DNA of 62,837 bases, counting the filler, from Candidatus Tectimicrobiota bacterium (GTDB lineage: Bacteria > JACPSX01): NCBI GenBank assembly GCA_016193065.1. It is 6 parts of 6 records of this genome, joined end to end, with 100 filler letters (N's around TTAATTAATTAA, not from the genome) between each part and the next. Parts side by side here need not be neighbours in the genome. Positions count along the whole stretch, not along the records: positions 21,167 to 32,063 come from JACPSX010000239.1; 5 more parts are not named here. One strand, given 5' to 3'. A program made the position numbers and the translations under genes. Positions 1 through 62,837 of this stretch are shown piece after piece. The notes under the pieces are model-generated. The model did no database searches and had not been told where the DNA came from. It saw nothing but the letters and a program-made list of their open reading frames with translations. Every line of letters starts with the position of its first letter. Position 1 is the stretch's first letter.

Positions 1-13
1 AACCGGCTACGAT

Positions 14-394
14 TTGAATTTTTACTGGAGCTACGAACAGCCCGGCGCGGAGGCGACCTTGGTAAAAGGCTACGTGCAAAACGCCTTCTGGGAGCCGATC
101 CACAACTTCAAGCTCGAGGTGGCCAGCCTGGACGCCAACAGCAAGGTGGTTGAAAAGAAATATTTTTACGCCTTTCCCCTGGTTCTCGGCACCCACGGAA
201 GCGGGGTTTACGACGATGCAGTTCCTTTCCAGGTGCAGCTCAAGCGCACGGGGAACGAGAAGGCCTATCGCTTCTGCTATCAGTACGAGACTCCAATCGG
301 CGACGACCGCATGAGCCGGATCTTCTTCGGAGGGCGCAGCTTCCAGGCAATGTCGATCCGTTCCTGGTGCTTCACGGACAAGATTTCGGGGTAA
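14..394 (+). CDS. Hypothetical protein, probably 5'-truncated by the window edge
   Basis: Open frame at window start with host-like codon usage; no recognisable motif. Confidence 0.5.
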   Translation: MNFYWSYEQPGAEATLVKGYVQNAFWEPIHNFKLEVASLDANSKVVEKKYFYAFPLVLGTHGSGVYDDAVPFQVQLKRTGNEKAYRFCYQYETPIGDDRMSRIFFGGRSFQAMSIRSWCFTDKISG

Positions 395-425
395 GCGAGC
401 AGCTTCCGGTGAAAATGGGTTCGGC

Positions 426-875
426 TTATTGACTGAGGAGCAGAATGTCCAGATCTGTGACACGTTTCAATTGTTCGTCGTTGCCCACAAAGCCGGTTGC
501 TCCGGAGTAAACCGCAGTAGCAAGCAGGACGGCATCCGGCGTTTTCAGATGATATCTCGCTCGGAGCCGGGCAGCCAGATCGGCAATCTCCACGGATAAT
601 TCCAGCCACGTCAGATTCGGGTACGTTGTCAGAAGAGCGTAGAACTGGTTGACCATTTCATCGTCGTTCTTTCGATAGGGCTGGACAAGCACTTCCAGGA
701 GGGAAAGGGTGGAGCAAACGCCGAGGTTTCCGCCGGTCTCGAAAGATTCGAATATTTTTTCAACAAGGCCATGATACTTGGGGTGCGCCTCAATAAAATA
801 GATCAGGATATTGGAATCCAGGCCGATCCGCTTGTGTCTTCGTAAGAAACCCTCCAAGCCTGGAAGAGTTACCAA
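426..875 (-). CDS. vapC: PIN-domain toxin (VapC family)
   Basis: IGLDSNILIY start, acidic PIN residues, LKTPDAVLLATA and GND motifs; overlaps upstream antitoxin. Confidence 0.9.
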   Translation of the reverse strand: MVTLPGLEGFLRRHKRIGLDSNILIYFIEAHPKYHGLVEKIFESFETGGNLGVCSTLSLLEVLVQPYRKNDDEMVNQFYALLTTYPNLTWLELSVEIADLAARLRARYHLKTPDAVLLATAVYSGATGFVGNDEQLKRVTDLDILLLSQ

Positions 876-1087
876 GAACGGCGTTCCTTTTCCAGATAGT
901 TCCTGGGGTAAATCCCCCGCCCTTTTCCTGACAGGGCTTGCGCATATTTCTTCGGCTTCGGCATCACAAGAGTGACGCTTCCTTTGACCACGACCAGAAG
1001 CTCATCACCCCCCTTCACCTTCATCGCCTCCCGAGCCTCCTTGGGAAGAACAATCTGGTTCTTCGAGGATAACTTCAAATAAGGCAT
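869..1087 (-). CDS. AbrB/MazE/SpoVT-family antitoxin
   Basis: KLSSKNQIVLPKEAREAMKVKGGDEL AbrB signature; directly upstream of the PIN toxin. Confidence 0.9.
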   Translation of the reverse strand: MPYLKLSSKNQIVLPKEAREAMKVKGGDELLVVVKGSVTLVMPKPKKYAQALSGKGRGIYPRNYLEKERRSW

Positions 1088-1191
1088 GATAGCCCTCCTT
1101 TTAGCACCAAAAGCATGCTTTACTTTATCATAGATTGTAAAGCAAGGGAAGTTCGCAAAAGGCCGGAAGAGGGGGGCATAAGCGCTAACTT

Positions 1192-1233
1192 AAGGTCTCC
1201 GGTATCTGCCCCAAGGTCTCCGGTATCTGCCCC
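1192..1233. repeat. 21-bp perfect tandem duplication AAGGTCTCCGGTATCTGCCCC x2
   Basis: Read directly from the sequence. Confidence 0.85.
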
Positions 1234-1240
1234 CCTTTTC

Positions 1241-1290
1241 AAAATCCCCCCAGCCCCCCTTTTTTAAAGGGGGGAGCGAGGGGGGATTTT
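1241..1290. repeat. REP-like G/C-run palindrome (family A)
   Basis: AAATCCCCCCAGCCCCCCTTT-AAAGGGGGG-GGGGGATTT; near-identical copy at 6195-6242 and a related copy at about 1783-1825. Confidence 0.8.
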
Positions 1291-1356
1291 TTTCAGGGGG
1301 GAATTGTGCATGAATCGGGGTAAGTTATCGCCCGATACGACGGGGAGTTTGGCCAT
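1264..1356 (-). pseudogene. hicA: Truncated HicA toxin remnant
   Basis: Starts 2 nt after the hicB stop; MAKLPVVSGDNL is a typical HicA N-terminus; frame runs into the REP and stops after 30 codons. Confidence 0.6.
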
Positions 1357-1358
1357 AT

Positions 1359-1565
1359 TTATACCGCAACCTGCACAACGAGAGTCTGAGTCGGAGGCGA
1401 GACTAAATCCTCGCCCAGGGCCTCAACACAGCCGCGAATGGCGTCTCGAATATTTTCCACAGCCTCCTCGATCGTATCACCCTGACTGTGACATCCCGGA
1501 ATTGCAGGGCAGTGCGCCACATACCCTGAATCCTCGCCCTTCTCGATGTATACCTGGTAAATCAT
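1359..1565 (-). CDS. hicB: HicB-family antitoxin
   Basis: GYVAHCPAIPGCHSQGDTIEEAVENIRDAI HicB-like motif. Confidence 0.85.
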   Translation of the reverse strand: MIYQVYIEKGEDSGYVAHCPAIPGCHSQGDTIEEAVENIRDAIRGCVEALGEDLVSPPTQTLVVQVAV

Positions 1566-1845
1566 TCTTTCATACTCCTTCTTTCCTAATCACTTTGCTT
1601 ATTCTACGCCATCACGTCAGAAAAAGCCTGTCGGAGAGTGGGGGGAAAGCCGCTGACGGAAAAGAAAACCCCGGTCCGGAAGACCTGTCTGCGCCTGCCT
1701 GCCCCGCTGGGGCGGTAGGCAGGTGTACGCACAGGCAGATCCGGACCGGGGTTTGATAGGTCCCCTCACCCTGGCCCTCTTAGAAATCCCCCCTCCCCCC
1801 TTTTCCAAAGGGGGGGAGGGGAATAAGGGAAGGGGGAAGGTCAGG

Positions 1846-3420
1846 CTAGAATCTGGCGGTCAGGGCCCACTGGAGAACCCAGGGGTCCTTCAGCTCGATG
1901 CCGGAGGCGCCGCCCTTGAAGTAGTCGCCGGCCCACAGGTAGCCGCCGCTGGCGGACAGCACCAGCTCTTTCAGAAGCGGGTAGAAGTAGGTGGCGCTGA
2001 CCTCAGTCCCGTAAGTCTTGGACTGGTTCGTGCTCGCGCTGTCACCAGCGATGAGCGTGCCGTTGTTCATGACCACCTCATTGGCCTTGGCGTAGAAGAT
2101 GTTCGCCAGGAGATCCCCGCCGGCCACCTTGAACTTGCCGTAGCCGCCGTACACCTGGGCGTTGGTAAACCCACGGCCCGAGCGGGCGCCGGCCACCGTG
2201 CCGATCCCGTTGTTCCCCTGGTTCGTGCTATTAGACCCATAGCCGCCGTTCCTGTACCACAGGAGGCCGGTCTCATCCTGGTGACGCACGCTGGCGGCGA
2301 TGCCCTGGTCGTTGGTCGCGCCTACGGCGCCTGCACTCGCCCATGCCGCCGCCCGCTCATCATTCGGGTCGCCGTCGCCGCTGGCGTAGACGTACTGGAG
2401 ACCCAGCTCACCAAATCCGAACGCATAGCCGGCCTCAACGTATCCCACCCAGGACCTGATGTCCACTTCCCTCTCTGGGACCTGGGGCGAAGTTATGCAG
2501 CGAGCTACTTGATGCTGGAAGGAGCTGAAGGTCGTGGTCGTATTGCCCACGCCGGGAAGCTGGCCGCAGCTCGCCTTCCCCCAGTCATACGCCCCTTCAA
2601 ACTTGATATTGAAGGCTCCCACTTTGGCGGAGCCGAACAGCCGGGGCATGACGCGGGACACGGAGACGTCCTGGTCCAGGGTATTCCGGTCGTAGGAGAT
2701 GGAGGGCTGTAGACTTGCCGCTCCCACCTTGAAACTATAGGCCACGGTGGAGTAGTCCCGATCGGCATCGTTTTCCTGTCCTGCCGTGACGTTGCTACCG
2801 GTAGTGACCGTGGTGACGAATGTACGGTTGGCACCCCCGCAACCGCTTGACCGGTTCGCGCCCGCATCGGAGCAGTCGTTCAGTTTCGAGTACGCCAAGA
2901 TGAGCCTGCCGGGACCTACATTCCAATAAGCGGTAATGCCGTCCGGCTGCGTCTTGCGGTTCTTGGCAAAGCTGTAGCCGCCGTCCCACTCCCAGCCGTT
3001 ATGACCGACATCAAACATTAACTGCTTCGAAGGGGTGTAGCGGAGAAAGGCGCGCTGCACGGAAAAGCCGTTGGCGAACCCGTCGCGGTCACCGGTCGGA
3101 GTACCGCCGGGCGTTCCCCACTCCCCCTCGTCGATGTCAAAGCGGCTGATGATGGAGAGTTTGTCGCTGACCGTCGCTACCATGTTGACCCGGAGTCGCT
3201 CATCAAACCAGCTATCCGCGCCTGCCAGGCTCCTCCCCGTGAGATTGCGCAGGGATCCTCCCCCTTCCCCTGTTAGCGTGTTCTCCACCACCGCCGAGTT
3301 GTTTACCGAATACCCGCGGACATAGAAATCCCCTGTGAACTTCACATCTGCGGCCAGGGCCGGGAGGGTGAACCCCACCACCAGCGCCACGGCCAGCATG
3401 AAAACTGCTGCTCTTCTCAT
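1846..3420 (-). CDS. Outer-membrane beta-barrel porin-like protein
   Basis: Signal peptide (ALA-ADVKFTGDFYVRG), amphipathic beta-strands, C-terminal Phe (WALTARF); GGAGGAG RBS. Confidence 0.8.
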   Translation of the reverse strand: MRRAAVFMLAVALVVGFTLPALAADVKFTGDFYVRGYSVNNSAVVENTLTGEGGGSLRNLTGRSLAGADSWFDERLRVNMVATVSDKLSIISRFDIDEGEWGTPGGTPTGDRDGFANGFSVQRAFLRYTPSKQLMFDVGHNGWEWDGGYSFAKNRKTQPDGITAYWNVGPGRLILAYSKLNDCSDAGANRSSGCGGANRTFVTTVTTGSNVTAGQENDADRDYSTVAYSFKVGAASLQPSISYDRNTLDQDVSVSRVMPRLFGSAKVGAFNIKFEGAYDWGKASCGQLPGVGNTTTTFSSFQHQVARCITSPQVPEREVDIRSWVGYVEAGYAFGFGELGLQYVYASGDGDPNDERAAAWASAGAVGATNDQGIAASVRHQDETGLLWYRNGGYGSNSTNQGNNGIGTVAGARSGRGFTNAQVYGGYGKFKVAGGDLLANIFYAKANEVVMNNGTLIAGDSASTNQSKTYGTEVSATYFYPLLKELVLSASGGYLWAGDYFKGGASGIELKDPWVLQWALTARF

Positions 3421-3730
3421 TCTGTCTCCTCCCTGACTGGTACTCCGCTGAACTCCTGGTTTCTATCCACGATAACAACGACTTCTACGCGTGGCGTACC
3501 TCATAGAAGGGACTCCTCACCTCATGAACCACCTCCCCTCCACAGTTTTTCCGCCCTGAGATTGCGCGGTAACACTGCGTACTGCAATCGGTTTTTCTGC
3601 TGTCCTTGGTTCCGTCCCTTACGAAAAGAACACGGCGCGACTCTAACACCCCCCCTTTCCCCCTGTCAAGGATTTTTTCAGGCCCCCAATTTGTTCCCCC
3701 CACCCTGGCCCTCCTGCAAGGGGGAGGTAG

Positions 3731-4156
3731 CTATACGCCGACTTTTCGCTTCAGCGTGTCCACGTCCTCCCGAAGCTTCCGGACTTCCTCCGCCAGGGAA
3801 AAATGCTCATCCCGGCGCACAACAACTTTGAACAGGTCGTCCAGGCGGCGGTTTGTATCATCCAGGCGGCGGTTCACGTTTCGGAGCTCTTCCCGGAGAT
3901 CCGCAATTTCCGCCCGCAGCAAGGCATCCCCCTGCTCCATGGCGGTCCGCAACTCCGCATCGCCCCGCTCCATGGCCGCCCGCAGATCCGCATTGCCTCT
4001 CTCCATGGCCGCCCGCAGATCCGCATTGCCTCTCTCCATGGCCGCCCGCAGATCCGCTACCTCCCGCAAAACGGATGACTTGATTTCAACCAGTTGCGGA
4101 GAGATGATCTCCCGGATTGCCTCGACAATTACCCTTTTGAGAAATTCTTTCAACAA
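3731..4156 (-). CDS. Coiled-coil protein with 11-residue repeats
   Basis: ADLRAAMERG(N/D) repeats followed by heptad NRRLDDT repeats. Confidence 0.7.
   Translation of the reverse strand: MLKEFLKRVIVEAIREIISPQLVEIKSSVLREVADLRAAMERGNADLRAAMERGNADLRAAMERGDAELRTAMEQGDALLRAEIADLREELRNVNRRLDDTNRRLDDLFKVVVRRDEHFSLAEEVRKLREDVDTLKRKVGV
3896..4057. repeat. 33-bp coding tandem repeat, about 5 units
   Basis: CTCCATGGCCGCCCGCAGATCCGCATTGCCTCT exact at 3968 and 4001, partial at 4034, degenerate units on the other side. Confidence 0.85.
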
Positions 4157-4190
4157 ATGAGTTCCCTCCCCTTAGAAGGGGGAGAAGTAA

Positions 4191-6113
4191 CTAAGGCGTG
4201 GCGCCGCTGAGTTTAAAAGCTCCAATCCAGCTTTTCCCTTCCCGGCGCAGGAACAGGATGCCCTGGGGCTCCACGATGGCCGCCACAAGCTCCGGTATCC
4301 CATCATTATCGATGTCGGCCAGCAGGTAGTCCGCCATGTAGCCGCCCAGGGGCCGGGTCCGCCATTCCTCATAGAGACCCCCGGCTTCCCAGCGCAAGCC
4401 TGAGATGACGCTCTGGTCGTAACCCCTGAGATTTTCAAGGATATATCCAGTCGATGGAATGTTTGTGTTCATGAGAACCGTCCCCGCCAGGGGCCCGGTT
4501 TTGCCTCCCCACAAGATCCTCCCCTTGATGAGGACTCTTCGCACCTGGTCGTTACTCCCCAGGGAAGCGTTGGGGAGTTCAGTCCCGCGGGCTTCCACCA
4601 GGAACCCGGTCTCGTACCCGCCGTAATGCTCCGTACTGCGCCAGAGGAGTTCTCCGTCCTGTGAATAGACCCTCAGGCGGTCATTATTATCGACCATGAT
4701 GTATTTCAGCTTCCCGTCCCCATCCAGATCCAGCGGGAGAAATCCGTAAATGCTGATGCCCAGGGCCGGAAAGTCCTTGGGCAATTCCACGGGGTCTCCC
4801 TCCACGTACTTTTTCCCTTCCCAGCGGTAGCGGGTGATCTTCCCGTCAAACGGGCTCGTACTCCCCTGCGCCTGGGCCCACAGCTCGGGCTTGGCTCCCG
4901 GAAGCTTCACGACCCGCAGGTAGCGGTGGATATCGTTCTGGACGACTTTGAGGGCACCTCCGCGATACCCAAGAACGATAGAGCGCAGCAGGTTGTTGCG
5001 CAGGTTGGTGACGAAAATCTCCTCCACGCCGTTCCCGTTGAGGTCCGCCACCCCGACGTTCAGGAAGCTGCTGCCGGAGCCGCCCTTGTAGGTGGCCACC
5101 TCCACGAGCTTCTTATCGTTCCAGCGGTAAATGGTCATCACATCGCTGCCGATGGCGACGATCTCGTTTTTCCCATCCCCGTCCACATCACCCACGTCGA
5201 TCCCCCGGACGGCATGCTCAATTGGCGCACTGCGCAACAGGCCCTGGCTCCCGACCACGCCACGGGCCCGATCCCGCAAAAGAAACTGGGGATTGATCCG
5301 GGCCGCCCGGGCCCCGGAGAGCCGGTCCCGGACGCTGCGACCTGCCAGCCGAGTAGGGACATCGCTTAGGAGGGCATTTTCAACCAGCTTGGGCTCTTTT
5401 GTGGAGACCGAGACCACGCTCACCTCCAGGGCCCAGCGCTCCTGAACTTTGCGTACGCTGCCCGTGACCAGATAGTCAATTCCATACTGTCGGACGATTT
5501 GCTGCAAATTCTTATCGGTCAGGACCTGAGAAGGATCAATCCCTCTTTCGAGAAGCCAGGTGTGAAACCGGTCGCTGTCGGTGACCTCGAAGCGGCCCGT
5601 GCCCTTCAGGCTCTCCCCCAGAGCCCGCCCCAGCGCTTCTCCATCCACGTTTTGCCCCTCGGGCGCGGAAACGGGAGCGACGGCCAGCTTGACCAGCTCG
5701 GCGGAGATGCGGACCTTGTCCCCCACCTTGGGAACCGTCCCGGGTTTCATTTCCTTGGGCACCGCAATCGAGTACTGGTCCTGGACCTCGACAACCTGCA
5801 GGGTGCCGAGAGTCTCCTCATACCTCCCCAGAACAACCCCGGTCAACGGGTGCTTGAATTCGGCCCCTTCCCGGGTCAGGGTCACCTGGGTGCCCGGCTG
5901 CACCCCGTCTTTCCGCGCCACGTCCAAGATGACCCGATTTTCCTGCCAGGAGACGACCGCCCCACGGACCACGGGGAAGGCTTCGCGGATCTTGCCGGCA
6001 ACCCGGTCAACAGGATCCCGCGAACTCGAGCTTTGCGCCCCCGTTTCCAGCGGGAGATTGAAACCCAGGGAAAGGACTAGAACCAAGATCAGAACACTTC
6101 GCTTCGCCTTCAC
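4191..6113 (-). CDS. Exported VCBS/FG-GAP repeat protein with N-terminal FlgT/CsgG-like region
   Basis: Signal peptide; DVDGDGKNEI, DLNGNGVEEI, DLDGDG and DIDNDGIPEL repeats; HPLTGVVLG motif. Confidence 0.8.
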   Translation of the reverse strand: MKAKRSVLILVLVLSLGFNLPLETGAQSSSSRDPVDRVAGKIREAFPVVRGAVVSWQENRVILDVARKDGVQPGTQVTLTREGAEFKHPLTGVVLGRYEETLGTLQVVEVQDQYSIAVPKEMKPGTVPKVGDKVRISAELVKLAVAPVSAPEGQNVDGEALGRALGESLKGTGRFEVTDSDRFHTWLLERGIDPSQVLTDKNLQQIVRQYGIDYLVTGSVRKVQERWALEVSVVSVSTKEPKLVENALLSDVPTRLAGRSVRDRLSGARAARINPQFLLRDRARGVVGSQGLLRSAPIEHAVRGIDVGDVDGDGKNEIVAIGSDVMTIYRWNDKKLVEVATYKGGSGSSFLNVGVADLNGNGVEEIFVTNLRNNLLRSIVLGYRGGALKVVQNDIHRYLRVVKLPGAKPELWAQAQGSTSPFDGKITRYRWEGKKYVEGDPVELPKDFPALGISIYGFLPLDLDGDGKLKYIMVDNNDRLRVYSQDGELLWRSTEHYGGYETGFLVEARGTELPNASLGSNDQVRRVLIKGRILWGGKTGPLAGTVLMNTNIPSTGYILENLRGYDQSVISGLRWEAGGLYEEWRTRPLGGYMADYLLADIDNDGIPELVAAIVEPQGILFLRREGKSWIGAFKLSGATP

Positions 6114-6194
6114 AGCAACTCCTTCGAGATCTTCCGCCTCGTAGCCCTAAGCTTCACTGCAACAACCTTTTCACCTTTCGCCTTCAACCTGTTT

Positions 6195-6242
6195 AAATCC
6201 CCCCAGCCCCCCTTTTCTAAAGGGGGGGAAGGGGGGATTTTT
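6195..6242. repeat. REP-like palindrome (family A)
   Basis: Near-identical to 1241-1290. Confidence 0.8.
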
Positions 6243-6303
6243 TCTCAGCATCCTGTCTTCCCTCATCTTGCCGAAAGCTGATTGCTGATCGCTGACCGCT
6301 TAT

Positions 6304-7659
6304 TCATGCAAGGACAACGAATGTACCCGAGAGTTTTTCAGGCCAGCCCTGGTGGCGGCGATCCAGGGCGGCCCACAGGAAACCCATCCCACAACTGGCC
6401 CAGGAAAGGAGAGCTCCTCCCAGACGCAGGGCCGACCGGGCAAACCCCACCGGGCTGCGATCCTCGGCCACCACCCGAATCCCGAAAAGAGCCTGCCCCC
6501 AAGTCTGCCCCCGGGAGCCGACCAGATAAAGGTAATATCCGGCGTAGACCACAAAGAGGGCGGAAATCCAGGGAACAATCCCCAGGCCCAAAAACCGCAG
6601 GGTCTGAAGGAACGCCTGCGGACTGGAGAGAGGCCGGCCTGCCACAAACAACAACCAGAAGAAACCAACCGTCAGGACCATGGCCAATGCTCCCAGAAAC
6701 AGGTGATCGGTGGCATAGGCCAGCAGCCGGCGCACCACTCCCGCCTCTTGCCAGGAAGAGGTTCGCTTTATTGCTTCTCCCTCCTCCCTGCTCTCTCCTT
6801 CCAGGGGAGAGGGGATGGACTTTTCGTCCTCTTCTTTCGGGGGCCGGTTGATCTCCTCGATGATCCCGCGGATCTCCTCTGCTTGCTCCATTTTGATTTC
6901 AAAGGAAAGGGAGGAATCGTCTTCCCCGGCTCCGGCGCCGGGAGAGTTCCCACCGGAAGGGTTCCCGCCGGGGCCGGGATTTCCATCCTCCTCGTCTTCT
7001 TCATCATCCTCTTCGAGAGTCAGCTCGATGTCTTCCAGATTGACTGAGGGGGGTTCCTCCGCGGTTTCACCGCCTTCTTCTTCCATCTCAAGGCTTAGTG
7101 TCTCTTCCTCCTCCAGGGGAGTTACGGCAGGGCTCTGCTGGTCTGACTGGGCCTCATCGAGTTCCAGGACTAGATCATCAACACTTTTTCCAGACTCTTC
7201 ACCTGCAGACTCGCTGATCTCTTCGATGGCCGACATGCTGATCTCTTCCTCGACCTCTTCCTGATCCGCCGCGAGATCCTCGATGGCGGGCATGCTGATT
7301 TCTTCTTCTTCAACTTCCGGAACCAGACCTGTCTGCCCGCCAGGCAGGTCGGAGGCTTCGGGTTCTGCCTCTGTCTCCTCGAAGCGGATCTCGATCCCCC
7401 CTTCACTGCTTACCTCCAGGGCCGCTTCCACTTCAGCCGTTTCCTCCTCCGCCCCGGCGGCGCCTTCTTCCACACCTACTTCTGAAGGTTCCTGTGTCTC
7501 CGCCTCCTCTTCCACGATGATGGGGGCGCTGACATCCAGAGCCCCGGGAGCAAGGTCCATGAACCCCCGCTCTTGCCGGTATCCACTGAGATCATTGCCG
7601 CACTTCCGGCAGGTCTCCAGATAATTAAAACTGACAAAGCTGCATTTCGGGCACTTCAT
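6304..7659 (-). CDS. RDD-family membrane protein with N-terminal zinc ribbon and long acidic linker
   Basis: MKCPKC...CRKCG; Glu-rich middle; RRLLAYATD...GQTWGQALFGIRVV RDD domain; start set at MKCPKC. Confidence 0.8.
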   Translation of the reverse strand: MKCPKCSFVSFNYLETCRKCGNDLSGYRQERGFMDLAPGALDVSAPIIVEEEAETQEPSEVGVEEGAAGAEEETAEVEAALEVSSEGGIEIRFEETEAEPEASDLPGGQTGLVPEVEEEEISMPAIEDLAADQEEVEEEISMSAIEEISESAGEESGKSVDDLVLELDEAQSDQQSPAVTPLEEEETLSLEMEEEGGETAEEPPSVNLEDIELTLEEDDEEDEEDGNPGPGGNPSGGNSPGAGAGEDDSSLSFEIKMEQAEEIRGIIEEINRPPKEEDEKSIPSPLEGESREEGEAIKRTSSWQEAGVVRRLLAYATDHLFLGALAMVLTVGFFWLLFVAGRPLSSPQAFLQTLRFLGLGIVPWISALFVVYAGYYLYLVGSRGQTWGQALFGIRVVAEDRSPVGFARSALRLGGALLSWASCGMGFLWAALDRRHQGWPEKLSGTFVVLA

Positions 7660-7874
7660 GGTCCCGCGAATCCCTCCCACGAAACAGGCTCAGCAAAAAG
7701 CAAGACAGCCCCCAAATAATCAGTCCGCACGAGCTGTAAGTTCGAAACCAGCGCCGTCCCGCCCATTGTACCAACCTTATCGGCTCATAGCGTCGAAATC
7801 TTTGCTGCAAGGTACATCGCCCGCGTTTCACATTTCATGAATGGAACGTTACTAGCACAGCCTATCGCTCAGCG

Positions 7875-9239
7875 TCAAGCCCAAAACCCGCTCTGAATTA
7901 GGAGAACCTGAAAATCCATGACGTTGGTTCCGGTGGAACCCGTCTGAACCAAATCGCCCAGGGCGGAAAAGAACGAGCCGGAATCGTTCTCTTCCAGATA
8001 GCGCAGCGGGTCCAATCCCAGGCCTCTAGCCCGGTCGACCGTCTCTCCATCACAAAGGGCACCGGCAGCCTCCGTGGGGCCGTCCTCTCCATCCGAGGAA
8101 GCGCTCAGGAAGACAATCCCATCGGTTCCGGACAATTCGAGGGCAGCCGCCAGAGCCATCTCCTGGTTGCGACCTCCGCGGCCCTTGCCTCGCACCGTCA
8201 CGGTCGTCTCTCCCCCCCAGAGCAGACAGGCCGGGACAGAGACCGGGCGGTTTCTCTTCTTAACCTCCCCGGCCACCGCCGCCAGAACCTTGGCCACTTC
8301 CCGGGCTTCCCCCACGAGCTCAGCGGACAGCACAAGCGGGTGATAACCCAGCGCCGCTGCCCGCTGCGCAGCCGCTTCCAGCCCGATCCGGTTATGACCG
8401 ATGACAAAGGTTTCGGCCCGTTCAAAACAGGGATCTCCCGGCTTGGGGGTTTCCGGAATTTCTCCGGATTCCCCCCGGGTCAACAGCTCGCGGACTCCGG
8501 GAGGACACTCCTCCCACAAATCGAGTCCAGCAAGGATGCGCCGCGCCTCTCCATAGGTCGTCGGATCCGGAACCGTGGGGCCGGAAGCAATGACATCGAG
8601 CGGGTCGCCGACCACGTCCGAAATGACCAGCGTGAGGATACGAGCAGGGAAGGCCGCTTGGGCCAGTCTTCCCCCCTTGACTTGCGAGAGGTGTTTGCGG
8701 ACTGTATTTAAATCCTGAATAGGAGCACCCGACTTCAAGAGCAAGCGGGTCACTTCCTGCTTCTCTTCGAGTGTCACGGGCGGCATCGGGGAAGCCAGGA
8801 GAGCGGATCCTCCTCCGGAAATCAGGCAAAGGATCAGGTCCCGATCCGTGGCGCTGCTAATCAGATCGAGGATGCGGAGGCTGCCCAGGAGAGATCCCTC
8901 ATCCGGCACCGGGTGGGAAGCCTCCATGACCTGAATTTTTTGCAAAGCCGGGCTTGCCCTGTGCTCGGTCGAAGGGGGCTGACTTTTCTTCCCCACCACG
9001 AGGCCCGCGGCGATCCGGTCACCCAAAATCTCCTCCACGGCGGCGGCCATCCGTGCGCTGGCCTTGCCCGCTCCGATCACGATCACTCTCCGGCTGCCGG
9101 CCAGGGAGACTTCTTTGCCGGCAATCGTCAGAATCTCTCCATTGCGGCGCAGCGCCTGCCGAACCAGGTTTCCAGCATCACAGGCTCGCACGGCGGCACG
9201 GAAAATATCGAGGGCTTGGGTTTTCAGGAATTCACTCAC
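7875..9239 (-). CDS. Glycerate 2-kinase (MOFRL/TtuD family)
   Basis: GAGKAS, LISGGGSAL, VISDVVGD, IASGPT, GGETTV, GGRNQE, TGTNVMD motifs. Confidence 0.93.
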   Translation of the reverse strand: MSEFLKTQALDIFRAAVRACDAGNLVRQALRRNGEILTIAGKEVSLAGSRRVIVIGAGKASARMAAAVEEILGDRIAAGLVVGKKSQPPSTEHRASPALQKIQVMEASHPVPDEGSLLGSLRILDLISSATDRDLILCLISGGGSALLASPMPPVTLEEKQEVTRLLLKSGAPIQDLNTVRKHLSQVKGGRLAQAAFPARILTLVISDVVGDPLDVIASGPTVPDPTTYGEARRILAGLDLWEECPPGVRELLTRGESGEIPETPKPGDPCFERAETFVIGHNRIGLEAAAQRAAALGYHPLVLSAELVGEAREVAKVLAAVAGEVKKRNRPVSVPACLLWGGETTVTVRGKGRGGRNQEMALAAALELSGTDGIVFLSASSDGEDGPTEAAGALCDGETVDRARGLGLDPLRYLEENDSGSFFSALGDLVQTGSTGTNVMDFQVLLIQSGFWA

Positions 9240-9952
9240 TGCTGATCCCCTGGCTTGGAACCTGAGTAGAGAACGGCAATCCCTCCGGTCAGATTTCTAT
9301 AAGTCACATACTCCAAACCGGCCTCTTTGAAGAGTCCCCCTAGCGCCTCCCGCTCGGGAAAATGCAGGACAGATTCCGGCAGATAACGATAGGCTTGTGG
9401 ATTCCCGGATATGCAACCTCCAACCCATGGCAGAAGACGGAGAAAGTAAAACAGGTACAGCGACCGCAGCCAGGAGCGGGAGGGAGTGGCGAACTCCAGG
9501 ATGGCAAGCCGGCCTCCGGGCTTCAGGACGCGGGCCATCTCCTGCACACCCCGGAGCGGATCGGTAAGATTGCGCAAGCCGAAGGCAATGGTGATCCCGT
9601 CGAATACGGAGTCCGCAAACGGAAGATGAAGAGCGTCGCCGTACAGCAGCCGGATGAAGTTTCCACGGCCGCTGCGGGCCACTTTCTCCTTCCCCCTGCG
9701 CAGCATGGGGAAGCTGAAATCAATCCCGACAATCCTCCCCGCCTCTGGAAGTCTGCGGGAAATTTCCAAAGCCACATCCGCAGCTCCCGTAGCCACATCA
9801 AGGTAGAACCCGGAGCGAACCGCAGGCAATCCAGCTACCGCCTTGCGGCGCCAACTGCGGTCGATTCCCAGGCTGAGCAGGTGGTTGAGAAGATCATAGC
9901 GGTGGGCGATGGAAGAGAACATCCGCTGCACGCGCTGTCCGGTGGGCTCCAT
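9236..9952 (-). CDS. ubiE: UbiE/MenG quinone biosynthesis C-methyltransferase
   Basis: FSSIAHRYDLLNHLLSLGIDRSWR, LDVATG, AFGLRN, YRYLPESV. Confidence 0.92.
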   Translation of the reverse strand: MEPTGQRVQRMFSSIAHRYDLLNHLLSLGIDRSWRRKAVAGLPAVRSGFYLDVATGAADVALEISRRLPEAGRIVGIDFSFPMLRRGKEKVARSGRGNFIRLLYGDALHLPFADSVFDGITIAFGLRNLTDPLRGVQEMARVLKPGGRLAILEFATPSRSWLRSLYLFYFLRLLPWVGGCISGNPQAYRYLPESVLHFPEREALGGLFKEAGLEYVTYRNLTGGIAVLYSGSKPGDQQ

Positions 9953-10079
9953 GGCTCTCTTTCTTTACCGCATCCGACATCAAAAAAAGATCTTCCGCGG
10001 ATACACCTGGACTTCCTAATCTTACCCGAATGCCGGATGATTTCACTTGGCTGACCCAAGGATGCAATTTCAAAAAGAC

Positions 10080-10154
<75 letters not shown>

Positions 10155-10191
10155 CAGGAGGGAGTAACAAAGTTTCTTATAGTGAAAGTAG

Positions 10192-10267
<76 letters not shown>

Positions 10268-10322
10268 ACCAACACGCAAGCCGTAATCCCAAGTGGGTCA
10301 ATACCCTACCACGACTAACTAA

Positions 10323-10351
10323 ACTATAGGACAGCTCCCCGGTGGCGTCAA
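10323..10351 (-). promoter_or_regulatory. Sigma70 promoter for the tRNA pair
   Basis: TTGACG-17 nt-TATAGT upstream of tRNA-Phe. Confidence 0.7.
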
Positions 10352-10557
10352 GGACATTTCGAGTCTGCTCATTCCCGTCGGCGTCCTCAGGAGTGCCCCG
10401 GAGTCAGGAGTCAACCGAAGCGACCGCAAGCAGGAGACCGGGGTGCCCCTTGGGGCTCCAGTAAACTTTTGCACGGGAGGGCGATTTAGGGTCGGTTGCT
10501 TTTCGCGTGCGAGGAGATCCATGTCTTTGGGGTGCGGCGCCTGCAAAACTTTAAGTC

Positions 10558-10657
10558 NNNNNNNNNNNNNNNNNNNNNNNNNNNNNNNNNNNNNNNNNNN
10601 NTTAATTAATTAANNNNNNNNNNNNNNNNNNNNNNNNNNNNNNNNNNNNNNNNNNNN
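10558..10657. other. Artificial contig spacer
   Basis: N run with central TTAATTAATTAA (stops in all six frames). Confidence 0.99.
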
Positions 10658-10938
10658 ATCGCCACGTCCCGCTCCGCTGCCGCTCTCAGGGCAGCCATAG
10701 CCGACTGCGGCGCGCTGAAGTCGAAGATCACCTGGGCTCCGGCAATGACCGAGTCCAGCCGGTCTGTAATGAAGACCCCGAGAGGGCCGATTCCGGCCAG
10801 CTCTCCGGCATCCTTGCCGATGGCCTCAACCCCGGGCCGCTCCACGGCTCCCTTCAGAGTAAAGCCTGCGGCCTCATGGAGAACGGCCACCAACCGGCGG
10901 CCCATCTTGCCCGCCGCGCCTTGGACGATTGCCTGCAT
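10658..10938 (-). CDS. dapB: 4-hydroxy-tetrahydrodipicolinate reductase (3'-truncated by contig end)
   Basis: GAAGKMGR, GKDAGEL, VIFDFS; follows dapA. Confidence 0.9.
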
Positions 10939-10952
10939 CACGTCCGCGCCCT

Positions 10953-11828
10953 TCACGGCAGGAGGCCAAATTCCTGGAGAACCCCCTTGAGCCGGGCCAG
11001 ATTCGCTTCTCCCATCGGGCACAGGGGAAGGCGCAGTTCGGGGTGAATCATCCCCATGAGCCCCAGGGCCGTTTTCACGGGGATCGGGTTGGTCTCATAA
11101 AACATGGCGTCGTTCAGGGCGCGCAAGCGGTAGTGAATCTCACGCGCCTGGGCCAGATCTCCGCTCTCAAAGGCTTTGATCAAGGCCGCCACTTGACCAG
11201 GAGCCACGTTGGCGGTCACGGAGATCACGCCCCGCGCGCCCACTGCCAGCATGGGGAGGGTCAGGGGATCATCCCCGGACAGGACCGTGATCTTCTCCCC
11301 GCACAGAGCGACGATCTCGGAGACCTGGGTGAGAGAGCCCGAGGCTTCCTTCACCGCCACGATGTTGGACACCCCGGCCAGGCGGGCGATCGTCTGGGGG
11401 AGCAAATTCACCCCAGTCCGCGAGGGGACATTGTAGAGCACAATGGGGACATCGGCGGCCGCAGCCACAGCCTTGAAGTGCTGGAAGAGCCCTTCCTGTG
11501 TGGGTTTGTTGTAGTAAGGGGTAATCAGGAGAGCGCCGTCCGCACCCGCCTCCCGAGCGTGCTGGGTGAGCCGTATGGCTTCTGCAGTGGAATTGGACCC
11601 TGTGCCGGCAATGATCGGTACCCTCTTCGCCGCGGTTTCCACCGCAATCTCCACGACCCGCTCGTGCTCCTCGTGGGAGAGAGTGGCGGACTCGCCGGTT
11701 GTCCCGCAAGGGACGATGGCGTCGGTCCCTTCACGAATGTGAAACTCGATCAGTTTCCGGAAAGCATCCTCATCCACCCTCCCATCTCGGAAGGGCGTCA
11801 CAATGGCGACAATGGAACCTCGAAACAT
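10953..11828 (-). CDS. dapA: 4-hydroxy-tetrahydrodipicolinate synthase
   Basis: AIVTPF, GTTGES, PYYNKP, YNVPSRT, VKEASG, NPIPVK. Confidence 0.97.
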   Translation of the reverse strand: MFRGSIVAIVTPFRDGRVDEDAFRKLIEFHIREGTDAIVPCGTTGESATLSHEEHERVVEIAVETAAKRVPIIAGTGSNSTAEAIRLTQHAREAGADGALLITPYYNKPTQEGLFQHFKAVAAAADVPIVLYNVPSRTGVNLLPQTIARLAGVSNIVAVKEASGSLTQVSEIVALCGEKITVLSGDDPLTLPMLAVGARGVISVTANVAPGQVAALIKAFESGDLAQAREIHYRLRALNDAMFYETNPIPVKTALGLMGMIHPELRLPLCPMGEANLARLKGVLQEFGLLP

Positions 11829-11839
11829 CGTGAGTCCTC

Positions 11840-13111
11840 CTAGTCTCCCTTGAGGAATACCGGGATCTCTTCCCCCCGCACCAGGTCCTCAAAGGTCTCG
11901 CGGCGGCGAACCAGATGGAATTCCTCCCCCCGGACCAGCACCTCGGGCACTCTGGGCCGGGAGTTGTACGTGGAGGACATCGTGAAGCCGTAGGCCCCGG
12001 CCCCCAGCACCGCCAGCAAATCCCCGACCTGAATCGGGGGAATTTCCCGGTCCTTGGCCAGGAAGTCCCCGCTCTCGCATACCGGTCCCACCACATCGGC
12101 CGTGACGCGGCGGTCCGGCTCTGCGGGTAGGGACACGGGGATGATCTCCTGATACGCCCCGTAGAGACTGGGACGGATCAGATCGTTCATGGCGGCGTCC
12201 ACGATGACATGGCTCTTGGCGTTGGAATCCTTCACGTAGAGGACTTTGCACACCAGGATCCCCGCGTTGCCTACCAGGAAGCGGCCGGGCTCGAAGATCA
12301 CCGTGAGGTCCATGGCGGATAGAATGGGCAGAACACGCTCGGCAAATTCCTGGGGAGAGGGCGGCTTCTCATCCTTGTACGGGATCCCCAAGCCCCCGCC
12401 GAAGTCGAAGTAGCGAATCCCGAAGCCCTCGCGGCGCAACTGATCGACGAAGGACTTCACCTTGAGAAGGGCCTTCTCGTAAGGCTCCACTTCCGTGATC
12501 TGCGAGCCGATATGAACGTCGACACCCACCACCTCCAGATGATGGAGGCTGCGGGCCAGCCGGTAGCCGTCCATGGCCTGGTCCAGATCGATTCCGAACT
12601 TGCTCTCCTTTTTTCCCGTGGCGGTGTAGTCGTGCGTGTGAGGATCCACGTCGGGGTTGATCCGCAGCGCCACGGGAGCCTTGAGCCCGAGTTCCTGGGC
12701 CACCCGGTCAATTGTCTTCAATTCCGGCAAAGACTCCACATTGAACATCAGGATTCCGGACTTCAGAGCATCGGCAATCTCCGCGCGGGTCTTTCCCACG
12801 CCGGAGAAGACGATTTTTCTGGGATCTGCTCCGGCCCGCACGGCCCGGAAGAGTTCCCCTCCCGAGACGATGTCGACCCCTCCCCCTTCATTGACAAAGA
12901 GGCGGACGACGGCCAGGTTGGAGTTGGCCTTCATGGAGAAGCAAATGACATGGGGGATCGAGGCGAAAGCCCGGTCGTAGGCCCGGAACTGCTCCTGCAT
13001 GGATTGGCTGCTGTAAAGATAAAACGGAGTCCCTATCTGGCTGGCCATCTGGGCCACTGACAGCCCTTCGCAATGGAGAAGCCGATCCCGGTAGGAAAAA
13101 CTGTTGGGCAT
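11840..13111 (-). CDS. lysA: Diaminopimelate decarboxylase
   Basis: SMKANSN PLP lysine, HIGSQ, GGGLG, EPGR, GPVCESGD, GAYG. Confidence 0.97.
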   Translation of the reverse strand: MPNSFSYRDRLLHCEGLSVAQMASQIGTPFYLYSSQSMQEQFRAYDRAFASIPHVICFSMKANSNLAVVRLFVNEGGGVDIVSGGELFRAVRAGADPRKIVFSGVGKTRAEIADALKSGILMFNVESLPELKTIDRVAQELGLKAPVALRINPDVDPHTHDYTATGKKESKFGIDLDQAMDGYRLARSLHHLEVVGVDVHIGSQITEVEPYEKALLKVKSFVDQLRREGFGIRYFDFGGGLGIPYKDEKPPSPQEFAERVLPILSAMDLTVIFEPGRFLVGNAGILVCKVLYVKDSNAKSHVIVDAAMNDLIRPSLYGAYQEIIPVSLPAEPDRRVTADVVGPVCESGDFLAKDREIPPIQVGDLLAVLGAGAYGFTMSSTYNSRPRVPEVLVRGEEFHLVRRRETFEDLVRGEEIPVFLKGD

Positions 13112-13246
13112 GAATCCCCTCTCGATTGGCGCTCGTACCTTGCGGTTGCTTCTTCAGTCAGATCCCAAAGGGTGTTTCACGCTAGCATACCCCCCGGCAC
13201 CTGTCAATTGCGTCGCCCTGGTTCCCCTCCGGCGGGAGCAGGCAGG

Positions 13247-13396
13247 CTATTTCAAGTTTGGGGAACCGATGAAAGAGGACGGGCGCGGCTTGGCGGCCGG
13301 CTTTACATCCTCGGGGGCTACCGGTGGGCCCTTCTTCCCGCACCCCCCTGCCAGGGCCAGGCAAAGCAGAAGGAAAACGACGATGAGACGCCTCAA
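13247..13396 (-). CDS. Small lipoprotein, LptM/YifL (LppL)-like; absent from the ORF track
   Basis: TTG start overlapping the argH stop; MRRLIVVFLLLCLALAGG-CGKKGPPVAPE (49 aa) with lipobox and CGxKGP motif; lies between argH and lysA. Confidence 0.75.
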   Translation of the reverse strand: MRRLIVVFLLLCLALAGGCGKKGPPVAPEDVKPAAKPRPSSFIGSPNLK

Positions 13397-14808
13397 TCTT
13401 CTTCCCTCCGCCACTCTTCCTCAATTTGCGCGATGCGCTCTCTAACCCGCGCCGGAGCCGTTCCGCCGGGAAGGTTCTTGCTGGCGACGGAATTGTGGAC
13501 TTCCAGGACCGCCAGGACATCCTCCTCGAAGGCCGGCGAAAAGGAGCGCAGTGTGGCCAGGCCCAAGGCTCCCAGCTCCACGTTCCGGCGGGCGGCCTCT
13601 GCCACGGCTTTCCCCACGATCTGATGGGCCTCCCGGAAAGGGAGCCCCTTGCGGACCAGGTAATCGGCCACCTCGGTGGCCGTCAAGAAGCCCTGGCGGG
13701 CAGCCTGCAGGAGACGCGCGGCATCAATCCGCAGGCCTGCCACGGCCGGGGTCATGATCTCCAGGCAACCCTTCACCGTGTCGACCGCCTCGAAGAGAGG
13801 CTCCTTGTCCTCCTGCAGGTCGCGGTTGTAGGACAGGGGCAGCCCCTTGAGAATCGTGAGGAGCGCCATCAGGGCTCCGAAAACCCGCCCCGCTTTCCCC
13901 CGCACCAGCTCGGGGACATCCGGGTTGCGCTTCTGCGGCATGATGCTGCTCCCAGTGCAGAAGCTTTCGGGAAGCTCCACAAACCCAAACTCGGACGAGG
14001 ACCACAACACGAGTTCCTCGCCAAGACGGCTCAAGTGCACCATGATCGTTGCAGCCGCAGACAAGAACTCCACCACAAAGTCGCGATCCGAGACGCTGTC
14101 CAGACTATTACTGGACACCGCTTCGAAACCCAAACTGCGGGCCACCATCTCCCGGTCCAGGGGAAAGGAAGAACCAGCCAGGGCTCCGGCTCCCAGGGGG
14201 AGAACATTGACCCGGGTACGGCAGTCCTTCAGACGCCTGCGATCCCTCTCCGCCATATCGTAGTAGGCCAGGAAGTGATGGGCCACGACAACGGGCTGGG
14301 CCCGCTGCAAGTGGGTGTAACCGGGCATGACGGCGTCGCTGGTCTCCCGGGCCCGGCCCACCAGGGCTTTCTGAAAACCGCGCAGCAAGGAGACGATCTG
14401 GTCAATCTCGTCGCGCAGGTACAACCGGAGATCCAGCGCGATCTGGTCGTTGCGGCTGCGGGCCGTGTGCAGTTTCCCGGCGGCGGGACCTATTTTTTCC
14501 AGGAGCCGTTGTTCAATGGTTGTGTGAATGTCCTCCAGGGAAGGATCGGGAACAAAGCGGCCCTCCCGGATCTCGCGATCCATCTCGTCGCGGATTTCCT
14601 CCAAGCCGGCCACGATGGAGTCGGCATCTTTGGCGGAAATGATCCTGCACTGTCCGAGCATGCGGCAGTGGGCAATGCTGCCCGCAATATCGTGACGGTA
14701 GAGGCGCCAGTCGTAGGGAATCGAGGCGGTGAAAATCTCCACCCGTCGATCCGTGCGCTGCTGGAACCGGCCTCCCCAGAGTTTGTTCGCAGATGGCTTG
14801 GCAGTCAT
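13393..14808 (-). CDS. argH: Argininosuccinate lyase
   Basis: LWGGRF, HTARSRNDQ, PGYTHLQRAQP, GSSIMPQKRNPD, YNRDLQEDKE. Confidence 0.98.
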   Translation of the reverse strand: MTAKPSANKLWGGRFQQRTDRRVEIFTASIPYDWRLYRHDIAGSIAHCRMLGQCRIISAKDADSIVAGLEEIRDEMDREIREGRFVPDPSLEDIHTTIEQRLLEKIGPAAGKLHTARSRNDQIALDLRLYLRDEIDQIVSLLRGFQKALVGRARETSDAVMPGYTHLQRAQPVVVAHHFLAYYDMAERDRRRLKDCRTRVNVLPLGAGALAGSSFPLDREMVARSLGFEAVSSNSLDSVSDRDFVVEFLSAAATIMVHLSRLGEELVLWSSSEFGFVELPESFCTGSSIMPQKRNPDVPELVRGKAGRVFGALMALLTILKGLPLSYNRDLQEDKEPLFEAVDTVKGCLEIMTPAVAGLRIDAARLLQAARQGFLTATEVADYLVRKGLPFREAHQIVGKAVAEAARRNVELGALGLATLRSFSPAFEEDVLAVLEVHNSVASKNLPGGTAPARVRERIAQIEEEWRREED

Positions 14809-14827
14809 GGGTGAATGAAACCCGGGC

Positions 14828-15670
14828 TTATTTCCCCTTCCCCTGGATGCGTTCGAGGTAGGCTTTCGCGGTGCGGGCCACAGTGTGCTGGGGATAGCGC
14901 TCCAGAACCCGGTTCAGTTCCCGGACGGCATTTTGATTGTCCTTTAACTGATAGTGGGAGAGCGCCAGCTTCAACATTGCATCCGGGACCTTGTTTCCCT
15001 GCGGATAGCGATCGAGGACCTGCTGGAAAAAAGAGAGCGCTCCCTTGTAATCCTTGCGGACGTAGTGAACCTCCCCGCTCCAGTACAGGGCATTGTCGGC
15101 AAAATCCGATTGCGGGTACTGCTCCACGAGAGTGCGAAAGGATTTCAATGCCTCATCGTACTCTTCGGAACTGAACTGGTCATAGGCTTGGCGGTAGAGC
15201 TTTTCGACCTCCATCTTCGGGGTGGCCGCCGCCGGTTTCCCTGCAGGTGCAGGAGATGGAGGAGCTGCCGCCGGAGCTTGCGCGGCGGTAAAACCCAGCT
15301 CCCGTTCAATCCGTTCCAAACGCGCCGAGAGTTGAGAAAAAGCCTGCTCTTTTTGGGAACTCTGTGCCGGGGATGACTCCAGACGTGCGAGGCTCCCACG
15401 GATCTCTGCAAGCTGGCGCTCGCTTTGCTCCATCCGGCGCCGGGTATCCGCATTTTGCTGAGCCTGAACAGCGATGGTTTCCCTCAACGCGTTTATGTCC
15501 CGCTGCACGAAATCCAGGCGGTTGGGAGGCAGGCACCCGGAGAGCCCTCCAACCCCGAGCACAAAAACGATCAGGGCAACAGCGCGGGGAAGTTTCCTGC
15601 TGCGGTTCCCGACCCCATTCATTCTGGCCCTCCCGAACGTTTGCAGATCCCCCACAATGGGTTTAAACAT
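14828..15670 (-). CDS. cpoB: Tol-Pal-associated TPR lipoprotein CpoB/YbgF (start may be 15622)
   Basis: Lipobox LSGC, coiled coil, YPQSDFADNALYW and YPQGNKVPDAMLKLA TPR motifs. Confidence 0.85.
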   Translation of the reverse strand: MFKPIVGDLQTFGRARMNGVGNRSRKLPRAVALIVFVLGVGGLSGCLPPNRLDFVQRDINALRETIAVQAQQNADTRRRMEQSERQLAEIRGSLARLESSPAQSSQKEQAFSQLSARLERIERELGFTAAQAPAAAPPSPAPAGKPAAATPKMEVEKLYRQAYDQFSSEEYDEALKSFRTLVEQYPQSDFADNALYWSGEVHYVRKDYKGALSFFQQVLDRYPQGNKVPDAMLKLALSHYQLKDNQNAVRELNRVLERYPQHTVARTAKAYLERIQGKGK

Positions 15671-15742
15671 CGAGCCTTGCGGCCTACTTTACATGAATAG
15701 AGAGAAAAAACAAGATGAAATTCCCCAGGCGGGCCGCCTCCC

Positions 15743-15774
15743 AAAATGGAAAGGCCCGCCCAAAAGGGCGGGCC
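15743..15774 (-). terminator. Rho-independent terminator
   Basis: GGCCCGCCC-TTTT-GGGCGGGCC then TTTCCATTTT, just after the stop at 15795. Confidence 0.7.
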
Positions 15775-15794
15775 CAATCCTTTACTTCCCCAGA

Positions 15795-16202
15795 TTATTT
15801 CTTTGCAGGCTTCTCAGCCTTCTCAGCCTTCTTTGCTACTTTCTTGACTGCCTTGGCGGGAGCCAGAGACTTTGCTTTGCCATCGGAGACCGTCACGCTT
15901 ACGTTATCGCCCTCCTTGGCCGTGATCTTACCCGTGACCTCAAATGTCTTGTCGCCGGCATCTGTGGTCACAGTCACCTTCTGTCCCTCGATCTTGGCCA
16001 CCTTCCCCGCTACCCTCTCGCCCTTTGCAGCGGCCTTGGCGGGCTTCTCGGCCTTCGCAGCCGGGGCCTTCTCCATGGCCTTCTCGGCCTTGGCAGGCTT
16101 CTCGGCCTTTTCGGCCGCCATGGAAATTCCCGAGAAGACTACAAACACGAACAACGCCATCAGAATTGCCACCACGCGGTTGCCCTTCATCTTCTCTATC
16201 AC
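15795..16202 (-). CDS. Small exported Lys/Ala-rich protein with OB-like core
   Basis: Signal peptide, AEKPAK repeats, GKVAKIEGQKVTV beta-rich core; AGGAGG RBS. Confidence 0.75.
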   Translation of the reverse strand: MIEKMKGNRVVAILMALFVFVVFSGISMAAEKAEKPAKAEKAMEKAPAAKAEKPAKAAAKGERVAGKVAKIEGQKVTVTTDAGDKTFEVTGKITAKEGDNVSVTVSDGKAKSLAPAKAVKKVAKKAEKAEKPAKK

Positions 16203-16242
16203 CTCCTCCTTGTTAGGGTTGGATTGTTACAGGGCGACAGCA

Positions 16243-16271
16243 ACAGTAAAACCAAACATTTACAAAGTCAA
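16243..16271 (-). promoter_or_regulatory. Sigma70 promoter
   Basis: TTGACT-17 nt-TACTGT upstream of 16202. Confidence 0.55.
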
Positions 16272-16714
16272 GGGCATTTTTGGAATTCGCAAGGATATAC
16301 CTAACTCCCAATATTGTCATAGGTTACAGAAATTCCTCCGCCGGGTACGCCGGTCATCCCTGGCTGTGAGGAGGTAAAATCCAACGAGTTTGGTCCTCGA
16401 GGACCAACCCATAATCATTCAATAACTTAATTAACCCCGATCCGACAAAAATAATCAAACCCTATGCGATTCTGGGCTGCATGGTGCAAAGGTTGCCGAC
16501 ATATTGACTGTAGGTTCATAAACACACTAAACGTGAGTTGTTAATTCATGGTACAAACAGATCTTCTCCGCGGTCCGACGCTTATCAGCGATGGTTTCTT
16601 GGGCTGATGAATGTCGGATCGGGGTTAATGATTGGAAACGACCGGGTGCGGTTTAGAAAAGCGAACCTCGAGAAGTTCCACACGATGAAGGCCACAAAAG
16701 AACATGCACTGCTC

Positions 16715-16755
16715 AAAGGGCACCCCCACGCACAGGAAGGTGGGGGTGCCTCTTT
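16715..16755 (-). terminator. Hairpin/terminator downstream of amtB
   Basis: 11-bp stem GGCACCCCCAC/GTGGGGGTGCC. Confidence 0.5.
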
Positions 16756-16828
16756 CTGTAGATGTCGTCACAGGGTCGGCATGCGGTTGCGATGATTGAG
16801 GCAGACGCGTGCAATTCTTCTGCCCCCG

Positions 16829-18151
16829 TTAGAAGTTGTAACCGCTCTCCTCATGCTGAGAGAGATCGAGTCCCATCAGCTCTTCCTCTTCCGAGGTTCG
16901 GACTCCAAAAAGGGCATGAACGATTTTGTATAGAACGTAGGTGCCAACCGCGGCATACACATAGGTCGCCAACACTCCGAGAAATTGGATCCCGAACTGA
17001 GCCGCATTACCGAAAAAGAGACCGTCGGCCCCGGCAGAGTTCACTGCTTTTTGCGCCAGCAGCCCTGTCGCGAGGGCACCCCAGGTGCCGCCCACTCCGT
17101 GGACGCTGAAGACATCCAGCGAATCATCGAGCCGTGTACGTGCCCGCACGATGACCGCCACACCGCACAGAATCCCCGCTACCAGACCAATGATGATGGA
17201 GCCCACGGGGCTCACAAACCCCGCCGCCGGCGTGATGGCCACCAATCCCGCCACCGCACCGCTGGCTGCGCCCAGCACCGTGGGCTTTCCCCGCCCGATC
17301 CAATCGACCAGAACCCAGCCGATGACCGCAGCCGCCGTTGCCGTGTTCGTGTTCACGAACGCGGTAGTCGCCAGAGCCCCCGAGCCCAGCGCGCTGCCCG
17401 CATTGAAACCGAACCAGCCAAACCAGAGAAGGGAAGCCCCCAATACCGTCAAGGGCAGACTGTGGGGGGGCATGGGCTCCTGCTTATAGCCCTTGCGGGG
17501 CCCCATGAGCAGAGCCGTTACAAAACCCGCCACCCCGGCGTTGATGTGAACGACGGTTCCGCCGGCAAAATCCAGAGCCCCCAGCTTACGGAGCCAGCCA
17601 TCGATCCCCCAGACCCAGTGGGCGATCGGATCGTAGACCAAGGTCGCCCACAGGAGCGAGAACAGGACGAAAGGCCCGAAGCGGATGCGCTCGGCAAACG
17701 CCCCGGTAATCAGGGCCGGGGTGATGACGGCAAACATCCCCTGGTAAATCATGAACAGTTGGTGGGGAATTGTGGCGGCATAGTCCGGGTAGGGCTCAAG
17801 GCCCACCCCGCCCAGACCGAACCAGGACAGGCTGCCGATGATTCCCCCTTGGTCGGGCCCAAAGGCAAGAGAATATCCCCACAGGACCCACTGCACGCTG
17901 ATCAAGGCCACCATGATGAAGCTGTGCATGATGGTCCCCATCACATTTTTCCGCCGCACCATGCCCGCATAGAAAAACGCCAAGCCCGGAGTCATGAGCA
18001 TCACCAGAGCAGTTGAAACAAGCATCCACGCCGTGTCACCCGGATCAATTTTGGGGACTGGGACCGGCTGCTGGGCGAAGGCCGGAAACGCCATGGGGCC
18101 CAGCACGATTCCCGCCGCCACTCCTGCCAACAACCATCTGCGCATTCCCAT
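16829..18151 (-). CDS. amtB: Ammonium transporter
   Basis: DTAWMLVSTALVMLMTPGLAFFYAG, DFAGGTVVH, WFGWFGFNAGS, DDSLDVFSVHG; start reassigned to MGMRR behind GGAGGAG. Confidence 0.96.
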   Translation of the reverse strand: MGMRRWLLAGVAAGIVLGPMAFPAFAQQPVPVPKIDPGDTAWMLVSTALVMLMTPGLAFFYAGMVRRKNVMGTIMHSFIMVALISVQWVLWGYSLAFGPDQGGIIGSLSWFGLGGVGLEPYPDYAATIPHQLFMIYQGMFAVITPALITGAFAERIRFGPFVLFSLLWATLVYDPIAHWVWGIDGWLRKLGALDFAGGTVVHINAGVAGFVTALLMGPRKGYKQEPMPPHSLPLTVLGASLLWFGWFGFNAGSALGSGALATTAFVNTNTATAAAVIGWVLVDWIGRGKPTVLGAASGAVAGLVAITPAAGFVSPVGSIIIGLVAGILCGVAVIVRARTRLDDSLDVFSVHGVGGTWGALATGLLAQKAVNSAGADGLFFGNAAQFGIQFLGVLATYVYAAVGTYVLYKIVHALFGVRTSEEEELMGLDLSQHEESGYNF

Positions 18152-18272
18152 ACCCGATTCTCCTCCCAGATCGATTTCTCCAAAAGAAATGCATTTTCTG
18201 TATTGGGTCCCTAGGATTTGCAGACCCCAAGCCCTTCGATGCCGAGCCTTTCCTGGCATGCTTTGGGCGGGG

Positions 18273-18288
18273 TGCAAAATCTTTGCCT
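18273..18288 (-). promoter_or_regulatory. Sigma54 (-24/-12) promoter for amtB
   Basis: AGGCAAAGATTTTGCA = GG-N10-GC; fits nitrogen regulation. Confidence 0.6.
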
Positions 18289-18510
18289 TTCCCGCCCCCG
18301 GGAGAGATCCTTGCTTTTCAGGAGCTTTCACAGAACCCTTGGATGGACTGGAGAGCCAGATGGCTAATATTTAGGCAAATCAAGACTGCGCGTGCGCAAA
18401 AAACAGACAGCTTTCCGGAAAGAGCAGAGAGGGGAAGATTTCCCTGGAATTTGATCCACAAATCCACTCGGGGTATACTCATGTGCGCGAGGGAACCCGA
18501 GTGCAATGAG

Positions 18511-19965
18511 ATGAACCGACGCATCCAGGCCGGCCAATTTTACGACTACGAACGCTGTAAGCACAGGGTCTACCTCGACGTCCATGGAGACTCCAACGAG
18601 AAAGGCGGCGAGTCCGCTTTCCTGCGGCTTCTCTGGGAGCGCGGCATCCAGCACGAAGCCCGGGTGATCTCCAGGCTCTCTTCGCAACGGCAGATTGCCC
18701 CCATAGATGCCTCCTCTGAGAAAGAAGCATTTGCCCAAACCCTTGATTGGATGGTCCGCGGGGCAGACCTCATCTACCAGGGGGTCCTGCTGACGGAGGG
18801 GGGGATTGGGCGTCCCGACCTCCTCGAAAAAGCCGCAGGTCCATCCAAATGGGGGGACTACCATTACGTTCCCATTGACATCAAGTCAGGAGGGGGATTT
18901 GAAAATCCTCAGACCCGAGAGCGGGTCAAGAAAGAATACGCGCACCAGGTGATCTTCTATCTGGACCTCCTGGAGGAAATCCAGGGCTACCGCCCGCTGG
19001 TGGGCAAGGTCATCAACATCGAGGGAGAGGAAATTGTCTTCCCGGCCTCCGCTTACGAGGAGACCTACTCCGCCAGCCGGAAGGACATTGAAGAGATCGT
19101 GGGCGGCGGGAAGTCCTACGAGCCGGTCCTGGGAGGCAAGTGCAAGCTCTGCCCCTGGCTCCAACACTGCAGCACCTGGATCAAGGAGCACGACGACCTG
19201 AGCCAGATCTACTGGCTTGGAGAAGGGAAGTACGACTTCCACGCGCGCGGGATCCGCACCGTGGAGGACATGCGGCGGATCCATATCGCAAATTTCATGC
19301 GCCCTGAAAACCGCATCCCGCGGGTCGCAGAGAAAACCCTCGCCGCTTACAAGAGGAGAGCTCGGGTTCTCAAGGAGGGCAAGCCCCTGTTTCACGGCCC
19401 CATCACGTTTCCCAGCCGCTCCCTGGAAATCTTCTTCGACATCGAGGACGACCCGACCCAGGGCATCGTCTACCTCTACGGACTTTGGGAGCGCCCCCGG
19501 GGAGAGATCCCGCGCTTCCGTTACTTTCTGGCCGAAAAACCTCAAGACCAGCAGGCGGCCTTTGCAGCTCTCATGGAATACCTGTCCCGCCTCGATGACT
19601 TCGTCATCTACCACTACGGCCCTCACGAACTCACGACGCTCAAGAAGCTCGGCCAGACCTCGGGCAACCACAAACCGGTTCTGGAAAAATTCCATCGCTC
19701 CGCCGTGGACATCTTCCGGGTCATCGAGAAGCACACGGACTGGCCCCTTTTCTCCTACGGCCTGAAGGACATTGCCAAGTTCCTGGGCTTCCGCTGGAGC
19801 GTTGAGGACGCCTCGGGAGCCGCCAACTCTATCGCCTGGTACGCGGAATATCTCAAGGATCCTCAGAAGAACCGCGACTTCCTGGAGCGCATCGTGCAAT
19901 ACAACCGCGAGGATTGCGAATCCCTGGCCCTGGTCCGGGACCGGCTCGCCGGCGGGATCCAGTAA
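18511..19965 (+). CDS. TM0106-family RecB-like nuclease with C-terminal RNase H-like domain
   Basis: GRPDLL...IDIK PD-(D/E)xK motif, CKLCPWLQHC, FFDIED, SYGLKDIA, YNREDC. Confidence 0.85.
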   Translation: MNRRIQAGQFYDYERCKHRVYLDVHGDSNEKGGESAFLRLLWERGIQHEARVISRLSSQRQIAPIDASSEKEAFAQTLDWMVRGADLIYQGVLLTEGGIGRPDLLEKAAGPSKWGDYHYVPIDIKSGGGFENPQTRERVKKEYAHQVIFYLDLLEEIQGYRPLVGKVINIEGEEIVFPASAYEETYSASRKDIEEIVGGGKSYEPVLGGKCKLCPWLQHCSTWIKEHDDLSQIYWLGEGKYDFHARGIRTVEDMRRIHIANFMRPENRIPRVAEKTLAAYKRRARVLKEGKPLFHGPITFPSRSLEIFFDIEDDPTQGIVYLYGLWERPRGEIPRFRYFLAEKPQDQQAAFAALMEYLSRLDDFVIYHYGPHELTTLKKLGQTSGNHKPVLEKFHRSAVDIFRVIEKHTDWPLFSYGLKDIAKFLGFRWSVEDASGAANSIAWYAEYLKDPQKNRDFLERIVQYNREDCESLALVRDRLAGGIQ

Positions 19966-20061
19966 CACTTCACTCCATCACCCTCGAAGTTTGCCCGGGA
20001 AAAGCTCGACGACCTCACGGAGAAGTACGGAAAGATGATCGGCTTGAGGTAACGGGAGGGG

Positions 20062-20406
20062 TTATTTCCCCTGCAGGTAGTCGCCGAGCTGGAAGCGGGT
20101 GTGCTCGTCCTCGTGGCAGTAGATGCAGAGGTTTTCCCAGTTGCTGCCGTCGGGGGGATTGTTCAGGTGGTTCCCGTCTTTGTGGTGGACCGTGAGCAGG
20201 TGGAGGTTTGAGGCATCAAACTCCCGGCCGCACTTGGCACAGATCCAGCCGTGAATGGCCAGGGAGCGCTCCCGGTAGTCTTCCTTTCTGGCCGCCTTGG
20301 CCTTGAGCTCCGCGATGAACTTTTCCATCTCCTCTTCGTTCATCTTCAACGGCGAAGCAAAAGAGCGGCCTCCTCGCTTCTTCGGGACAAATCTCCTGCC
20401 TGCCAT
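20062..20406 (-). CDS. yajD: YajD-family HNH nuclease
   Basis: YRERSL, CAKCGREF, LTVHHKDGNHLNNPPDGSNWENLCIYCHEDEH. Confidence 0.85.
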   Translation of the reverse strand: MAGRRFVPKKRGGRSFASPLKMNEEEMEKFIAELKAKAARKEDYRERSLAIHGWICAKCGREFDASNLHLLTVHHKDGNHLNNPPDGSNWENLCIYCHEDEHTRFQLGDYLQGK

Positions 20407-20491
20407 CTCTTTCAAGCCTCCACCGGGAAAAAGCGTTTTCATTAAATCACAGGCCTCAGAGAGGATCAAGAGGCGTGGAGCGGAAGCGATC

Positions 20492-21066
20492 TTATGACTC
20501 TTTCAGAACCTCTTGGATCGCTTTTAGTCCCTGACGGGCCGGCAGGTAGGAGGGTTCGTAGCGGAGGGCCTCCTCAAACTGTTCACGGGCCTGGCGGTAC
20601 TCCCGGCGCATGAAATGAATGCGCCCTCGGTTGAAGTGAGCGTAGTGATAGCAGCAGTAGCGCTTGGCGCGCATGGCCTTTTCCAGGTAGGGGATCGCTT
20701 CTTCCAGGCGGCCCAGCTCGATCAGGTAGACACCGATGTCGTTGTAAGGATTCCCAAACTCGGGGTCCAGGGGAATCGCCTTCTTTGCCTCTTCCAGGGC
20801 CTCCTCCAGGCGTCCCATGTTTCCGTAGGTCCAGCCCAGAAACGTCTGGGCCTCGGCCGTGGGCTTGAGTGCCAGGGAGCGTTTGAACAGACCAATCGCC
20901 TTCTCGTGCTCGCCGAGGAGGCCTAGCAGGTAGCCCAGCTCGTAGAGCTGCTCAGGCGTGGGATTCTGGGCAAGGACCGGAGGATTTGCGACAACGGTTA
21001 CAGTCAGGAGGGCAACGAGAGCGGCCCCGATCCGCTTCCGTAAGAATCCCCCGGGGGGCGAAGTGG
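20492..21066 (-). CDS. TPR protein, 5' end at contig edge
   Basis: Frame open upstream of the listed Met (TAEAQTFLGWTY); DPEFGNPYNDIG and AHFNRG TPR repeats. Confidence 0.8.
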
Positions 21067-21166
21067 NNNNNNNNNNNNNNNNNNNNNNNNNNNNNNNNNN
21101 NNNNNNNNNNTTAATTAATTAANNNNNNNNNNNNNNNNNNNNNNNNNNNNNNNNNNNNNNNNNNNN
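21067..21166. other. Artificial contig spacer
   Basis: N-TTAATTAATTAA-N. Confidence 0.99.
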
Positions 21167-21240
21167 ACGCCCGCATGTACCTGGACATACGCCGCCTCTT
21201 CCTCGATTCCTAAAGATTCCCTTGTCCCCTTTCATTCATT

Positions 21241-21370
21241 CTTCCCCCTTGATGGGGGAGGATCAAGGTGGGGGTAAAATCAACTTCTACCCTGGGCCAG
21301 GCATGGAAAGCATGAGTACTGCTCAATAATTCCCTCTCCCCTTGGGGGAGAGGGTCAGGGTGAGGGGGGA
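21241..21370. repeat. Two REP-like palindromes
   Basis: CCCCCTTGATGGGGGAGGATCAAGGTGGGGGT (related copies at about 23208-23242 and 24255-24295) and CCCTCTCCCCTTGGGGGAGAGGGTCAGGGTGAGGGG. Confidence 0.7.
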
Positions 21371-21427
21371 TTCAGGTGGAGGTGGAGTAGATGTGGGGGT
21401 GAAAAAAGTCTCTCCCCGGGGCAGGCC

Positions 21428-21467
21428 AAATTGGTCTTTACAGGGTAAAATATCATGGTAAATTGGT
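21428..21467 (+). promoter_or_regulatory. Putative promoter with direct-repeat operator for the MocR regulator
   Basis: AAATTGGT repeated 32 bp apart, overlapping TTTACA-16 nt-TAAATT. Confidence 0.45.
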
Positions 21468-21626
21468 ACGGTTCTGTAGACCGGAACACAACGGCGCTTG
21501 GTTCGGCCTCGGGTGCTAATCCCATTCGCAAGCCCTCCGCCGTTCGCCCTCACCCGGAAACCGGGTACCCGGTCGAAGGGTGAACGGAGGGTTATTCAGC
21601 GGCCAGGTGCTGAGATCGGGGGAAAG

Positions 21627-23174
21627 ATGGAACTCGGATTTCGCTTGGAGCGGGAGAGCTTTCAGCCCCTCTACGTGCAGATCAAGGAGCACCTGCACCG
21701 CCTGATCGAGAAGCGGCTGTTGCTTCCCGGTGTGAAGCTTCCTCCCAGCCGCGACCTGGCCCAGCAGCTTCAGGTGACGCGGAGCACGATCAACAGCGCC
21801 TACAGTGCTCTGCTGAGCGAGGGGCTGGTCGTGAGCGAGGTAGGCCGAGGCACATTCGTCTCCGGCAAGGTGGCTGCGCCTGCCTCGGGGGCCGAAGCCG
21901 GCCAGGGGCCGGAGCCCGATCTGCCCGGCGTCGTGGATTGGGACCAGCAATTTTCCCGGCGCGGACTTTTACCTGAGCCCTCCTTCTGGCCGGGCGTGGA
22001 ACCCTTCCTACTGCGGCCGCAGACCATCTCTTTCATCGGCGGGGTTCCGGACAGCGCACTCTTTCCCATCGATCTCTTCCGCAAGGTTCTCAACGCCGCC
22101 CTCAAGAAAGAAGGGAAGGCGCTCCTCCAGTATGGCAACGTGAGCGGCTACCCGCCGCTCAAGCGCTACCTGAGCACCTACCTGCTGGGCCTGGGGATCG
22201 AGGCTCCCGAGCGCTCCATCCTCATCGTGAACGGCTCCCAGCAGGGCCTGGATCTGCTGGCCCGCGTCCTCCTGGATCCCGGCGACGCCGTCGTGGTCGA
22301 GAACCCTTCCTATCCGGGCGCCCTGGACGTCTTCCGCTCCAACCGGGCGGAGCTGCTGCCGGTCCCCATGGGGGAAGACGGTCTGAGCCGCGAGGCTCTG
22401 GGCCGGATCCTGCAGCGCCAGCGCCCCAAGCTCATCTACACGATCCCCACGTTCCACAACCCGACCGGAATCACGCTCAGCGCCGAGGGGCGCCGGGAAC
22501 TGCTCGCCCTGGCCGCCAGACACCAGGTTCCCATCGTGGAGGACGATTACGACGGGGAGCTGCGCTACGAAGGCCCGCGCCTGCTGTCCCTGAAAGGGCT
22601 GGACCCGGCAGACCTGGTCATCTACACGGGCACCTTCTCCAAGATCCTGTTCCCGGGCCTGCGGCTGGGCTGGATCGTGGGGCCGGAGCCGGTGATGGAG
22701 CGGCTGCGGGCGGCCAAGCAGATCTCCGACCTGCAGACCAGCCCCGTGCTGCAGGCCGCTCTCTACCACTTCTGCCAGAAGGGATTGCTCACCAAGCACA
22801 TGGAGCACATCCGCAAGGAATACCGCGGGCGCCGCGATCTCCTGCTGGAGAGCTTGCAGAAGCACATGCCGGCGGGGGTGTCCTGGACCCGGCCCGTAGG
22901 AGGGCTCTCCCTCATGGTGCGGCTGCCGGACCCACTGAACAGCCTGGACCTGCTGCCCCGGGCGGCCGAGGAAGGGGTCGTGTTTCTGCCCGGACCCGTC
23001 TTCTTTGCCGCCGGAGGAGGGGAGCGGGAGCTGCGCTTGAGTTTTTCCGCCGTGCCGGCAGGCCGGATCGAAGAAGGAGTGCGCAGGCTCGCGCGGGTCG
23101 TGCGCCGGATGATTGCGGATCAGAAGAACAAACCACCCAGGCCGAGGTTGCGCGAACGCGCCCCGGTGCTCTAG
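21627..23174 (+). CDS. MocR/GabR-family regulator (GntR HTH plus PLP aminotransferase domain), probable PdxR
   Basis: PLYVQI, KLPPSRDLA, GRGTFV; NGSQQGL, HNPTG, EDDYD, GTFSKILFPGLRLGW; upstream of pdxST. Confidence 0.9.
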   Translation: MELGFRLERESFQPLYVQIKEHLHRLIEKRLLLPGVKLPPSRDLAQQLQVTRSTINSAYSALLSEGLVVSEVGRGTFVSGKVAAPASGAEAGQGPEPDLPGVVDWDQQFSRRGLLPEPSFWPGVEPFLLRPQTISFIGGVPDSALFPIDLFRKVLNAALKKEGKALLQYGNVSGYPPLKRYLSTYLLGLGIEAPERSILIVNGSQQGLDLLARVLLDPGDAVVVENPSYPGALDVFRSNRAELLPVPMGEDGLSREALGRILQRQRPKLIYTIPTFHNPTGITLSAEGRRELLALAARHQVPIVEDDYDGELRYEGPRLLSLKGLDPADLVIYTGTFSKILFPGLRLGWIVGPEPVMERLRAAKQISDLQTSPVLQAALYHFCQKGLLTKHMEHIRKEYRGRRDLLLESLQKHMPAGVSWTRPVGGLSLMVRLPDPLNSLDLLPRAAEEGVVFLPGPVFFAAGGGERELRLSFSAVPAGRIEEGVRRLARVVRRMIADQKNKPPRPRLRERAPVL

Positions 23175-23293
23175 CTTTTGTACCCTCTCCCTCGTTTTTA
23201 AATTATCTCCTCCTCCTTGATGGGGGAGGATGAAGGTGGGGGAGAAGTAGACCTGGGGGTGAGAAGGAAGCAGGCATGAACGTGGGTAATGGA

Positions 23294-23323
23294 CCGTTCG
23301 TGGTGAGCCTGTCGAACCACGAA
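23294..23323. repeat. REP-like element family B
   Basis: CCGTTCGTGGTGAGCCTGTCGAACCACGAA; related copies at about 55192-55245, 57232-57264 and 57295-57327. Confidence 0.75.
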
Positions 23324-23377
23324 AAAGAATTTTCCAGCTCTTTCGGTTAGACAGGTTATTGCAACAAGGAGGGACTC

Positions 23378-24176
23378 ATGGAAACAGGGACTCTGAAACT
23401 AAAAACGGGCCTGGCGGAAATGCTCAAGGGCGGCGTCATCATGGACGTCACCAACGCGGATCAGGCCCGCATCGCCGCAGACGCGGGGGCCGTGTCCGTC
23501 ATGGCTCTGGAGCGAGTGCCTGCGGACATCCGGGCTGAGGGCGGCGTGGCCCGCATGGCCAGCCTGCGCAAGATCAAGGAGATCATGAAGTGCGTCACGA
23601 TCCCGGTCATGGCCAAGGTGCGCATCGGCCACTTTGTGGAGGCCCAGATCCTCCAGGCCATGGGCGTGGACTACATCGACGAGAGCGAGGTGCTCACCCC
23701 GGCTGACGAGCATTTCCACGTGGACAAGTTCGCCTTTGCCGTGCCCTTTGTCTGCGGCTGCCGCAACCTGGGCGAGGCCCTGCGCCGCATCGGCGAGGGG
23801 GCGGCGGCGCCTGACGGCCATGCGCCCCGACGAGCTGATGCGGGAAGCCAAGGAGATGGGGGCGCCCTACGATCTCGTTTGCCTCGTGGCCCAGACCGGC
23901 AAGCTCCCGGTGCCGAACTTCGCGGCGGGCGGCATCGCCACACCCGCCGATGCGGCCCTCATGATGCAGCTTGGGGCGGAGTCCGTGTTCGTGGGCTCGG
24001 GGATCTTCAAGTCCGAGGACCCGCCCGCCCGGGCCCGGGCCATCGTGGAAGCCACGACCCACTACAACGATCCCGATATTCTGGCCCGAGTGACCGAGGA
24101 ACTGGGAGAGGCCATGCCCGGCCTCGACATCGCCACACTGGACCGCGGCGCGCTCCTTCAGCAGCGCGGCATGTGA
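23378..24176 (+). pseudogene. pdxS: PLP synthase lyase subunit with internal deletion and frameshift at about 23805
   Basis: [13 protein letters not shown]...[12 protein letters not shown] in one frame and [12 protein letters not shown]...[20 protein letters not shown] in another; MIRTKG segment absent. Confidence 0.88.
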
Positions 24177-24302
24177 GCAAATGTCACTTCCTCCCCGATA
24201 CGCGAGGATCAAACCAGTTATCTCCTCATCGATGGGGGAGGATCATCCCAATAATCTCCTCCCCCTTGAAGGGGGAGGATGAAGGTGGGGGTGAAAAGAA
24301 GC

Positions 24303-24893
24303 ATGAAACTCATCGGCGTCCTCGCACTGCAGGGCGACTTTGCCGCTCACCAGCGCGCCCTGGATCGCCTGGGCGTCGCCTCCCGGCAGGTGCGAAACCT
24401 TCGGGATCTGGAGGGGATCAGCGGCCTCATCCTGCCCGGCGGCGAGAGCACGACCCTCTTGAAGCTCCTGGATTCCTCGGGCCTGAAGGAAGCCATCGTG
24501 GACTTCCACCGCCAGGGGCATCCTCTCTTCGGCACCTGCGCGGGGCTCATCCTTCTCTCCCGGCAGGTCCTCAACCCGGAGCAGCCTTCCCTGGGCCTCA
24601 TCGACGTCACCACCATGCGCAACGCCTACGGGCGCCAGAAGGAGAGCTTCGAGACCACCGGAGAAGCCAACTTCGGAGAAGATCCTTCTCTTCCCATGGT
24701 CTTCATCCGCGCTCCCCGCATCGTCCGCCTAGGTGAGAGTGTCACACCGCTTGCCTCCTACCAGGGGGAATGCGTGATGGCCGGCCAGGACAAGGTTTTG
24801 GTCGCTACCTTCCACCCCGAGATGACGGACGACACCCGTGTCCACCGCTACTTCCTGGACATGACCTCCAACGGGAGCCTATCCAGCTCCTGA
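24303..24893 (+). CDS. pdxT: PLP synthase glutaminase subunit
   Basis: [36 protein letters not shown]. Confidence 0.95.
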
Positions 24894-25191
24894 TTTTCCC
24901 ATCTTGACTGAGGCCACTCACTCGACCTAGACTCTCTTCATCGTCTCAATCATTGCAGTTCTTCCCGAGACCTGGGAGGAGGATTCATGGGCGAGGACCC
25001 CGTTGCCAGACGCTCTGAGAGCCGCCTGGCTTTAGTCCGCTGTCGCGGACTTGGAAGAAAGGGTTCTCTTTACACGTTGTTGGAACTGTTATAAAAGTGC
25101 TACCAGGGCTAGGCAGTTATTACCTGAGCTATTCAGAAATCAGAGGGAATTATGCCGAAGAACATCCTCAGGAGTTAGGCTCCCGAATACG

Positions 25192-25893
25192 ATGACATCT
25201 ACGAGTGACATTCAGGCGCTGTTCGAGGAAGTTCGGAAGCGGTGTGGCGTGATTCAAGCGTGCTTGCCCAAACGAAATGACCCGGTCTCGATATCTCTTA
25301 AAGCAAAGATTCCGTTTAAGGCCCTTGAATACAGGGAGGCCTTGATCTGGAGAGCGAGCGAACTAGCCAGTACTGCTTGCCGGCTACTGGAGGAGGGCGA
25401 GTTAGCGGCCGGAACCTTACTGGTGCGGGGGCTGATGGAGACCAGCGCAGCATTGTGGTTCCTTAACCGAAAGATCAAGGATGTTGTGGACGGCCACAGG
25501 GTCGGATCCATAGATGAGGATCTAATGCGCCTCTTGATGGGCAGTCGAACGGACCTTACCACCTACGAGTCATTCAACGTCCTGACTCTTGTGGACAAGA
25601 TAGCCCAAGAAATCCCTAGCTTCCGCCGCGAGTACGAGGCGTTGAGTCAAATTGCCCACCCAAACTGGTGTGGAACGATGATGCTCTATTCCAGACCAAA
25701 TACAGAGAAGATCTGGACGGATTTCGGAAAGCACGTGCGGGACAATGAGTCGGTGGTAAAAGTGGGCCTAATTAATTTGAATGCCGGGCTCCAGATATTC
25801 GAGTATGCCTATAACCAAATTGTGGATCTGATGCCCAGATTCATAGAAATCTGCGAAAAAGCTCTCGATGACTCAGTTGAAAGCGCGCGCTAA
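25192..25893 (+). CDS. Hypothetical helical protein (DUF5677-like)
   Basis: LVRGLMET and YEALSQIAHPN patterns; atypical codon usage; GTTAGGC just upstream. Confidence 0.6.
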   Translation: MTSTSDIQALFEEVRKRCGVIQACLPKRNDPVSISLKAKIPFKALEYREALIWRASELASTACRLLEEGELAAGTLLVRGLMETSAALWFLNRKIKDVVDGHRVGSIDEDLMRLLMGSRTDLTTYESFNVLTLVDKIAQEIPSFRREYEALSQIAHPNWCGTMMLYSRPNTEKIWTDFGKHVRDNESVVKVGLINLNAGLQIFEYAYNQIVDLMPRFIEICEKALDDSVESAR

Positions 25894-26027
25894 CTCGCTC
25901 GGGTCCTGGCGTGAAGATCGATTCCGCAATAGTAGAGGTGCCGTTTGGTTTAGAATCACGTTTGGGGGCTCCTCTTCTCCGTAGTGTGGGCAAACACGAG
26001 CATACCAGGCGGCATGCTTGCCAAGGG

Positions 26028-26107
26028 GCCTCAATGAGTATCAGCTTGCTGCAGGTGACGGAGGCCGAGCAATCGATGGGCTGCAGCGGCTGAGTACCAA
26101 GTTAGAC
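26028..26107 (+). other. attC-like imperfect palindrome
   Basis: GTATCAGCTTGCTGCAG pairs with CTGCAGCGGCTGAGTAC with bulges; ends in GTTAGAC (GTTRRRY); left core site is degenerate. Confidence 0.45.
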
Positions 26108-26150
26108 AGACACAGCGTTGATGGTGACACTCGAGAGGATCGCAAACGCG

Positions 26151-27653
26151 ATGACTCAGCCGAGAGTATTCATTAGCTACAGTCACAAGGACAAGCTGGT
26201 TGCCAAATACCTCGCCGCCCATCTACAGGAACGCGGAGCGGAGGTATGGGTTGATGAAGGCGAGATCTTGGTCGGGGATTCATTGCTTGCCAAAATAGCT
26301 CAAGGTGTCCAGCGGGCCAGCTTCGTTATAGCCATTATCTCCCGGAACTCGATCGGTTCTCGGTGGGTAAGGAAGGAGCTTGCTATCGCGATGCACAAAG
26401 AGGTCTCCGGTAGGAGAGTAGTTGTGCTTCCAGTAAGGGTCGATGACTCCGGGCCGCCCAATTTCCTGAAGGACAAGCTCTACTGCGACCTCTCAGCAGA
26501 CGCCATCGACTGGAATGCAGAGTTGTCACGCCTCTTCCGGTCGCTTGGGCTCACCTCAGGCGCTCATGGAACTCTCGCGGAGAACACACCGCTCCCACTC
26601 TCGTTGACAATCCCGGCGGTCTTCAGCCAGCACAGAATCCTAGAGAGTAACTGCTGGGGGTTCGGTCACTTTGTGGCCGACGACGTCTGGACTGGTGGCA
26701 TCTATATCCCTGTTCGTCAACGGGCCTTAGGGCGTGTTCTGGCGGAGACACCCGCTCCCCTGAGTCGAAGCGTCCCCCGCCGCATCAAAGCCCCACCTAC
26801 CAGCAGGGTTCTGACTCTCTCGGCTGTCTCGGAATACAAGCCAGGCGCAGCCCTTCGGATTAGAGGACTGGCTACATGCGACACGTTTGCCCGTCGGAGA
26901 GGCTTCTGCGCAGTCTGCTACGGCGGTGATCCAATGACTGGTGCGTTTGTCCGCCGCGCCACTCAGGTTGGCCGCTCCGCCGCCACCTCTATTTTGACGG
27001 CTCTGGAGCGCGCTCAAGACATCTCGGCTGTCACCCGGCTTTTCGAGGCCGGGCCGGCTCCAGGTCGTATGGTCCTCTCTCCGGCGGACGGTGTGGTTAG
27101 ACTCGAGCGCACCGCGACCGGCACCCTGCGCATAGCCGTAACTGACGATTCTGGTGAGTGTTTTAATGTCGTGACCAAGGATGATCCGACCGTACCCGAA
27201 GGCGACCGCGTGTGGCTCGGGCAGGCCTTGACTCAGGGCGACCCCTCACCGCATGACTTGTTGCAGATGTTTGGCAATAAGTTCGTTGAACGCCATCTGG
27301 TTACAGAACTAGCTGCAGCCTTCATGCGCCAGGGGATCCGAATCCCCGAGCGCGACCTGGAGCTCCTCGTCGCGGTCATGACTTCCTACGTTAAGGTCGA
27401 GGGCGGCAATGAGCAAGACGCGTTGGTCCGACGGCATAAGGGAAAGGCACTTCCGAGGCGTAAGTTCTTCTCCACAAATAATCGTTTGTTGAGGCTAGGT
27501 CGGGAACCAATTCTCGCGAGGCCCCTGGTTCTGGGCGTAAGTGAGATCTTTCACCTGGAGCGTGCACTGGTCGCTGACTTAGCACGCAATCAGCGTAGGT
27601 GGCGTCTAATCCCTACGAGGTCCCCGGTTGTCAAGGGCAGAAAACTTACGTGA
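26151..27653 (+). CDS. TIR domain fused to a degenerate RNA polymerase beta-prime (RpoC) C-terminal fragment
   Basis: VFISYSHKDK...SRWVRKEL...VLPVRVDD (TIR); LGRVLAE, CDT..GFCAVCYGGD, TRLFEA, EGDRV..GQALTQG..SPHDLL, QGIRI..RDLELLV, LVLGVS match RpoC segments in order. Confidence 0.88.
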   Translation: MTQPRVFISYSHKDKLVAKYLAAHLQERGAEVWVDEGEILVGDSLLAKIAQGVQRASFVIAIISRNSIGSRWVRKELAIAMHKEVSGRRVVVLPVRVDDSGPPNFLKDKLYCDLSADAIDWNAELSRLFRSLGLTSGAHGTLAENTPLPLSLTIPAVFSQHRILESNCWGFGHFVADDVWTGGIYIPVRQRALGRVLAETPAPLSRSVPRRIKAPPTSRVLTLSAVSEYKPGAALRIRGLATCDTFARRRGFCAVCYGGDPMTGAFVRRATQVGRSAATSILTALERAQDISAVTRLFEAGPAPGRMVLSPADGVVRLERTATGTLRIAVTDDSGECFNVVTKDDPTVPEGDRVWLGQALTQGDPSPHDLLQMFGNKFVERHLVTELAAAFMRQGIRIPERDLELLVAVMTSYVKVEGGNEQDALVRRHKGKALPRRKFFSTNNRLLRLGREPILARPLVLGVSEIFHLERALVADLARNQRRWRLIPTRSPVVKGRKLT

Positions 27654-27757
27654 CGAAAACTCTTCGCCTCAAAGAGAACAACATCCGGGGTAAATAGTTG
27701 GGTGTTGTCCGACAATTCAGGCATTATCCCTTGTCAAATAGCATCGGGAGATAATCC

Positions 27758-27940
27758 ATGATTCGACGAACATCAGGTTCAAAAGATCCAGATATTCAGG
27801 CTTCAGCCAAGGCGCTGCGTCGAGCGGCGCGGCGGGCCAGAGAGCTTGGCATGCAGATGGGCACGCCCGTCTACGTGGTACAGCGTGGCCAAATCATTGA
27901 TCTAACCAAGCAAAAGCGCTTGCGTGTCAGAATGAAGTAG
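27758..27940 (+). CDS. Small basic protein, antitoxin-like
   Basis: GGGAG RBS; ALRRAARRARE...GTPVYV pattern recalled from small partners of ATPase/zeta-type toxins. Confidence 0.55.
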   Translation: MIRRTSGSKDPDIQASAKALRRAARRARELGMQMGTPVYVVQRGQIIDLTKQKRLRVRMK

Positions 27941-28107
27941 CGCCGCTCGGCCCTTCATTGGGAGAAAGGTGCAAGCGCTCTCACTGACGAGGAACTCGTC
28001 GCGGCGGTATGCTCAGGAGGGGGTCTCACTGAGTAGGAGGTGCCTGGAGTCGGCGCACGCGGAGACCGTGCGCCGGCGGCAGAGTGTTAGAGACTAGAGG
28101 AAAACCT

Positions 28108-28428
28108 ATGGACGAAGACGACAGGATCATCCCAAGTGGCCCGTTCAAGGGGAAGAAGGTTGAGTTCGCTCCCACCACGGGGATCGACATGTTTTTGGAC
28201 ATTGCCGAGGATTTCATGAGACGGATCTTTGATTTCGAACCGGGGAATTACCTCATCACGGATGAATCGAGTCACTCTGATTTCACAGGTCTGGACGAGA
28301 TGGATATGTCGGACATCCACAAGAAGATTCGAGAGGTATATGATCTGGATCCTTCTGACGTCCCATCCGGAAATCTGCTGGAGATTTTCCTCCGGATTCA
28401 CCGCAGCAAGTATGGTTCGCCGTCATAG
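28108..28428 (+). CDS. Hypothetical acidic protein
   Basis: GAGG RBS; preceded by a hairpin and GTTAGAG. Confidence 0.55.
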   Translation: MDEDDRIIPSGPFKGKKVEFAPTTGIDMFLDIAEDFMRRIFDFEPGNYLITDESSHSDFTGLDEMDMSDIHKKIREVYDLDPSDVPSGNLLEIFLRIHRSKYGSPS

Positions 28429-28618
28429 ATAAGTCCTCGATCCGACTTGGAAGAGCACGTCCATCCTGCCCTTTCCCCCCATCGAGGGGGAAGGAATTGG
28501 GTTTACAGCGGCCATCCGGCATGCTCCGCGGCGGACGGCTTGCCTCTTTCTTGTCGGGTGTCCGCCTCTGAAGTAGAGGATTAGATTTCCATATTAAGAG
28601 ATTTTTCCCTGCTCGTGC

Positions 28619-28665
28619 TTGACATGTTGTTGAAGGCCCCTTAATATACGTATTGAGCACGTATA
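28619..28665 (+). promoter_or_regulatory. TA operon promoter with palindromic operator
   Basis: TTGACA-17 nt-TAATAT overlapping TATACGT-N7-ACGTATA. Confidence 0.7.
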
Positions 28666-28685
28666 CAAGAGAAGGGACCCGCATA

Positions 28686-28916
28686 ATGCAAAAAAAGCTA
28701 ACCATCACCGTCAATGAGAAAGTGTATGAGGGCCTGCACAAAGTTGTGGGCCGCCGTCGCATTAGCCGGTTTATCGAAGAGTTGGTCCGTCCATACGTCC
28801 TGAACCGGGAGCTTGAAGCCGCCTATCAGCAGATGGCCAAGGACGAGGCACGCGAAGCAGAGGCTTTGGAATGGTCAGAGGCCACGGTTCGAGATGTCGG
28901 CGATGAAACGCGGTGA
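28686..28916 (+). CDS. Type II antitoxin (RHH-like)
   Basis: MQKKLTITV...[11 protein letters not shown]...[19 protein letters not shown]; overlaps the toxin. Confidence 0.8.
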
Positions 28917-29244
28917 GGTGTGGTGGGTGAACTTCGAAGCGGCTGTTGGTGGCGAGATTCGCAAGAAACGACCAGCAGTTATTATCAGCAACGATGCCTC
29001 AAACAAATATCTGAATCGTATTCAGGTTATACCACTGACGAGTAATGTTGATCGACTCTATCCAAGTGAAGCGCCTGTCACGCTGAAAGGCAAGCGGAGC
29101 AAAGCTATGGCGGATCAACTCACGACGGTCAGCAAAGCACGATTGATAAACCGAGTGGGGAGGCTGTCTGAGATAGATATGCAGCGGGTGGAGCGTGCTG
29201 TGCGCATGCAACTTGGCCTGTCCGGCCTCATGGAAGAAATCTAA
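28903..29244 (+). CDS. PemK/MazF-family toxin
   Basis: [41 protein letters not shown]. Confidence 0.92.
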
Positions 29245-29255
29245 CCCCTTGGTGA

Positions 29256-29324
29256 CACTGGTATGAAGCCCATGGCATCGGAAGGAGAGACCTCAGGATC
29301 AAGCGGTACCTGGAGGAAACATGA
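29256..29324 (+). pseudogene. 3' remnant of the upstream partner of the next gene
   Basis: HWYEAHGIGRRDLRIKRYLEET* with no start (in-frame TGA before it); stop overlaps the next ATG (ATGA). Confidence 0.5.
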
Positions 29325-29560
29325 GGCAGCCGACAAAGCCCTTTGCCCTGTGTATTGATAACACCGACTACCAAGCCTCGTTGATCGCCGGCAAGGTGTA
29401 TCGGATCATCCGGGATCCGAAAGCGGCCAAGGACGATTTGGTGCGGATTGTGGATGAGAGCGGCGAGGATTACCTCTACCACAAGAGTCACTTCGTCTTC
29501 GTTGACTTCCCCAAGGCTGTCACGAAAAAGATACTGTCGCTCCACACTACGACGGTCTAA
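29321..29560 (+). CDS. Small conserved hypothetical protein
   Basis: FALCIDNTDYQASL...RIVDESGEDYLY; GGAGG RBS; stop lies within GTCTAAC. Confidence 0.7.
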   Translation: MRQPTKPFALCIDNTDYQASLIAGKVYRIIRDPKAAKDDLVRIVDESGEDYLYHKSHFVFVDFPKAVTKKILSLHTTTV

Positions 29561-29638
29561 CCCGTCGTTGAACCCGCTGCGCGTTTGTGCTTGACTACAT
29601 AACTGAATGGGACCCGAACGAGGGCAAGAGGCTGCGTT

Positions 29639-30355
29639 ATGAGTACGGAAGACAAGGTACGGCTGCACCCGGGGTATGCGTTACAGGTGGCCGATTTGAT
29701 GGCTCCAGTGGAGATAGCGGAAGACTTCACGCTGGGCGATTTGTGCCGGATCATTGACCACTTCGAGGAAATGGACCGCGAGACCTTCTCCGCCTTACTC
29801 CAATGTCCTCTTGAACCGTTTCTGGAAGAATGTCTGCGGCCACGGGATGCTGGCACTGAGCCCGGGTCCGACTTGCACTATATTCGCCTGTTCTGGGAAT
29901 GCGAGTACGATCTGCGCACCGAGACCCGCTGGCCGCCCGTCACCTCCTTGTGGCTGCACGTCGACGGCGTCGGCGATATCTGGGAAGACCATCAACCGGG
30001 AGGACGCTTCTACGAGGAAGGGCGGGATTGTAGCCAGTGCAACCGCTATGCCGTCGAGATGACGCCCCTGTATGCCCTGCGCCACCTGCCTCTGCGGATC
30101 GATCCCGTCATGACGGTGCGACCGAGTCTTACCCTGGAGTCCCGCCACACGCCTCTGGACATTCCTGCTCCCGATGTGACCTTGCTGCAACTGATTCACG
30201 CCCTGTTTTGGGAGTTGTCGTTCTTCGGCACGCCGGAAGAGCGGGATGCCACGCGTGATGAACTGCGCCAACAGGTCAAACGGATCGACGCCGGTGAGGA
30301 ACGATTGATCCCATTGGAGGAGTTCCGGAAAAAATTGGACGAGGAGACATCTTGA
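29639..30355 (+). CDS. Hypothetical protein
   Basis: 238-aa ORF with coding-like composition; ATG embedded in GTTATG. Confidence 0.65.
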   Translation: MSTEDKVRLHPGYALQVADLMAPVEIAEDFTLGDLCRIIDHFEEMDRETFSALLQCPLEPFLEECLRPRDAGTEPGSDLHYIRLFWECEYDLRTETRWPPVTSLWLHVDGVGDIWEDHQPGGRFYEEGRDCSQCNRYAVEMTPLYALRHLPLRIDPVMTVRPSLTLESRHTPLDIPAPDVTLLQLIHALFWELSFFGTPEERDATRDELRQQVKRIDAGEERLIPLEEFRKKLDEETS

Positions 30356-30949
30356 GTGCTCAGCAGGTAGGTCCCGACTATTCCATGTTGGTGACCTCCC
30401 CGGTCAGTCTTCATGCATCCTCCGGGCCGACATGCCGTACCCAATCCTTGCAGGCAAAGGTTGGGACGGGGAAGAACACCCCCATCCTGACCTTCCCCAC
30501 ACGCCCAGAGGGTACCCGGGGGGAAGGAATTGAAGTGGATGCAAAGGTACATGATCCTGGCACGCCGAGCGATCCCGCAGTACCATAAGGGCTGTCTGGT
30601 TTCGAATCTCATGTGCGGAAGGACGACAAGGGCGGCCTATTTTGCTGCAGCCGGTGTGACGGTGGTGCCGCATGACGAGGCGCTGAGCTGGACGGCGCCC
30701 CAGCGGTCAGTTCCCTGGGCGAAATAGTATTGAAACAAACATATCTTAGCTACAGACTGCTCTTCCGGCCTTGACTCCGGGTTTTCTTTTGATCTACAGT
30801 AGTTGTGCTCTTAACTCCCGATGAAAATCGCCCACCGGAATTGGTCTGCTCCAGGAACCATCTGTTGTACTCTGGCGGTGCAGAGGTGGGAAGGGGTAGG
30901 GGGGGACGGAACAGGGGGGAAACCCGATCAGGCGAAAGGAGGCAGAAAA

Positions 30950-32063
30950 ATGATGAAGAAATGGATCGCGTTGCTGAGCCTCATGGTGCTGGCGGTGGTT
31001 GCGTCACCCGGCGGAGCCCAAGCGCAGGAGACTGTAAAGTTCGGATTTCTGGCGTCGTTGAGCGGGCCCTTCACGATCTGGGGGGTGCAGGTGCGGGACG
31101 GAATGAAGATGGCCGTGGACGAGTTGAACGAAAGGGGCGGCGTGCTCGGAAAGAAGGTTCAGCTGGTGGAGCGCGACGACAAAAACAACCCGAATGAGGG
31201 GATCACGGCGTTCCGGTACCTGGTCGAGCAGGAACGCGTCAGCGGCAGGGGGAATGATTTCGAGCGACGTGGGCCTGGCCGTCTCCCGGGAGGCGGAGTC
31301 CCTGAAGGTCCCTCACTTCCTGACCATGTCGGGCTCCCATGAAATCCTCAAGAAGAACAGCCGGTACACGTTCCGGACGTGTCTGCCGGCGGCGCCGGAG
31401 AACATGGAGGCCGTCGCCGCCCTGATCAAAGACAAGAAATACACCCGGGTCGGCGCCATCATCGCCGACTATGCCTGGGGGCATTCCCTCCGGGAAGCTC
31501 TCGAAAAGCACATCAAGCCCATGGCGGGCGTCAAGCTGCAGATCGAGGTGGCTCCGGTTCCCGAGAAGGACTTCACTCCCTACCTGAGAAAGCTCCAGGC
31601 TTTCGATCCACAGCTCATCGTTGCCACGGGTCACCCCCCGGGAAATCCCACGATCACCCGGCAGGCGATCGAGCTGGGGATGAAGGCCCAGGTCATCGGA
31701 TCCTGGTACCCCACGGAGTTCATGGTGCAAAGGGTGGGAGAGCTGATGTTTGGACGCTTCGTGGATTATTCCTGCGTCGACCTTGAAAGCCCGGCGTACA
31801 GGCAACTGGCGGAAAAGTTCCATGCGATCTACAAGCGCCTGTTCGACAACAACGCCTTCTCCGGCTACGTGATGGTCAAGATGGTGGCGGACGCGGCCCA
31901 GAAGGCCAAGTCCACCGACCCGAAGGTCGTGGCGGATGCCATCCGGAAGGGAAAGTTCACGCAGCCGGGCTACGGCTGGCCGCTCTCGTACACGGAGTGG
32001 GGGGAGATGAAGGAGGCCAGGCCGATCCTGTACACTTACGAGAAGGGAAACCCCGGGCCGATC
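30950..32063 (+). pseudogene. Liv-type ABC substrate-binding protein, frameshifted at about 31245 and cut by contig end
   Basis: Signal peptide and VKFGFLASLSGP...GGVLGKKVQLVERDD in one frame; GGMISSDV...YTFRT...DYAWG continues in another. Confidence 0.8.
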
Positions 32064-32163
32064 NNNNNNNNNNNNNNNNNNNNNNNNNNNNNNNNNNNNN
32101 NNNNNNNTTAATTAATTAANNNNNNNNNNNNNNNNNNNNNNNNNNNNNNNNNNNNNNNNNNNN
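32064..32163. other. Artificial contig spacer
   Basis: N-TTAATTAATTAA-N. Confidence 0.99.
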
Positions 32164-32559
32164 ATGCGGATGCATCCCTCGGGCAACTTGATCGTGGAGG
32201 GCCGGGTGAAGGATCTCATCAACCGGGGAGGCGAGAAGATCAGCGCCGAGGAGGTCGAAAACCTGATCCTGAGCCACCCCTGGGTGAAAAACGTCGCCTG
32301 CGTGGCCATCCCGGACCCGATCCTCGGCGCGCGGATGTGTGCGTGTGTCATGTTGGAGCCGGACAAAAGCCTGACGCTGGAGGAGATGTCGAATTTTCTG
32401 TTGCAACGGGGCATCGCCAAGTTCAAGTTGCCGGAGCGCCTGGAGGTCTTCGCAGAGCTACCCCTGGTTCCCGGATTTAACAAGGTGTCGAAGCGGGATT
32501 TGCGTGATCTGGTGAATCAAAAGCTCCAAGCTGAGCAACAGGCCGCTGGCGGCAAATAG
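32164..32559 (+). CDS. Aryl/acyl-CoA or AMP ligase, C-terminal part
   Basis: GRVKDLINRGGEKISAEEVE, PDPILG, KFKLPERL. Confidence 0.88.
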   Translation: MRMHPSGNLIVEGRVKDLINRGGEKISAEEVENLILSHPWVKNVACVAIPDPILGARMCACVMLEPDKSLTLEEMSNFLLQRGIAKFKLPERLEVFAELPLVPGFNKVSKRDLRDLVNQKLQAEQQAAGGK

Positions 32560-32679
32560 ATACTCCGCCAGGATCTGGAGGGAGCTATCCCCGTTTCCCT
32601 GACACGTTCTTAGGGTGTAGTGGGCGCCAGAGGACGGGGAGAGAATACACAATCATTACCCACGGAAGGAGGCCGCACC

Positions 32680-33918
32680 ATGCGTTCGTTCATCGCGACA
32701 GCGCTACGCTCGGGGATCCGGTCGGCGGTTTTCACCCTGTTCGTCGCCGGATTGATTCTGGTCAGCGGTGTGGCGGTTGCCCAAGAGGCCAAGCCGTTTA
32801 AGATCGGAGTTCTGGCGCCGCTGACGGGCCCGCAGACTCAACTCGGCCAGAACCTCGTCGCCGGGGTTCGCTTTTTCTTCCAGCAGCGCCCTGCTATCGC
32901 CGGGCGTTCGGTCCAGCTTGTGGTGGAGGACACCGTTTCCCAGCCGGGACAAGGATTATCCAAGGCCCGAAAGCTCCTGGATCTCGATCGGGTGGACATC
33001 GTGATGGGAATTGTAAACAGTGCCGTCCTGGACGCGGTGCAGGGCATGATCCTGGGACGGCGTGTGCCGCTCATCGTGACGAACGCCGGCTCCGACGGCT
33101 TTACGAAGGGCAGCGTGAACCGCTATGCCTTCCGCGTCTCCCACACCAACTCCCAGAACAACCTCGCGTTAGGGTGGTACGCCTACGAAAAGCTCGGGTA
33201 CCGGAGGGCCGCCGTCCTCACCTATGACTTCATCGCGGGGGTCGAGCACGCGGGCGGCTTCAAGAAGACCTTCACGGAGATGGGCGGCACCATCACGCAG
33301 GAAGTGAAGGCGCCCCTGGGCACGAGTGATTTCGGCCCTTATATTTCTCAGATCCGAACGGGTGAGATCGATGTCCTCTACGTCTTCCTGGCCGGGGCCG
33401 ACGCGATCCGCTTCATGCAACAGGCGGACAGCTTCGGGTTGAAGAATCGCACCAAGATCATCGGACCCGGTTTTGTTGCCGATGATCTGATCCTGGCGGC
33501 CCAACGGGATGCCGCGGTGGGTGTGGTGACGGCGATCCAGTATGTGAACACCATCGATACTCCGGAGAACCGGGAGTTCACCGCTGCCTATCGCAAGGCC
33601 ACCGGCCAGGAGGCAAACCTCTACGCGGAAGATGCCTATACCGCGTGCGAAGCCGTGGCGAAAGCTCTGGAAGAAGTCCGCGGGGATACAAGTGACATAT
33701 CCCGCTTCGTGAACGCCCTCGAAAGCGTCAAGTTCACCTCACCGCGCGGGCCGTTCCGCTTCGATAAGAATCACCAGGCTGTCTTCACGGTCTACGTCGC
33801 GCGGGTCACGAAGATCGGGACTCAATACCGGAACACGATCATCGACCAGATTCCGGATGTGGGTCAGGACTGGTCGCCTGCCTCTCGCCCGCAACCCTCC
33901 CGTCCACAGGGTCGATAG
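32680..33918 (+). CDS. Liv-type ABC substrate-binding protein (possibly for aromatic acids)
   Basis: Signal peptide, KIGVLAPLTGP, DFGPYISQI, SPRGPFRFD. Confidence 0.88.
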   Translation: MRSFIATALRSGIRSAVFTLFVAGLILVSGVAVAQEAKPFKIGVLAPLTGPQTQLGQNLVAGVRFFFQQRPAIAGRSVQLVVEDTVSQPGQGLSKARKLLDLDRVDIVMGIVNSAVLDAVQGMILGRRVPLIVTNAGSDGFTKGSVNRYAFRVSHTNSQNNLALGWYAYEKLGYRRAAVLTYDFIAGVEHAGGFKKTFTEMGGTITQEVKAPLGTSDFGPYISQIRTGEIDVLYVFLAGADAIRFMQQADSFGLKNRTKIIGPGFVADDLILAAQRDAAVGVVTAIQYVNTIDTPENREFTAAYRKATGQEANLYAEDAYTACEAVAKALEEVRGDTSDISRFVNALESVKFTSPRGPFRFDKNHQAVFTVYVARVTKIGTQYRNTIIDQIPDVGQDWSPASRPQPSRPQGR

Positions 33919-33924
33919 GCGCAG

Positions 33925-34806
33925 ATGGGAGGAGGAGCGGCTTCCCAGCTCGTTGCACAGATTCTCAACGGCCTCTCCTTCGGCATGCTCCTCTTCCTGG
34001 TGTCGAGCGGCCTGACGGTCATCTTCGGGTTGATGCGGGTGCTGAGCCTTGTCCATGGATCGCTCTATCTGTTCGGCGGCTACCTGGCCTTCACGGTGCA
34101 GCGCGCCACCGGGAAATTCCACCTGGCGTTGATCGTCGCCGTGCTGGGCTGCAGCCTGCTCGCCTGGGTCATCGAGCGTCTCTTGCATCGCCAGCTCTAC
34201 GTGGGGCTGCAACTGAACCAGGTGCTGCTCACCATGGGGCTGGCGTTTGTCATCGGCGATTTCGTCCTCTGGTATTGGGGAGGAAACCCCCAGACCGTGA
34301 CCCCTCCTGAGATCCTGCGGGGCTCTCTATCCCTGGGCTTTGGGATCGTCTATCCGCGGTATCGTCTGCTGATCATCGGGATCGGGCTGGCAATTGCCGC
34401 CTTGTTTCATCTGGTCTGGGATCGCACCCGCCTGGGGGCCATTCTGCGGGCCGGTGTGGACGACGCGGAGATGCTGCGCGGTCTGGGGGTGCGAATCGGC
34501 ATCGTGTTCACTGCGGTCTTTGCCGGCGGAGGCGCTCTGGCCGCCTTCGCGGGGACGCTGGGCGGGCCGTTTCTGGGGGTCTATCCCGGGCTGGATTTCG
34601 AGGTGATCCTGCTCTCCGTTGTGATCGTGGTCGTGGGAGGGGTGGGAAGCCTGACGGGTGCGTTTCTAGGGAGCATCGTGATCGGGCTGCTGGACGCCTT
34701 CAGCAAGGCGTACTTCCCCGTCTTCTCTTACTTTGCCATGTTTGGACCCATGATCCTCATCCTGGCCTTCAAACCCACCGGACTATTTGGGGCGGATCGG
34801 ACGTGA
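33925..34806 (+). CDS. ABC permease, LivH-like
   Basis: QILNGL, GLTVIFG, RTRLGAILRA, VVGGVGSL. Confidence 0.9.
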   Translation: MGGGAASQLVAQILNGLSFGMLLFLVSSGLTVIFGLMRVLSLVHGSLYLFGGYLAFTVQRATGKFHLALIVAVLGCSLLAWVIERLLHRQLYVGLQLNQVLLTMGLAFVIGDFVLWYWGGNPQTVTPPEILRGSLSLGFGIVYPRYRLLIIGIGLAIAALFHLVWDRTRLGAILRAGVDDAEMLRGLGVRIGIVFTAVFAGGGALAAFAGTLGGPFLGVYPGLDFEVILLSVVIVVVGGVGSLTGAFLGSIVIGLLDAFSKAYFPVFSYFAMFGPMILILAFKPTGLFGADRT

Positions 34807-35747
34807 GCCGCCGTTATTGGATCCCCGCAGTCGGTCTCGGGCTGCTCTTCTTGTCGGCTGTCCCTACTCTCTTGCCTCGGTACGCGATCGATCTCATTGC
34901 CCAGGGGATGATTTTTGCCATCGTGGGGATGGGCCTCGACATCCTGGTCGGGTACCTCGGATTGCCGTCGCTCGGTCATGCGGCCTTCTTCGGTCTGGCT
35001 TCTTACGGACTCGCGATACCCGTGACCCGGTTAGGGTGGGCGCCGTGGGCGGGTGCCGGCGTTGGGCTCCTGACGGCGGCGGTCGCGGCTGCCCTGTTCG
35101 GCTTGCTTGCCGTCCGCTGCCGCGGGGTTTATTTCTTGGTATCTACCCTGGCCTTCGGCCAGGTACTCTGGGGGGGCGCCGTCAAGTGGACTTCCGTTTC
35201 TGGAGGATACAACGGGATCCCGGGCATCCCTCGCCCGTCTCTTTTCGGCTGGAGCCTCTGGGAGCCAGACGCGTTTTATTATTTCGTTTATGCTGTGTTT
35301 GTCGTGGTCGCGGCCATGCTTGTCCTCTTCGTCCTGTCGCCCGTCGGTAAGATCCTGACGGGGATCCGAGAAAGCGAATCCCGGATGCGGGTTCTCGGCT
35401 ACCGCAACCAGCTTTACCGCTATATGGCCTTTTCTCTATCCGCATTCGTCACGGGGATCGCCGGGATTTTGATGGCATACTTCAACACCTTCGTCGGACC
35501 CGACAGCCTCCACTGGAGTCTGTCCGCCCAAACGCTGCTCATGGTGATCCTGGGAGGGGCGGGAACTTTGCTCGGTCCTGCTGGAGCGGGCATTCTGCTC
35601 GTGGTGGCCCAGAACCTCATCAGCAACGTTACGGAGCGTTGGACCATGGTGTTGGGACTTCTCTATGTCGCGACCATGTTGTTCGCGCCGAGGGGGGTGC
35701 TTGTACTGCTCCGAGGGCTGCTGGCCCAGCGCCGGCCGTCCAGTTGA
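34803..35747 (+). CDS. ABC permease, LivM-like
   Basis: SLGHAAFFG, GIRESESR, VILGGAGTLLGP. Confidence 0.9.
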   Translation: MSRRYWIPAVGLGLLFLSAVPTLLPRYAIDLIAQGMIFAIVGMGLDILVGYLGLPSLGHAAFFGLASYGLAIPVTRLGWAPWAGAGVGLLTAAVAAALFGLLAVRCRGVYFLVSTLAFGQVLWGGAVKWTSVSGGYNGIPGIPRPSLFGWSLWEPDAFYYFVYAVFVVVAAMLVLFVLSPVGKILTGIRESESRMRVLGYRNQLYRYMAFSLSAFVTGIAGILMAYFNTFVGPDSLHWSLSAQTLLMVILGGAGTLLGPAGAGILLVVAQNLISNVTERWTMVLGLLYVATMLFAPRGVLVLLRGLLAQRRPSS

Positions 35748-35784
35748 GCAGGATGCCCGCTCATCAACGCCGATCGGGGGAAGC

Positions 35785-36525
35785 ATGACCGCGCTGTCCG
35801 TCGAGCAGATCTCCTGCCATTACGGCGGGCTGAAGGCTTTGGATAGCGTTTCGTTCAGCGTGGCTGAAGGCGCGAGACATGTCATCCTCGGGCCCAATGG
35901 CGCCGGCAAGACAACGCTCTTCGACGTCATCACCGGTGAGAAGTCCCCGTCGTCGGGACGAATCATGCTGTTCGGCCGCGATGTGACAGGGCTCAGGTCG
36001 GACCGGCGGGCCTGGCTTGGCCTGGCACGGACCTTTCAGATCACCAACTTGTTTTGGGACCTGACGGTCGAGGAGAACGTCCTGCTGGCCTGTCTCGCAC
36101 AAGAACAATCACGTCGGGTCTTCTATCGCCCGGCAGGCTCCTTCCCTGATCTGGTGGCAAAGACTCGATCTTTACTCGAGGAGTTTGGCCTGGGGAAGCT
36201 GGCGAAGGTGAAGGTTCGTTCCACTTCTTATGGCGAGCAGCGACAACTGGAGATCGTGATCGCCCTGGCTACGCAGGCCAGGCTGATACTCCTGGATGAA
36301 CCCACCGCCGGTCTTTCCGGGGAAGCAACGAAACTTGTGACCCGTCTGACCGGGAATCTTCCCGCTACGATCACGGTGCTGCTGGTGGAGCACGACTTGG
36401 ATGTTGCTTTCCAGGTGAGCCAGACGGCGACCGTGCTTCATCAGGGGAAGCTGATCGCGCACGGACCCATCGAGGAAGTGCGCGCGAACCCAACGGTGCG
36501 GCAGATCTACCTGGGGAGAAGATAG
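35785..36525 (+). CDS. ABC ATPase, LivG-like
   Basis: GPNGAGKT, RTFQ, LLDEPTAG, VEHD. Confidence 0.92.
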   Translation: MTALSVEQISCHYGGLKALDSVSFSVAEGARHVILGPNGAGKTTLFDVITGEKSPSSGRIMLFGRDVTGLRSDRRAWLGLARTFQITNLFWDLTVEENVLLACLAQEQSRRVFYRPAGSFPDLVAKTRSLLEEFGLGKLAKVKVRSTSYGEQRQLEIVIALATQARLILLDEPTAGLSGEATKLVTRLTGNLPATITVLLVEHDLDVAFQVSQTATVLHQGKLIAHGPIEEVRANPTVRQIYLGRR

Positions 36526-36549
36526 GCGGGCTGCGGAGGGTACAGAGTA

Positions 36550-37257
36550 ATGGCAGCCGTTCAGTTGGTCCTTCAAGCGCAGGATGTCCATACGTACTAC
36601 GGTCATAGCCATGTCCTGCAGGGCGTTTCCCTCCAAATTCTCGAAGGTCAGATCGTCGCATTACTCGGGCGTAATGGGGTCGGCAAAACCACGTTTGTCC
36701 GGTCTGTTATCGGATTTACCCCGCCCTTGCGCGGCCGGATTTCGCTCTTCGGGCGGGATGTCACCCGGTTGTCCCCCGAGCGGCGAGCCCGCCTGGGCCT
36801 GGGGCTCATTCCGCAGGGACGGCGAGTTTTTCGAAGCCTTACCGTAGAGGAGAACATCGAGGTCGCAGCACGAGGCGAGGGGGGCACTTCCCTGCAGGAT
36901 CTCATGGAGATTTTCCCAAACCTGAATGAACGGCTCCGCGTGAGGGCGGGAAAGTTGAGTGGCGGAGAGCAGCAGATGGTCGCTATTGCACGGGGCTTGC
37001 GGACCACGCCGCGCTTGCTTCTCATGGATGAGCCTTCCGAAGGCCTCGCACCCTTGTTGGTCCAGAAGCTGACGGAGCTGATCCGCCAGATCCGGGCCGA
37101 CGGCGTCTCCATCCTTTTGGTTGAGCAAAACCTTCCGTTGGCCCTGGAGGTGGCCGATTTCGTCTACATTATGGAGCGAGGACGCGTGGTGTATCAGGGG
37201 CTTCCGGAACAACTGGCCAGGGACCTGCAGGCGCAATCGGCGTTCCTGGGAATCTAA
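36550..37257 (+). CDS. ABC ATPase, LivF-like
   Basis: GRNGVGKT, LSGGEQQM, MDEPSEGLAP, VEQN. Confidence 0.93.
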   Translation: MAAVQLVLQAQDVHTYYGHSHVLQGVSLQILEGQIVALLGRNGVGKTTFVRSVIGFTPPLRGRISLFGRDVTRLSPERRARLGLGLIPQGRRVFRSLTVEENIEVAARGEGGTSLQDLMEIFPNLNERLRVRAGKLSGGEQQMVAIARGLRTTPRLLLMDEPSEGLAPLLVQKLTELIRQIRADGVSILLVEQNLPLALEVADFVYIMERGRVVYQGLPEQLARDLQAQSAFLGI

Positions 37258-37604
37258 CAGGCTTACTGAGAAGGCGGGGTTTCGCCCCGAGGTTCGCGCC
37301 AAGATCCTCAAAGAAAATGCGCGAAGGGGGAGAAATCGTGAAGATGCAGAGTAAAGGTCGTTGGCCGGAGTCCCGCTCCCAAATGGTCAGAATGAATCCC
37401 AAAGCACCATATCGACCCTGCTGTTCGCAATACCTCTGTTTTTCCTCAATTTAGAGCATGCGACCTATGAAAATGATATGCCTGTCTTATTCCACCTTCG
37501 CCCGAATCCCCGTAAATTTTAACGCATAAGAGGGGGAGCTCCAGAGCTAGGGATCGAGCAGCAGAAGGATCGCACACGTGACCCGGGGGCAAGAGAGCGG
37601 TGAT

Positions 37605-38045
37605 ATGCAAGGACCAGATCGGGAGAATTTCCTAGAAAGCATTCTTCGCATCGGGCAGGAAGAACGCCAGGGGGTCTTTGCCGTAGACCGCAAGGACCGC
37701 ATCGTCCTGTGTAATGCGATGGCTGCCACCCTCATCGGTGCCAAGCCGGAGGATGTGATCGGCAAGCACTGCTACGAGGTGTTTCTCGGGCAGGACCGAT
37801 TTCATAATCTCTTCTGTTATGCCCACTGCCGGCTGTGGGCCCTGGTTCGGGAGGGCTACCCAGTCCACCCATTCCTTTTTGTCCTCAAGCGGCCGGACGG
37901 CCGGATGGTATGGACCAAGACGCGGATCTTCATGGCCTCTGCCCGGGAGGGGGATGAGCAGCTCATGGTTCATATCCTGCGGGTTATCCCTTACCCCGCC
38001 CGGGCCGGGCGGCGCAAGGGCCCTCTACTCGCAAGACCTAAATAA
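37605..38045 (+). CDS. Stand-alone PAS-domain protein
   Basis: GVFAVD..DRIVLCN, EDVIGKHCYEVF, RPDGRMVW. Confidence 0.75.
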   Translation: MQGPDRENFLESILRIGQEERQGVFAVDRKDRIVLCNAMAATLIGAKPEDVIGKHCYEVFLGQDRFHNLFCYAHCRLWALVREGYPVHPFLFVLKRPDGRMVWTKTRIFMASAREGDEQLMVHILRVIPYPARAGRRKGPLLARPK

Positions 38046-38064
38046 TTAAGGAAGGCGACTGTCT

Positions 38065-38931
38065 ATGTTCCCAATACGTTCTCGTAAGGAGATTGCGCCA
38101 AAAACGGTCCTCCTGCACGTGGAGGCTCCCCTGGTGGCCAGGAAAGTCGAGCCCGGTCAGTTTGTTATCGTGCGTGTCAATGAAGAAGGGGAGAGGATTC
38201 CCCTGTCGATCTCCGGTTGGGATCGCCGGGCGGGTACGATTCGCTTGGTGGTCCAGGGGGTGGGACGGACCAGCTACGAGATTCTGGATCTCCAGGAAGG
38301 CCAGGGGTTTCAGGATGTGGTGGGCCCTTTGGGGAAACCAACGGAAATCAAGTTTTACGGTACCTGCGTCCTCATCGGTGGAGGATACGGGGGCGGGGCC
38401 ATCATCCCTATGGCTGAGCGCTTGAAAGAGTTGGGCAACACGGTCATCGGAATCTTGGGAGCCCGCTCCTCCGAGCTTCTGATCATGGCGGAGGAGCTGA
38501 GCCAGGCTTGCCATCAGTTGCACATTTCCACCAACGACGGCAGCCGCGGGGTCAAGGGAATGGTCACGGACGTCCTCTCGGAGCTTCTGAAGTCCCAGGC
38601 TGTGAACTACGTGGTGGGGGTGGGCCCGATTCCCATGATGGCCGCCATTGCCGAGATGACCCGGCCCTTTCGAATTCGAACCCACGTAAGCTTGAATGCC
38701 CTGATGATGGACGGCATCGGGATGTGCGGAGCTTGCCGGGTTACTGTGGGGGGGAAAAGTTACTTTGCCTGCGTGGATGGTCCCGAGTTCGACGGCCATC
38801 AGGTCGATTTTGACGAGATTGCCCAGCGCCTCACGATCTATCGTGAGGAGGAGAAGATCGCCGCGGACCTCTACCTGCAGAGAAAGGAAACCGCGTGTCG
38901 AAGCCTAAGCTCAGTAACAAAGAGCGCATGA
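38065..38931 (+). CDS. nfnA: NfnA / sulfide-dihydroorotate dehydrogenase-like FAD/NAD subunit
   Basis: PGQFVIVR, GERIPL, GPLG, GPIPMM, DGIGMCGACRV, CVDGPEFD. Confidence 0.88.
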   Translation: MFPIRSRKEIAPKTVLLHVEAPLVARKVEPGQFVIVRVNEEGERIPLSISGWDRRAGTIRLVVQGVGRTSYEILDLQEGQGFQDVVGPLGKPTEIKFYGTCVLIGGGYGGGAIIPMAERLKELGNTVIGILGARSSELLIMAEELSQACHQLHISTNDGSRGVKGMVTDVLSELLKSQAVNYVVGVGPIPMMAAIAEMTRPFRIRTHVSLNALMMDGIGMCGACRVTVGGKSYFACVDGPEFDGHQVDFDEIAQRLTIYREEEKIAADLYLQRKETACRSLSSVTKSA

Positions 38932-40385
38932 AAATTCCCCGGCAGCCGATGCCGGAGAGAGACCCCGCGGAGAGGGCGCGCACGTTTGAAGAGGTTCCCC
39001 TGGGTTTTTCCGAAGAAACCGCGGTTCTGGAAGCCAGCCGCTGCATTCATTGTCCCCACAACGACTGCGTGGAAGGCTGTCCGGTGGGAATCGATATCCC
39101 CGCTTTTCTCCGTCTCATTGAAGAAGGTGACTTTCTAGGCGCGGCTCAAAAAATCCGGGAAAAAAACGTGCTCCCCGCGATTTGCGGCCGGGTCTGTCCC
39201 CAGGAGCAGCAGTGCGAGAAAGCCTGCATATTGGCTCTAACTAAGAAGCCAAGCCCCGTGTCCATCGGGAGGCTGGAGCGGTTTGTGGCCGATTACGAGC
39301 GGCGCTCGGGAAAAATAGAGGTCCCCGAGGTCCCCCCGCCCACGGGATTCCGGGTCGCCGTGGTCGGATCGGGCCCGGCGGGTCTCACGGCGGCCAGCGA
39401 GCTGGCCCGCTTGGGTCACAAGGTGACGATCTTCGAGGCCCTTCACCGGCCCGGGGGGGTGCTGTTTTACGGCATTCCCCGGTTTCGTCTCCCCGGGGAG
39501 GTGATCTCGGCCGAAATTGAGAGTCTCAAGAAGATGGGCGTTGAGATCGTGTGCGATGCGGTGGTGGGGAAGTTTGCCACGATTTCCGAATTGTTTGACC
39601 TGGGATATGATGCGGTCATGATCGGCACCGGGGCGGGACTCCCCTGGTTTCTGGGGATTCCAGGTGAAAATCTGCTCGGAGTCTTCTCGGCCAATGAATT
39701 TCTCACCCGGGTAAACCTGATGCGGGCGGATCGCTTCCCCAACTCCATCACCCCGGTGCGGGTAGGCAAGCGAGTAGCCGTCATTGGAGCCGGCGATACG
39801 GCCATGGATGCGGCCCGCACGGCTCTGAGGCTGCGGCCGGAGAGCGTGACCATTTACTACCGGCGCTCCCGGGCCGAGGCTCCCTGCCGGGTGGAAGAGC
39901 TCGCTCACGCGGAGGCCGAGGGAGTCAAGTTCGAGTTTCTCACGAACCCCTTGCGCTTTATCGGGGACGAGGATTATCGGTTGGTGGCTATCGAGTGCCA
40001 GCGCATGGAGCTCGGCGAGCCCGACAAGTCAGGCCGGCGGCGCCCCGTCCCCACCCCTGACTCGAATTTTACGGTGCCCATCGATTCGGCCATCTTTGCC
40101 TTGGGCTTCGGGGTGAACCCACTGATTCGCCAGAGTGCCCCTGAACTGGAAGTCGACGATCGCGGAGTCTTGAAGATTGATCCCGAGAAGGGGATGACCT
40201 CTATGCTGGGAGTTTTTGCCGCTGGCGACATCGTCACCGGTGGGGCCACGGTCATCCTGGCCATGGGCCAGGCGAAGAAGGCGGCGGCCGGAATTCACCG
40301 CTATTTGATGGAGAAAAAATTAGAGGGTTCCCCTCTGGAAGCAGGCGCCTCACAGGTCTCGGGCGCTTCGGAAAACAGGGGCTAA
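38895..40385 (+). CDS. nfnB: NfnB / GltD-like NADPH oxidoreductase
   Basis: RCIHC...CVEGCPV, CGRVCPQEQQCE, GSGPAG, GDTAMD, AGDIVTG; overlaps nfnA. Confidence 0.88.
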   Translation: MSKPKLSNKERMKIPRQPMPERDPAERARTFEEVPLGFSEETAVLEASRCIHCPHNDCVEGCPVGIDIPAFLRLIEEGDFLGAAQKIREKNVLPAICGRVCPQEQQCEKACILALTKKPSPVSIGRLERFVADYERRSGKIEVPEVPPPTGFRVAVVGSGPAGLTAASELARLGHKVTIFEALHRPGGVLFYGIPRFRLPGEVISAEIESLKKMGVEIVCDAVVGKFATISELFDLGYDAVMIGTGAGLPWFLGIPGENLLGVFSANEFLTRVNLMRADRFPNSITPVRVGKRVAVIGAGDTAMDAARTALRLRPESVTIYYRRSRAEAPCRVEELAHAEAEGVKFEFLTNPLRFIGDEDYRLVAIECQRMELGEPDKSGRRRPVPTPDSNFTVPIDSAIFALGFGVNPLIRQSAPELEVDDRGVLKIDPEKGMTSMLGVFAAGDIVTGGATVILAMGQAKKAAAGIHRYLMEKKLEGSPLEAGASQVSGASENRG

Positions 40386-40427
40386 AGCACGACGAAACGG
40401 ATCCGGAGAGACCTGGAGGTCTGGGCG

Positions 40428-40739
40428 ATGCTCAAGGACACGGAAGGGGCGAAATACATCCGGATCACTTGCCACTCCCACCTGCACGATTTGATTGTCC
40501 AAATCCTGGATAATTTCGGTGAGAGCGAATATACGACGTGCTCCCGGGTCTGCGGCACCGATGCCGACGGCAGGCACTTCGGCACGGCTGTGTGGCCCGG
40601 CAACGAGGAGGTTTTTTCGATCCTGGTGTCTGGCGCATTGGCCCGTCCTCTGTTCGACAAGCTGGTGGAATTCAAGAAAAGCGACCCGGCCTATGCCAAC
40701 ATGAGGATTGCCGTGATTCCTGTGGAACGATGTGGTTGA
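40428..40739 (+). CDS. P-II-like small protein
   Basis: YT..SRVCG...HFGTAVWPG and VIPVE; P-II size; GGAGG RBS. Confidence 0.6.
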   Translation: MLKDTEGAKYIRITCHSHLHDLIVQILDNFGESEYTTCSRVCGTDADGRHFGTAVWPGNEEVFSILVSGALARPLFDKLVEFKKSDPAYANMRIAVIPVERCG

Positions 40740-40758
40740 TGTAGGGACGAAGTAACCG

Positions 40759-41847
40759 ATGCACTCTCCTCCCTTAAAACTCGTCTTCTGGGAAAGCACA
40801 GTGGGCTGCAATCTGGAATGCCGGCACTGCCGGCGGCTGGAGGTCAGCAAGACCCTGGCTCGCAGCGATCTGACCACCCAGGAGGCCTTCGCGTTCGTTG
40901 AATCCCTGTCCGAGATGGGGCGCCCCATCCTGGTCCTGAGCGGGGGCGAGCCCCTGTTCCGTCCCGACATTTTCGAAATTGCCCGCTATGGGGGGCGACG
41001 GGGGATTCCCGTGGCTCTGGCCACGAACGGAACCCTCGTGGACCGGCAAACCGCAGGCCAGGTGCGGGCCGCGGGGATTCGCCGAGTTTCCGTGAGCCTG
41101 GACGGGGCGGACGCCGAAACCCACGACCGTTTTCGGGGGATTCCGGGGTCCTTCGATGCGGCGCTAAGAGGGATTCAGGAGCTACGCGGGGAAGGAATCA
41201 GCGTACAGATCAACAGCACCGTGGCCCGCCACAACGTGGAGCAGAGGGAGGACCTGTACCGTCTCTGCGTGGGTTTGGGGGCCGATGCCCTGCACATTTT
41301 CATGCTGGTGCCGGTGGGCTGCGGCGTGGAAATTGCCGATGACCAGATGCTCTCCCCGGAGAAGTACGAGGAGGTTCTCCTGTGGCTCTACCGGAAGAGC
41401 CGGGAGAAGGTTCTGCACACGCGGGCCACTTGCGCCCCTCATTATTTCCGCATCCTCAGGGAGCAGGCCCGGGAAGAAGGGCGCCGCCTTGATCTGCCGC
41501 GCCAGGGCATGGAAGCCATGACGAAAGGGTGCCTGGCGGGCTCCGGAGTCTGCTTTGTCTCCCACAAGGGGGAGGTCTTCCCCTGCGGCTATCTGCCGGT
41601 GACGGCGGGCAATATCCGGACCCAGCGCCTGCGGGAGATCTGGGAGCATTCCGCGGTGTTTGACCGGTTGCGCCACCCGGAGCTCTTGCAGGGGAAGTGC
41701 GGTTTGTGCGAGTATATCAAAGTCTGTATGGGGTGCCGGGCGCGGGCCTTCTCAGAGACCGGAGACTACATGGCGGAAGAGCCCTACTGCATCTACACGC
41801 CGAAGGTCCAGAGAGAGACGGACTTGTCCTCTTTGCCGGAGTATTGA
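40759..41847 (+). CDS. Radical SAM/SPASM protein, AhbD/NirJ-like (heme biosynthesis)
   Basis: WESTVGCNLECRHC, LSGGEP, LVPVGCG, TCAPHY, KGCLAG, CGLCEY...CMGCRARA. Confidence 0.8.
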   Translation: MHSPPLKLVFWESTVGCNLECRHCRRLEVSKTLARSDLTTQEAFAFVESLSEMGRPILVLSGGEPLFRPDIFEIARYGGRRGIPVALATNGTLVDRQTAGQVRAAGIRRVSVSLDGADAETHDRFRGIPGSFDAALRGIQELRGEGISVQINSTVARHNVEQREDLYRLCVGLGADALHIFMLVPVGCGVEIADDQMLSPEKYEEVLLWLYRKSREKVLHTRATCAPHYFRILREQAREEGRRLDLPRQGMEAMTKGCLAGSGVCFVSHKGEVFPCGYLPVTAGNIRTQRLREIWEHSAVFDRLRHPELLQGKCGLCEYIKVCMGCRARAFSETGDYMAEEPYCIYTPKVQRETDLSSLPEY

Positions 41848-41947
41848 GAAGGTTGGGTCTCGAAAGGAGGTGAAAGAGAACCGGAGACCTTGAGCAAACG
41901 GGGTCGGGAGGGGAACTGACCTTAATGCTGAAAAGGAGAACGGGGGC

Positions 41948-42979
41948 ATGAAAAAGCGGTTTGTACTTTTTGCCGTCTTGTTGGTCTTTGCGGCCCTCTC
42001 GATGTGGAAGGTGGGAGGGTACGCCCAGGACTCAGGTGTCCTGACCGCCAAGAAAGTTGCCAAAGGGCCGGTGCTGGACGGAAAAGTGGATGCGCTCTGG
42101 AACCAGGCCAAGGCGATCAAGATTCCTGTGTCCGCGGGTGCCAATTTCCCTCCGAATGGCAGCACCACAGTGACCTTGAAGGCTGTTTACACGGACACGG
42201 ATGTTTACTTCCTGGCCCAATGGGGCGACAAGACCCGCAGCTACCAGCGCTCCCCCTGGAAGAAGCAGGCCGATGGCTCCTGGGCGAAGCTTAAGGACCC
42301 CAACGACAAGGGGGGGGACAACAACAAGGTCTACGAAGATAAGTTGTCCGTGATCTGGAACGTCAGCGCCCCGGCGTTTGAATCCGCGGGGTGCATGGCC
42401 GCCTGCCACGCCGGGGAGGCCGGGAAGCCTTACGGGAACATGTACACGGCGAATCCGGGGGAGCTGGGAGACATGTGGCACTGGAAGGCGGTGCGCACGA
42501 ACCCCGTGGGGCAGATCGATGATCAGTACCTGGATAACACTCCATACGACAAGGACAAGTCCCCGAATGCCGGGAGAAAGACCGACCCCAAGACGGGGGG
42601 CGGATACGTCGATAACCAGACCGACGACAAGAAGATGCCCAAATTCGCTGCCAAGGGGAACAAGCCCGCTCCTCCGTACTGGATTCTGGACAAGGACAAG
42701 GAGCCCTTTGACGACTCCAAGTACAAGGCGGGGAATGAAGTCGCCGGGATCATGGTCGCTCCATTTGAGGGCGATCGTGGGGACATCAGCGCCAGGGCTT
42801 CCTGGAGCAAAGGGGTGTGGACTCTGGAGATCTCCCGCAAGCTGAAGACCGGCAGCAAGTATGACGTCCAGTTTGATGACCTGAGCAAGCAGTATGCGTT
42901 TGGCGTGGCCGCGTTCGATAACGCTTCGGTCCGCCATGCCTTTGCCGGCGGTCCGAGCAAACTGGCCTTCGGCAAGTAA
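41948..42979 (+). CDS. Exported ethylbenzene-dehydrogenase-gamma-like (DOMON heme-binding) protein
   Basis: Signal peptide, PVLDG..D..W, YEDK, DMWHWKAVRT, WTLEISRKL; CMAACH motif. Confidence 0.75.
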   Translation: MKKRFVLFAVLLVFAALSMWKVGGYAQDSGVLTAKKVAKGPVLDGKVDALWNQAKAIKIPVSAGANFPPNGSTTVTLKAVYTDTDVYFLAQWGDKTRSYQRSPWKKQADGSWAKLKDPNDKGGDNNKVYEDKLSVIWNVSAPAFESAGCMAACHAGEAGKPYGNMYTANPGELGDMWHWKAVRTNPVGQIDDQYLDNTPYDKDKSPNAGRKTDPKTGGGYVDNQTDDKKMPKFAAKGNKPAPPYWILDKDKEPFDDSKYKAGNEVAGIMVAPFEGDRGDISARASWSKGVWTLEISRKLKTGSKYDVQFDDLSKQYAFGVAAFDNASVRHAFAGGPSKLAFGK

Positions 42980-43129
42980 TTTCCCGGGCCGGCCCCCTGG
43001 ACTGCCGGATTGTTTGCGGAGTGGAGAACAGAGAATTCGCGGCAAGCAATTGAGCGCAAACTCGTCGGTTGTCCGGGGGGCTATGCCCGGTGAAGTCGAT
43101 CCTCATGCTCCTCCTGCGGCCTTGACCTT

Positions 43130-43577
43130 ATGAGCAGCCTGATCCTGCGCAAGCTAGTCCTGGCCTTTTTGCTGGTCGTCCTCCCGGAAGCTCTCATCCT
43201 GGGTGGGGTGAGCTTTTACGCCCAAAGGGAGCTCGTCAACATTGCCCGCCAGCTTGAGGAAATCAGCCGCTCCCTGGAAGCCACCCGCGCTTTGAATCTC
43301 TCCTTGGCCGAGCTCTCGGATCCGATCAATAGCTACCTTCTCCAGGCGGACCCGGGGGCCGAGGTCCACTTTGCCCTTCTCATGCAGGGCGTACAAAACC
43401 AGTTGCAAAGCTGTGGTACGGCCCTTTGCCACGAGGCCAGCAAACGGCCCGGGGAGATGGTCAACGTCATCTCTCCCGACATTGCCCGGGTGAAGAAATT
43501 GGCCGATGAACTTTTTTCTCTGTCCGATCCCCTGCGCAGTCCCGATGGGATCGAAATTATGACGCGGATTATGCGCG
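43130..43577 (+). CDS. Membrane sensor protein (probable histidine kinase), N-terminal part
   Basis: LRKLVLAF plus TM helix, then helical periplasmic region; cut by contig end. Confidence 0.55.
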
Positions 43578-43677
43578 NNNNNNNNNNNNNNNNNNNNNNN
43601 NNNNNNNNNNNNNNNNNNNNNTTAATTAATTAANNNNNNNNNNNNNNNNNNNNNNNNNNNNNNNNNNNNNNNNNNNN
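43578..43677. other. Artificial contig spacer
   Basis: N-TTAATTAATTAA-N. Confidence 0.99.
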
Positions 43678-43952
43678 CCCCCTCACCCTCGGCTTCGCCT
43701 CCACCCTCTCCCAAGAGGAGCGGGAGAACTTATTTTGAATTTCCTTCTCCACTTGGGAGAAGGTGCCCCGAAGGGGCGGATGAGGGGCTAGATCACCTAG
43801 AATATTTTTCATCTCACTCCCCTATCGGATCCCGGCCAGCTTGCCGCGAAACGAGGGCCATGCTGCGATTCCCCCTCCTGCAGCGACAATGAGGACCAGC
43901 AGCCCCCACACCATTTTTCGCAGAGGCAAAGACACTTTGGGAGGAGGTCCCT

Positions 43953-44852
43953 TCACCGCTGCCGTTCCCATGTTGTCCCTCCATCGGTGCTCCGGAAAAT
44001 GACCCCGCTGGCGGTCGAAGCGTAAACCCCGCTGGGCTGCTTCGGGTTCACCGCTACTGCGGCCAGATTTTTGAGTCCTTTCCCCACAGGCTTCCATTTC
44101 TCACCGGCATCTACGTTTTTAAAGAGCCCATCCCGCATCGCGGCGTACATGACCTTAGGATCTGCCGGGTTCACCGCAAAGCCGTTCACCGTCCGGTTGG
44201 CAGGCAGACCGCCCACCGCTTTCCACCCTCAGAAGCAATCCGGGTTGCGTTGGAGACCCTCGGCGGTACCCGCATAGAGGTAGATCCCGCCCATCCCCGT
44301 CGGGATGTTGACCGAGGTGAGGACCTTGATCTCTCCTTCTGGACCGTCATCCACGCGGGTCCACTTGCCGCCGCTCTCTGTGGTCCGGTAGATTCCAGCC
44401 CCTTTCTCCCGGACCGCCGCGTGCAGTTTCATGGGGGCATTGGGATCCAGTGCGAGGCCGTGGACATCAAGCCCCCCGAGGCCGGAGTTTATCTCGGCCC
44501 AGATTGCTCCACCGTCTCGGCTCCTCAGGACGCCTGCTTCATGGGTCCCTACGTAGATAGTCCGCGGATCCTTTGGATCCACGGCGATGGTCATCACATC
44601 CAGGTTGGCGTGTTTCATGGACACCGGGACCCGCTGCCAGGTTTTCCCCCGATTCTCGCTTCTAAAGAGGCCGGTGTGTGCTCCCAGAAAGAGAGTTTTC
44701 CCCTCTGAATCCATGACCAGGGCATGGACATGCTGGAACATGTCGCCCACCTTCTTGGAAGACCCAGCGCCCGCCGCTGAGACGGGCAGGGTTCCTGAGA
44801 GGAGAACCGCGAAGACCAAGAATGCTGGAAAGGCCCATAGGTGCTTGTGCAT
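43953..44852 (-). CDS. Exported BNR/YCF48-like beta-propeller protein with in-frame UGA (probable selenocysteine, C-F-U), 299 aa
   Basis: The two listed ORFs are in frame across a single TGA at 44229-44231; SxDGGxTW BNR repeats on both sides; SECIS-like hairpin. Confidence 0.75.
44199..44217 (-). promoter_or_regulatory. Bacterial SECIS-like hairpin
   Basis: GGUGGGC-GGUCU-GCCUGCC starting 11 nt after the UGA. Confidence 0.7.
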
Positions 44853-44919
44853 CTTGAGTTGCTCCTATTCTGGAGTAATTGGAATGCTATCGGGTCGCTT
44901 GAAGTGGTGAGGAACCTGC

Positions 44920-45252
44920 TCAGACAGTAGGAGGTGCCCGGTCGCGAAGAGAGCTCCAGGTCCAGACAAGAGTTGGAAGGGATCGATAATCAGAGGAAAG
45001 GAGACCCAACGGCACGTTAAGATTGAGTGCCGGGCTGGAGCCGCTAGCAAGGAATAGGGCCGGCGCATCATGATGACTCGCACCCTGAGGGCATAAGGCT
45101 TTAAACGCTTGCGAGGTTTGGCAGGACTCGTCGGAGAACCAGGTCCAGGTGGCCGCCGATACTCCGCAGAGAGGAACTGCAAAGGCAAGGATTACTGCCA
45201 GCAGTGACCAGCGAACTGTCTGAAAGCCTGGGCGGAACAACGATGGATTCAT
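44920..45252 (-). CDS. Signal-peptide leader protein ending in RAPP (DUF2946/CruR/CutF-like)
   Basis: GGGGAGG RBS, hydrophobic N-terminus, Cys/His residues, C-terminal RDRAPPTV*. Confidence 0.6.
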   Translation of the reverse strand: MNPSLFRPGFQTVRWSLLAVILAFAVPLCGVSAATWTWFSDESCQTSQAFKALCPQGASHHDAPALFLASGSSPALNLNVPLGLLSSDYRSLPTLVWTWSSLRDRAPPTV

Positions 45253-45306
45253 GCCTCCCCACATTACCGGGAAAAGCGCAAGTGGTCAAGGGCGCTGATT
45301 TTGGTC

Positions 45307-45338
45307 TTGACTTTACTGTCCACTGGAAAGTTTATATT
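45307..45338 (+). promoter_or_regulatory. MerR-type promoter with dyad operator
   Basis: TTGACT-20 nt-TATATT containing ACTTTACTGT-CC-ACTGGAAAGT. Confidence 0.8.
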
Positions 45339-45356
45339 GTTGAGGGAAGGGAGGTG

Positions 45357-45551
45357 ATGGCCATGGAGGTGAAGCAGAAGGTTTCCCTGTGTCCGGAATG
45401 CGATGCCTGCCCGGAGGTGGAAGTCCTCCACGAGGGGCGCAGGCCCGTGGCGGTCCGGATCGGGGAGGGCGGTGAGCAGATCACCCTTCCTATAGGGGCG
45501 TGGAACACCCTCGTACGGTACGTCAGGGAAGGGATCTTGAACACCTTGTAA
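45357..45551 (+). CDS. Small CxxCxxC protein (putative metal binding)
   Basis: GGGAGGTG RBS; LCPECDACPEVEV. Confidence 0.7.
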   Translation: MAMEVKQKVSLCPECDACPEVEVLHEGRRPVAVRIGEGGEQITLPIGAWNTLVRYVREGILNTL

Positions 45552-45557
45552 CTGAAT

Positions 45558-45590
45558 AGAGGGGGCCGGCTCTTCAGCCTGGCCCCCTCT
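45558..45590 (+). terminator. Hairpin/terminator
   Basis: AGAGGGGGCC...GGCCCCCTCT followed by TATTT. Confidence 0.55.
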
Positions 45591-45606
45591 TATTTAGGAG
45601 CATCCG

Positions 45607-46044
45607 ATGGCAGAGGGTGGATTCTTTATCGGCGTGGTGGCTGCACGGGCGGGAACCAACCCGAAAACAATCCGCTACTATGAAACGATCGGGCTTTTGC
45701 CCAATCCCCGACGAGGCGAAAACCGATACCGGCTCTACTCGCAGGACGTGGTCGAGCTGCTCGCGTTCATCAAGAAGGCACAGGAGTTCGGTTTTACGCT
45801 GTCCGAGATCAAGGAAATCGTTGCCCTCCGACGAATGGGCCGCGAGCCCTGCGTCCACGTGCGGGCTCTGCTGGAACGGAAGATCAGCGATCTCGAGCAG
45901 ATGCTTGACGATCTGGTCACATTGAAGGAGAACTTGAAACGCCTGTTGGCCCGTTCCCAAAAGCGGGAGAAGCGGCGGAGGATCAAAGCGGTCATCTGTC
46001 CTCATATCGAAGGCATTTCCCCGGAGCCAAAGCGGCAAGGTTGA
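45607..46044 (+). CDS. MerR-family heavy-metal-responsive regulator
   Basis: IGVVA..AGT..KTIRYYE..GLL, GFTLSEI, PCVHV, ICPHIE. Confidence 0.92.
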   Translation: MAEGGFFIGVVAARAGTNPKTIRYYETIGLLPNPRRGENRYRLYSQDVVELLAFIKKAQEFGFTLSEIKEIVALRRMGREPCVHVRALLERKISDLEQMLDDLVTLKENLKRLLARSQKREKRRRIKAVICPHIEGISPEPKRQG

Positions 46045-46050
46045 GTGAGG

Positions 46051-46509
46051 TCAGGGAATCCTAGGGGATTCAGAAGGAAGATGGAAGAGGTGGCTCAAGC
46101 AGCCGCGGCGGCAGTCACCGCAGCCGAACCGGGGTGCGATGACCCGGGCATCCGGAAGACACTGAACCCGGAGGTTCAGGGTGCATTCGCGGCGCCGCCT
46201 GCCGGGGAACAAGAGCACGCGGTTGATGTGTGCCCAGGGGGCTGCCAGGAGATAATCAATGTGCCAGTAGGGGATTTTGTGATCCGACAGGTGGCGGCTC
46301 ACCCGCCCCTTCAAGCCTGCCAGAGCGCTCCCTGTGTAGACGTAAGTTCCCGCCGGAAAGAGGAACTCCCCCAGGCGACTTACGGCGATGTGGCACGGGG
46401 AGTTCACCTGAATCAGGAGCTGGTAGCAACCCGGACCCGATGCGGCTTCAGGCCATGGAGAGCTTCCTCGTTCGGGGAAAAGTTCCAGAACCATGATCTC
46501 TCCTTGCAC
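46051..46509 (-). CDS. GIY-YIG/Uri-superfamily nuclease (DUF123)
   Basis: GTYVYTGSA, RVSRH, WHIDYL, FGCGDC..C.SHL. Confidence 0.8.
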   Translation of the reverse strand: MQGEIMVLELFPERGSSPWPEAASGPGCYQLLIQVNSPCHIAVSRLGEFLFPAGTYVYTGSALAGLKGRVSRHLSDHKIPYWHIDYLLAAPWAHINRVLLFPGRRRRECTLNLRVQCLPDARVIAPRFGCGDCRRGCLSHLFHLPSESPRIP

Positions 46510-46538
46510 TTGCGTGAGATTATAATGGATTCTGAATT

Positions 46539-46554
46539 TGGTATGCGCTTTGCT
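46539..46554 (+). promoter_or_regulatory. Sigma54 promoter
   Basis: TGGTATGCGCTTTGCT = GG-N10-GC upstream of the Spy/ZraP-like gene. Confidence 0.65.
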
Positions 46555-46620
46555 TAGTAGCAGATCTGGTTGGTTTTTTGGGCAGCCCGTTTAACCGTTG
46601 AGGATGGAGGAAGGAAACGA

Positions 46621-47730
46621 ATGAGACAGAAACGTTGGCTTATGGGCTTTCTTACTTTGGCTTTGGTTTTGGCATGGAGCCTGGACTCCTGGGCACAGCC
46701 CCGCGGCGGCCAGCGGGGGGAGAAGAGTCCGGGTCAGGGAATGATGGGCCCGGGAGGAGGCATGATGGGGCAGGGCGGAATGGGAGGGATGATGGGCTCT
46801 CCCGGCGGCGAGATGATGGGCCCGGAGGGTGCCGGGAGGACATTGGGTCCGGAATCTCCCTGGATCTCGATCATCCTCAGGTTCCGCAATGAGTTGCAAC
46901 TGACCAAAGAGCAGGTTTCTTCCCTGGAAAAACTCCGCTTTGAGTTTGAGCGCCAGGCGACCAAGCTGCAGGCCGATCTCCGTCTTGCGGAGTTAGATCT
47001 AAACCAGCTTCTTTCTCAAGAGACTGTGAGTCTCCCTCAGGCCAAGACCAAAATTGAGGAAGAGGCGAGGATCAGCGCGGAGCTGCGCTACCGGCGATTG
47101 GAAGCCATCACCCAGGGTCGCAGCGCACTCACTGCGGAACAGAGAGACAAGTTACAGTCTCTGGTGAGCCGGAGCCCGCAAGCTCCGGGAGGGCGCAGCC
47201 CGCAAGGAGCGCCGCCCAGCAAAGGAATGCCCCGGAAGGGGTCTGGTGGAATGATGGGTCCCGGAGGCGGGGGGATGATGGGCCCGGGAAGCATGCTGGG
47301 CCCCGGGAATGATGCGATCTCCAGCGCAGGGGAGATTCGGAAAGTTGCGGCTACATCGACCTCTTTGGCACAGGTAGATCAGCGAGATTCCGTAACCGTG
47401 GAGGTGACCCCGGTCACTCCACCGGTCCAGGGGAAGATCAAGTTCAAGGTGGTCCTGGATACCCACTCGGTGTCCCTGGATGACTACAAGCTGGAGACGC
47501 TTGCGACCTTGCGGTCTGGTGGCGGCGAGGCGGTCAAAGCCCTGGCCTTGGAATCAGGGGAGGGGAGTGGGCATCATCGCTCGGGCGTCCTGGTCTTCCC
47601 CGACAAGGATTCCAAGGGCAAATCTCTACTGAATTCGGCCAACAAGAGTCTAGAGCTTCTGATCAAGAACGTGGGCGGGAATTCCACTCGAATCTTCCGC
47701 TGGAACTTGCCTCTTCCAAAATCCTCCTGA
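46621..47730 (+). CDS. Periplasmic Spy/CpxP/ZraP-like protein with Gly/Met-rich tracts and His-containing C-terminal domain
   Basis: Signal peptide, GMMGPG repeats, LQLTKEQ and LTAEQR (LTxxQ) motifs, DTHSV, GHHRSG. Confidence 0.8.
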   Translation: MRQKRWLMGFLTLALVLAWSLDSWAQPRGGQRGEKSPGQGMMGPGGGMMGQGGMGGMMGSPGGEMMGPEGAGRTLGPESPWISIILRFRNELQLTKEQVSSLEKLRFEFERQATKLQADLRLAELDLNQLLSQETVSLPQAKTKIEEEARISAELRYRRLEAITQGRSALTAEQRDKLQSLVSRSPQAPGGRSPQGAPPSKGMPRKGSGGMMGPGGGGMMGPGSMLGPGNDAISSAGEIRKVAATSTSLAQVDQRDSVTVEVTPVTPPVQGKIKFKVVLDTHSVSLDDYKLETLATLRSGGGEAVKALALESGEGSGHHRSGVLVFPDKDSKGKSLLNSANKSLELLIKNVGGNSTRIFRWNLPLPKSS

Positions 47731-47932
47731 GAATGACCCCCCCGGGGGATGGGGCTTGCCTGTTAGAAGCCAGGCCCCATCCCTCTTGCCAAATTGTCAC
47801 ACCAGGCGGCTCGATCACCTTCTCTTTTGCCACATTGTCATCAGCCCCTGAAAAATCCTGAATCCCGCTGATTACCACAGGAAAACTCCCATATCATCAA
47901 TGGGATCCATCCTCCCCTGAAAAGTCCGGATT

Positions 47933-47948
47933 TGGCATTTTGCTTGCT
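47933..47948 (+). promoter_or_regulatory. Sigma54 promoter
   Basis: TGGCATTTTGCTTGCT, close to consensus. Confidence 0.7.
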
Positions 47949-47997
47949 TATCTCAAGGGCAAATGCGTCTTGAGAGGAGAGGCTCAAGGAGGTCAGC

Positions 47998-48183
47998 ATG
48001 TGGGAATTCCTGAAAGATAACGGACTGTGGATTGCGCTTGTGGGCGTGTTCGTCGTGATGCACCTCTTTGGCGCAGGGTGCTGCGGGGGGCATCGGAAGC
48101 GCTCGGAGACGGAGGGCAAAGAGGATCCTCCGGGGACTAAAGAGGGAGCGCCCCAGGTAGGCAAAACGGGAAGCTGCCACTAG
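47998..48183 (+). CDS. Small membrane protein, DUF2933-like
   Basis: AAGGAGG RBS; TM helix, MHLFGAGCCGGH, C-terminal SCH. Confidence 0.7.
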   Translation: MWEFLKDNGLWIALVGVFVVMHLFGAGCCGGHRKRSETEGKEDPPGTKEGAPQVGKTGSCH

Positions 48184-48322
48184 CAGGCCACTGAAAAACC
48201 GGGTACCCGTCCTGGGTGTGCGTTGTTGGCTGCGTTGCTCGTCGTTGCGGCGTACCTAACCACGTACGCCTCACTCCTCGCTCCTTGCCGCCTAGCATCC
48301 GGGACGTTTTTGAGCAGCCTGC
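48183..48322. mobile_element. MITE-like element
   Basis: Imperfect terminal inverted repeats GCAGGCCACTGAAAAAC / GTTTTTGAGCAGCCTGC, related to 55095-55268. Confidence 0.55.
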
Positions 48323-48455
48323 GGTTCACAGGATTTTTTGACTTCTCATTAGATCGGGGCGCAAGCGGTTCGAGAACGCTGAGGAATCCGAGATCCTCGG
48401 TGGGGAGCTCCTCAGCGTTCCGGCTCCCGCCGGCTGCTGTGCCCCGGAGACTCTC

Positions 48456-48701
48456 ATGCAGCGCACGATTCTCCTGCCCGGAATACTGGTTGTGGGTCTT
48501 CTTCTTGTCTGGGTTTGGGTCCAGGCCTGGCTGGGGGAATCGATCTGGGACCTGAAGTTTGCTGAGGCCTACACGGTGGATCCTCCTAAGCTCCAGGCTC
48601 TGCAAACCGTTGAGGCAGACCCGGGACCGCTGCTCACCCTGATCGAGCTTGTAAATGGGTTGGAGTTGGAGCTGACCGGCCAGTCGGGCCACAGTCATTA
48701 G
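48456..48701 (+). CDS. Small membrane-anchored hypothetical protein
   Basis: GGAGA RBS, N-terminal TM, C-terminal GHSH; 4 nt before the next gene. Confidence 0.55.
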   Translation: MQRTILLPGILVVGLLLVWVWVQAWLGESIWDLKFAEAYTVDPPKLQALQTVEADPGPLLTLIELVNGLELELTGQSGHSH

Positions 48702-48705
48702 CCTC

Positions 48706-50943
48706 GTGTTGCCCTCTGAGCACGCACAACCCTCGATCCGCTCCCAGGCTCTTCGTTTTCCCCTCTACCTCCTCTGCGTGTTCGTGATTGGCCTGAGCGT
48801 CCTGTCCTACGAGATCATTCTGACCCGATTCTTCTCAGCTCTGTTTTCCTATCATTTCGTGTTTGTCGCTGTGTCCCTGGCTGTTCTTGGTTTGGGCTTG
48901 GGAGGACTGCTCGCCGCCAGGCTCCCAAAGCCGCGGGGAGCTGCACCCCTTGTGTACGGAGTCCTGCAGGGGAGAGCCGCTTTCTTCCTGGGTCTTTCAC
49001 TGGTTGTTGTACTTGTTTTGTTTGCCTATTTTCCCTGGATGCGACGTGTGTGGTTTTTGAGCCTGATCGCTCTGCCGCCATTTGGCGCAGCCGGGTATTC
49101 TCTCGCTCTGACAATGCGGTTATTCTCCAGCGAGAGTTCCCGAGTCTACTGGGCTGATCTCAGCGGCGGGGCACTGGGCACTCTCCTCGTTGTGGTTGGG
49201 CTCCAAAAGTGGGGGCCCGTGGTTACCCTCCTCCTTCTCGTTGCTCTGATCACTCTGATTTCAGGGTTGTGCTTTCTCCAGGCGCGCTCCTGGAAGTGGT
49301 TAGGTGCAGTCGCAAGCCTTTTCTTAGCCCTCCTTCCTTTGTGGGAATTGAGCACTCCTGGCGGACCAGTTGATTTGCGCCTGAACCGCAGGCAGGGATC
49401 AGGAAATCAACTGAGCCGGCTGTTTCAAAATCCCGCGCCGGGGACGACTCTGGTCTCAAGTGAATGGAACGCTTTCGCCCGCACGGACGTGGTTGAGATC
49501 TGGGAGGATGGAAGGCGGGCTCGATTCCTGTTCACGGACGGCGGCGGCGCCTCCCGGATTCCGCAATTTCCCCGTGACTTGCTGGAGCGTTCCTGGGTTG
49601 AGGAAGATCCGGGGTTGTTCCCCTTTCTCGCTGCTGCTCCCAGGAAAGTTCTGGTGATCGGAGCGGGCGGCGGGCGGGACGTCCTTCTTTCCCTCCGGGG
49701 CGGAGCTGAAGAGATTACGGCGGTGGACGTGAACCCGGAAGCCCTAAGGGCCGTGAGACGCTACGCGGGGGATCTGGCCCGGCTCAAGAACGTACGCTGG
49801 GTTGTAGATGAAGGGAGAGGATTTTTGCAGCGCAGCAAGGAACGCTACGATCTCATCTATCTGCCCCTGGTCTACACCGACCGCCCCGAGGCCATCAGCT
49901 ACTCTCTGGTGGAAAATTACATCTTTACCCGCGAGGCGTTCCGGGAGTATCTCAACCATCTCACGGAGCGAGGACTGCTGGTCATCCGGGCCCACGATTT
50001 CAACGACTTTACCCGGGCTGCGCTGACCGCTCTGGAAGCCCTGGAGGGCCGGAGCGGAAATGATTCCAGAGCCATGCGCCACCTGATCGGCGTGCACCGC
50101 AGTGAAGGGTTCCTCCTGGACCCCCAGGCGATGAGCTACCCACTGTTGCTCGTTCGCAATACTCCCTATCAACCCCAGGAGTCCTCCCGCATCCTTAAGA
50201 TTGCACTTGGGGCCGGGCTGTATCCAATTTTCATCCCGGAGCTCGTGGCCCGGTCCCCGTTTTCGGCTCTTGCCGCCGGCGGGGAAACCCCGCAGCAATT
50301 CAGCCGTCGCTTTCCTCAGAACCTCTCTCCCACTTGGGATGATCGGCCGTTCTTCTATCAAACGAATCGATTCCCGCCCCGGCCGTTGCTGCTTTTGCTG
50401 CTGTTCGTTTCCGCTGTCTTGCTGGCCTTGCTCTTTGTCTACCTGCGGCGAGGAGAAGATTTTCCCGTTCGGCGCCCTCTAAAAGCGGCGGCTCTCTATT
50501 TCTCCGCCCTGGGGGTAGGATACATGTTGATTGAAGTGGCTCTCCTGCAGCGCTTCATCCAGATCCTCGGGTTTCCCACTCTGACGTTTTCCGTCCTCCT
50601 GTTTGTCCTTCTCCTTTCAGGAGGGGTGGGGAGCTGGTGCAGCCGCTTGATCCCCGTCGAGCGCGGCACCCGGTTTATCTTGGTTCTGGGTTTTCTCCTT
50701 CTCGTTGCGAGTTTCCTTTTTTTCCGGACTTTGCCTTCTCTGGTTTCCTGGGCTGCCTCCCAGGAGCTCTGGGCGCGATCTCTGGTGTCCATGGGGGTTC
50801 TTTTTCCGCTGGGCTTTGTCCTGGGGATCCCTTTCCCCCTTGGGGTCCGTCTCCTGGAGGATCGAGGTCTGGCGTCGGAGATCCCCTGGATGTGGGGGCT
50901 CAACGGGGTCGCTTCGGTGCTGGGATCGGTGGCGGCTGTGGCG
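48706..50943 (+). CDS. Membrane protein with spermidine-synthase-like SAM-binding domain (3'-truncated)
   Basis: YEIILTRFFS, YWADLSG, VLVIGAGGGRD, DEGRGFL, ENYIFTREAF, TWDDRPFF, WGLNG. Confidence 0.85.
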
Positions 50944-51043
50944 NNNNNNNNNNNNNNNNNNNNNNNNNNNNNNNNNNNNNNNNNNNNTTAATTAATTAAN
51001 NNNNNNNNNNNNNNNNNNNNNNNNNNNNNNNNNNNNNNNNNNN
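50944..51043. other. Artificial contig spacer
   Basis: N-TTAATTAATTAA-N. Confidence 0.99.
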
Positions 51044-51226
51044 CGTAGTAATGGGTACCCGCGTCCTGGGTATGGGCGCTCCGTAAGGGTCCGTTGCGGA
51101 CACCCGCAAGGAGCGGGTACCCACGAAGTGCACCCGCTCTGCGGGTACCCGGAGGCGAAGGGTGGGAGGGCTTTCCCCTGGCTATGGATTCGCAAGAACT
51201 GATGGGGGGCAAGTCAGTAAATTCTC

Positions 51227-51255
51227 TTGACAGTTCCGGGGTTCATCGGTAATTT
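51227..51255 (+). promoter_or_regulatory. Sigma70 promoter
   Basis: TTGACA-17 nt-TAATTT. Confidence 0.65.
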
Positions 51256-51320
51256 TGCGGCATCATCGAAAAAAGGGCAGATGGGGTCTAGGGAAACCGT
51301 AAGGTCTCAGGAGATCCTGT

Positions 51321-51358
51321 AGGCCGATATCGAGTGCGCGATATCGGCCTTTTTTTTT
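51321..51358 (+). terminator. Strong intrinsic terminator in the leader of the permease gene
   Basis: AGGCCGATATCG-AGTGCG-CGATATCGGCCT followed by a T run. Confidence 0.85.
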
Positions 51359-51396
51359 AACCTCCGGCAAAGCACTTACTTTAAAGGAGAATCGTT

Positions 51397-52242
51397 ATGG
51401 CAGAGGAAGCAAAAGACGAGTTGCTGCTGGATATTTCCGTGAAGGATGCGTCCCGGCTCTACAAGTTTTACCTGATCAACGAGCGGCTCATCATCGGGGT
51501 CAGCGGGGTGTTTTTGTTCCTGTTTGTGTGGGAGTACGTGGGGGGCATTGCCGAGCTCATCAACCCGATTTTCATGAGTGCCCCCTCGCGCATCCTGAAG
51601 GCGGGCTATGCGATGTTCGCCTCCGGGGAAATCTACAATGACATGTGGGTGAGTGGGAAAGAACTGTTTATAGGCTTTGGGCTGTCCATTGTGACGGCCA
51701 TCCCCCTAGGGCTTCTGGCAGGCTGGTACCGGCGCCTGAACTATGCGGTGGATCCCTTCCTGGACGCTCTCAATGCCACCCCTCGGGTGGCGCTGCTGCC
51801 CCTGATCATCATCTGGGTGGGCATCGGGATCTGGTCCAAGGTGGTGATCGTGTACCTGGGGGCGTTCTTTCCCATCATCATCAACACGCTGGCCGGGGTG
51901 AAGACGACGGATGTGCGCCTTTTGAAAGCGGCCCGCAGTTTCAAGGCGAACGATGCCCAGGTGTTCAAGACGGTGATATTGCCCAGCACGGCGCCCTTCA
52001 TCATGTCGGGGTTGCGGCAGGGGTTGGGCAGAGCCCTGGTGGGGGTTGTAGTGGGGGAACTGTACGCGGCCACGGCGGGCGTGGGGTTTATGATCACGGT
52101 GGCGGGGGCCACCTTCCAGACGGATAAGGTCTTCGTGGGAGTTCTTCTTATCTGCATCGCCGGGGTAGCGCTTACGAAGCTTTTAGGGGCGATGGAGCGT
52201 CGCTTCGACAAGTGGCGGCCCGGCTTTGAAGGCTTGACCTAA
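51397..52242 (+). CDS. NitT/TauT-family ABC permease
   Basis: APSRI, PRVALLPL..W.GIG, FFPIIINT..GV, AARSF EAA-like loop, VVGEL. Confidence 0.88.
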   Translation: MAEEAKDELLLDISVKDASRLYKFYLINERLIIGVSGVFLFLFVWEYVGGIAELINPIFMSAPSRILKAGYAMFASGEIYNDMWVSGKELFIGFGLSIVTAIPLGLLAGWYRRLNYAVDPFLDALNATPRVALLPLIIIWVGIGIWSKVVIVYLGAFFPIIINTLAGVKTTDVRLLKAARSFKANDAQVFKTVILPSTAPFIMSGLRQGLGRALVGVVVGELYAATAGVGFMITVAGATFQTDKVFVGVLLICIAGVALTKLLGAMERRFDKWRPGFEGLT

Positions 52243-52336
52243 CAAGCGAAACGGTCCGAGCCGTATCGACGTGCCGTGGCCCTCTCACTCCGTCCCTCTT
52301 CCCCGTGGAGGGAGGCAACTTCGGCGAGAAATCTCA

Positions 52337-52726
52337 TCAAATAGAGGGGGAGAGTTCCTGGCGCAGCCGGTCTTCCAGGTTCCTGTCCAGGACGAAGAGG
52401 ATGACCCGCTCTTCCGTGCGGGTGCTTAGATCGGAGTGCATGCTGACCACATGACAACCGGTCAGCCCCGTGACGACTTCTTTGAGTCTGTCGCTGCTGT
52501 GCTCCAGCAACTTGGTGCGGACCTGTTTGAGGAGTTCGGCTCCTTCCGACTTGACGAGCTGCTTTTCGGCTTGGGTGAGCACCCCTTTGAGCCGGATCAG
52601 GATCATATCCTGGACGATGTGACTCCTCACCTCGTGGGGACCTCGCCCCATGTGATCCCGTTCGAACTTCACCACCGCCTTGCTGATATCGGCCTCGATT
52701 TGTCCCTTGGTTTGTTTTGTCGGCAC
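52337..52726 (-). CDS. DUF2294 (MpsC-like) protein
   Basis: TKGQIEA.IS, GRGP, LKGVLTQAEKQL, SMHSDLS..T.ER; GTG start behind AGGAG. Confidence 0.8.
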   Translation of the reverse strand: MPTKQTKGQIEADISKAVVKFERDHMGRGPHEVRSHIVQDMILIRLKGVLTQAEKQLVKSEGAELLKQVRTKLLEHSSDRLKEVVTGLTGCHVVSMHSDLSTRTEERVILFVLDRNLEDRLRQELSPSI

Positions 52727-52742
52727 GGCCAGGGTCTCCTGT

Positions 52743-54119
52743 TCAGCTCTCGGCGGTGGTTCTCCCCAGTTCGTCAATCAGGTGGGCGGAAGTCAGGATG
52801 CCCCGGTAAAAATCGTCCAGGCAGAGCTTCTCGTTGGGAGAATGAGCTCCGTCATCCGGCCTGCCAAACCCCAGCATGAGGCTGTCTAGTTGAAGGACTT
52901 CCTTGAAGGTTGCGACCACGGGGATGCTCCCCCCTTCCCGGGTGAGCACGGGAGCCTTTCCAAACCCTTTGCTTATGGCCGTTCTCGCCGCTTTCATCCA
53001 GGGGCTGTTGACATCCATGAGGACCGGCTTGCCGCCGTGGAGGTTCTTGATCTCCACGGACACGTCTTGCGGGCACAGGGAGAGGACATACCGGGTGAAC
53101 AGGGCGGCAATCTCCTCGGGGTCTTGATCCGGCACGAGTCTCATGCTGACCTTGGCCCCGGCCCGGGCCGGAATGATTGTTTTCGCGCCCGGGCCCGCGT
53201 AACCTCCATAAAGGCCGTTGATGTCCAAGGTCGGGCGGGCCCAGCGGCATTCCAGCGGCGTAAACCCTTCCTCGGTCCTGAGCTTGCGCACACCCGTGAG
53301 GGCGCGGTATTCCTCGGCGTGGAAGGGGAGGGAGTCATACATCTCCCTTTCCCAGGAGGCGATGGGGAGGACCTTGTCGTAGAACCCGGGGATCCGGATG
53401 GCCCCTCGCTCGTCCTTGAACCGGGACAGGACGTCCACCAGGATGCCGGCGGGGTTCGGCACCGTTCCCCCGAAGCTGCCGGAGTGGAGATCATGGCTGG
53501 GGCCTTGCAGGCTCACCTCCAGGTAGGCCAGCCCCCGCAAGCCGTAGGTGACGGCAGGGACCCCGGGGGCGAACTGGGTGGTGTCCGAGATCACCACGAC
53601 GTCGGCCCTCAGTAGTTCCCGGTGCGCGGCAATAAACGGATCCAAGTGAGCGCTGCCCACCTCTTCTTCCCCTTCGATAAAAAACCGGAAGTTCAGCGGC
53701 AAGGTTCCCCGGGTGCGCAGGAAAGCTTCCACCCCTTTCATGTGGGCAAAGACCGGCCCTTTATCATCGCTGGCTCCGCGGGCGTAGATGTTGCCGTTGC
53801 GGATGTCCGCCGCAAAGGGTGGGCTTTGCCAGAGATCCAGGGGATCGACGGGTTGGACGTCATAGTGCCCGTAGAATAGGACAGTTGGTGCAGCGGGGAT
53901 CATAGGGGTGCTGGCAAAGAGGATCGGGTTTCCCGGAGTCTGGAAAACTTCCACGGAGAGACCGATTCCCCGCAGGTGATCCGCCAGGAACCGGCTGCAG
54001 CGCAGGACGTCTTCCCGGTGGGCGGGATCGGCGCTGATGCTCGGGATCCGCAAAAGCTCTTGGAGTTCAGCGAGAAACTTTTCCTGATGCGACTCGATAT
54101 ACCTGAGCACGTCTTCCAT
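52743..54119 (-). CDS. M20-family dipeptidase
   Basis: YGHYDVQP, ARGASDDKG, EGEEEVGS, DLHSG, GGSIP, HSPNE; start set at MEDVL. Confidence 0.92.
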   Translation of the reverse strand: MEDVLRYIESHQEKFLAELQELLRIPSISADPAHREDVLRCSRFLADHLRGIGLSVEVFQTPGNPILFASTPMIPAAPTVLFYGHYDVQPVDPLDLWQSPPFAADIRNGNIYARGASDDKGPVFAHMKGVEAFLRTRGTLPLNFRFFIEGEEEVGSAHLDPFIAAHRELLRADVVVISDTTQFAPGVPAVTYGLRGLAYLEVSLQGPSHDLHSGSFGGTVPNPAGILVDVLSRFKDERGAIRIPGFYDKVLPIASWEREMYDSLPFHAEEYRALTGVRKLRTEEGFTPLECRWARPTLDINGLYGGYAGPGAKTIIPARAGAKVSMRLVPDQDPEEIAALFTRYVLSLCPQDVSVEIKNLHGGKPVLMDVNSPWMKAARTAISKGFGKAPVLTREGGSIPVVATFKEVLQLDSLMLGFGRPDDGAHSPNEKLCLDDFYRGILTSAHLIDELGRTTAES

Positions 54120-54422
54120 ATGGGTTCCCTTCGATCCGGATCGTTCGCTCGCGGTGCCCCTATTGTACTGGTCCGGCCGGGTCGCTGGCAAATGGGAACT
54201 GGAGCGGGCGAAAACCTTTCCCCTCTCTCTTCGGGACCCGCGGGGGCACACCCGAGGGTCTGGGGAGAGTAGCAATTCCTCGGGGATACACTGGAGGCGG
54301 GCAAGGGCACAGAGCAAGGGTACTTTCCGGCTTTTTCCTGACTGACTCAGCTTTTTCTCCCGCGTAGGATTGTGTCCATACTCGCCCAATACCCGCGGAG
54401 GAAGCCGTATGAGAGAGGCACC

Positions 54423-54548
54423 CGTAGGCTCCTTGGCCGGTTACAAGGTGCTCCACGGTTGATGGCCATGCTTCTCTACGGGGCCGGATTGAGGCTAATG
54501 GAATGTTGTCGCCTCAGGGTGAGAGACATCGATTTCTCCCGGAACTAG
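54423..54548 (+). pseudogene. Integron-integrase-like tyrosine recombinase fragment; absent from the ORF track
   Basis: [41 protein letters not shown] matches the IntI box I region. Confidence 0.7.
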
Positions 54549-54976
54549 AAGTAGTAGTGATTGACACAGACCGATTTGCGCCGGTAGGTGAAATGGAGAT
54601 AGCGTCCGCGTTGGGTCTTGGTCGCCGACCAGCCCGAAGCGCGCTCTTGGGCTACCCCCACGCACACCATTCCCGAGGAAGCTTGGAAGCGGTTCCGGTA
54701 CTTCTGAACAAGGTCGTCCTTGCGCACCCCCTTCTGGAACTCAATCCAGGGGATGTGCCGGGCCTGGGCCCAGGCGCGCAGCCGGGTCTTGAAGGACTCG
54801 GTGATCTGGCCAAATACGGCTGGCGAGGGGATCTTCTGCCCGCGGGCTCGGAGCAGGAAGTTCACCACGCCTCCCGCGCTCTGCAGGCGGGGCACATAGG
54901 CGTTGAGGTACAGCCGGTCCACGCACTTTACTTCCAATGTCACATGCTTTCTGATAATCTCAGCCACGTTGGGCAT
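54545..54976 (-). pseudogene. N-terminal fragment of a putative mobile-element protein
   Basis: HVTLEVKCVDRLYLNAYVPRLQ...GVAQE...VNHYYF* ends abruptly at the integrase fragment; family assignment is from recall only. Confidence 0.5.
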
Positions 54977-55094
54977 GGGCTCCTCCTCGGTGTGACAATC
55001 AAGGAAGAGATACCACCCAACGGGCGTCCGTGGGAAGAAGAAATCTCCCCCACGGACGTCTCTTTTACTGGTCGGTTTGAGGCGCAGCTTCGTT

Positions 55095-55268
55095 AGGAGG
55101 CTGCTGAAAAACCCTCCGCTCACCCTTCGACCGGGTACCCGGCTTCCGGGTGAGGGCGAACGGAGCACGCAATGAAATTCTGGAAGTTTCTCCGTTCGTG
55201 GTGAGCCCTTCGACTTGGCTCAGGACAGGCTTGTCGAACCACGAAAAGGATATTTTCAGCAGCCTTCT
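55095..55268. mobile_element. MITE-like element containing a family-B REP
   Basis: TIRs AGGAGGCTGCTGAAAA / TTTTCAGCAGCCTTCT. Confidence 0.65.
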
Positions 55269-55325
55269 CTAAAGGCAGGCGGTGTGACCCGTCCTCCCAT
55301 TTCCCTCGTCAGGGCGATGTGGTCC

Positions 55326-55907
55326 TTACAGTTCAATCTTCGTCCCCAGAACCTTCAGAAATTTTGCCAGCCACTCGGGATGCGCGGGCCAGGCGGGCGC
55401 AGTGACCAGGTTCCCGTCCACATGGGCTTGGTCGATGGCCACATCTACCCAGCAACCGCCAGCGCGCTTCACATCCGGCCCCACGGCCGGGTAGGCCGTG
55501 CAACTCTTGCCCTCCAGCACGCCGGCGGCTGCCAAAACCTGCGCCCCGTGGCAGATCGCGGCGATCGGCTTGTTCGTGGCCGCAAAGTGGCCCACGATCT
55601 CCAGCACCTTCTTGTTTAAGCGAATGTATTCCGGAGCGCGCCCGCCGGGGATGACCAGAGCGTCGTAAGCTTCGGGTCTTACTTCATCGAACGTGGCGTT
55701 CAGCGTGAAGTTATGCCCTCGCTTCTCGCTGTAGGTCTGGTCGCCCTCGAAGTCATGGACAGCCGTCCGCACCGTTTCCCCGGCTTTCTTCTCCGGACAG
55801 ACGGCGTGGACCGTGTGCCCTACCATCAGCAGGGCTTGAAAGGGAACCATGACTTCATAGTCCTCTACGAAGTCACCGACGAGCATCAGGATCTTCTTTG
55901 CACTCAT
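55326..55907 (-). CDS. DJ-1/PfpI-family protein
   Basis: [21 protein letters not shown]. Confidence 0.93.
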
Positions 55908-56094
55908 CTTGAACTCCTTTCTACTTCTTGATGTTCTTCCCCCCGAATAGAAAAAGAGGCAGGACCCTGAGGAAAAATCTTGAAGTCCAGCGCCTGTCTG
56001 TCAATGAAATAATTGTATTAGCTGCCGGAATTTATCGGTTCTCCGCGGCCCGGCGCACGGGTTTTGGGAGCACCGGGGCCCCCGGTAATTCTTG

Positions 56095-56973
56095 CTACTT
56101 TCTGCCCCTGGAGCGCTCGGCGGCGATCTGCGCGGGTGTGACCGTGGGGGCCTGATTGCCCCAGCTCATGCGCTCGTGGTTCACTACGGCGGCAATTTCC
56201 TCGTCGGAAAGCTTATCCTTCCATGGGGGCATCTCCGCCGCGTAGGAGACGCCGTCGATGGGTTCTCCTTTCTGGCCGTTCAGGATAACCTCGATGTGCT
56301 GAGTCGGATCGGACGCTAGGACGTCTTTGTTTCCCTTCAAGGGAGGGAAGACGCCGGGAACTCCTTGTCCGTTTTGCTGGTGGCAGGCGGCGCAGTTCTG
56401 ATTGTAGATCTGCAATCCCTTCTCCTGCCAGGCGAAGGTGCCCTTGCCCGCTTCCGTGGTCTTCTTTGCTGCGGAGGGCGGGCCGGCATCGGAAGGCGGA
56501 GAGGGTTGGGGAGCAACCCCGCCGTATGTGGGGGTGTTGGCAAACTGGGGCGGGGGGCTCCACTGGCTGGTCAAATACCAGATTGCCCACGCCACAATGG
56601 CCAGGAAGAGGACCCAGGCCCAGGTCGGGATGGGTGCGGGGGTTTCGGCGCGCCGGGGCTCAAAGTGGACTTCCCCCTCACCACCATAAGCGTTGACGAG
56701 GATGGAGATCTCTCCTTTTACCTCGTCCCCTTCCGACAGGCCGGAGACCGTGATGGCCGGACCATTGTGCACGAAGAACTTCACTTCCCGGACGTTCACC
56801 ACGTTTCGCTGATCTTTGGCTTCGACACGGAGAGTGTGGAGGCCATCGGGAAGCTTGTTCGTGTCCAAAGTAAACGTTTCAGGCGCGTTGAACTGGGTGA
56901 GCGGCTCGGTCTCGCCGTCCAGAAATACCTTGATTACGACTTCGTTATCGCTTGCTGCACCTGCGTCAGTCAT
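56095..56973 (-). CDS. Membrane-anchored monoheme cytochrome c with N-terminal Ig-like domain
   Basis: LDTNKLPDGLHTLRVEA, TM helix, CAACH, GVFPPL, MPPW, SWGN. Confidence 0.85.
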   Translation of the reverse strand: MTDAGAASDNEVVIKVFLDGETEPLTQFNAPETFTLDTNKLPDGLHTLRVEAKDQRNVVNVREVKFFVHNGPAITVSGLSEGDEVKGEISILVNAYGGEGEVHFEPRRAETPAPIPTWAWVLFLAIVAWAIWYLTSQWSPPPQFANTPTYGGVAPQPSPPSDAGPPSAAKKTTEAGKGTFAWQEKGLQIYNQNCAACHQQNGQGVPGVFPPLKGNKDVLASDPTQHIEVILNGQKGEPIDGVSYAAEMPPWKDKLSDEEIAAVVNHERMSWGNQAPTVTPAQIAAERSRGRK

Positions 56974-57181
56974 CTTTCAAAATGGTCCGTTTGATGTGAT
57001 TCTTTTCCTTCTCCCCTGGCTTCAGGGTCATGCGGACAGCCAGGAAAATGACCCAAGCCACCGCCAGGATAACAATTCCTAAAATGGGGAATTGCTCAGC
57101 CCCCGCGCTGGTTTCTGCGCCCGGGTGAACTCCATGAGTTAAGCCGCCGGCTGCCGCGAGAAGCGTTCGTGCCACAAACAT
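56966..57181 (-). CDS. Small membrane protein
   Basis: One TM helix then PGEKEKNHIKRTIL; overlaps the cytochrome c start. Confidence 0.55.
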   Translation of the reverse strand: MFVARTLLAAAGGLTHGVHPGAETSAGAEQFPILGIVILAVAWVIFLAVRMTLKPGEKEKNHIKRTILKDD

Positions 57182-57212
57182 TTTCCCCTCACCCTGACCC
57201 TCTCCCCCATTG

Positions 57213-57344
57213 GAGACTGTGCCGCAATCCGCCGTTCGCCCTTCGACAGGCTCAGGACGAACGGCTAAGTGATTGAATTTCGGGGTCTGCTTGTCCGTTC
57301 GTGGTGAGCCTGTCGAACCATGAACGGACTTATGACACAGTCTC
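57213..57344. mobile_element. 132-bp MITE with 3-bp target duplication, inserted in a REP hairpin
   Basis: TIRs GAGACTGTGCCGCAA / TTATGACACAGTCTC flanked by TTG on both sides. Confidence 0.7.
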
Positions 57345-57416
57345 TTGGGGGAGAGGGGAGGGAGAGGAGGATTTTCTCGCAGTCTTATTACATCTGCGTC
57401 TCTCATCACGGCGGTT

Positions 57417-58007
57417 TTACTTTCCGGCGCCGGTTGACGGAGCACTTACGGCCGGCTGTTTCAGTGCCAGGAGGTAGTCCACCAGTGCCAGAGCGTCGGG
57501 TGTGGCAACGACTACCTTCCCTTTGGGCTTCCATGCATCGGGAACTGGAACCACCACCTCTCCGGGACCGGCTTGATCCTTCCGTTGGAAGTACCACCAG
57601 TACGCGGGCATGATGGACTCTCTGACTACGGCCCTCGGGTTATAGAGGTGGATCAGATGCCAGGTGGAGCTAGGCTGCCGGTTTCCCACATTGGCCAGAT
57701 CCGGTCCGGTGCGCTCGGTTCCCAGAAGTTGGGGGGTGCTGTAGGCGAAATCTCCCGGGGCCGAGGGTCGCCCAAAGATCTGGTCCTGGGGGAGGGGCCT
57801 CACCTGCTGGGTATGGCAGTAAGAGCATCCCTCAGCCACGTAAATCTCCCGTCCCCTTTGCGCGCTCGGGCTCAGCGGCTCCAGGCCGGGGGCCGGGGGG
57901 ACCTTGCTTGCTTCGATGGCCGGATAGATTGCAATGGCCAGGCTCAGGGCCACGAAAATCAGCAGCGAAGTAAGATATAGAAGCCGAGGGTTGGTGTGAA
58001 AGTTCAT
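57417..58007 (-). CDS. ccoO: cbb3-type oxidase subunit II-like
   Basis: GREIYVAEGCSYCHTQQVR, GTERTGPDL, HLYNPR, SIMPAY. Confidence 0.88.
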   Translation of the reverse strand: MNFHTNPRLLYLTSLLIFVALSLAIAIYPAIEASKVPPAPGLEPLSPSAQRGREIYVAEGCSYCHTQQVRPLPQDQIFGRPSAPGDFAYSTPQLLGTERTGPDLANVGNRQPSSTWHLIHLYNPRAVVRESIMPAYWWYFQRKDQAGPGEVVVPVPDAWKPKGKVVVATPDALALVDYLLALKQPAVSAPSTGAGK

Positions 58008-59446
58008 TGCTCCCTACCCGACCTTGCCTCAACGGTCGATCTTGCGGCCGGCCGCATGTGGTATAGGTTGTAGGCAAACACCAGATGCCCCAGGATCATG
58101 AGCATCCCGCCCACGGCTCTCCACAACCAGTGGGGAGCCATGGCCACCACGGATTCCAGGAACGGCTTTTGTGCCGACCATAAGAGCCCTTGGAGCGTTC
58201 CTCCGACTGAAAGAGATGCCACGTAGATGGCCATCCCCACGGTGGACATCCAGAAGTGAACACCCACCGCTTTTACCGGAGGTTCCTTGCCTGTCAAGCG
58301 GGGAAGAAGCCCGTAAATTCCTCCCCAGATCAGGAAAGCCACAAAGCCGTACATGGTGAAGTGAGCGTGTCCCACGGTGAAGTTTGTGAAGTGCCAGGTG
58401 AGATTGGCTGTACGGAATGCTTCCAGAGTTCCCTGGGTGGAAGCCAGCCCATAAGAAATCACGCCCACCAGGATAAAGGGGAGTGAGTAACTGCGGCGGA
58501 TCAGTCCGCCGATCCCCTTCATGGTTAAGAGAAAGTTTCCCGTGCCGGCCCATACGGGCACCATCATCCCCACGCTGAACACGATGGCAATGGTCTGGAG
58601 GAGCCAAGGAATGGGGCTGAAGATGAAGTGGTGTGTGCCAATGATCGTGTAAAAGACCAGTTGCGTCCAGAAGCCCAGGACCCCAAGCGCGTAGGAATAG
58701 ATGGGTCGATTCAGGAACAGCGGAAGAAAGTAGTAGGTCAGGCCGACGACTGTCGGGGTAAACCACATCCCCACCCCCTGGTGCATGTAGTAACCTTGAA
58801 TGATGGTTTGCCCCAAACCGCGCTGGTACCAGGGGAGATAAGCAATCGTGGCCAGAACCAGCGTCCACAGGAAGGCGGAGAGGATGTACCAGTTGGAGAT
58901 ATAAATTTCCTTCATCTTGCGGCGCGCAATCGTGTTGTAGAAGTTGATTACGTGCAAGAGCAAGCTGGCCGCAAATAACAGGGCCAGGGGCCAGACGTAC
59001 TCCCGGTATTCCTGATTGCCGTTGTTGATCCCGCTGGCCAGAGCCAGGGTTCCCATCAGGACCATCACGTTCCAGAGCCAGAGAGCTATCTTCGCCAGCT
59101 TCACGCTGTACAGTTCGGTCTTGGATGCCCTGGGTACCGCGTAGAGGGCCAGGCCCATCATGGCCAGAGAAGTCCACCCCCAGAAGACTGTGTTGGTGTG
59201 AATGGCCCGCAGCCGTCCGAAGGAGAGGAAAGGAAGGTCAAGGAAATCCGGGAAACGGAACTTGAGAGCCACAATCCCGCCGGCCAGGGTGCCCACCACG
59301 AGCCAGAAGGCGGCCCAGCCGAGATACTGGAAGAGAATCCGGGTGAGGACAGGGTCCTCCCGTGCCGAGGTCTCTGTGATCAACCGGGCGACGGATTGTT
59401 TGTAGAGGTCTGCTTCCGGAGCGCGTCTGACGGTTTGCCTGGCCAA
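58004..59446 (-). CDS. ccoN: cbb3-type (C-family) heme-copper oxidase subunit I-like
   Basis: FGRLRAIHTN, EYRE, IYISNWY, YMHQGVG, YTIIGTHH, VGHAH. Confidence 0.85.
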   Translation of the reverse strand: MARQTVRRAPEADLYKQSVARLITETSAREDPVLTRILFQYLGWAAFWLVVGTLAGGIVALKFRFPDFLDLPFLSFGRLRAIHTNTVFWGWTSLAMMGLALYAVPRASKTELYSVKLAKIALWLWNVMVLMGTLALASGINNGNQEYREYVWPLALLFAASLLLHVINFYNTIARRKMKEIYISNWYILSAFLWTLVLATIAYLPWYQRGLGQTIIQGYYMHQGVGMWFTPTVVGLTYYFLPLFLNRPIYSYALGVLGFWTQLVFYTIIGTHHFIFSPIPWLLQTIAIVFSVGMMVPVWAGTGNFLLTMKGIGGLIRRSYSLPFILVGVISYGLASTQGTLEAFRTANLTWHFTNFTVGHAHFTMYGFVAFLIWGGIYGLLPRLTGKEPPVKAVGVHFWMSTVGMAIYVASLSVGGTLQGLLWSAQKPFLESVVAMAPHWLWRAVGGMLMILGHLVFAYNLYHMRPAARSTVEARSGREQ

Positions 59447-59536
59447 TCTTGATTTCCCTTCCTGAACTTCTTGCCCCTTACGGGTCCTTCTTCAGGCTTG
59501 GCCATTGCTGAGTATATTCCTCAAGCCTCTTTGAGA

Positions 59537-60127
59537 CTACTTTAAAATCGCTGCCAATTGTTTCTTGGACTCTGCGCTGGTCCAGTCCCGGGAGCCTACA
59601 TGCTTGTACCGGATGATCCCCTTGCGGTCGATCAGTAAGGAGACCGGGATCCCGACGACGCGGTACATGCGGAGGACTGACATGTCGGGGTCGAGCAGTG
59701 CGGGAAACGTCAGTTTCAACTCCTGCATGAACTCCTGTACCGCCTTCTTTCCTCCGCGGTCAATGCTGACGGCCAGGATCTCCAGGCCGCGGCTCTGATG
59801 TTGTTCGTACGCCTTCTGCATCGTCGGCATCTCCGCCCGGCACGGAGGGCACCAGGTGGCCCAGAAGTTGAGAAACACCGCCTTCTTCCCGCGCAGGTCC
59901 GAGAGTCGTATGATCCGCCCCTCCAGATCCGACAGAGCAAAATCCGGAGCCAAGTATCCCACCTCCGGACGGACCTCGGGAGCAGCACTCTTCCTGGTAG
60001 AGTAGATGTACCACACTCCCAGGGCCACCACCAGCAGAAGGGCTGCACCAGCTTTCCAGGAAAACCACCGCCACTTGCGCGGCATCGGCCCGCTTTGCAA
60101 GCCGCCGGGGTCGGCGACCTCTTCCAT
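59537..60127 (-). CDS. TlpA/ResA-like thiol-disulfide oxidoreductase
   Basis: TM anchor, APDFAL, NFWATWCPPCRAEMP. Confidence 0.9.
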   Translation of the reverse strand: MEEVADPGGLQSGPMPRKWRWFSWKAGAALLLVVALGVWYIYSTRKSAAPEVRPEVGYLAPDFALSDLEGRIIRLSDLRGKKAVFLNFWATWCPPCRAEMPTMQKAYEQHQSRGLEILAVSIDRGGKKAVQEFMQELKLTFPALLDPDMSVLRMYRVVGIPVSLLIDRKGIIRYKHVGSRDWTSAESKKQLAAILK

Positions 60128-60140
60128 GTCAGATTTCCCC

Positions 60141-60893
60141 TTAGGAGTTGCGGAGCCAGCGCGGAAGAAAGGCTGGTACCCGCCCTTTATATTCGACGAA
60201 GGCCTGGCCGAAAGCGGCGGCCAGATCCTGGTCCTCCTGTTGGGCCAATCGCACATACATCCCGATCAGGATCGGGGCCATCAGAAGCGTTGGTAGAGTC
60301 GGCCACTGGATGTTGAAGGCAAGGACGATGACGATCAGCCCGATATACTGGGGGTGACGGATTATTCCATAAATCCCCCGGGTCACCAACGTTTCTCGTC
60401 CATGAAAGACCGTGTACCACCCCAGGGTCACTAAGCCTGCGCCGATAGCAATGAGGCCGACGCTAACCACCATGACCAGGTAGACTCCCGCGGAAATAGG
60501 GAGAAGCCCCAAGCGGTCCAGGGCAAAAGCCCAGAGATGGCTTTCGTTCATCCCGAAGACCCACGGAGAGAGGCCGAGAAACGGTGCCAGGAGGTAGATG
60601 GTCAACGGAATCCCGAACATCTCGGCAAACAGGGAGATGAGGAAGGCCGTGTAGATTCCAGTGTTCCGCCACTCCGCGCGACGCCTGGGTCTGGAGAATC
60701 CGAGCAAGAAGAGGGTGAAGAGTGCCGTCGCGATCAGGACGGCCCGCCAGTTCCCGTACCAGAGAGCAAAAGGAGTATCGTTGGAGTCAGGCCCGCGCTC
60801 CACGGTCATCCAGAGAAACCAGAGGCTCAGGCCAATGACCGCTCCCACGATTCCCCGGAGTACGATCTGCCACTTTCTCAAAGCTCTTTGCAT
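60141..60893 (-). CDS. Isoprenylcysteine carboxyl methyltransferase-family membrane protein
   Basis: FAEMFGIPLTIY, LVTRGIY..IRHPQY, FG..F..Y...VPAF. Confidence 0.85.
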   Translation of the reverse strand: MQRALRKWQIVLRGIVGAVIGLSLWFLWMTVERGPDSNDTPFALWYGNWRAVLIATALFTLFLLGFSRPRRRAEWRNTGIYTAFLISLFAEMFGIPLTIYLLAPFLGLSPWVFGMNESHLWAFALDRLGLLPISAGVYLVMVVSVGLIAIGAGLVTLGWYTVFHGRETLVTRGIYGIIRHPQYIGLIVIVLAFNIQWPTLPTLLMAPILIGMYVRLAQQEDQDLAAAFGQAFVEYKGRVPAFLPRWLRNS

Positions 60894-60908
60894 CTGGCAC
60901 CTCTGCTC

Positions 60909-61523
60909 TCAAGCTGGACCCTTCGCCTGACGGAGCGCACGGACAATCGTCCCCACGTGCTCGCCGAATTGGCGGTCGATCTGGCGTTCTCGGATCCGAC
61001 CTTGCCGGTCAATCACGACGTAGCCCATATCGGCCATCTCCATTCCGGCTCCTTTCATCCCGTACTGGCGGATCACATTCATCTGTGGGTCCGAGAGGAT
61101 GGGGAAGGTGAGGCTAAGGTCAACAGCAAGTCTCCTGGCGTCCTCAGGATGGTCGATGCTAATGACCAGCACCGCTGCCCCCTCCTCTGTAAGTTCACGG
61201 ACCGTTTCTTGCAGCTTCCCGAGCTGCAGTCGGCAACTGTCTCATGTGTGGATCATGTAAAAGAGGAGGACGACCTCCTGCCTGTCGAGGTAGTCCTCCA
61301 GGGAAATTGTCCGGCCAGTAGAGGCCTGCAGGGTAAAGCGCGGAGCCTGTTCGAACTTCGCAGCCGTTCTATTCTGCAGCCAGGCAACCGCGCCGCCCCC
61401 TCCGACAATCAGTAACGCCAGGAGGACGCCAACAGTCCACTTCTTCCGCCGCCGCATTGAAGGATCCGGCTCCGAGGCACTTCTCTCACGTTGATCGAGT
61501 TTCTTTCTCCTCTTTCTTCCCAT
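60909..61523 (-). CDS. Membrane-anchored AhpC/TSA (peroxiredoxin-like) selenoprotein, UxxC, 204 aa
   Basis: In-frame TGA at 61242-61244 reading HT-U-DSC; APRFTL before it and VISID, FPILSD, VIDRQG after it. Confidence 0.85.
61210..61228 (-). promoter_or_regulatory. Bacterial SECIS-like hairpin
   Basis: UGCAGCU-CGGGA-AGCUGCA, 13 nt after the UGA. Confidence 0.7.
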
Positions 61524-61724
61524 AGATGTAAATCTCCCCCCAGAGCTATCGAGCCCTTCCTGGAACTTGCCGGGTTCAAAGACGGACCGCTACACGGTCC
61601 TCGCTATGTTCCGGAAGCAACCAAACGACGCAATGTCTCCTCTACCTCGCTCCGGGCCACGGGCCCGAAGAACCCGGCGCAGACGTGTCCGGTTCTGGAT
61701 TTCGCCAGCGTCCCGGGGACCGCC

Positions 61725-62243
61725 TCACTTCTTCTCCTCTCGCTTGTCTTCCGGGCTCCCATGCTGCGCCATCTTGGACATAGAGCGCATCATGAAATAC
61801 ATCCCGAGGGGGCAGGCGAGGAGGGCCAGCGCGGGGAGGAAGGCCCCAGCCGCCCCGAGCACGGCACTGCCGCCGCCCAGCAGGAAGACGAGGGCGAGAA
61901 GTGGGGCGCCCCAGCAGAGCCCCTTTCCGAGGTACGCCTTCCAGCCCCGCCGCTTCGGGGCCGCGTCCGCTGGCGCCTCGGCCGAGCTGACTTCGGTCGG
62001 CGCCTGAAGCGCCCGCGCGGCCGCTGCCTGGACTCGGGCCTCGCGGACGTTCCGGACGAACTCCTCCGCGTGGCCATCGGAACAGAATACCTCGCCGAAG
62101 CGCTCGATAGTGAGGCCATAGGCGTTTGTATCCGCGCCGCAGAACGCACAGTAGCGTTCCGCAAGCTTCTCGAATCGCGTCCCTTTTCCGTCTTCGGGGA
62201 GCGCGACGTCCGGTGCCGTCTCTTTCTGCTGCTGTTCTGTCAT
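61725..62243 (-). CDS. DUF2933 membrane protein with N-terminal Cys/His metal-binding motif
   Basis: CAFCG...FCSDGH; LLACPLGMYFMM. Confidence 0.75.
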   Translation of the reverse strand: MTEQQQKETAPDVALPEDGKGTRFEKLAERYCAFCGADTNAYGLTIERFGEVFCSDGHAEEFVRNVREARVQAAAARALQAPTEVSSAEAPADAAPKRRGWKAYLGKGLCWGAPLLALVFLLGGGSAVLGAAGAFLPALALLACPLGMYFMMRSMSKMAQHGSPEDKREEKK

Positions 62244-62271
62244 ATTCCTTCCTCCTGTTCCAGGCGATGCC

Positions 62272-62837
62272 TCAGAGCGCCCAATAAGTCAGGGTGTCAT
62301 TGATTCCCGCCAGAACGAAGATCACCCCGGAAATCCTAGTGATCATCGGGCCGGCACGCTTGAGATGCTCGACAAGACCTCCCGCCGCTCCGCTCCCGAC
62401 TGCAAGGAGGCCCGCGTACACCACGAGGGGGAGTGTGGTCCCTACGGCGAAGAGCCCGGGGAACACCAGACCCGCGGTGCTCCTGAGCGCGAGCGGAATC
62501 ATCAGGCCGAAGAAGAGCCAGAAGAGAGTCGGGCAGAAGGTAAACGAAAACGACACTCCAAGAAGGAATGCCCCCCACGCTCCCTTGCGGGGGAGCCGCG
62601 CCCGAAGCCACGCCGAGACGACTCTACCCACCGAACCGCGGAGGCGTAGGACGCCCAGCAGGCCGAGCCCGATCACGATCATCAGCGGGCCCAGCGCCTT
62701 CCGCGCCGCGATCACCACCGGGACTACCGCGCTCTGGAGTTGGAGACCCAGCAGGATCACGGCGCCGCCCACCGTCATGTACACTAGGACTTTTCCGGAG
62801 ATATAGGCCAGCGCCTCCCGCAGAGGCCGCCCCTCCC
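62272..62837 (-). CDS. CcdA/DsbD-like or TauE/SafE membrane protein (5'-truncated by window edge)
   Basis: GAFLLG.SFSFTFCPT, FAVGTTLP. Confidence 0.7.
   Translation of the reverse strand, partial: EGRPLREALAYISGKVLVYMTVGGAVILLGLQLQSAVVPVVIAARKALGPLMIVIGLGLLGVLRLRGSVGRVVSAWLRARLPRKGAWGAFLLGVSFSFTFCPTLFWLFFGLMIPLALRSTAGLVFPGLFAVGTTLPLVVYAGLLAVGSGAAGGLVEHLKRAGPMITRISGVIFVLAGINDTLTYWAL

Follow-up and report, generated by a model that had tools for sequence, protein, structure and literature searches.

One gene of an uncultured groundwater bacterium raises the question of what role a TIR domain could play when joined, in a single chain, to a piece of RNA polymerase (RNAP). The gene lies in a window of 62,837 nucleotides, the whole stretch of DNA analysed here. 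The rare protein that it encodes had been read from the sequence as a TIR domain followed by a fragment of the polymerase subunit beta-prime (RpoC), and as a candidate decoy that senses phages.

An intact gene with a TIR domain

Translation, Pfam, phmmer and structural comparison all confirm a fusion of the two parts in one open reading frame, laid out as follows.

26151–27653, + strand: whole ORF, 500 aa (P0001), TIR plus beta-prime-like module, from translation
26166–26534, + strand: TIR domain, aa 6–128
26376–26378, + strand: putative catalytic glutamate, E76, from alignment to solved bacterial TIRs
26535–26591, + strand: linker, aa 129–147, of low model confidence (pLDDT 63–67 in the blocks of 131–150, below 50 at 138–141)
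26592–27548, + strand: beta-prime-like module, aa 148–466, from phmmer, family profile, hmmalign and structural superposition
27549–27650, + strand: family-specific C-terminal helix (463–484) and disordered tail (pLDDT below 50 at 486–500)

The frame runs from an ATG at 26151 to a stop codon at 27651–27653. Alternative starts are a TTG at 26118, from which the frame is open, and an ATG at 26121; the public version of the protein (P0185, 510 aa) is consistent with the latter. No sigma-70-like promoter was found directly upstream of the gene.

A fusion of this kind could be a non-functional relic or an artefact of assembly, and two nearby genes, pdxS and a livJ-like gene, do look frameshifted. 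The 500-codon frame is nevertheless intact, and contigs of runs X1, X2, X3 and X4, all from one study and with X1 and X2 possibly the source, bridge the junction between TIR and module without differences. Support across the junction from X2, X3 and X4 in addition to X1 disposes of the chimeric assembly that the sequence-only reading had named as a danger. The architecture also recurs in three other clusters, whose fragments are 27–37% identical, with zinc ligands and catalytic glutamate kept. The relic or artefact reading is already contradicted by the junction contigs, the relatives and the residue conservation, and we give it next to no weight.

The N-terminal TIR domain was recovered by Pfam TIR_2 (PF13676) with an E-value of 1.9e-29 over aa 6–128 (103.1 bits against a cut-off of 28). 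AbTIR, PdTIR and TcpB are among the matches to solved structures. The glutamate proposed at 26376 corresponds to E76, which aligns with the glutamate of the bacterial TIR structures 7uxr, 7uwg and 3h16 in the W-x-x-x-E motif of NADase TIRs and is kept in all four TIR-bearing family members. The TIR is probably an enzyme of the bacterial NAD-cleaving type, judging from its sequence. In PADLOC and NCBIfam, the best TIR matches were to defence TIRs, namely PDC-S66, SAVED-TIR, Aga_TIR, ThsB and retron-TIR.

The ThsB match would be compatible with a signalling protein of the same sensor logic, in which the TIR would produce a nucleotide that signals to a separately encoded effector, without itself depleting NAD+. 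The matches to Thoeris-type TIRs (PADLOC ThsB models, NCBIfam ThcB4) are weak, with ThsB_TIR borderline at 21.8 bits against a cut-off of 21.2, and the closest solved TIRs are enzymes of the AbTIR and PdTIR type. A Thoeris system would place ThsB next to a ThsA-type effector; no ThsA-like match was found (eight neighbours in PADLOC; Pfam, NCBIfam), nor any SLOG, Macro or SIR2 gene among the neighbours scanned. We consider a ThsB-like role unlikely.

The C-terminal module is a reduced beta-prime fragment spanning shelf and jaw

The remainder of the protein is homologous to beta-prime far beyond chance. The 60 best matches listed by phmmer against the PDB are all beta-prime chains, the first being 8k60_D (E 3.2e-22; query 235–466 to chain 954–1196), and the family profile matches beta-prime with an E-value of 5.8e-70. 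The full-length model TIGR02386 is matched at positions 846–1090 only, with 74.4 bits against a cut-off of 963.5. The module is equivalent to about 793–934 plus about 1146–1317 of E. coli RpoC, and spans the end of the bridge helix, the Zn-II region, the jaw and region G up to the LLGIT motif. Its finer features are:

26652–26918, + strand: codons of the Zn-II cysteines C168 (26652–26654), C243 (26877–26879), C253 (26907–26909) and C256 (26916–26918), from hmmalign
26961–27053, + strand: trigger-loop remnant, aa 271–301, with the first trigger-helix motif replaced and the tip deleted, from alignment
27054–27245, + strand: jaw-equivalent segment, aa 302–365 (E. coli 1149–1215), presumably the sandwich-barrel domain, from profile and alignment

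Alignment to E. coli K-12 RpoC with hmmalign reproduces every segment pair proposed earlier, and in the same order. R191, G194 and R195 fall on R838, G841 and R842; G274, A277 and A278 on G916, A919 and A920; E299 on E1146; V348...G363 on V1198...G1213; E404 on E1254; and G462 on G1308. All four Zn-II cysteines are retained, as had been claimed, with C168, C243, C253 and C256 in the places of C814, C888, C895 and C898. The C814 equivalent is kept in all six family rows that cover the column, and the other three cysteines in seven of seven.

Conservation elsewhere is selective. Across 45 true beta-primes, 66 columns reach at least 85% conservation, and the family keeps 31 of them: the kept columns are the four zinc cysteines together with core glycines and hydrophobic residues, and the lost ones belong to the end of the bridge helix and to the trigger helix. 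E. coli 921–934, 14 columns at least 85% conserved in beta-prime, is matched by at most two of eight family rows. Between the equivalents of E. coli 934 and 1146 only six residues remain, compared with 22–24 in beta-primes that lack SI3 and 211 in E. coli, in agreement with the proposed replacement of the trigger loop by a short linker. The N-terminal half of RpoC with its active site is absent, again as predicted, and the protein starts with the TIR instead; region H and the C-terminal part of the clamp are missing as well. The earlier description as a catalytically dead polymerase holds insofar as elements linked to catalysis have been lost, but it is overstated, because this fragment, which comprises the shelf and jaw region only, never held the active site.

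An AF2 model built on 60 sequences (pLDDT 86.4, pTM 0.80) replaced a weaker one built on seven (pLDDT 62.9). Superposed on beta-prime in RNAP structures, it gave Z-scores of 29.9–31.9 with an r.m.s.d. of about 3.2 Å over 311–328 residues, although this likeness is partly built in, because beta-prime homologues stood in the input alignment. Residues 148–500 matched 797–1168 of 8i23_D as one rigid unit (Z 31.4, 3.2 Å, 325 residues), and the structural match to RpoC (Z 31) joins the profile match as the outcome that the sequence-only reading had expected. Co-folding of the whole protein as a homodimer scored 0.01 and gives no evidence either way. The module is predicted to be a folded, zinc-binding copy of the beta-prime shelf and jaw.

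Such a copy might dock onto the host enzyme itself by binding subunits of RNAP or intermediates of its assembly, where it could for instance stand in for the native shelf; the TIR would then report a polymerase that is damaged, modified or hijacked. The retained core fold and zinc site would suit this role, as would boundaries that coincide with a natural beta-prime unit, which we take to be comparable to the archaeal A'' subunit. Docking is nonetheless decidedly unlikely: the module lacks region H and the C-terminal clamp segment, which anchor this unit in RNAP, and since beta-prime is a single chain, the assembled enzyme leaves no room for another shelf or jaw. The module is also only about 20–30% identical to real beta-primes in every segment, whereas these share 31–81% with one another, depending on the segment.

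The fusion belongs to a rare and diverged family

Homologues with the same fusion do exist. The architecture of a TIR and a fragment without trigger loop was found in three other metagenomic clusters, which are highly diverged (27–37% identical in the fragment). The family also includes two partial ORFs and two forms that stand alone without a TIR (P0040 and P0063). Family HMM scores are bimodal, with members at 288–451 bits and beta-primes at no more than 249, and a single origin of the six forms was not rejected (p-AU 0.82). End branches within the family are long (1.1–2.4, against a median of 0.71). Clusters hold one or two sequences among about 15 billion, in an extremely patchy distribution across uncultured organisms. 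The low identity and the long branches imply that the surface of the module does not closely mimic that of any beta-prime compared. Selection is visible in the aligned family, and the combination of patchy rarity and long end branches fits an accessory, fast-evolving conflict gene.

Further searches did not enlarge the family. A word-index protein search with the whole protein (E 1e-3) returned 34 proteins: the query, one rpoC fragment (P0028) and 32 with the TIR only. With the C-terminal family profile, four proteins passed, none a new member. A scan of genome contigs with TIR patterns only kept 80 loci, all matching the TIR part alone; one of them, L003, looked longer and was rejected as two adjacent TIR genes. 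Metagenome contigs gave three loci, of which L081 and L083 were rejected as ordinary rpoC genes. In viral contigs one locus was judged spurious, an off-frame match in high-GC DNA, and a second viral-contig scan gave no locus. The Protein Atlas returned only generic Rpb1_5 clusters for the module (0.81–0.84, below the useful range). By tblastn, the module matched 62 plasmid records, all below 60% identity (23–29% in the matches listed); the annotated phage and plasmid records were labelled rpoC or beta-prime.

The same type of search bears on whether the module is a bait for phage multisubunit RNAPs that are made as separate chains, pairing with a phage beta or N-terminal beta-prime chain that awaits its own C-terminal partner. 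Among 50,697 phage records tblastn matched 12, all at 23–29% identity and none a closer relative, and the module clearly belongs with bacterial beta-primes; we hold such a bait to be very improbable. The distribution of the family speaks in turn against a role outside defence, such as removal of nicotinamide from NAD-capped RNA or regulation by a protein tethered near RNAP. NAD-RNA-decapping TIR proteins have been described, as the accessible part of PMC10937652 reports, but the fragment lacks the RNAP parts that touch the RNA 5' end, and extreme rarity and patchiness fit housekeeping poorly. There is little chance that the protein serves such a purpose.

The genomic neighbourhood is only mildly defence-like

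The gene lies within a stretch of about 6 kb between pdxT and the liv genes, flanked by:

25051–25893, + strand: DUF5677/DUF6988-like gene upstream (Pfam DUF5677 E 2.6e-4, below cut-off), with a likely start at M47 (25189)
28653–29244, + strand: MazE-like (weak) and MazF-like toxin-antitoxin pair downstream (PemK_toxin E 1.1e-27)

By Protein Atlas features, the upstream product resembles clusters of 227–232 aa (0.96–0.97), one of them auto-named 'HEPN domain-containing', and is possibly of the Abi/HEPN type. Downstream, the MazE-like gene has RHH/VapB antitoxin matches at E 0.02–0.03 and its partner matches NCBIfam MazF at E 6.8e-11. PADLOC found no system-level match among eight neighbours, only HNH-domain matches, and no convincing att-like repeats were found bordering 24.5–31.5 kb. 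Overall, the context in the window is only mildly defence-like, which counts against the bait reading set out below.

A candidate polymerase bait

The in silico results on the domain architecture, the homologues, the residues retained or lost and the fold lead us to infer a TIR conflict effector with a beta-prime-derived bait as its sensor. The conflict role would most likely be anti-phage and of the abortive-infection type. In this single-chain protein, the N-terminal TIR enzyme, presumably NAD-cleaving, would be the output domain; an autonomously folding, zinc-binding shelf and jaw copy, stripped of its catalysis-linked parts, would be the sensor. The module would display the RNAP surface that lines the downstream-DNA channel and the jaw, and a phage protein evolved to grip that region of the host polymerase would also bind the copy. 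Bound molecules might then cluster and bring their TIR domains into assembly, and NAD+ would be cleaved, leading to depletion or to production of a signal. T7 Gp2, which binds the beta-prime jaw, illustrates the kind of ligand envisaged. PMC13434337, in its accessible part, has Gp2.5 as its subject, not Gp2. According to the part of PMC12409349 available, some bacterial systems respond when phages interfere with the RNAP of their host. As a whole, we regard the bait reading as plausible but tentative.

A stronger version, which we think possible but rather unlikely, makes the protein a prokaryotic integrated-decoy immune receptor that senses phages through their polymerase-hijacking proteins and not through phage structures, with the TIR-less P0040 and P0063 as free-standing decoys or sponges. 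The sensor domain does share ancestry with a host protein, whose normal activity it has lost. One might expect a faithful decoy to follow the jaw of its host closely, and the low identity to beta-primes might count against one. P0040 and P0063 indicate that the module works without a fused TIR, which fits a decoy and other roles equally.

In RNAP, the beta-prime region from which the module derives lines the downstream DNA channel. The isolated surface might bind duplex DNA or phage DNA-mimic proteins and trigger the TIR in this way. Mimics such as Ocr trigger other systems, according to the accessible part of PMC12409349, but only half of the channel is present here, and we rate a DNA or DNA-mimic sensor as improbable.

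If the bait reading is true, bacteria use a copied part of their own core transcription machinery to detect infection, and the module offers a handle on undiscovered phage RNAP inhibitors. Even if the module is not a bait, a beta-prime shelf-jaw unit can apparently fold and persist independently over long evolutionary time, a point relevant both to the evolution of RNAP and to its engineering.

Comparison with known systems

No described system with a TIR and an RpoC fragment was found in PADLOC, Pfam, NCBIfam or the main texts of the literature searched, in line with the novelty first claimed. RpoC itself is homologous to the module and superposable on it over E. coli ~794–1317, Zn-II Cys4 site included, but the module has only about 320 of some 1400 residues and lacks the active-site half, region H and the trigger loop.

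PARIS, Ronin and PrrC fire once a phage inhibitor binds a guard or look-alike, as set out in the accessible part of PMC12409349, and with Panoptes they resemble the proposed bait in responding to a phage counter-measure that binds a stand-in and not to a phage structural part. They differ, on the same partial source, in guarding or imitating defence components (RM systems, signalling nucleotides) instead of the transcription machinery, and in using other effectors.

AbTIR, PdTIR, TcpB and Cat1 (8g83, 3h16, 4lqc, 9mud) share the TIR_2 fold and the aligned glutamate (E 1.6e-12 to 4e-8, aa 4–120), whereas no other pairing of a TIR with a beta-prime-derived domain was seen among the 34 proteins of the word-index search or in the PADLOC, Pfam and NCBIfam scans. 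TIR-SAVED, TIR-NLR, SPARTA TIR-APAZ, retron-TIR and ThsB follow a similar logic, a TIR combined with a variable sensor. Their PADLOC and NCBIfam models match the TIR part only and their partner genes were not found nearby; the sensor here, unlike theirs, is a fragment taken from the central enzyme of the cell's own transcription.

In the integrated decoys of plant NLRs, an immune signalling domain carries, as a fused part, an inactive version of a host protein attacked by pathogens. The present protein differs from them in having no NB-ARC/STAND switch and a prokaryotic host, and effector binding is only proposed for it; it is alike in its fusion of a signalling domain with an inactive version of such a protein. 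If it is a bait, its logic is the same as that of the plant integrated decoys.

Domain architecture of P0001

The gene under study encodes P0001, in which a TIR domain precedes a fragment resembling the beta-prime subunit of RNA polymerase (RpoC).

Features of the P0001 gene
26151-27653, + strand: ORF of P0001, ATG 26151 to stop 27651-27653, 500 residues
P0001 aa 6-128, + strand: TIR_2 domain (Pfam, E 1.9e-29, 103.1 bits against a cut-off of 28)

The frame is open from TTG 26118, and an alternative ATG at 26121 fits the 510-residue public version, P0185. Pfam bore out the N-terminal TIR domain proposed in the sequence-only reading. The solved structures closest to it are those of bacterial TIRs, namely 7uxr (E 1.6e-12), 7uwg, PdTIR (3h16), AbTIR (8g83) and TcpB, joined by the CRISPR-associated Cat1. 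E76, the putative catalytic Glu of that reading, aligned opposite the conserved Glu of the solved bacterial TIRs and is retained in all four TIR-bearing family members. This TIR could alternatively provide a ThsB-like signalling output, which we consider unlikely.

PADLOC and NCBIfam assigned the TIR part to defence-type TIR models and the remainder to rpoC models, neither resource holding a model that spans both halves. In Pfam, RNA_pol_Rpb1_5 gave a sub-threshold match only (aa 356-418). The best 60 listed phmmer matches of P0001 among solved structures were all RNA polymerase beta-prime chains, headed by Streptomyces 8k60_D (E 3.2e-22, query 235-466), and the gap in that alignment coincides exactly with the beta-prime trigger-loop tip.

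Extent and conservation of the beta-prime fragment

A profile built from seven sequences of the fragment family matched beta-prime chains with an E value of 5.8e-70, the match starting in the final turns of the bridge helix and ending at the LLGIT motif. Columns were compared in an alignment of E. coli K-12 rpoC, the family and 45 true beta-primes, in which P0001 150-292 corresponds to E. coli RpoC ~796-934 and P0001 299-466 to ~1146-1317. The fragment lacks both region H and the active-site half, in agreement with the earlier claim that the N-terminal half of RpoC is missing. We take the unit to be the 'shelf plus jaw' modules of beta-prime, with boundaries like those of the archaeal A'' subunit.

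All four Zn-II cysteines are kept, as had been proposed (C168, C243, C253 and C256, equivalent to E. coli C814, C888, C895 and C898), and they occur in every family row covering those columns. Of 66 beta-prime columns conserved at 85% or more, 31 are retained in the family. These comprise the Zn cysteines, R838/G841/R842, R883, Y899/G900, G916/A919/A920 and E1146 (E. coli numbering), the jaw barrel's skeleton of Gly and hydrophobic residues, and G1245, E1254, M1260, G1270 and G1308. The bridge-helix-end residues T797, R798 and D802 are lost. Replacement of the trigger loop was likewise confirmed: in columns 921-934, which make up the entire first trigger-helix motif, no more than two of eight family rows match the consensus, and TIR-fused members have 6-7 residues between the equivalents of E. 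coli 934 and 1146. This interval holds 22-24 residues in beta-primes without the SI3 insert, 211 in E. coli, and unrelated fillers of 33 and 40 residues in the stand-alone forms P0040 and P0063. Segment-wise identity is 20-30% between family and beta-primes versus 31-81% among beta-primes, with the steepest drop at the trigger helix (0.23 vs 0.81).

Four long beta-prime-like proteins among the matches (P0042, P0113, P0106 and P0145; 773-1389 aa) have a degenerate or deleted trigger loop and are possibly beta-prime paralogues that are inactive or specialised. In P0042 every Rpb1 domain from 1 to 5 is present, yet the loop tip has just 6 residues; P0106, of Chloroflexota MAG origin, is annotated as hypothetical. 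A 258-aa beta-prime fragment, P0039, carries the jaw/region-G stretch twice in tandem, which may reflect faulty assembly or a genuine duplication.

Predicted fold

An AlphaFold model from only seven sequences was weak (pLDDT 62.9); in Foldseek, beta-prime chains still ranked first (E 3.7e-13), the outcome anticipated for the RpoC-like part. A model from 60 sequences, the family plus beta-prime fragments, reached pLDDT 86.4 and pTM 0.80, with the module mostly above 90. In VIA-align, its residues 148-500 superposed on 8i23_D 797-1168 (Z 31.4, r.m.s.d. 3.2 Å, 325 residues) and residues 148-474 on E. coli 4ljz_D 794-1317 (Z 29.9, 311 residues). Because beta-prime sequences went into the model, this likeness indicates compatibility with a beta-prime fold rather than independent proof; the claim is carried by the sequence statistics.

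Rarity, authenticity and origin of the family

When P0001 residues 140-500 were compared with 1.84 billion cluster representatives, 1368 proteins reached E ≤1e-3 and just 5 of these reached E ≤1e-30.

Members of the family
P0035: 493 aa, full-length, P0001 layout, E 1.9e-50
P0038: 483 aa, full-length, P0001 layout
P0050: 492 aa, full-length, P0001 layout; near-copy P0184
P0036, P0037: partial ORFs
P0040: 370 aa, fragment alone
P0063: 389 aa, fragment alone

Homologues with the complete fusion exist: Pfam confirmed TIR_2 in P0035, P0038 and P0050 (E 1e-23 to 4e-29), which share 27-37% identity with P0001 over the fragment, and found no TIR in P0040 or P0063. With the fragment HMM, family members score 288-451 bits, whereas no true beta-prime exceeds 249; P0063 scores 226 but aligns in a single piece without a trigger loop. 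Each member's cluster contains 1-2 metagenomic sequences. The family is very rare and patchy, and has been maintained over deep divergence.

Four runs from a single groundwater study contain the stretch, and two of these runs may be the window's source. Separately assembled contigs from three runs span the TIR/fragment junction (~26535-26600) with zero differences: X2 (25365-27500), X3 (25299-26652) and X4 (26248-27009). This excludes an assembly chimera, a concern raised earlier, and the fact that the architecture recurs in unrelated samples points the same way; the fusion is genuine.

In a quick maximum-likelihood tree (59 rows, 307 columns), P0001, P0035 and P0038 grouped together (support 92), as did P0040 and P0063 (support 88); P0050 fell among the beta-primes with weak support, and family branches were long. 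A tree constrained to hold all six in one clade surpassed that of the free quick search by 23.9 log-likelihood units (p-AU 0.82). The test thus does not reject a single ancient capture, which is also the better tree found; long-branch attraction could contribute to this outcome.

Host and gene neighbourhood

ArgH in the window shares 91% identity with one MAG protein; its other matches, at ~60%, come from Desulfobacterota, Nitrospirota and similar groups. The host belongs to a deep groundwater lineage that is uncultured.

Genes around the P0001 ORF
16829-18331: AmtB, upstream
18013-19965: TM0106-type RecB-like nuclease, upstream
20062-20469: HNH protein, upstream
21498-24893: PdxR, PdxS and PdxT, upstream
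25051-25893 (likely start 25189), + strand: ORF directly upstream, sub-threshold DUF5677 match
28653-29244: MazE/MazF-like pair, downstream
from 30821: Liv-type binding-protein genes, downstream

The ORF at 25051-25893 resembles Atlas clusters of 227-232 aa with DUF5677/DUF6988 (score 0.96-0.97), one of them auto-named HEPN. Given these flanking DUF5677/HEPN-like and MazE/MazF-like genes, the P0001 gene lies in an insert-like stretch of ~6 kb with conflict-type genes, in which PADLOC recognised no known defence system and at whose borders no repeats were found.

Further mobile or conflict-type genes lie ~6 kb upstream (18013-20469): the TM0106-family nuclease (650 aa, weak Cas4-like match) and, adjoining it on the opposite strand, the small HNH protein. 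pdxS (23378-24176) looks frameshifted, by pseudogenisation or an assembly indel, with SOR_SNZ positions 2-139 read in ORF 23378-24736 and 167-207 in another frame, that of ORF 23634-24176. A LivJ-type periplasmic binding-protein gene (30821-32111) is split across two overlapping frames (Peripla_BP_6 positions 1-71 in ORF 30821-31342, 68-316 in ORF 31194-32111), and an unbroken paralogue follows at 32620-33918. The large ORFs 48706-50991, 1846-3420 and 46570-47730 (761, 524 and 386 aa) match no Pfam family at E 1e-5. Elsewhere, locus L003 of a Melainabacteria MAG (9091-14193) has two adjacent TIR-domain genes, with what appears to be a restriction-type gene on one side and, on the other, an apparent Dam-type methylase accompanied by a partner gene; judged by eye from translations, the locus looks like a defence island.

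Proposed function and comparison with known systems

P0001 keeps an enzyme-type TIR together with the fold and Zn site of the polymerase piece, which has lost everything it needs for transcription. A transcription-linked housekeeping role is very improbable. P0001 fits best as a putative one-protein conflict system, the polymerase piece acting as sensor and the TIR as output. A phage inhibitor would bind the piece as a stand-in for host RNA polymerase. The fragment corresponds to the jaw and downstream channel of beta-prime, a known landing site for at least one phage inhibitor, T7 Gp2. This bait version is favoured on account of that landing site. A second reason comes from PMC12409349: bacterial immune systems are known to be triggered when a phage inhibitor binds a stand-in, and also when host RNA polymerase is interfered with.

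The same module might instead dock on host RNA polymerase, which seems rather improbable to us, or sense DNA or DNA mimics, for which we see little likelihood. Split phage polymerases as the target of the bait are highly unlikely; the idea gained no support, because the nearest matches in phage records were ordinary rpoC (23-29% identity).

No model for the combination exists in PADLOC, Pfam or NCBIfam, and full-text searches covering the main texts of papers outside subscription journals found neither a TIR-RpoC-fragment fusion nor a beta-prime-derived decoy, in line with the view that the architecture lacks a described equivalent. We file P0001 with TIR effectors that carry a variable sensor; tentatively, it may be the first integrated decoy to be derived from the core transcription machinery.
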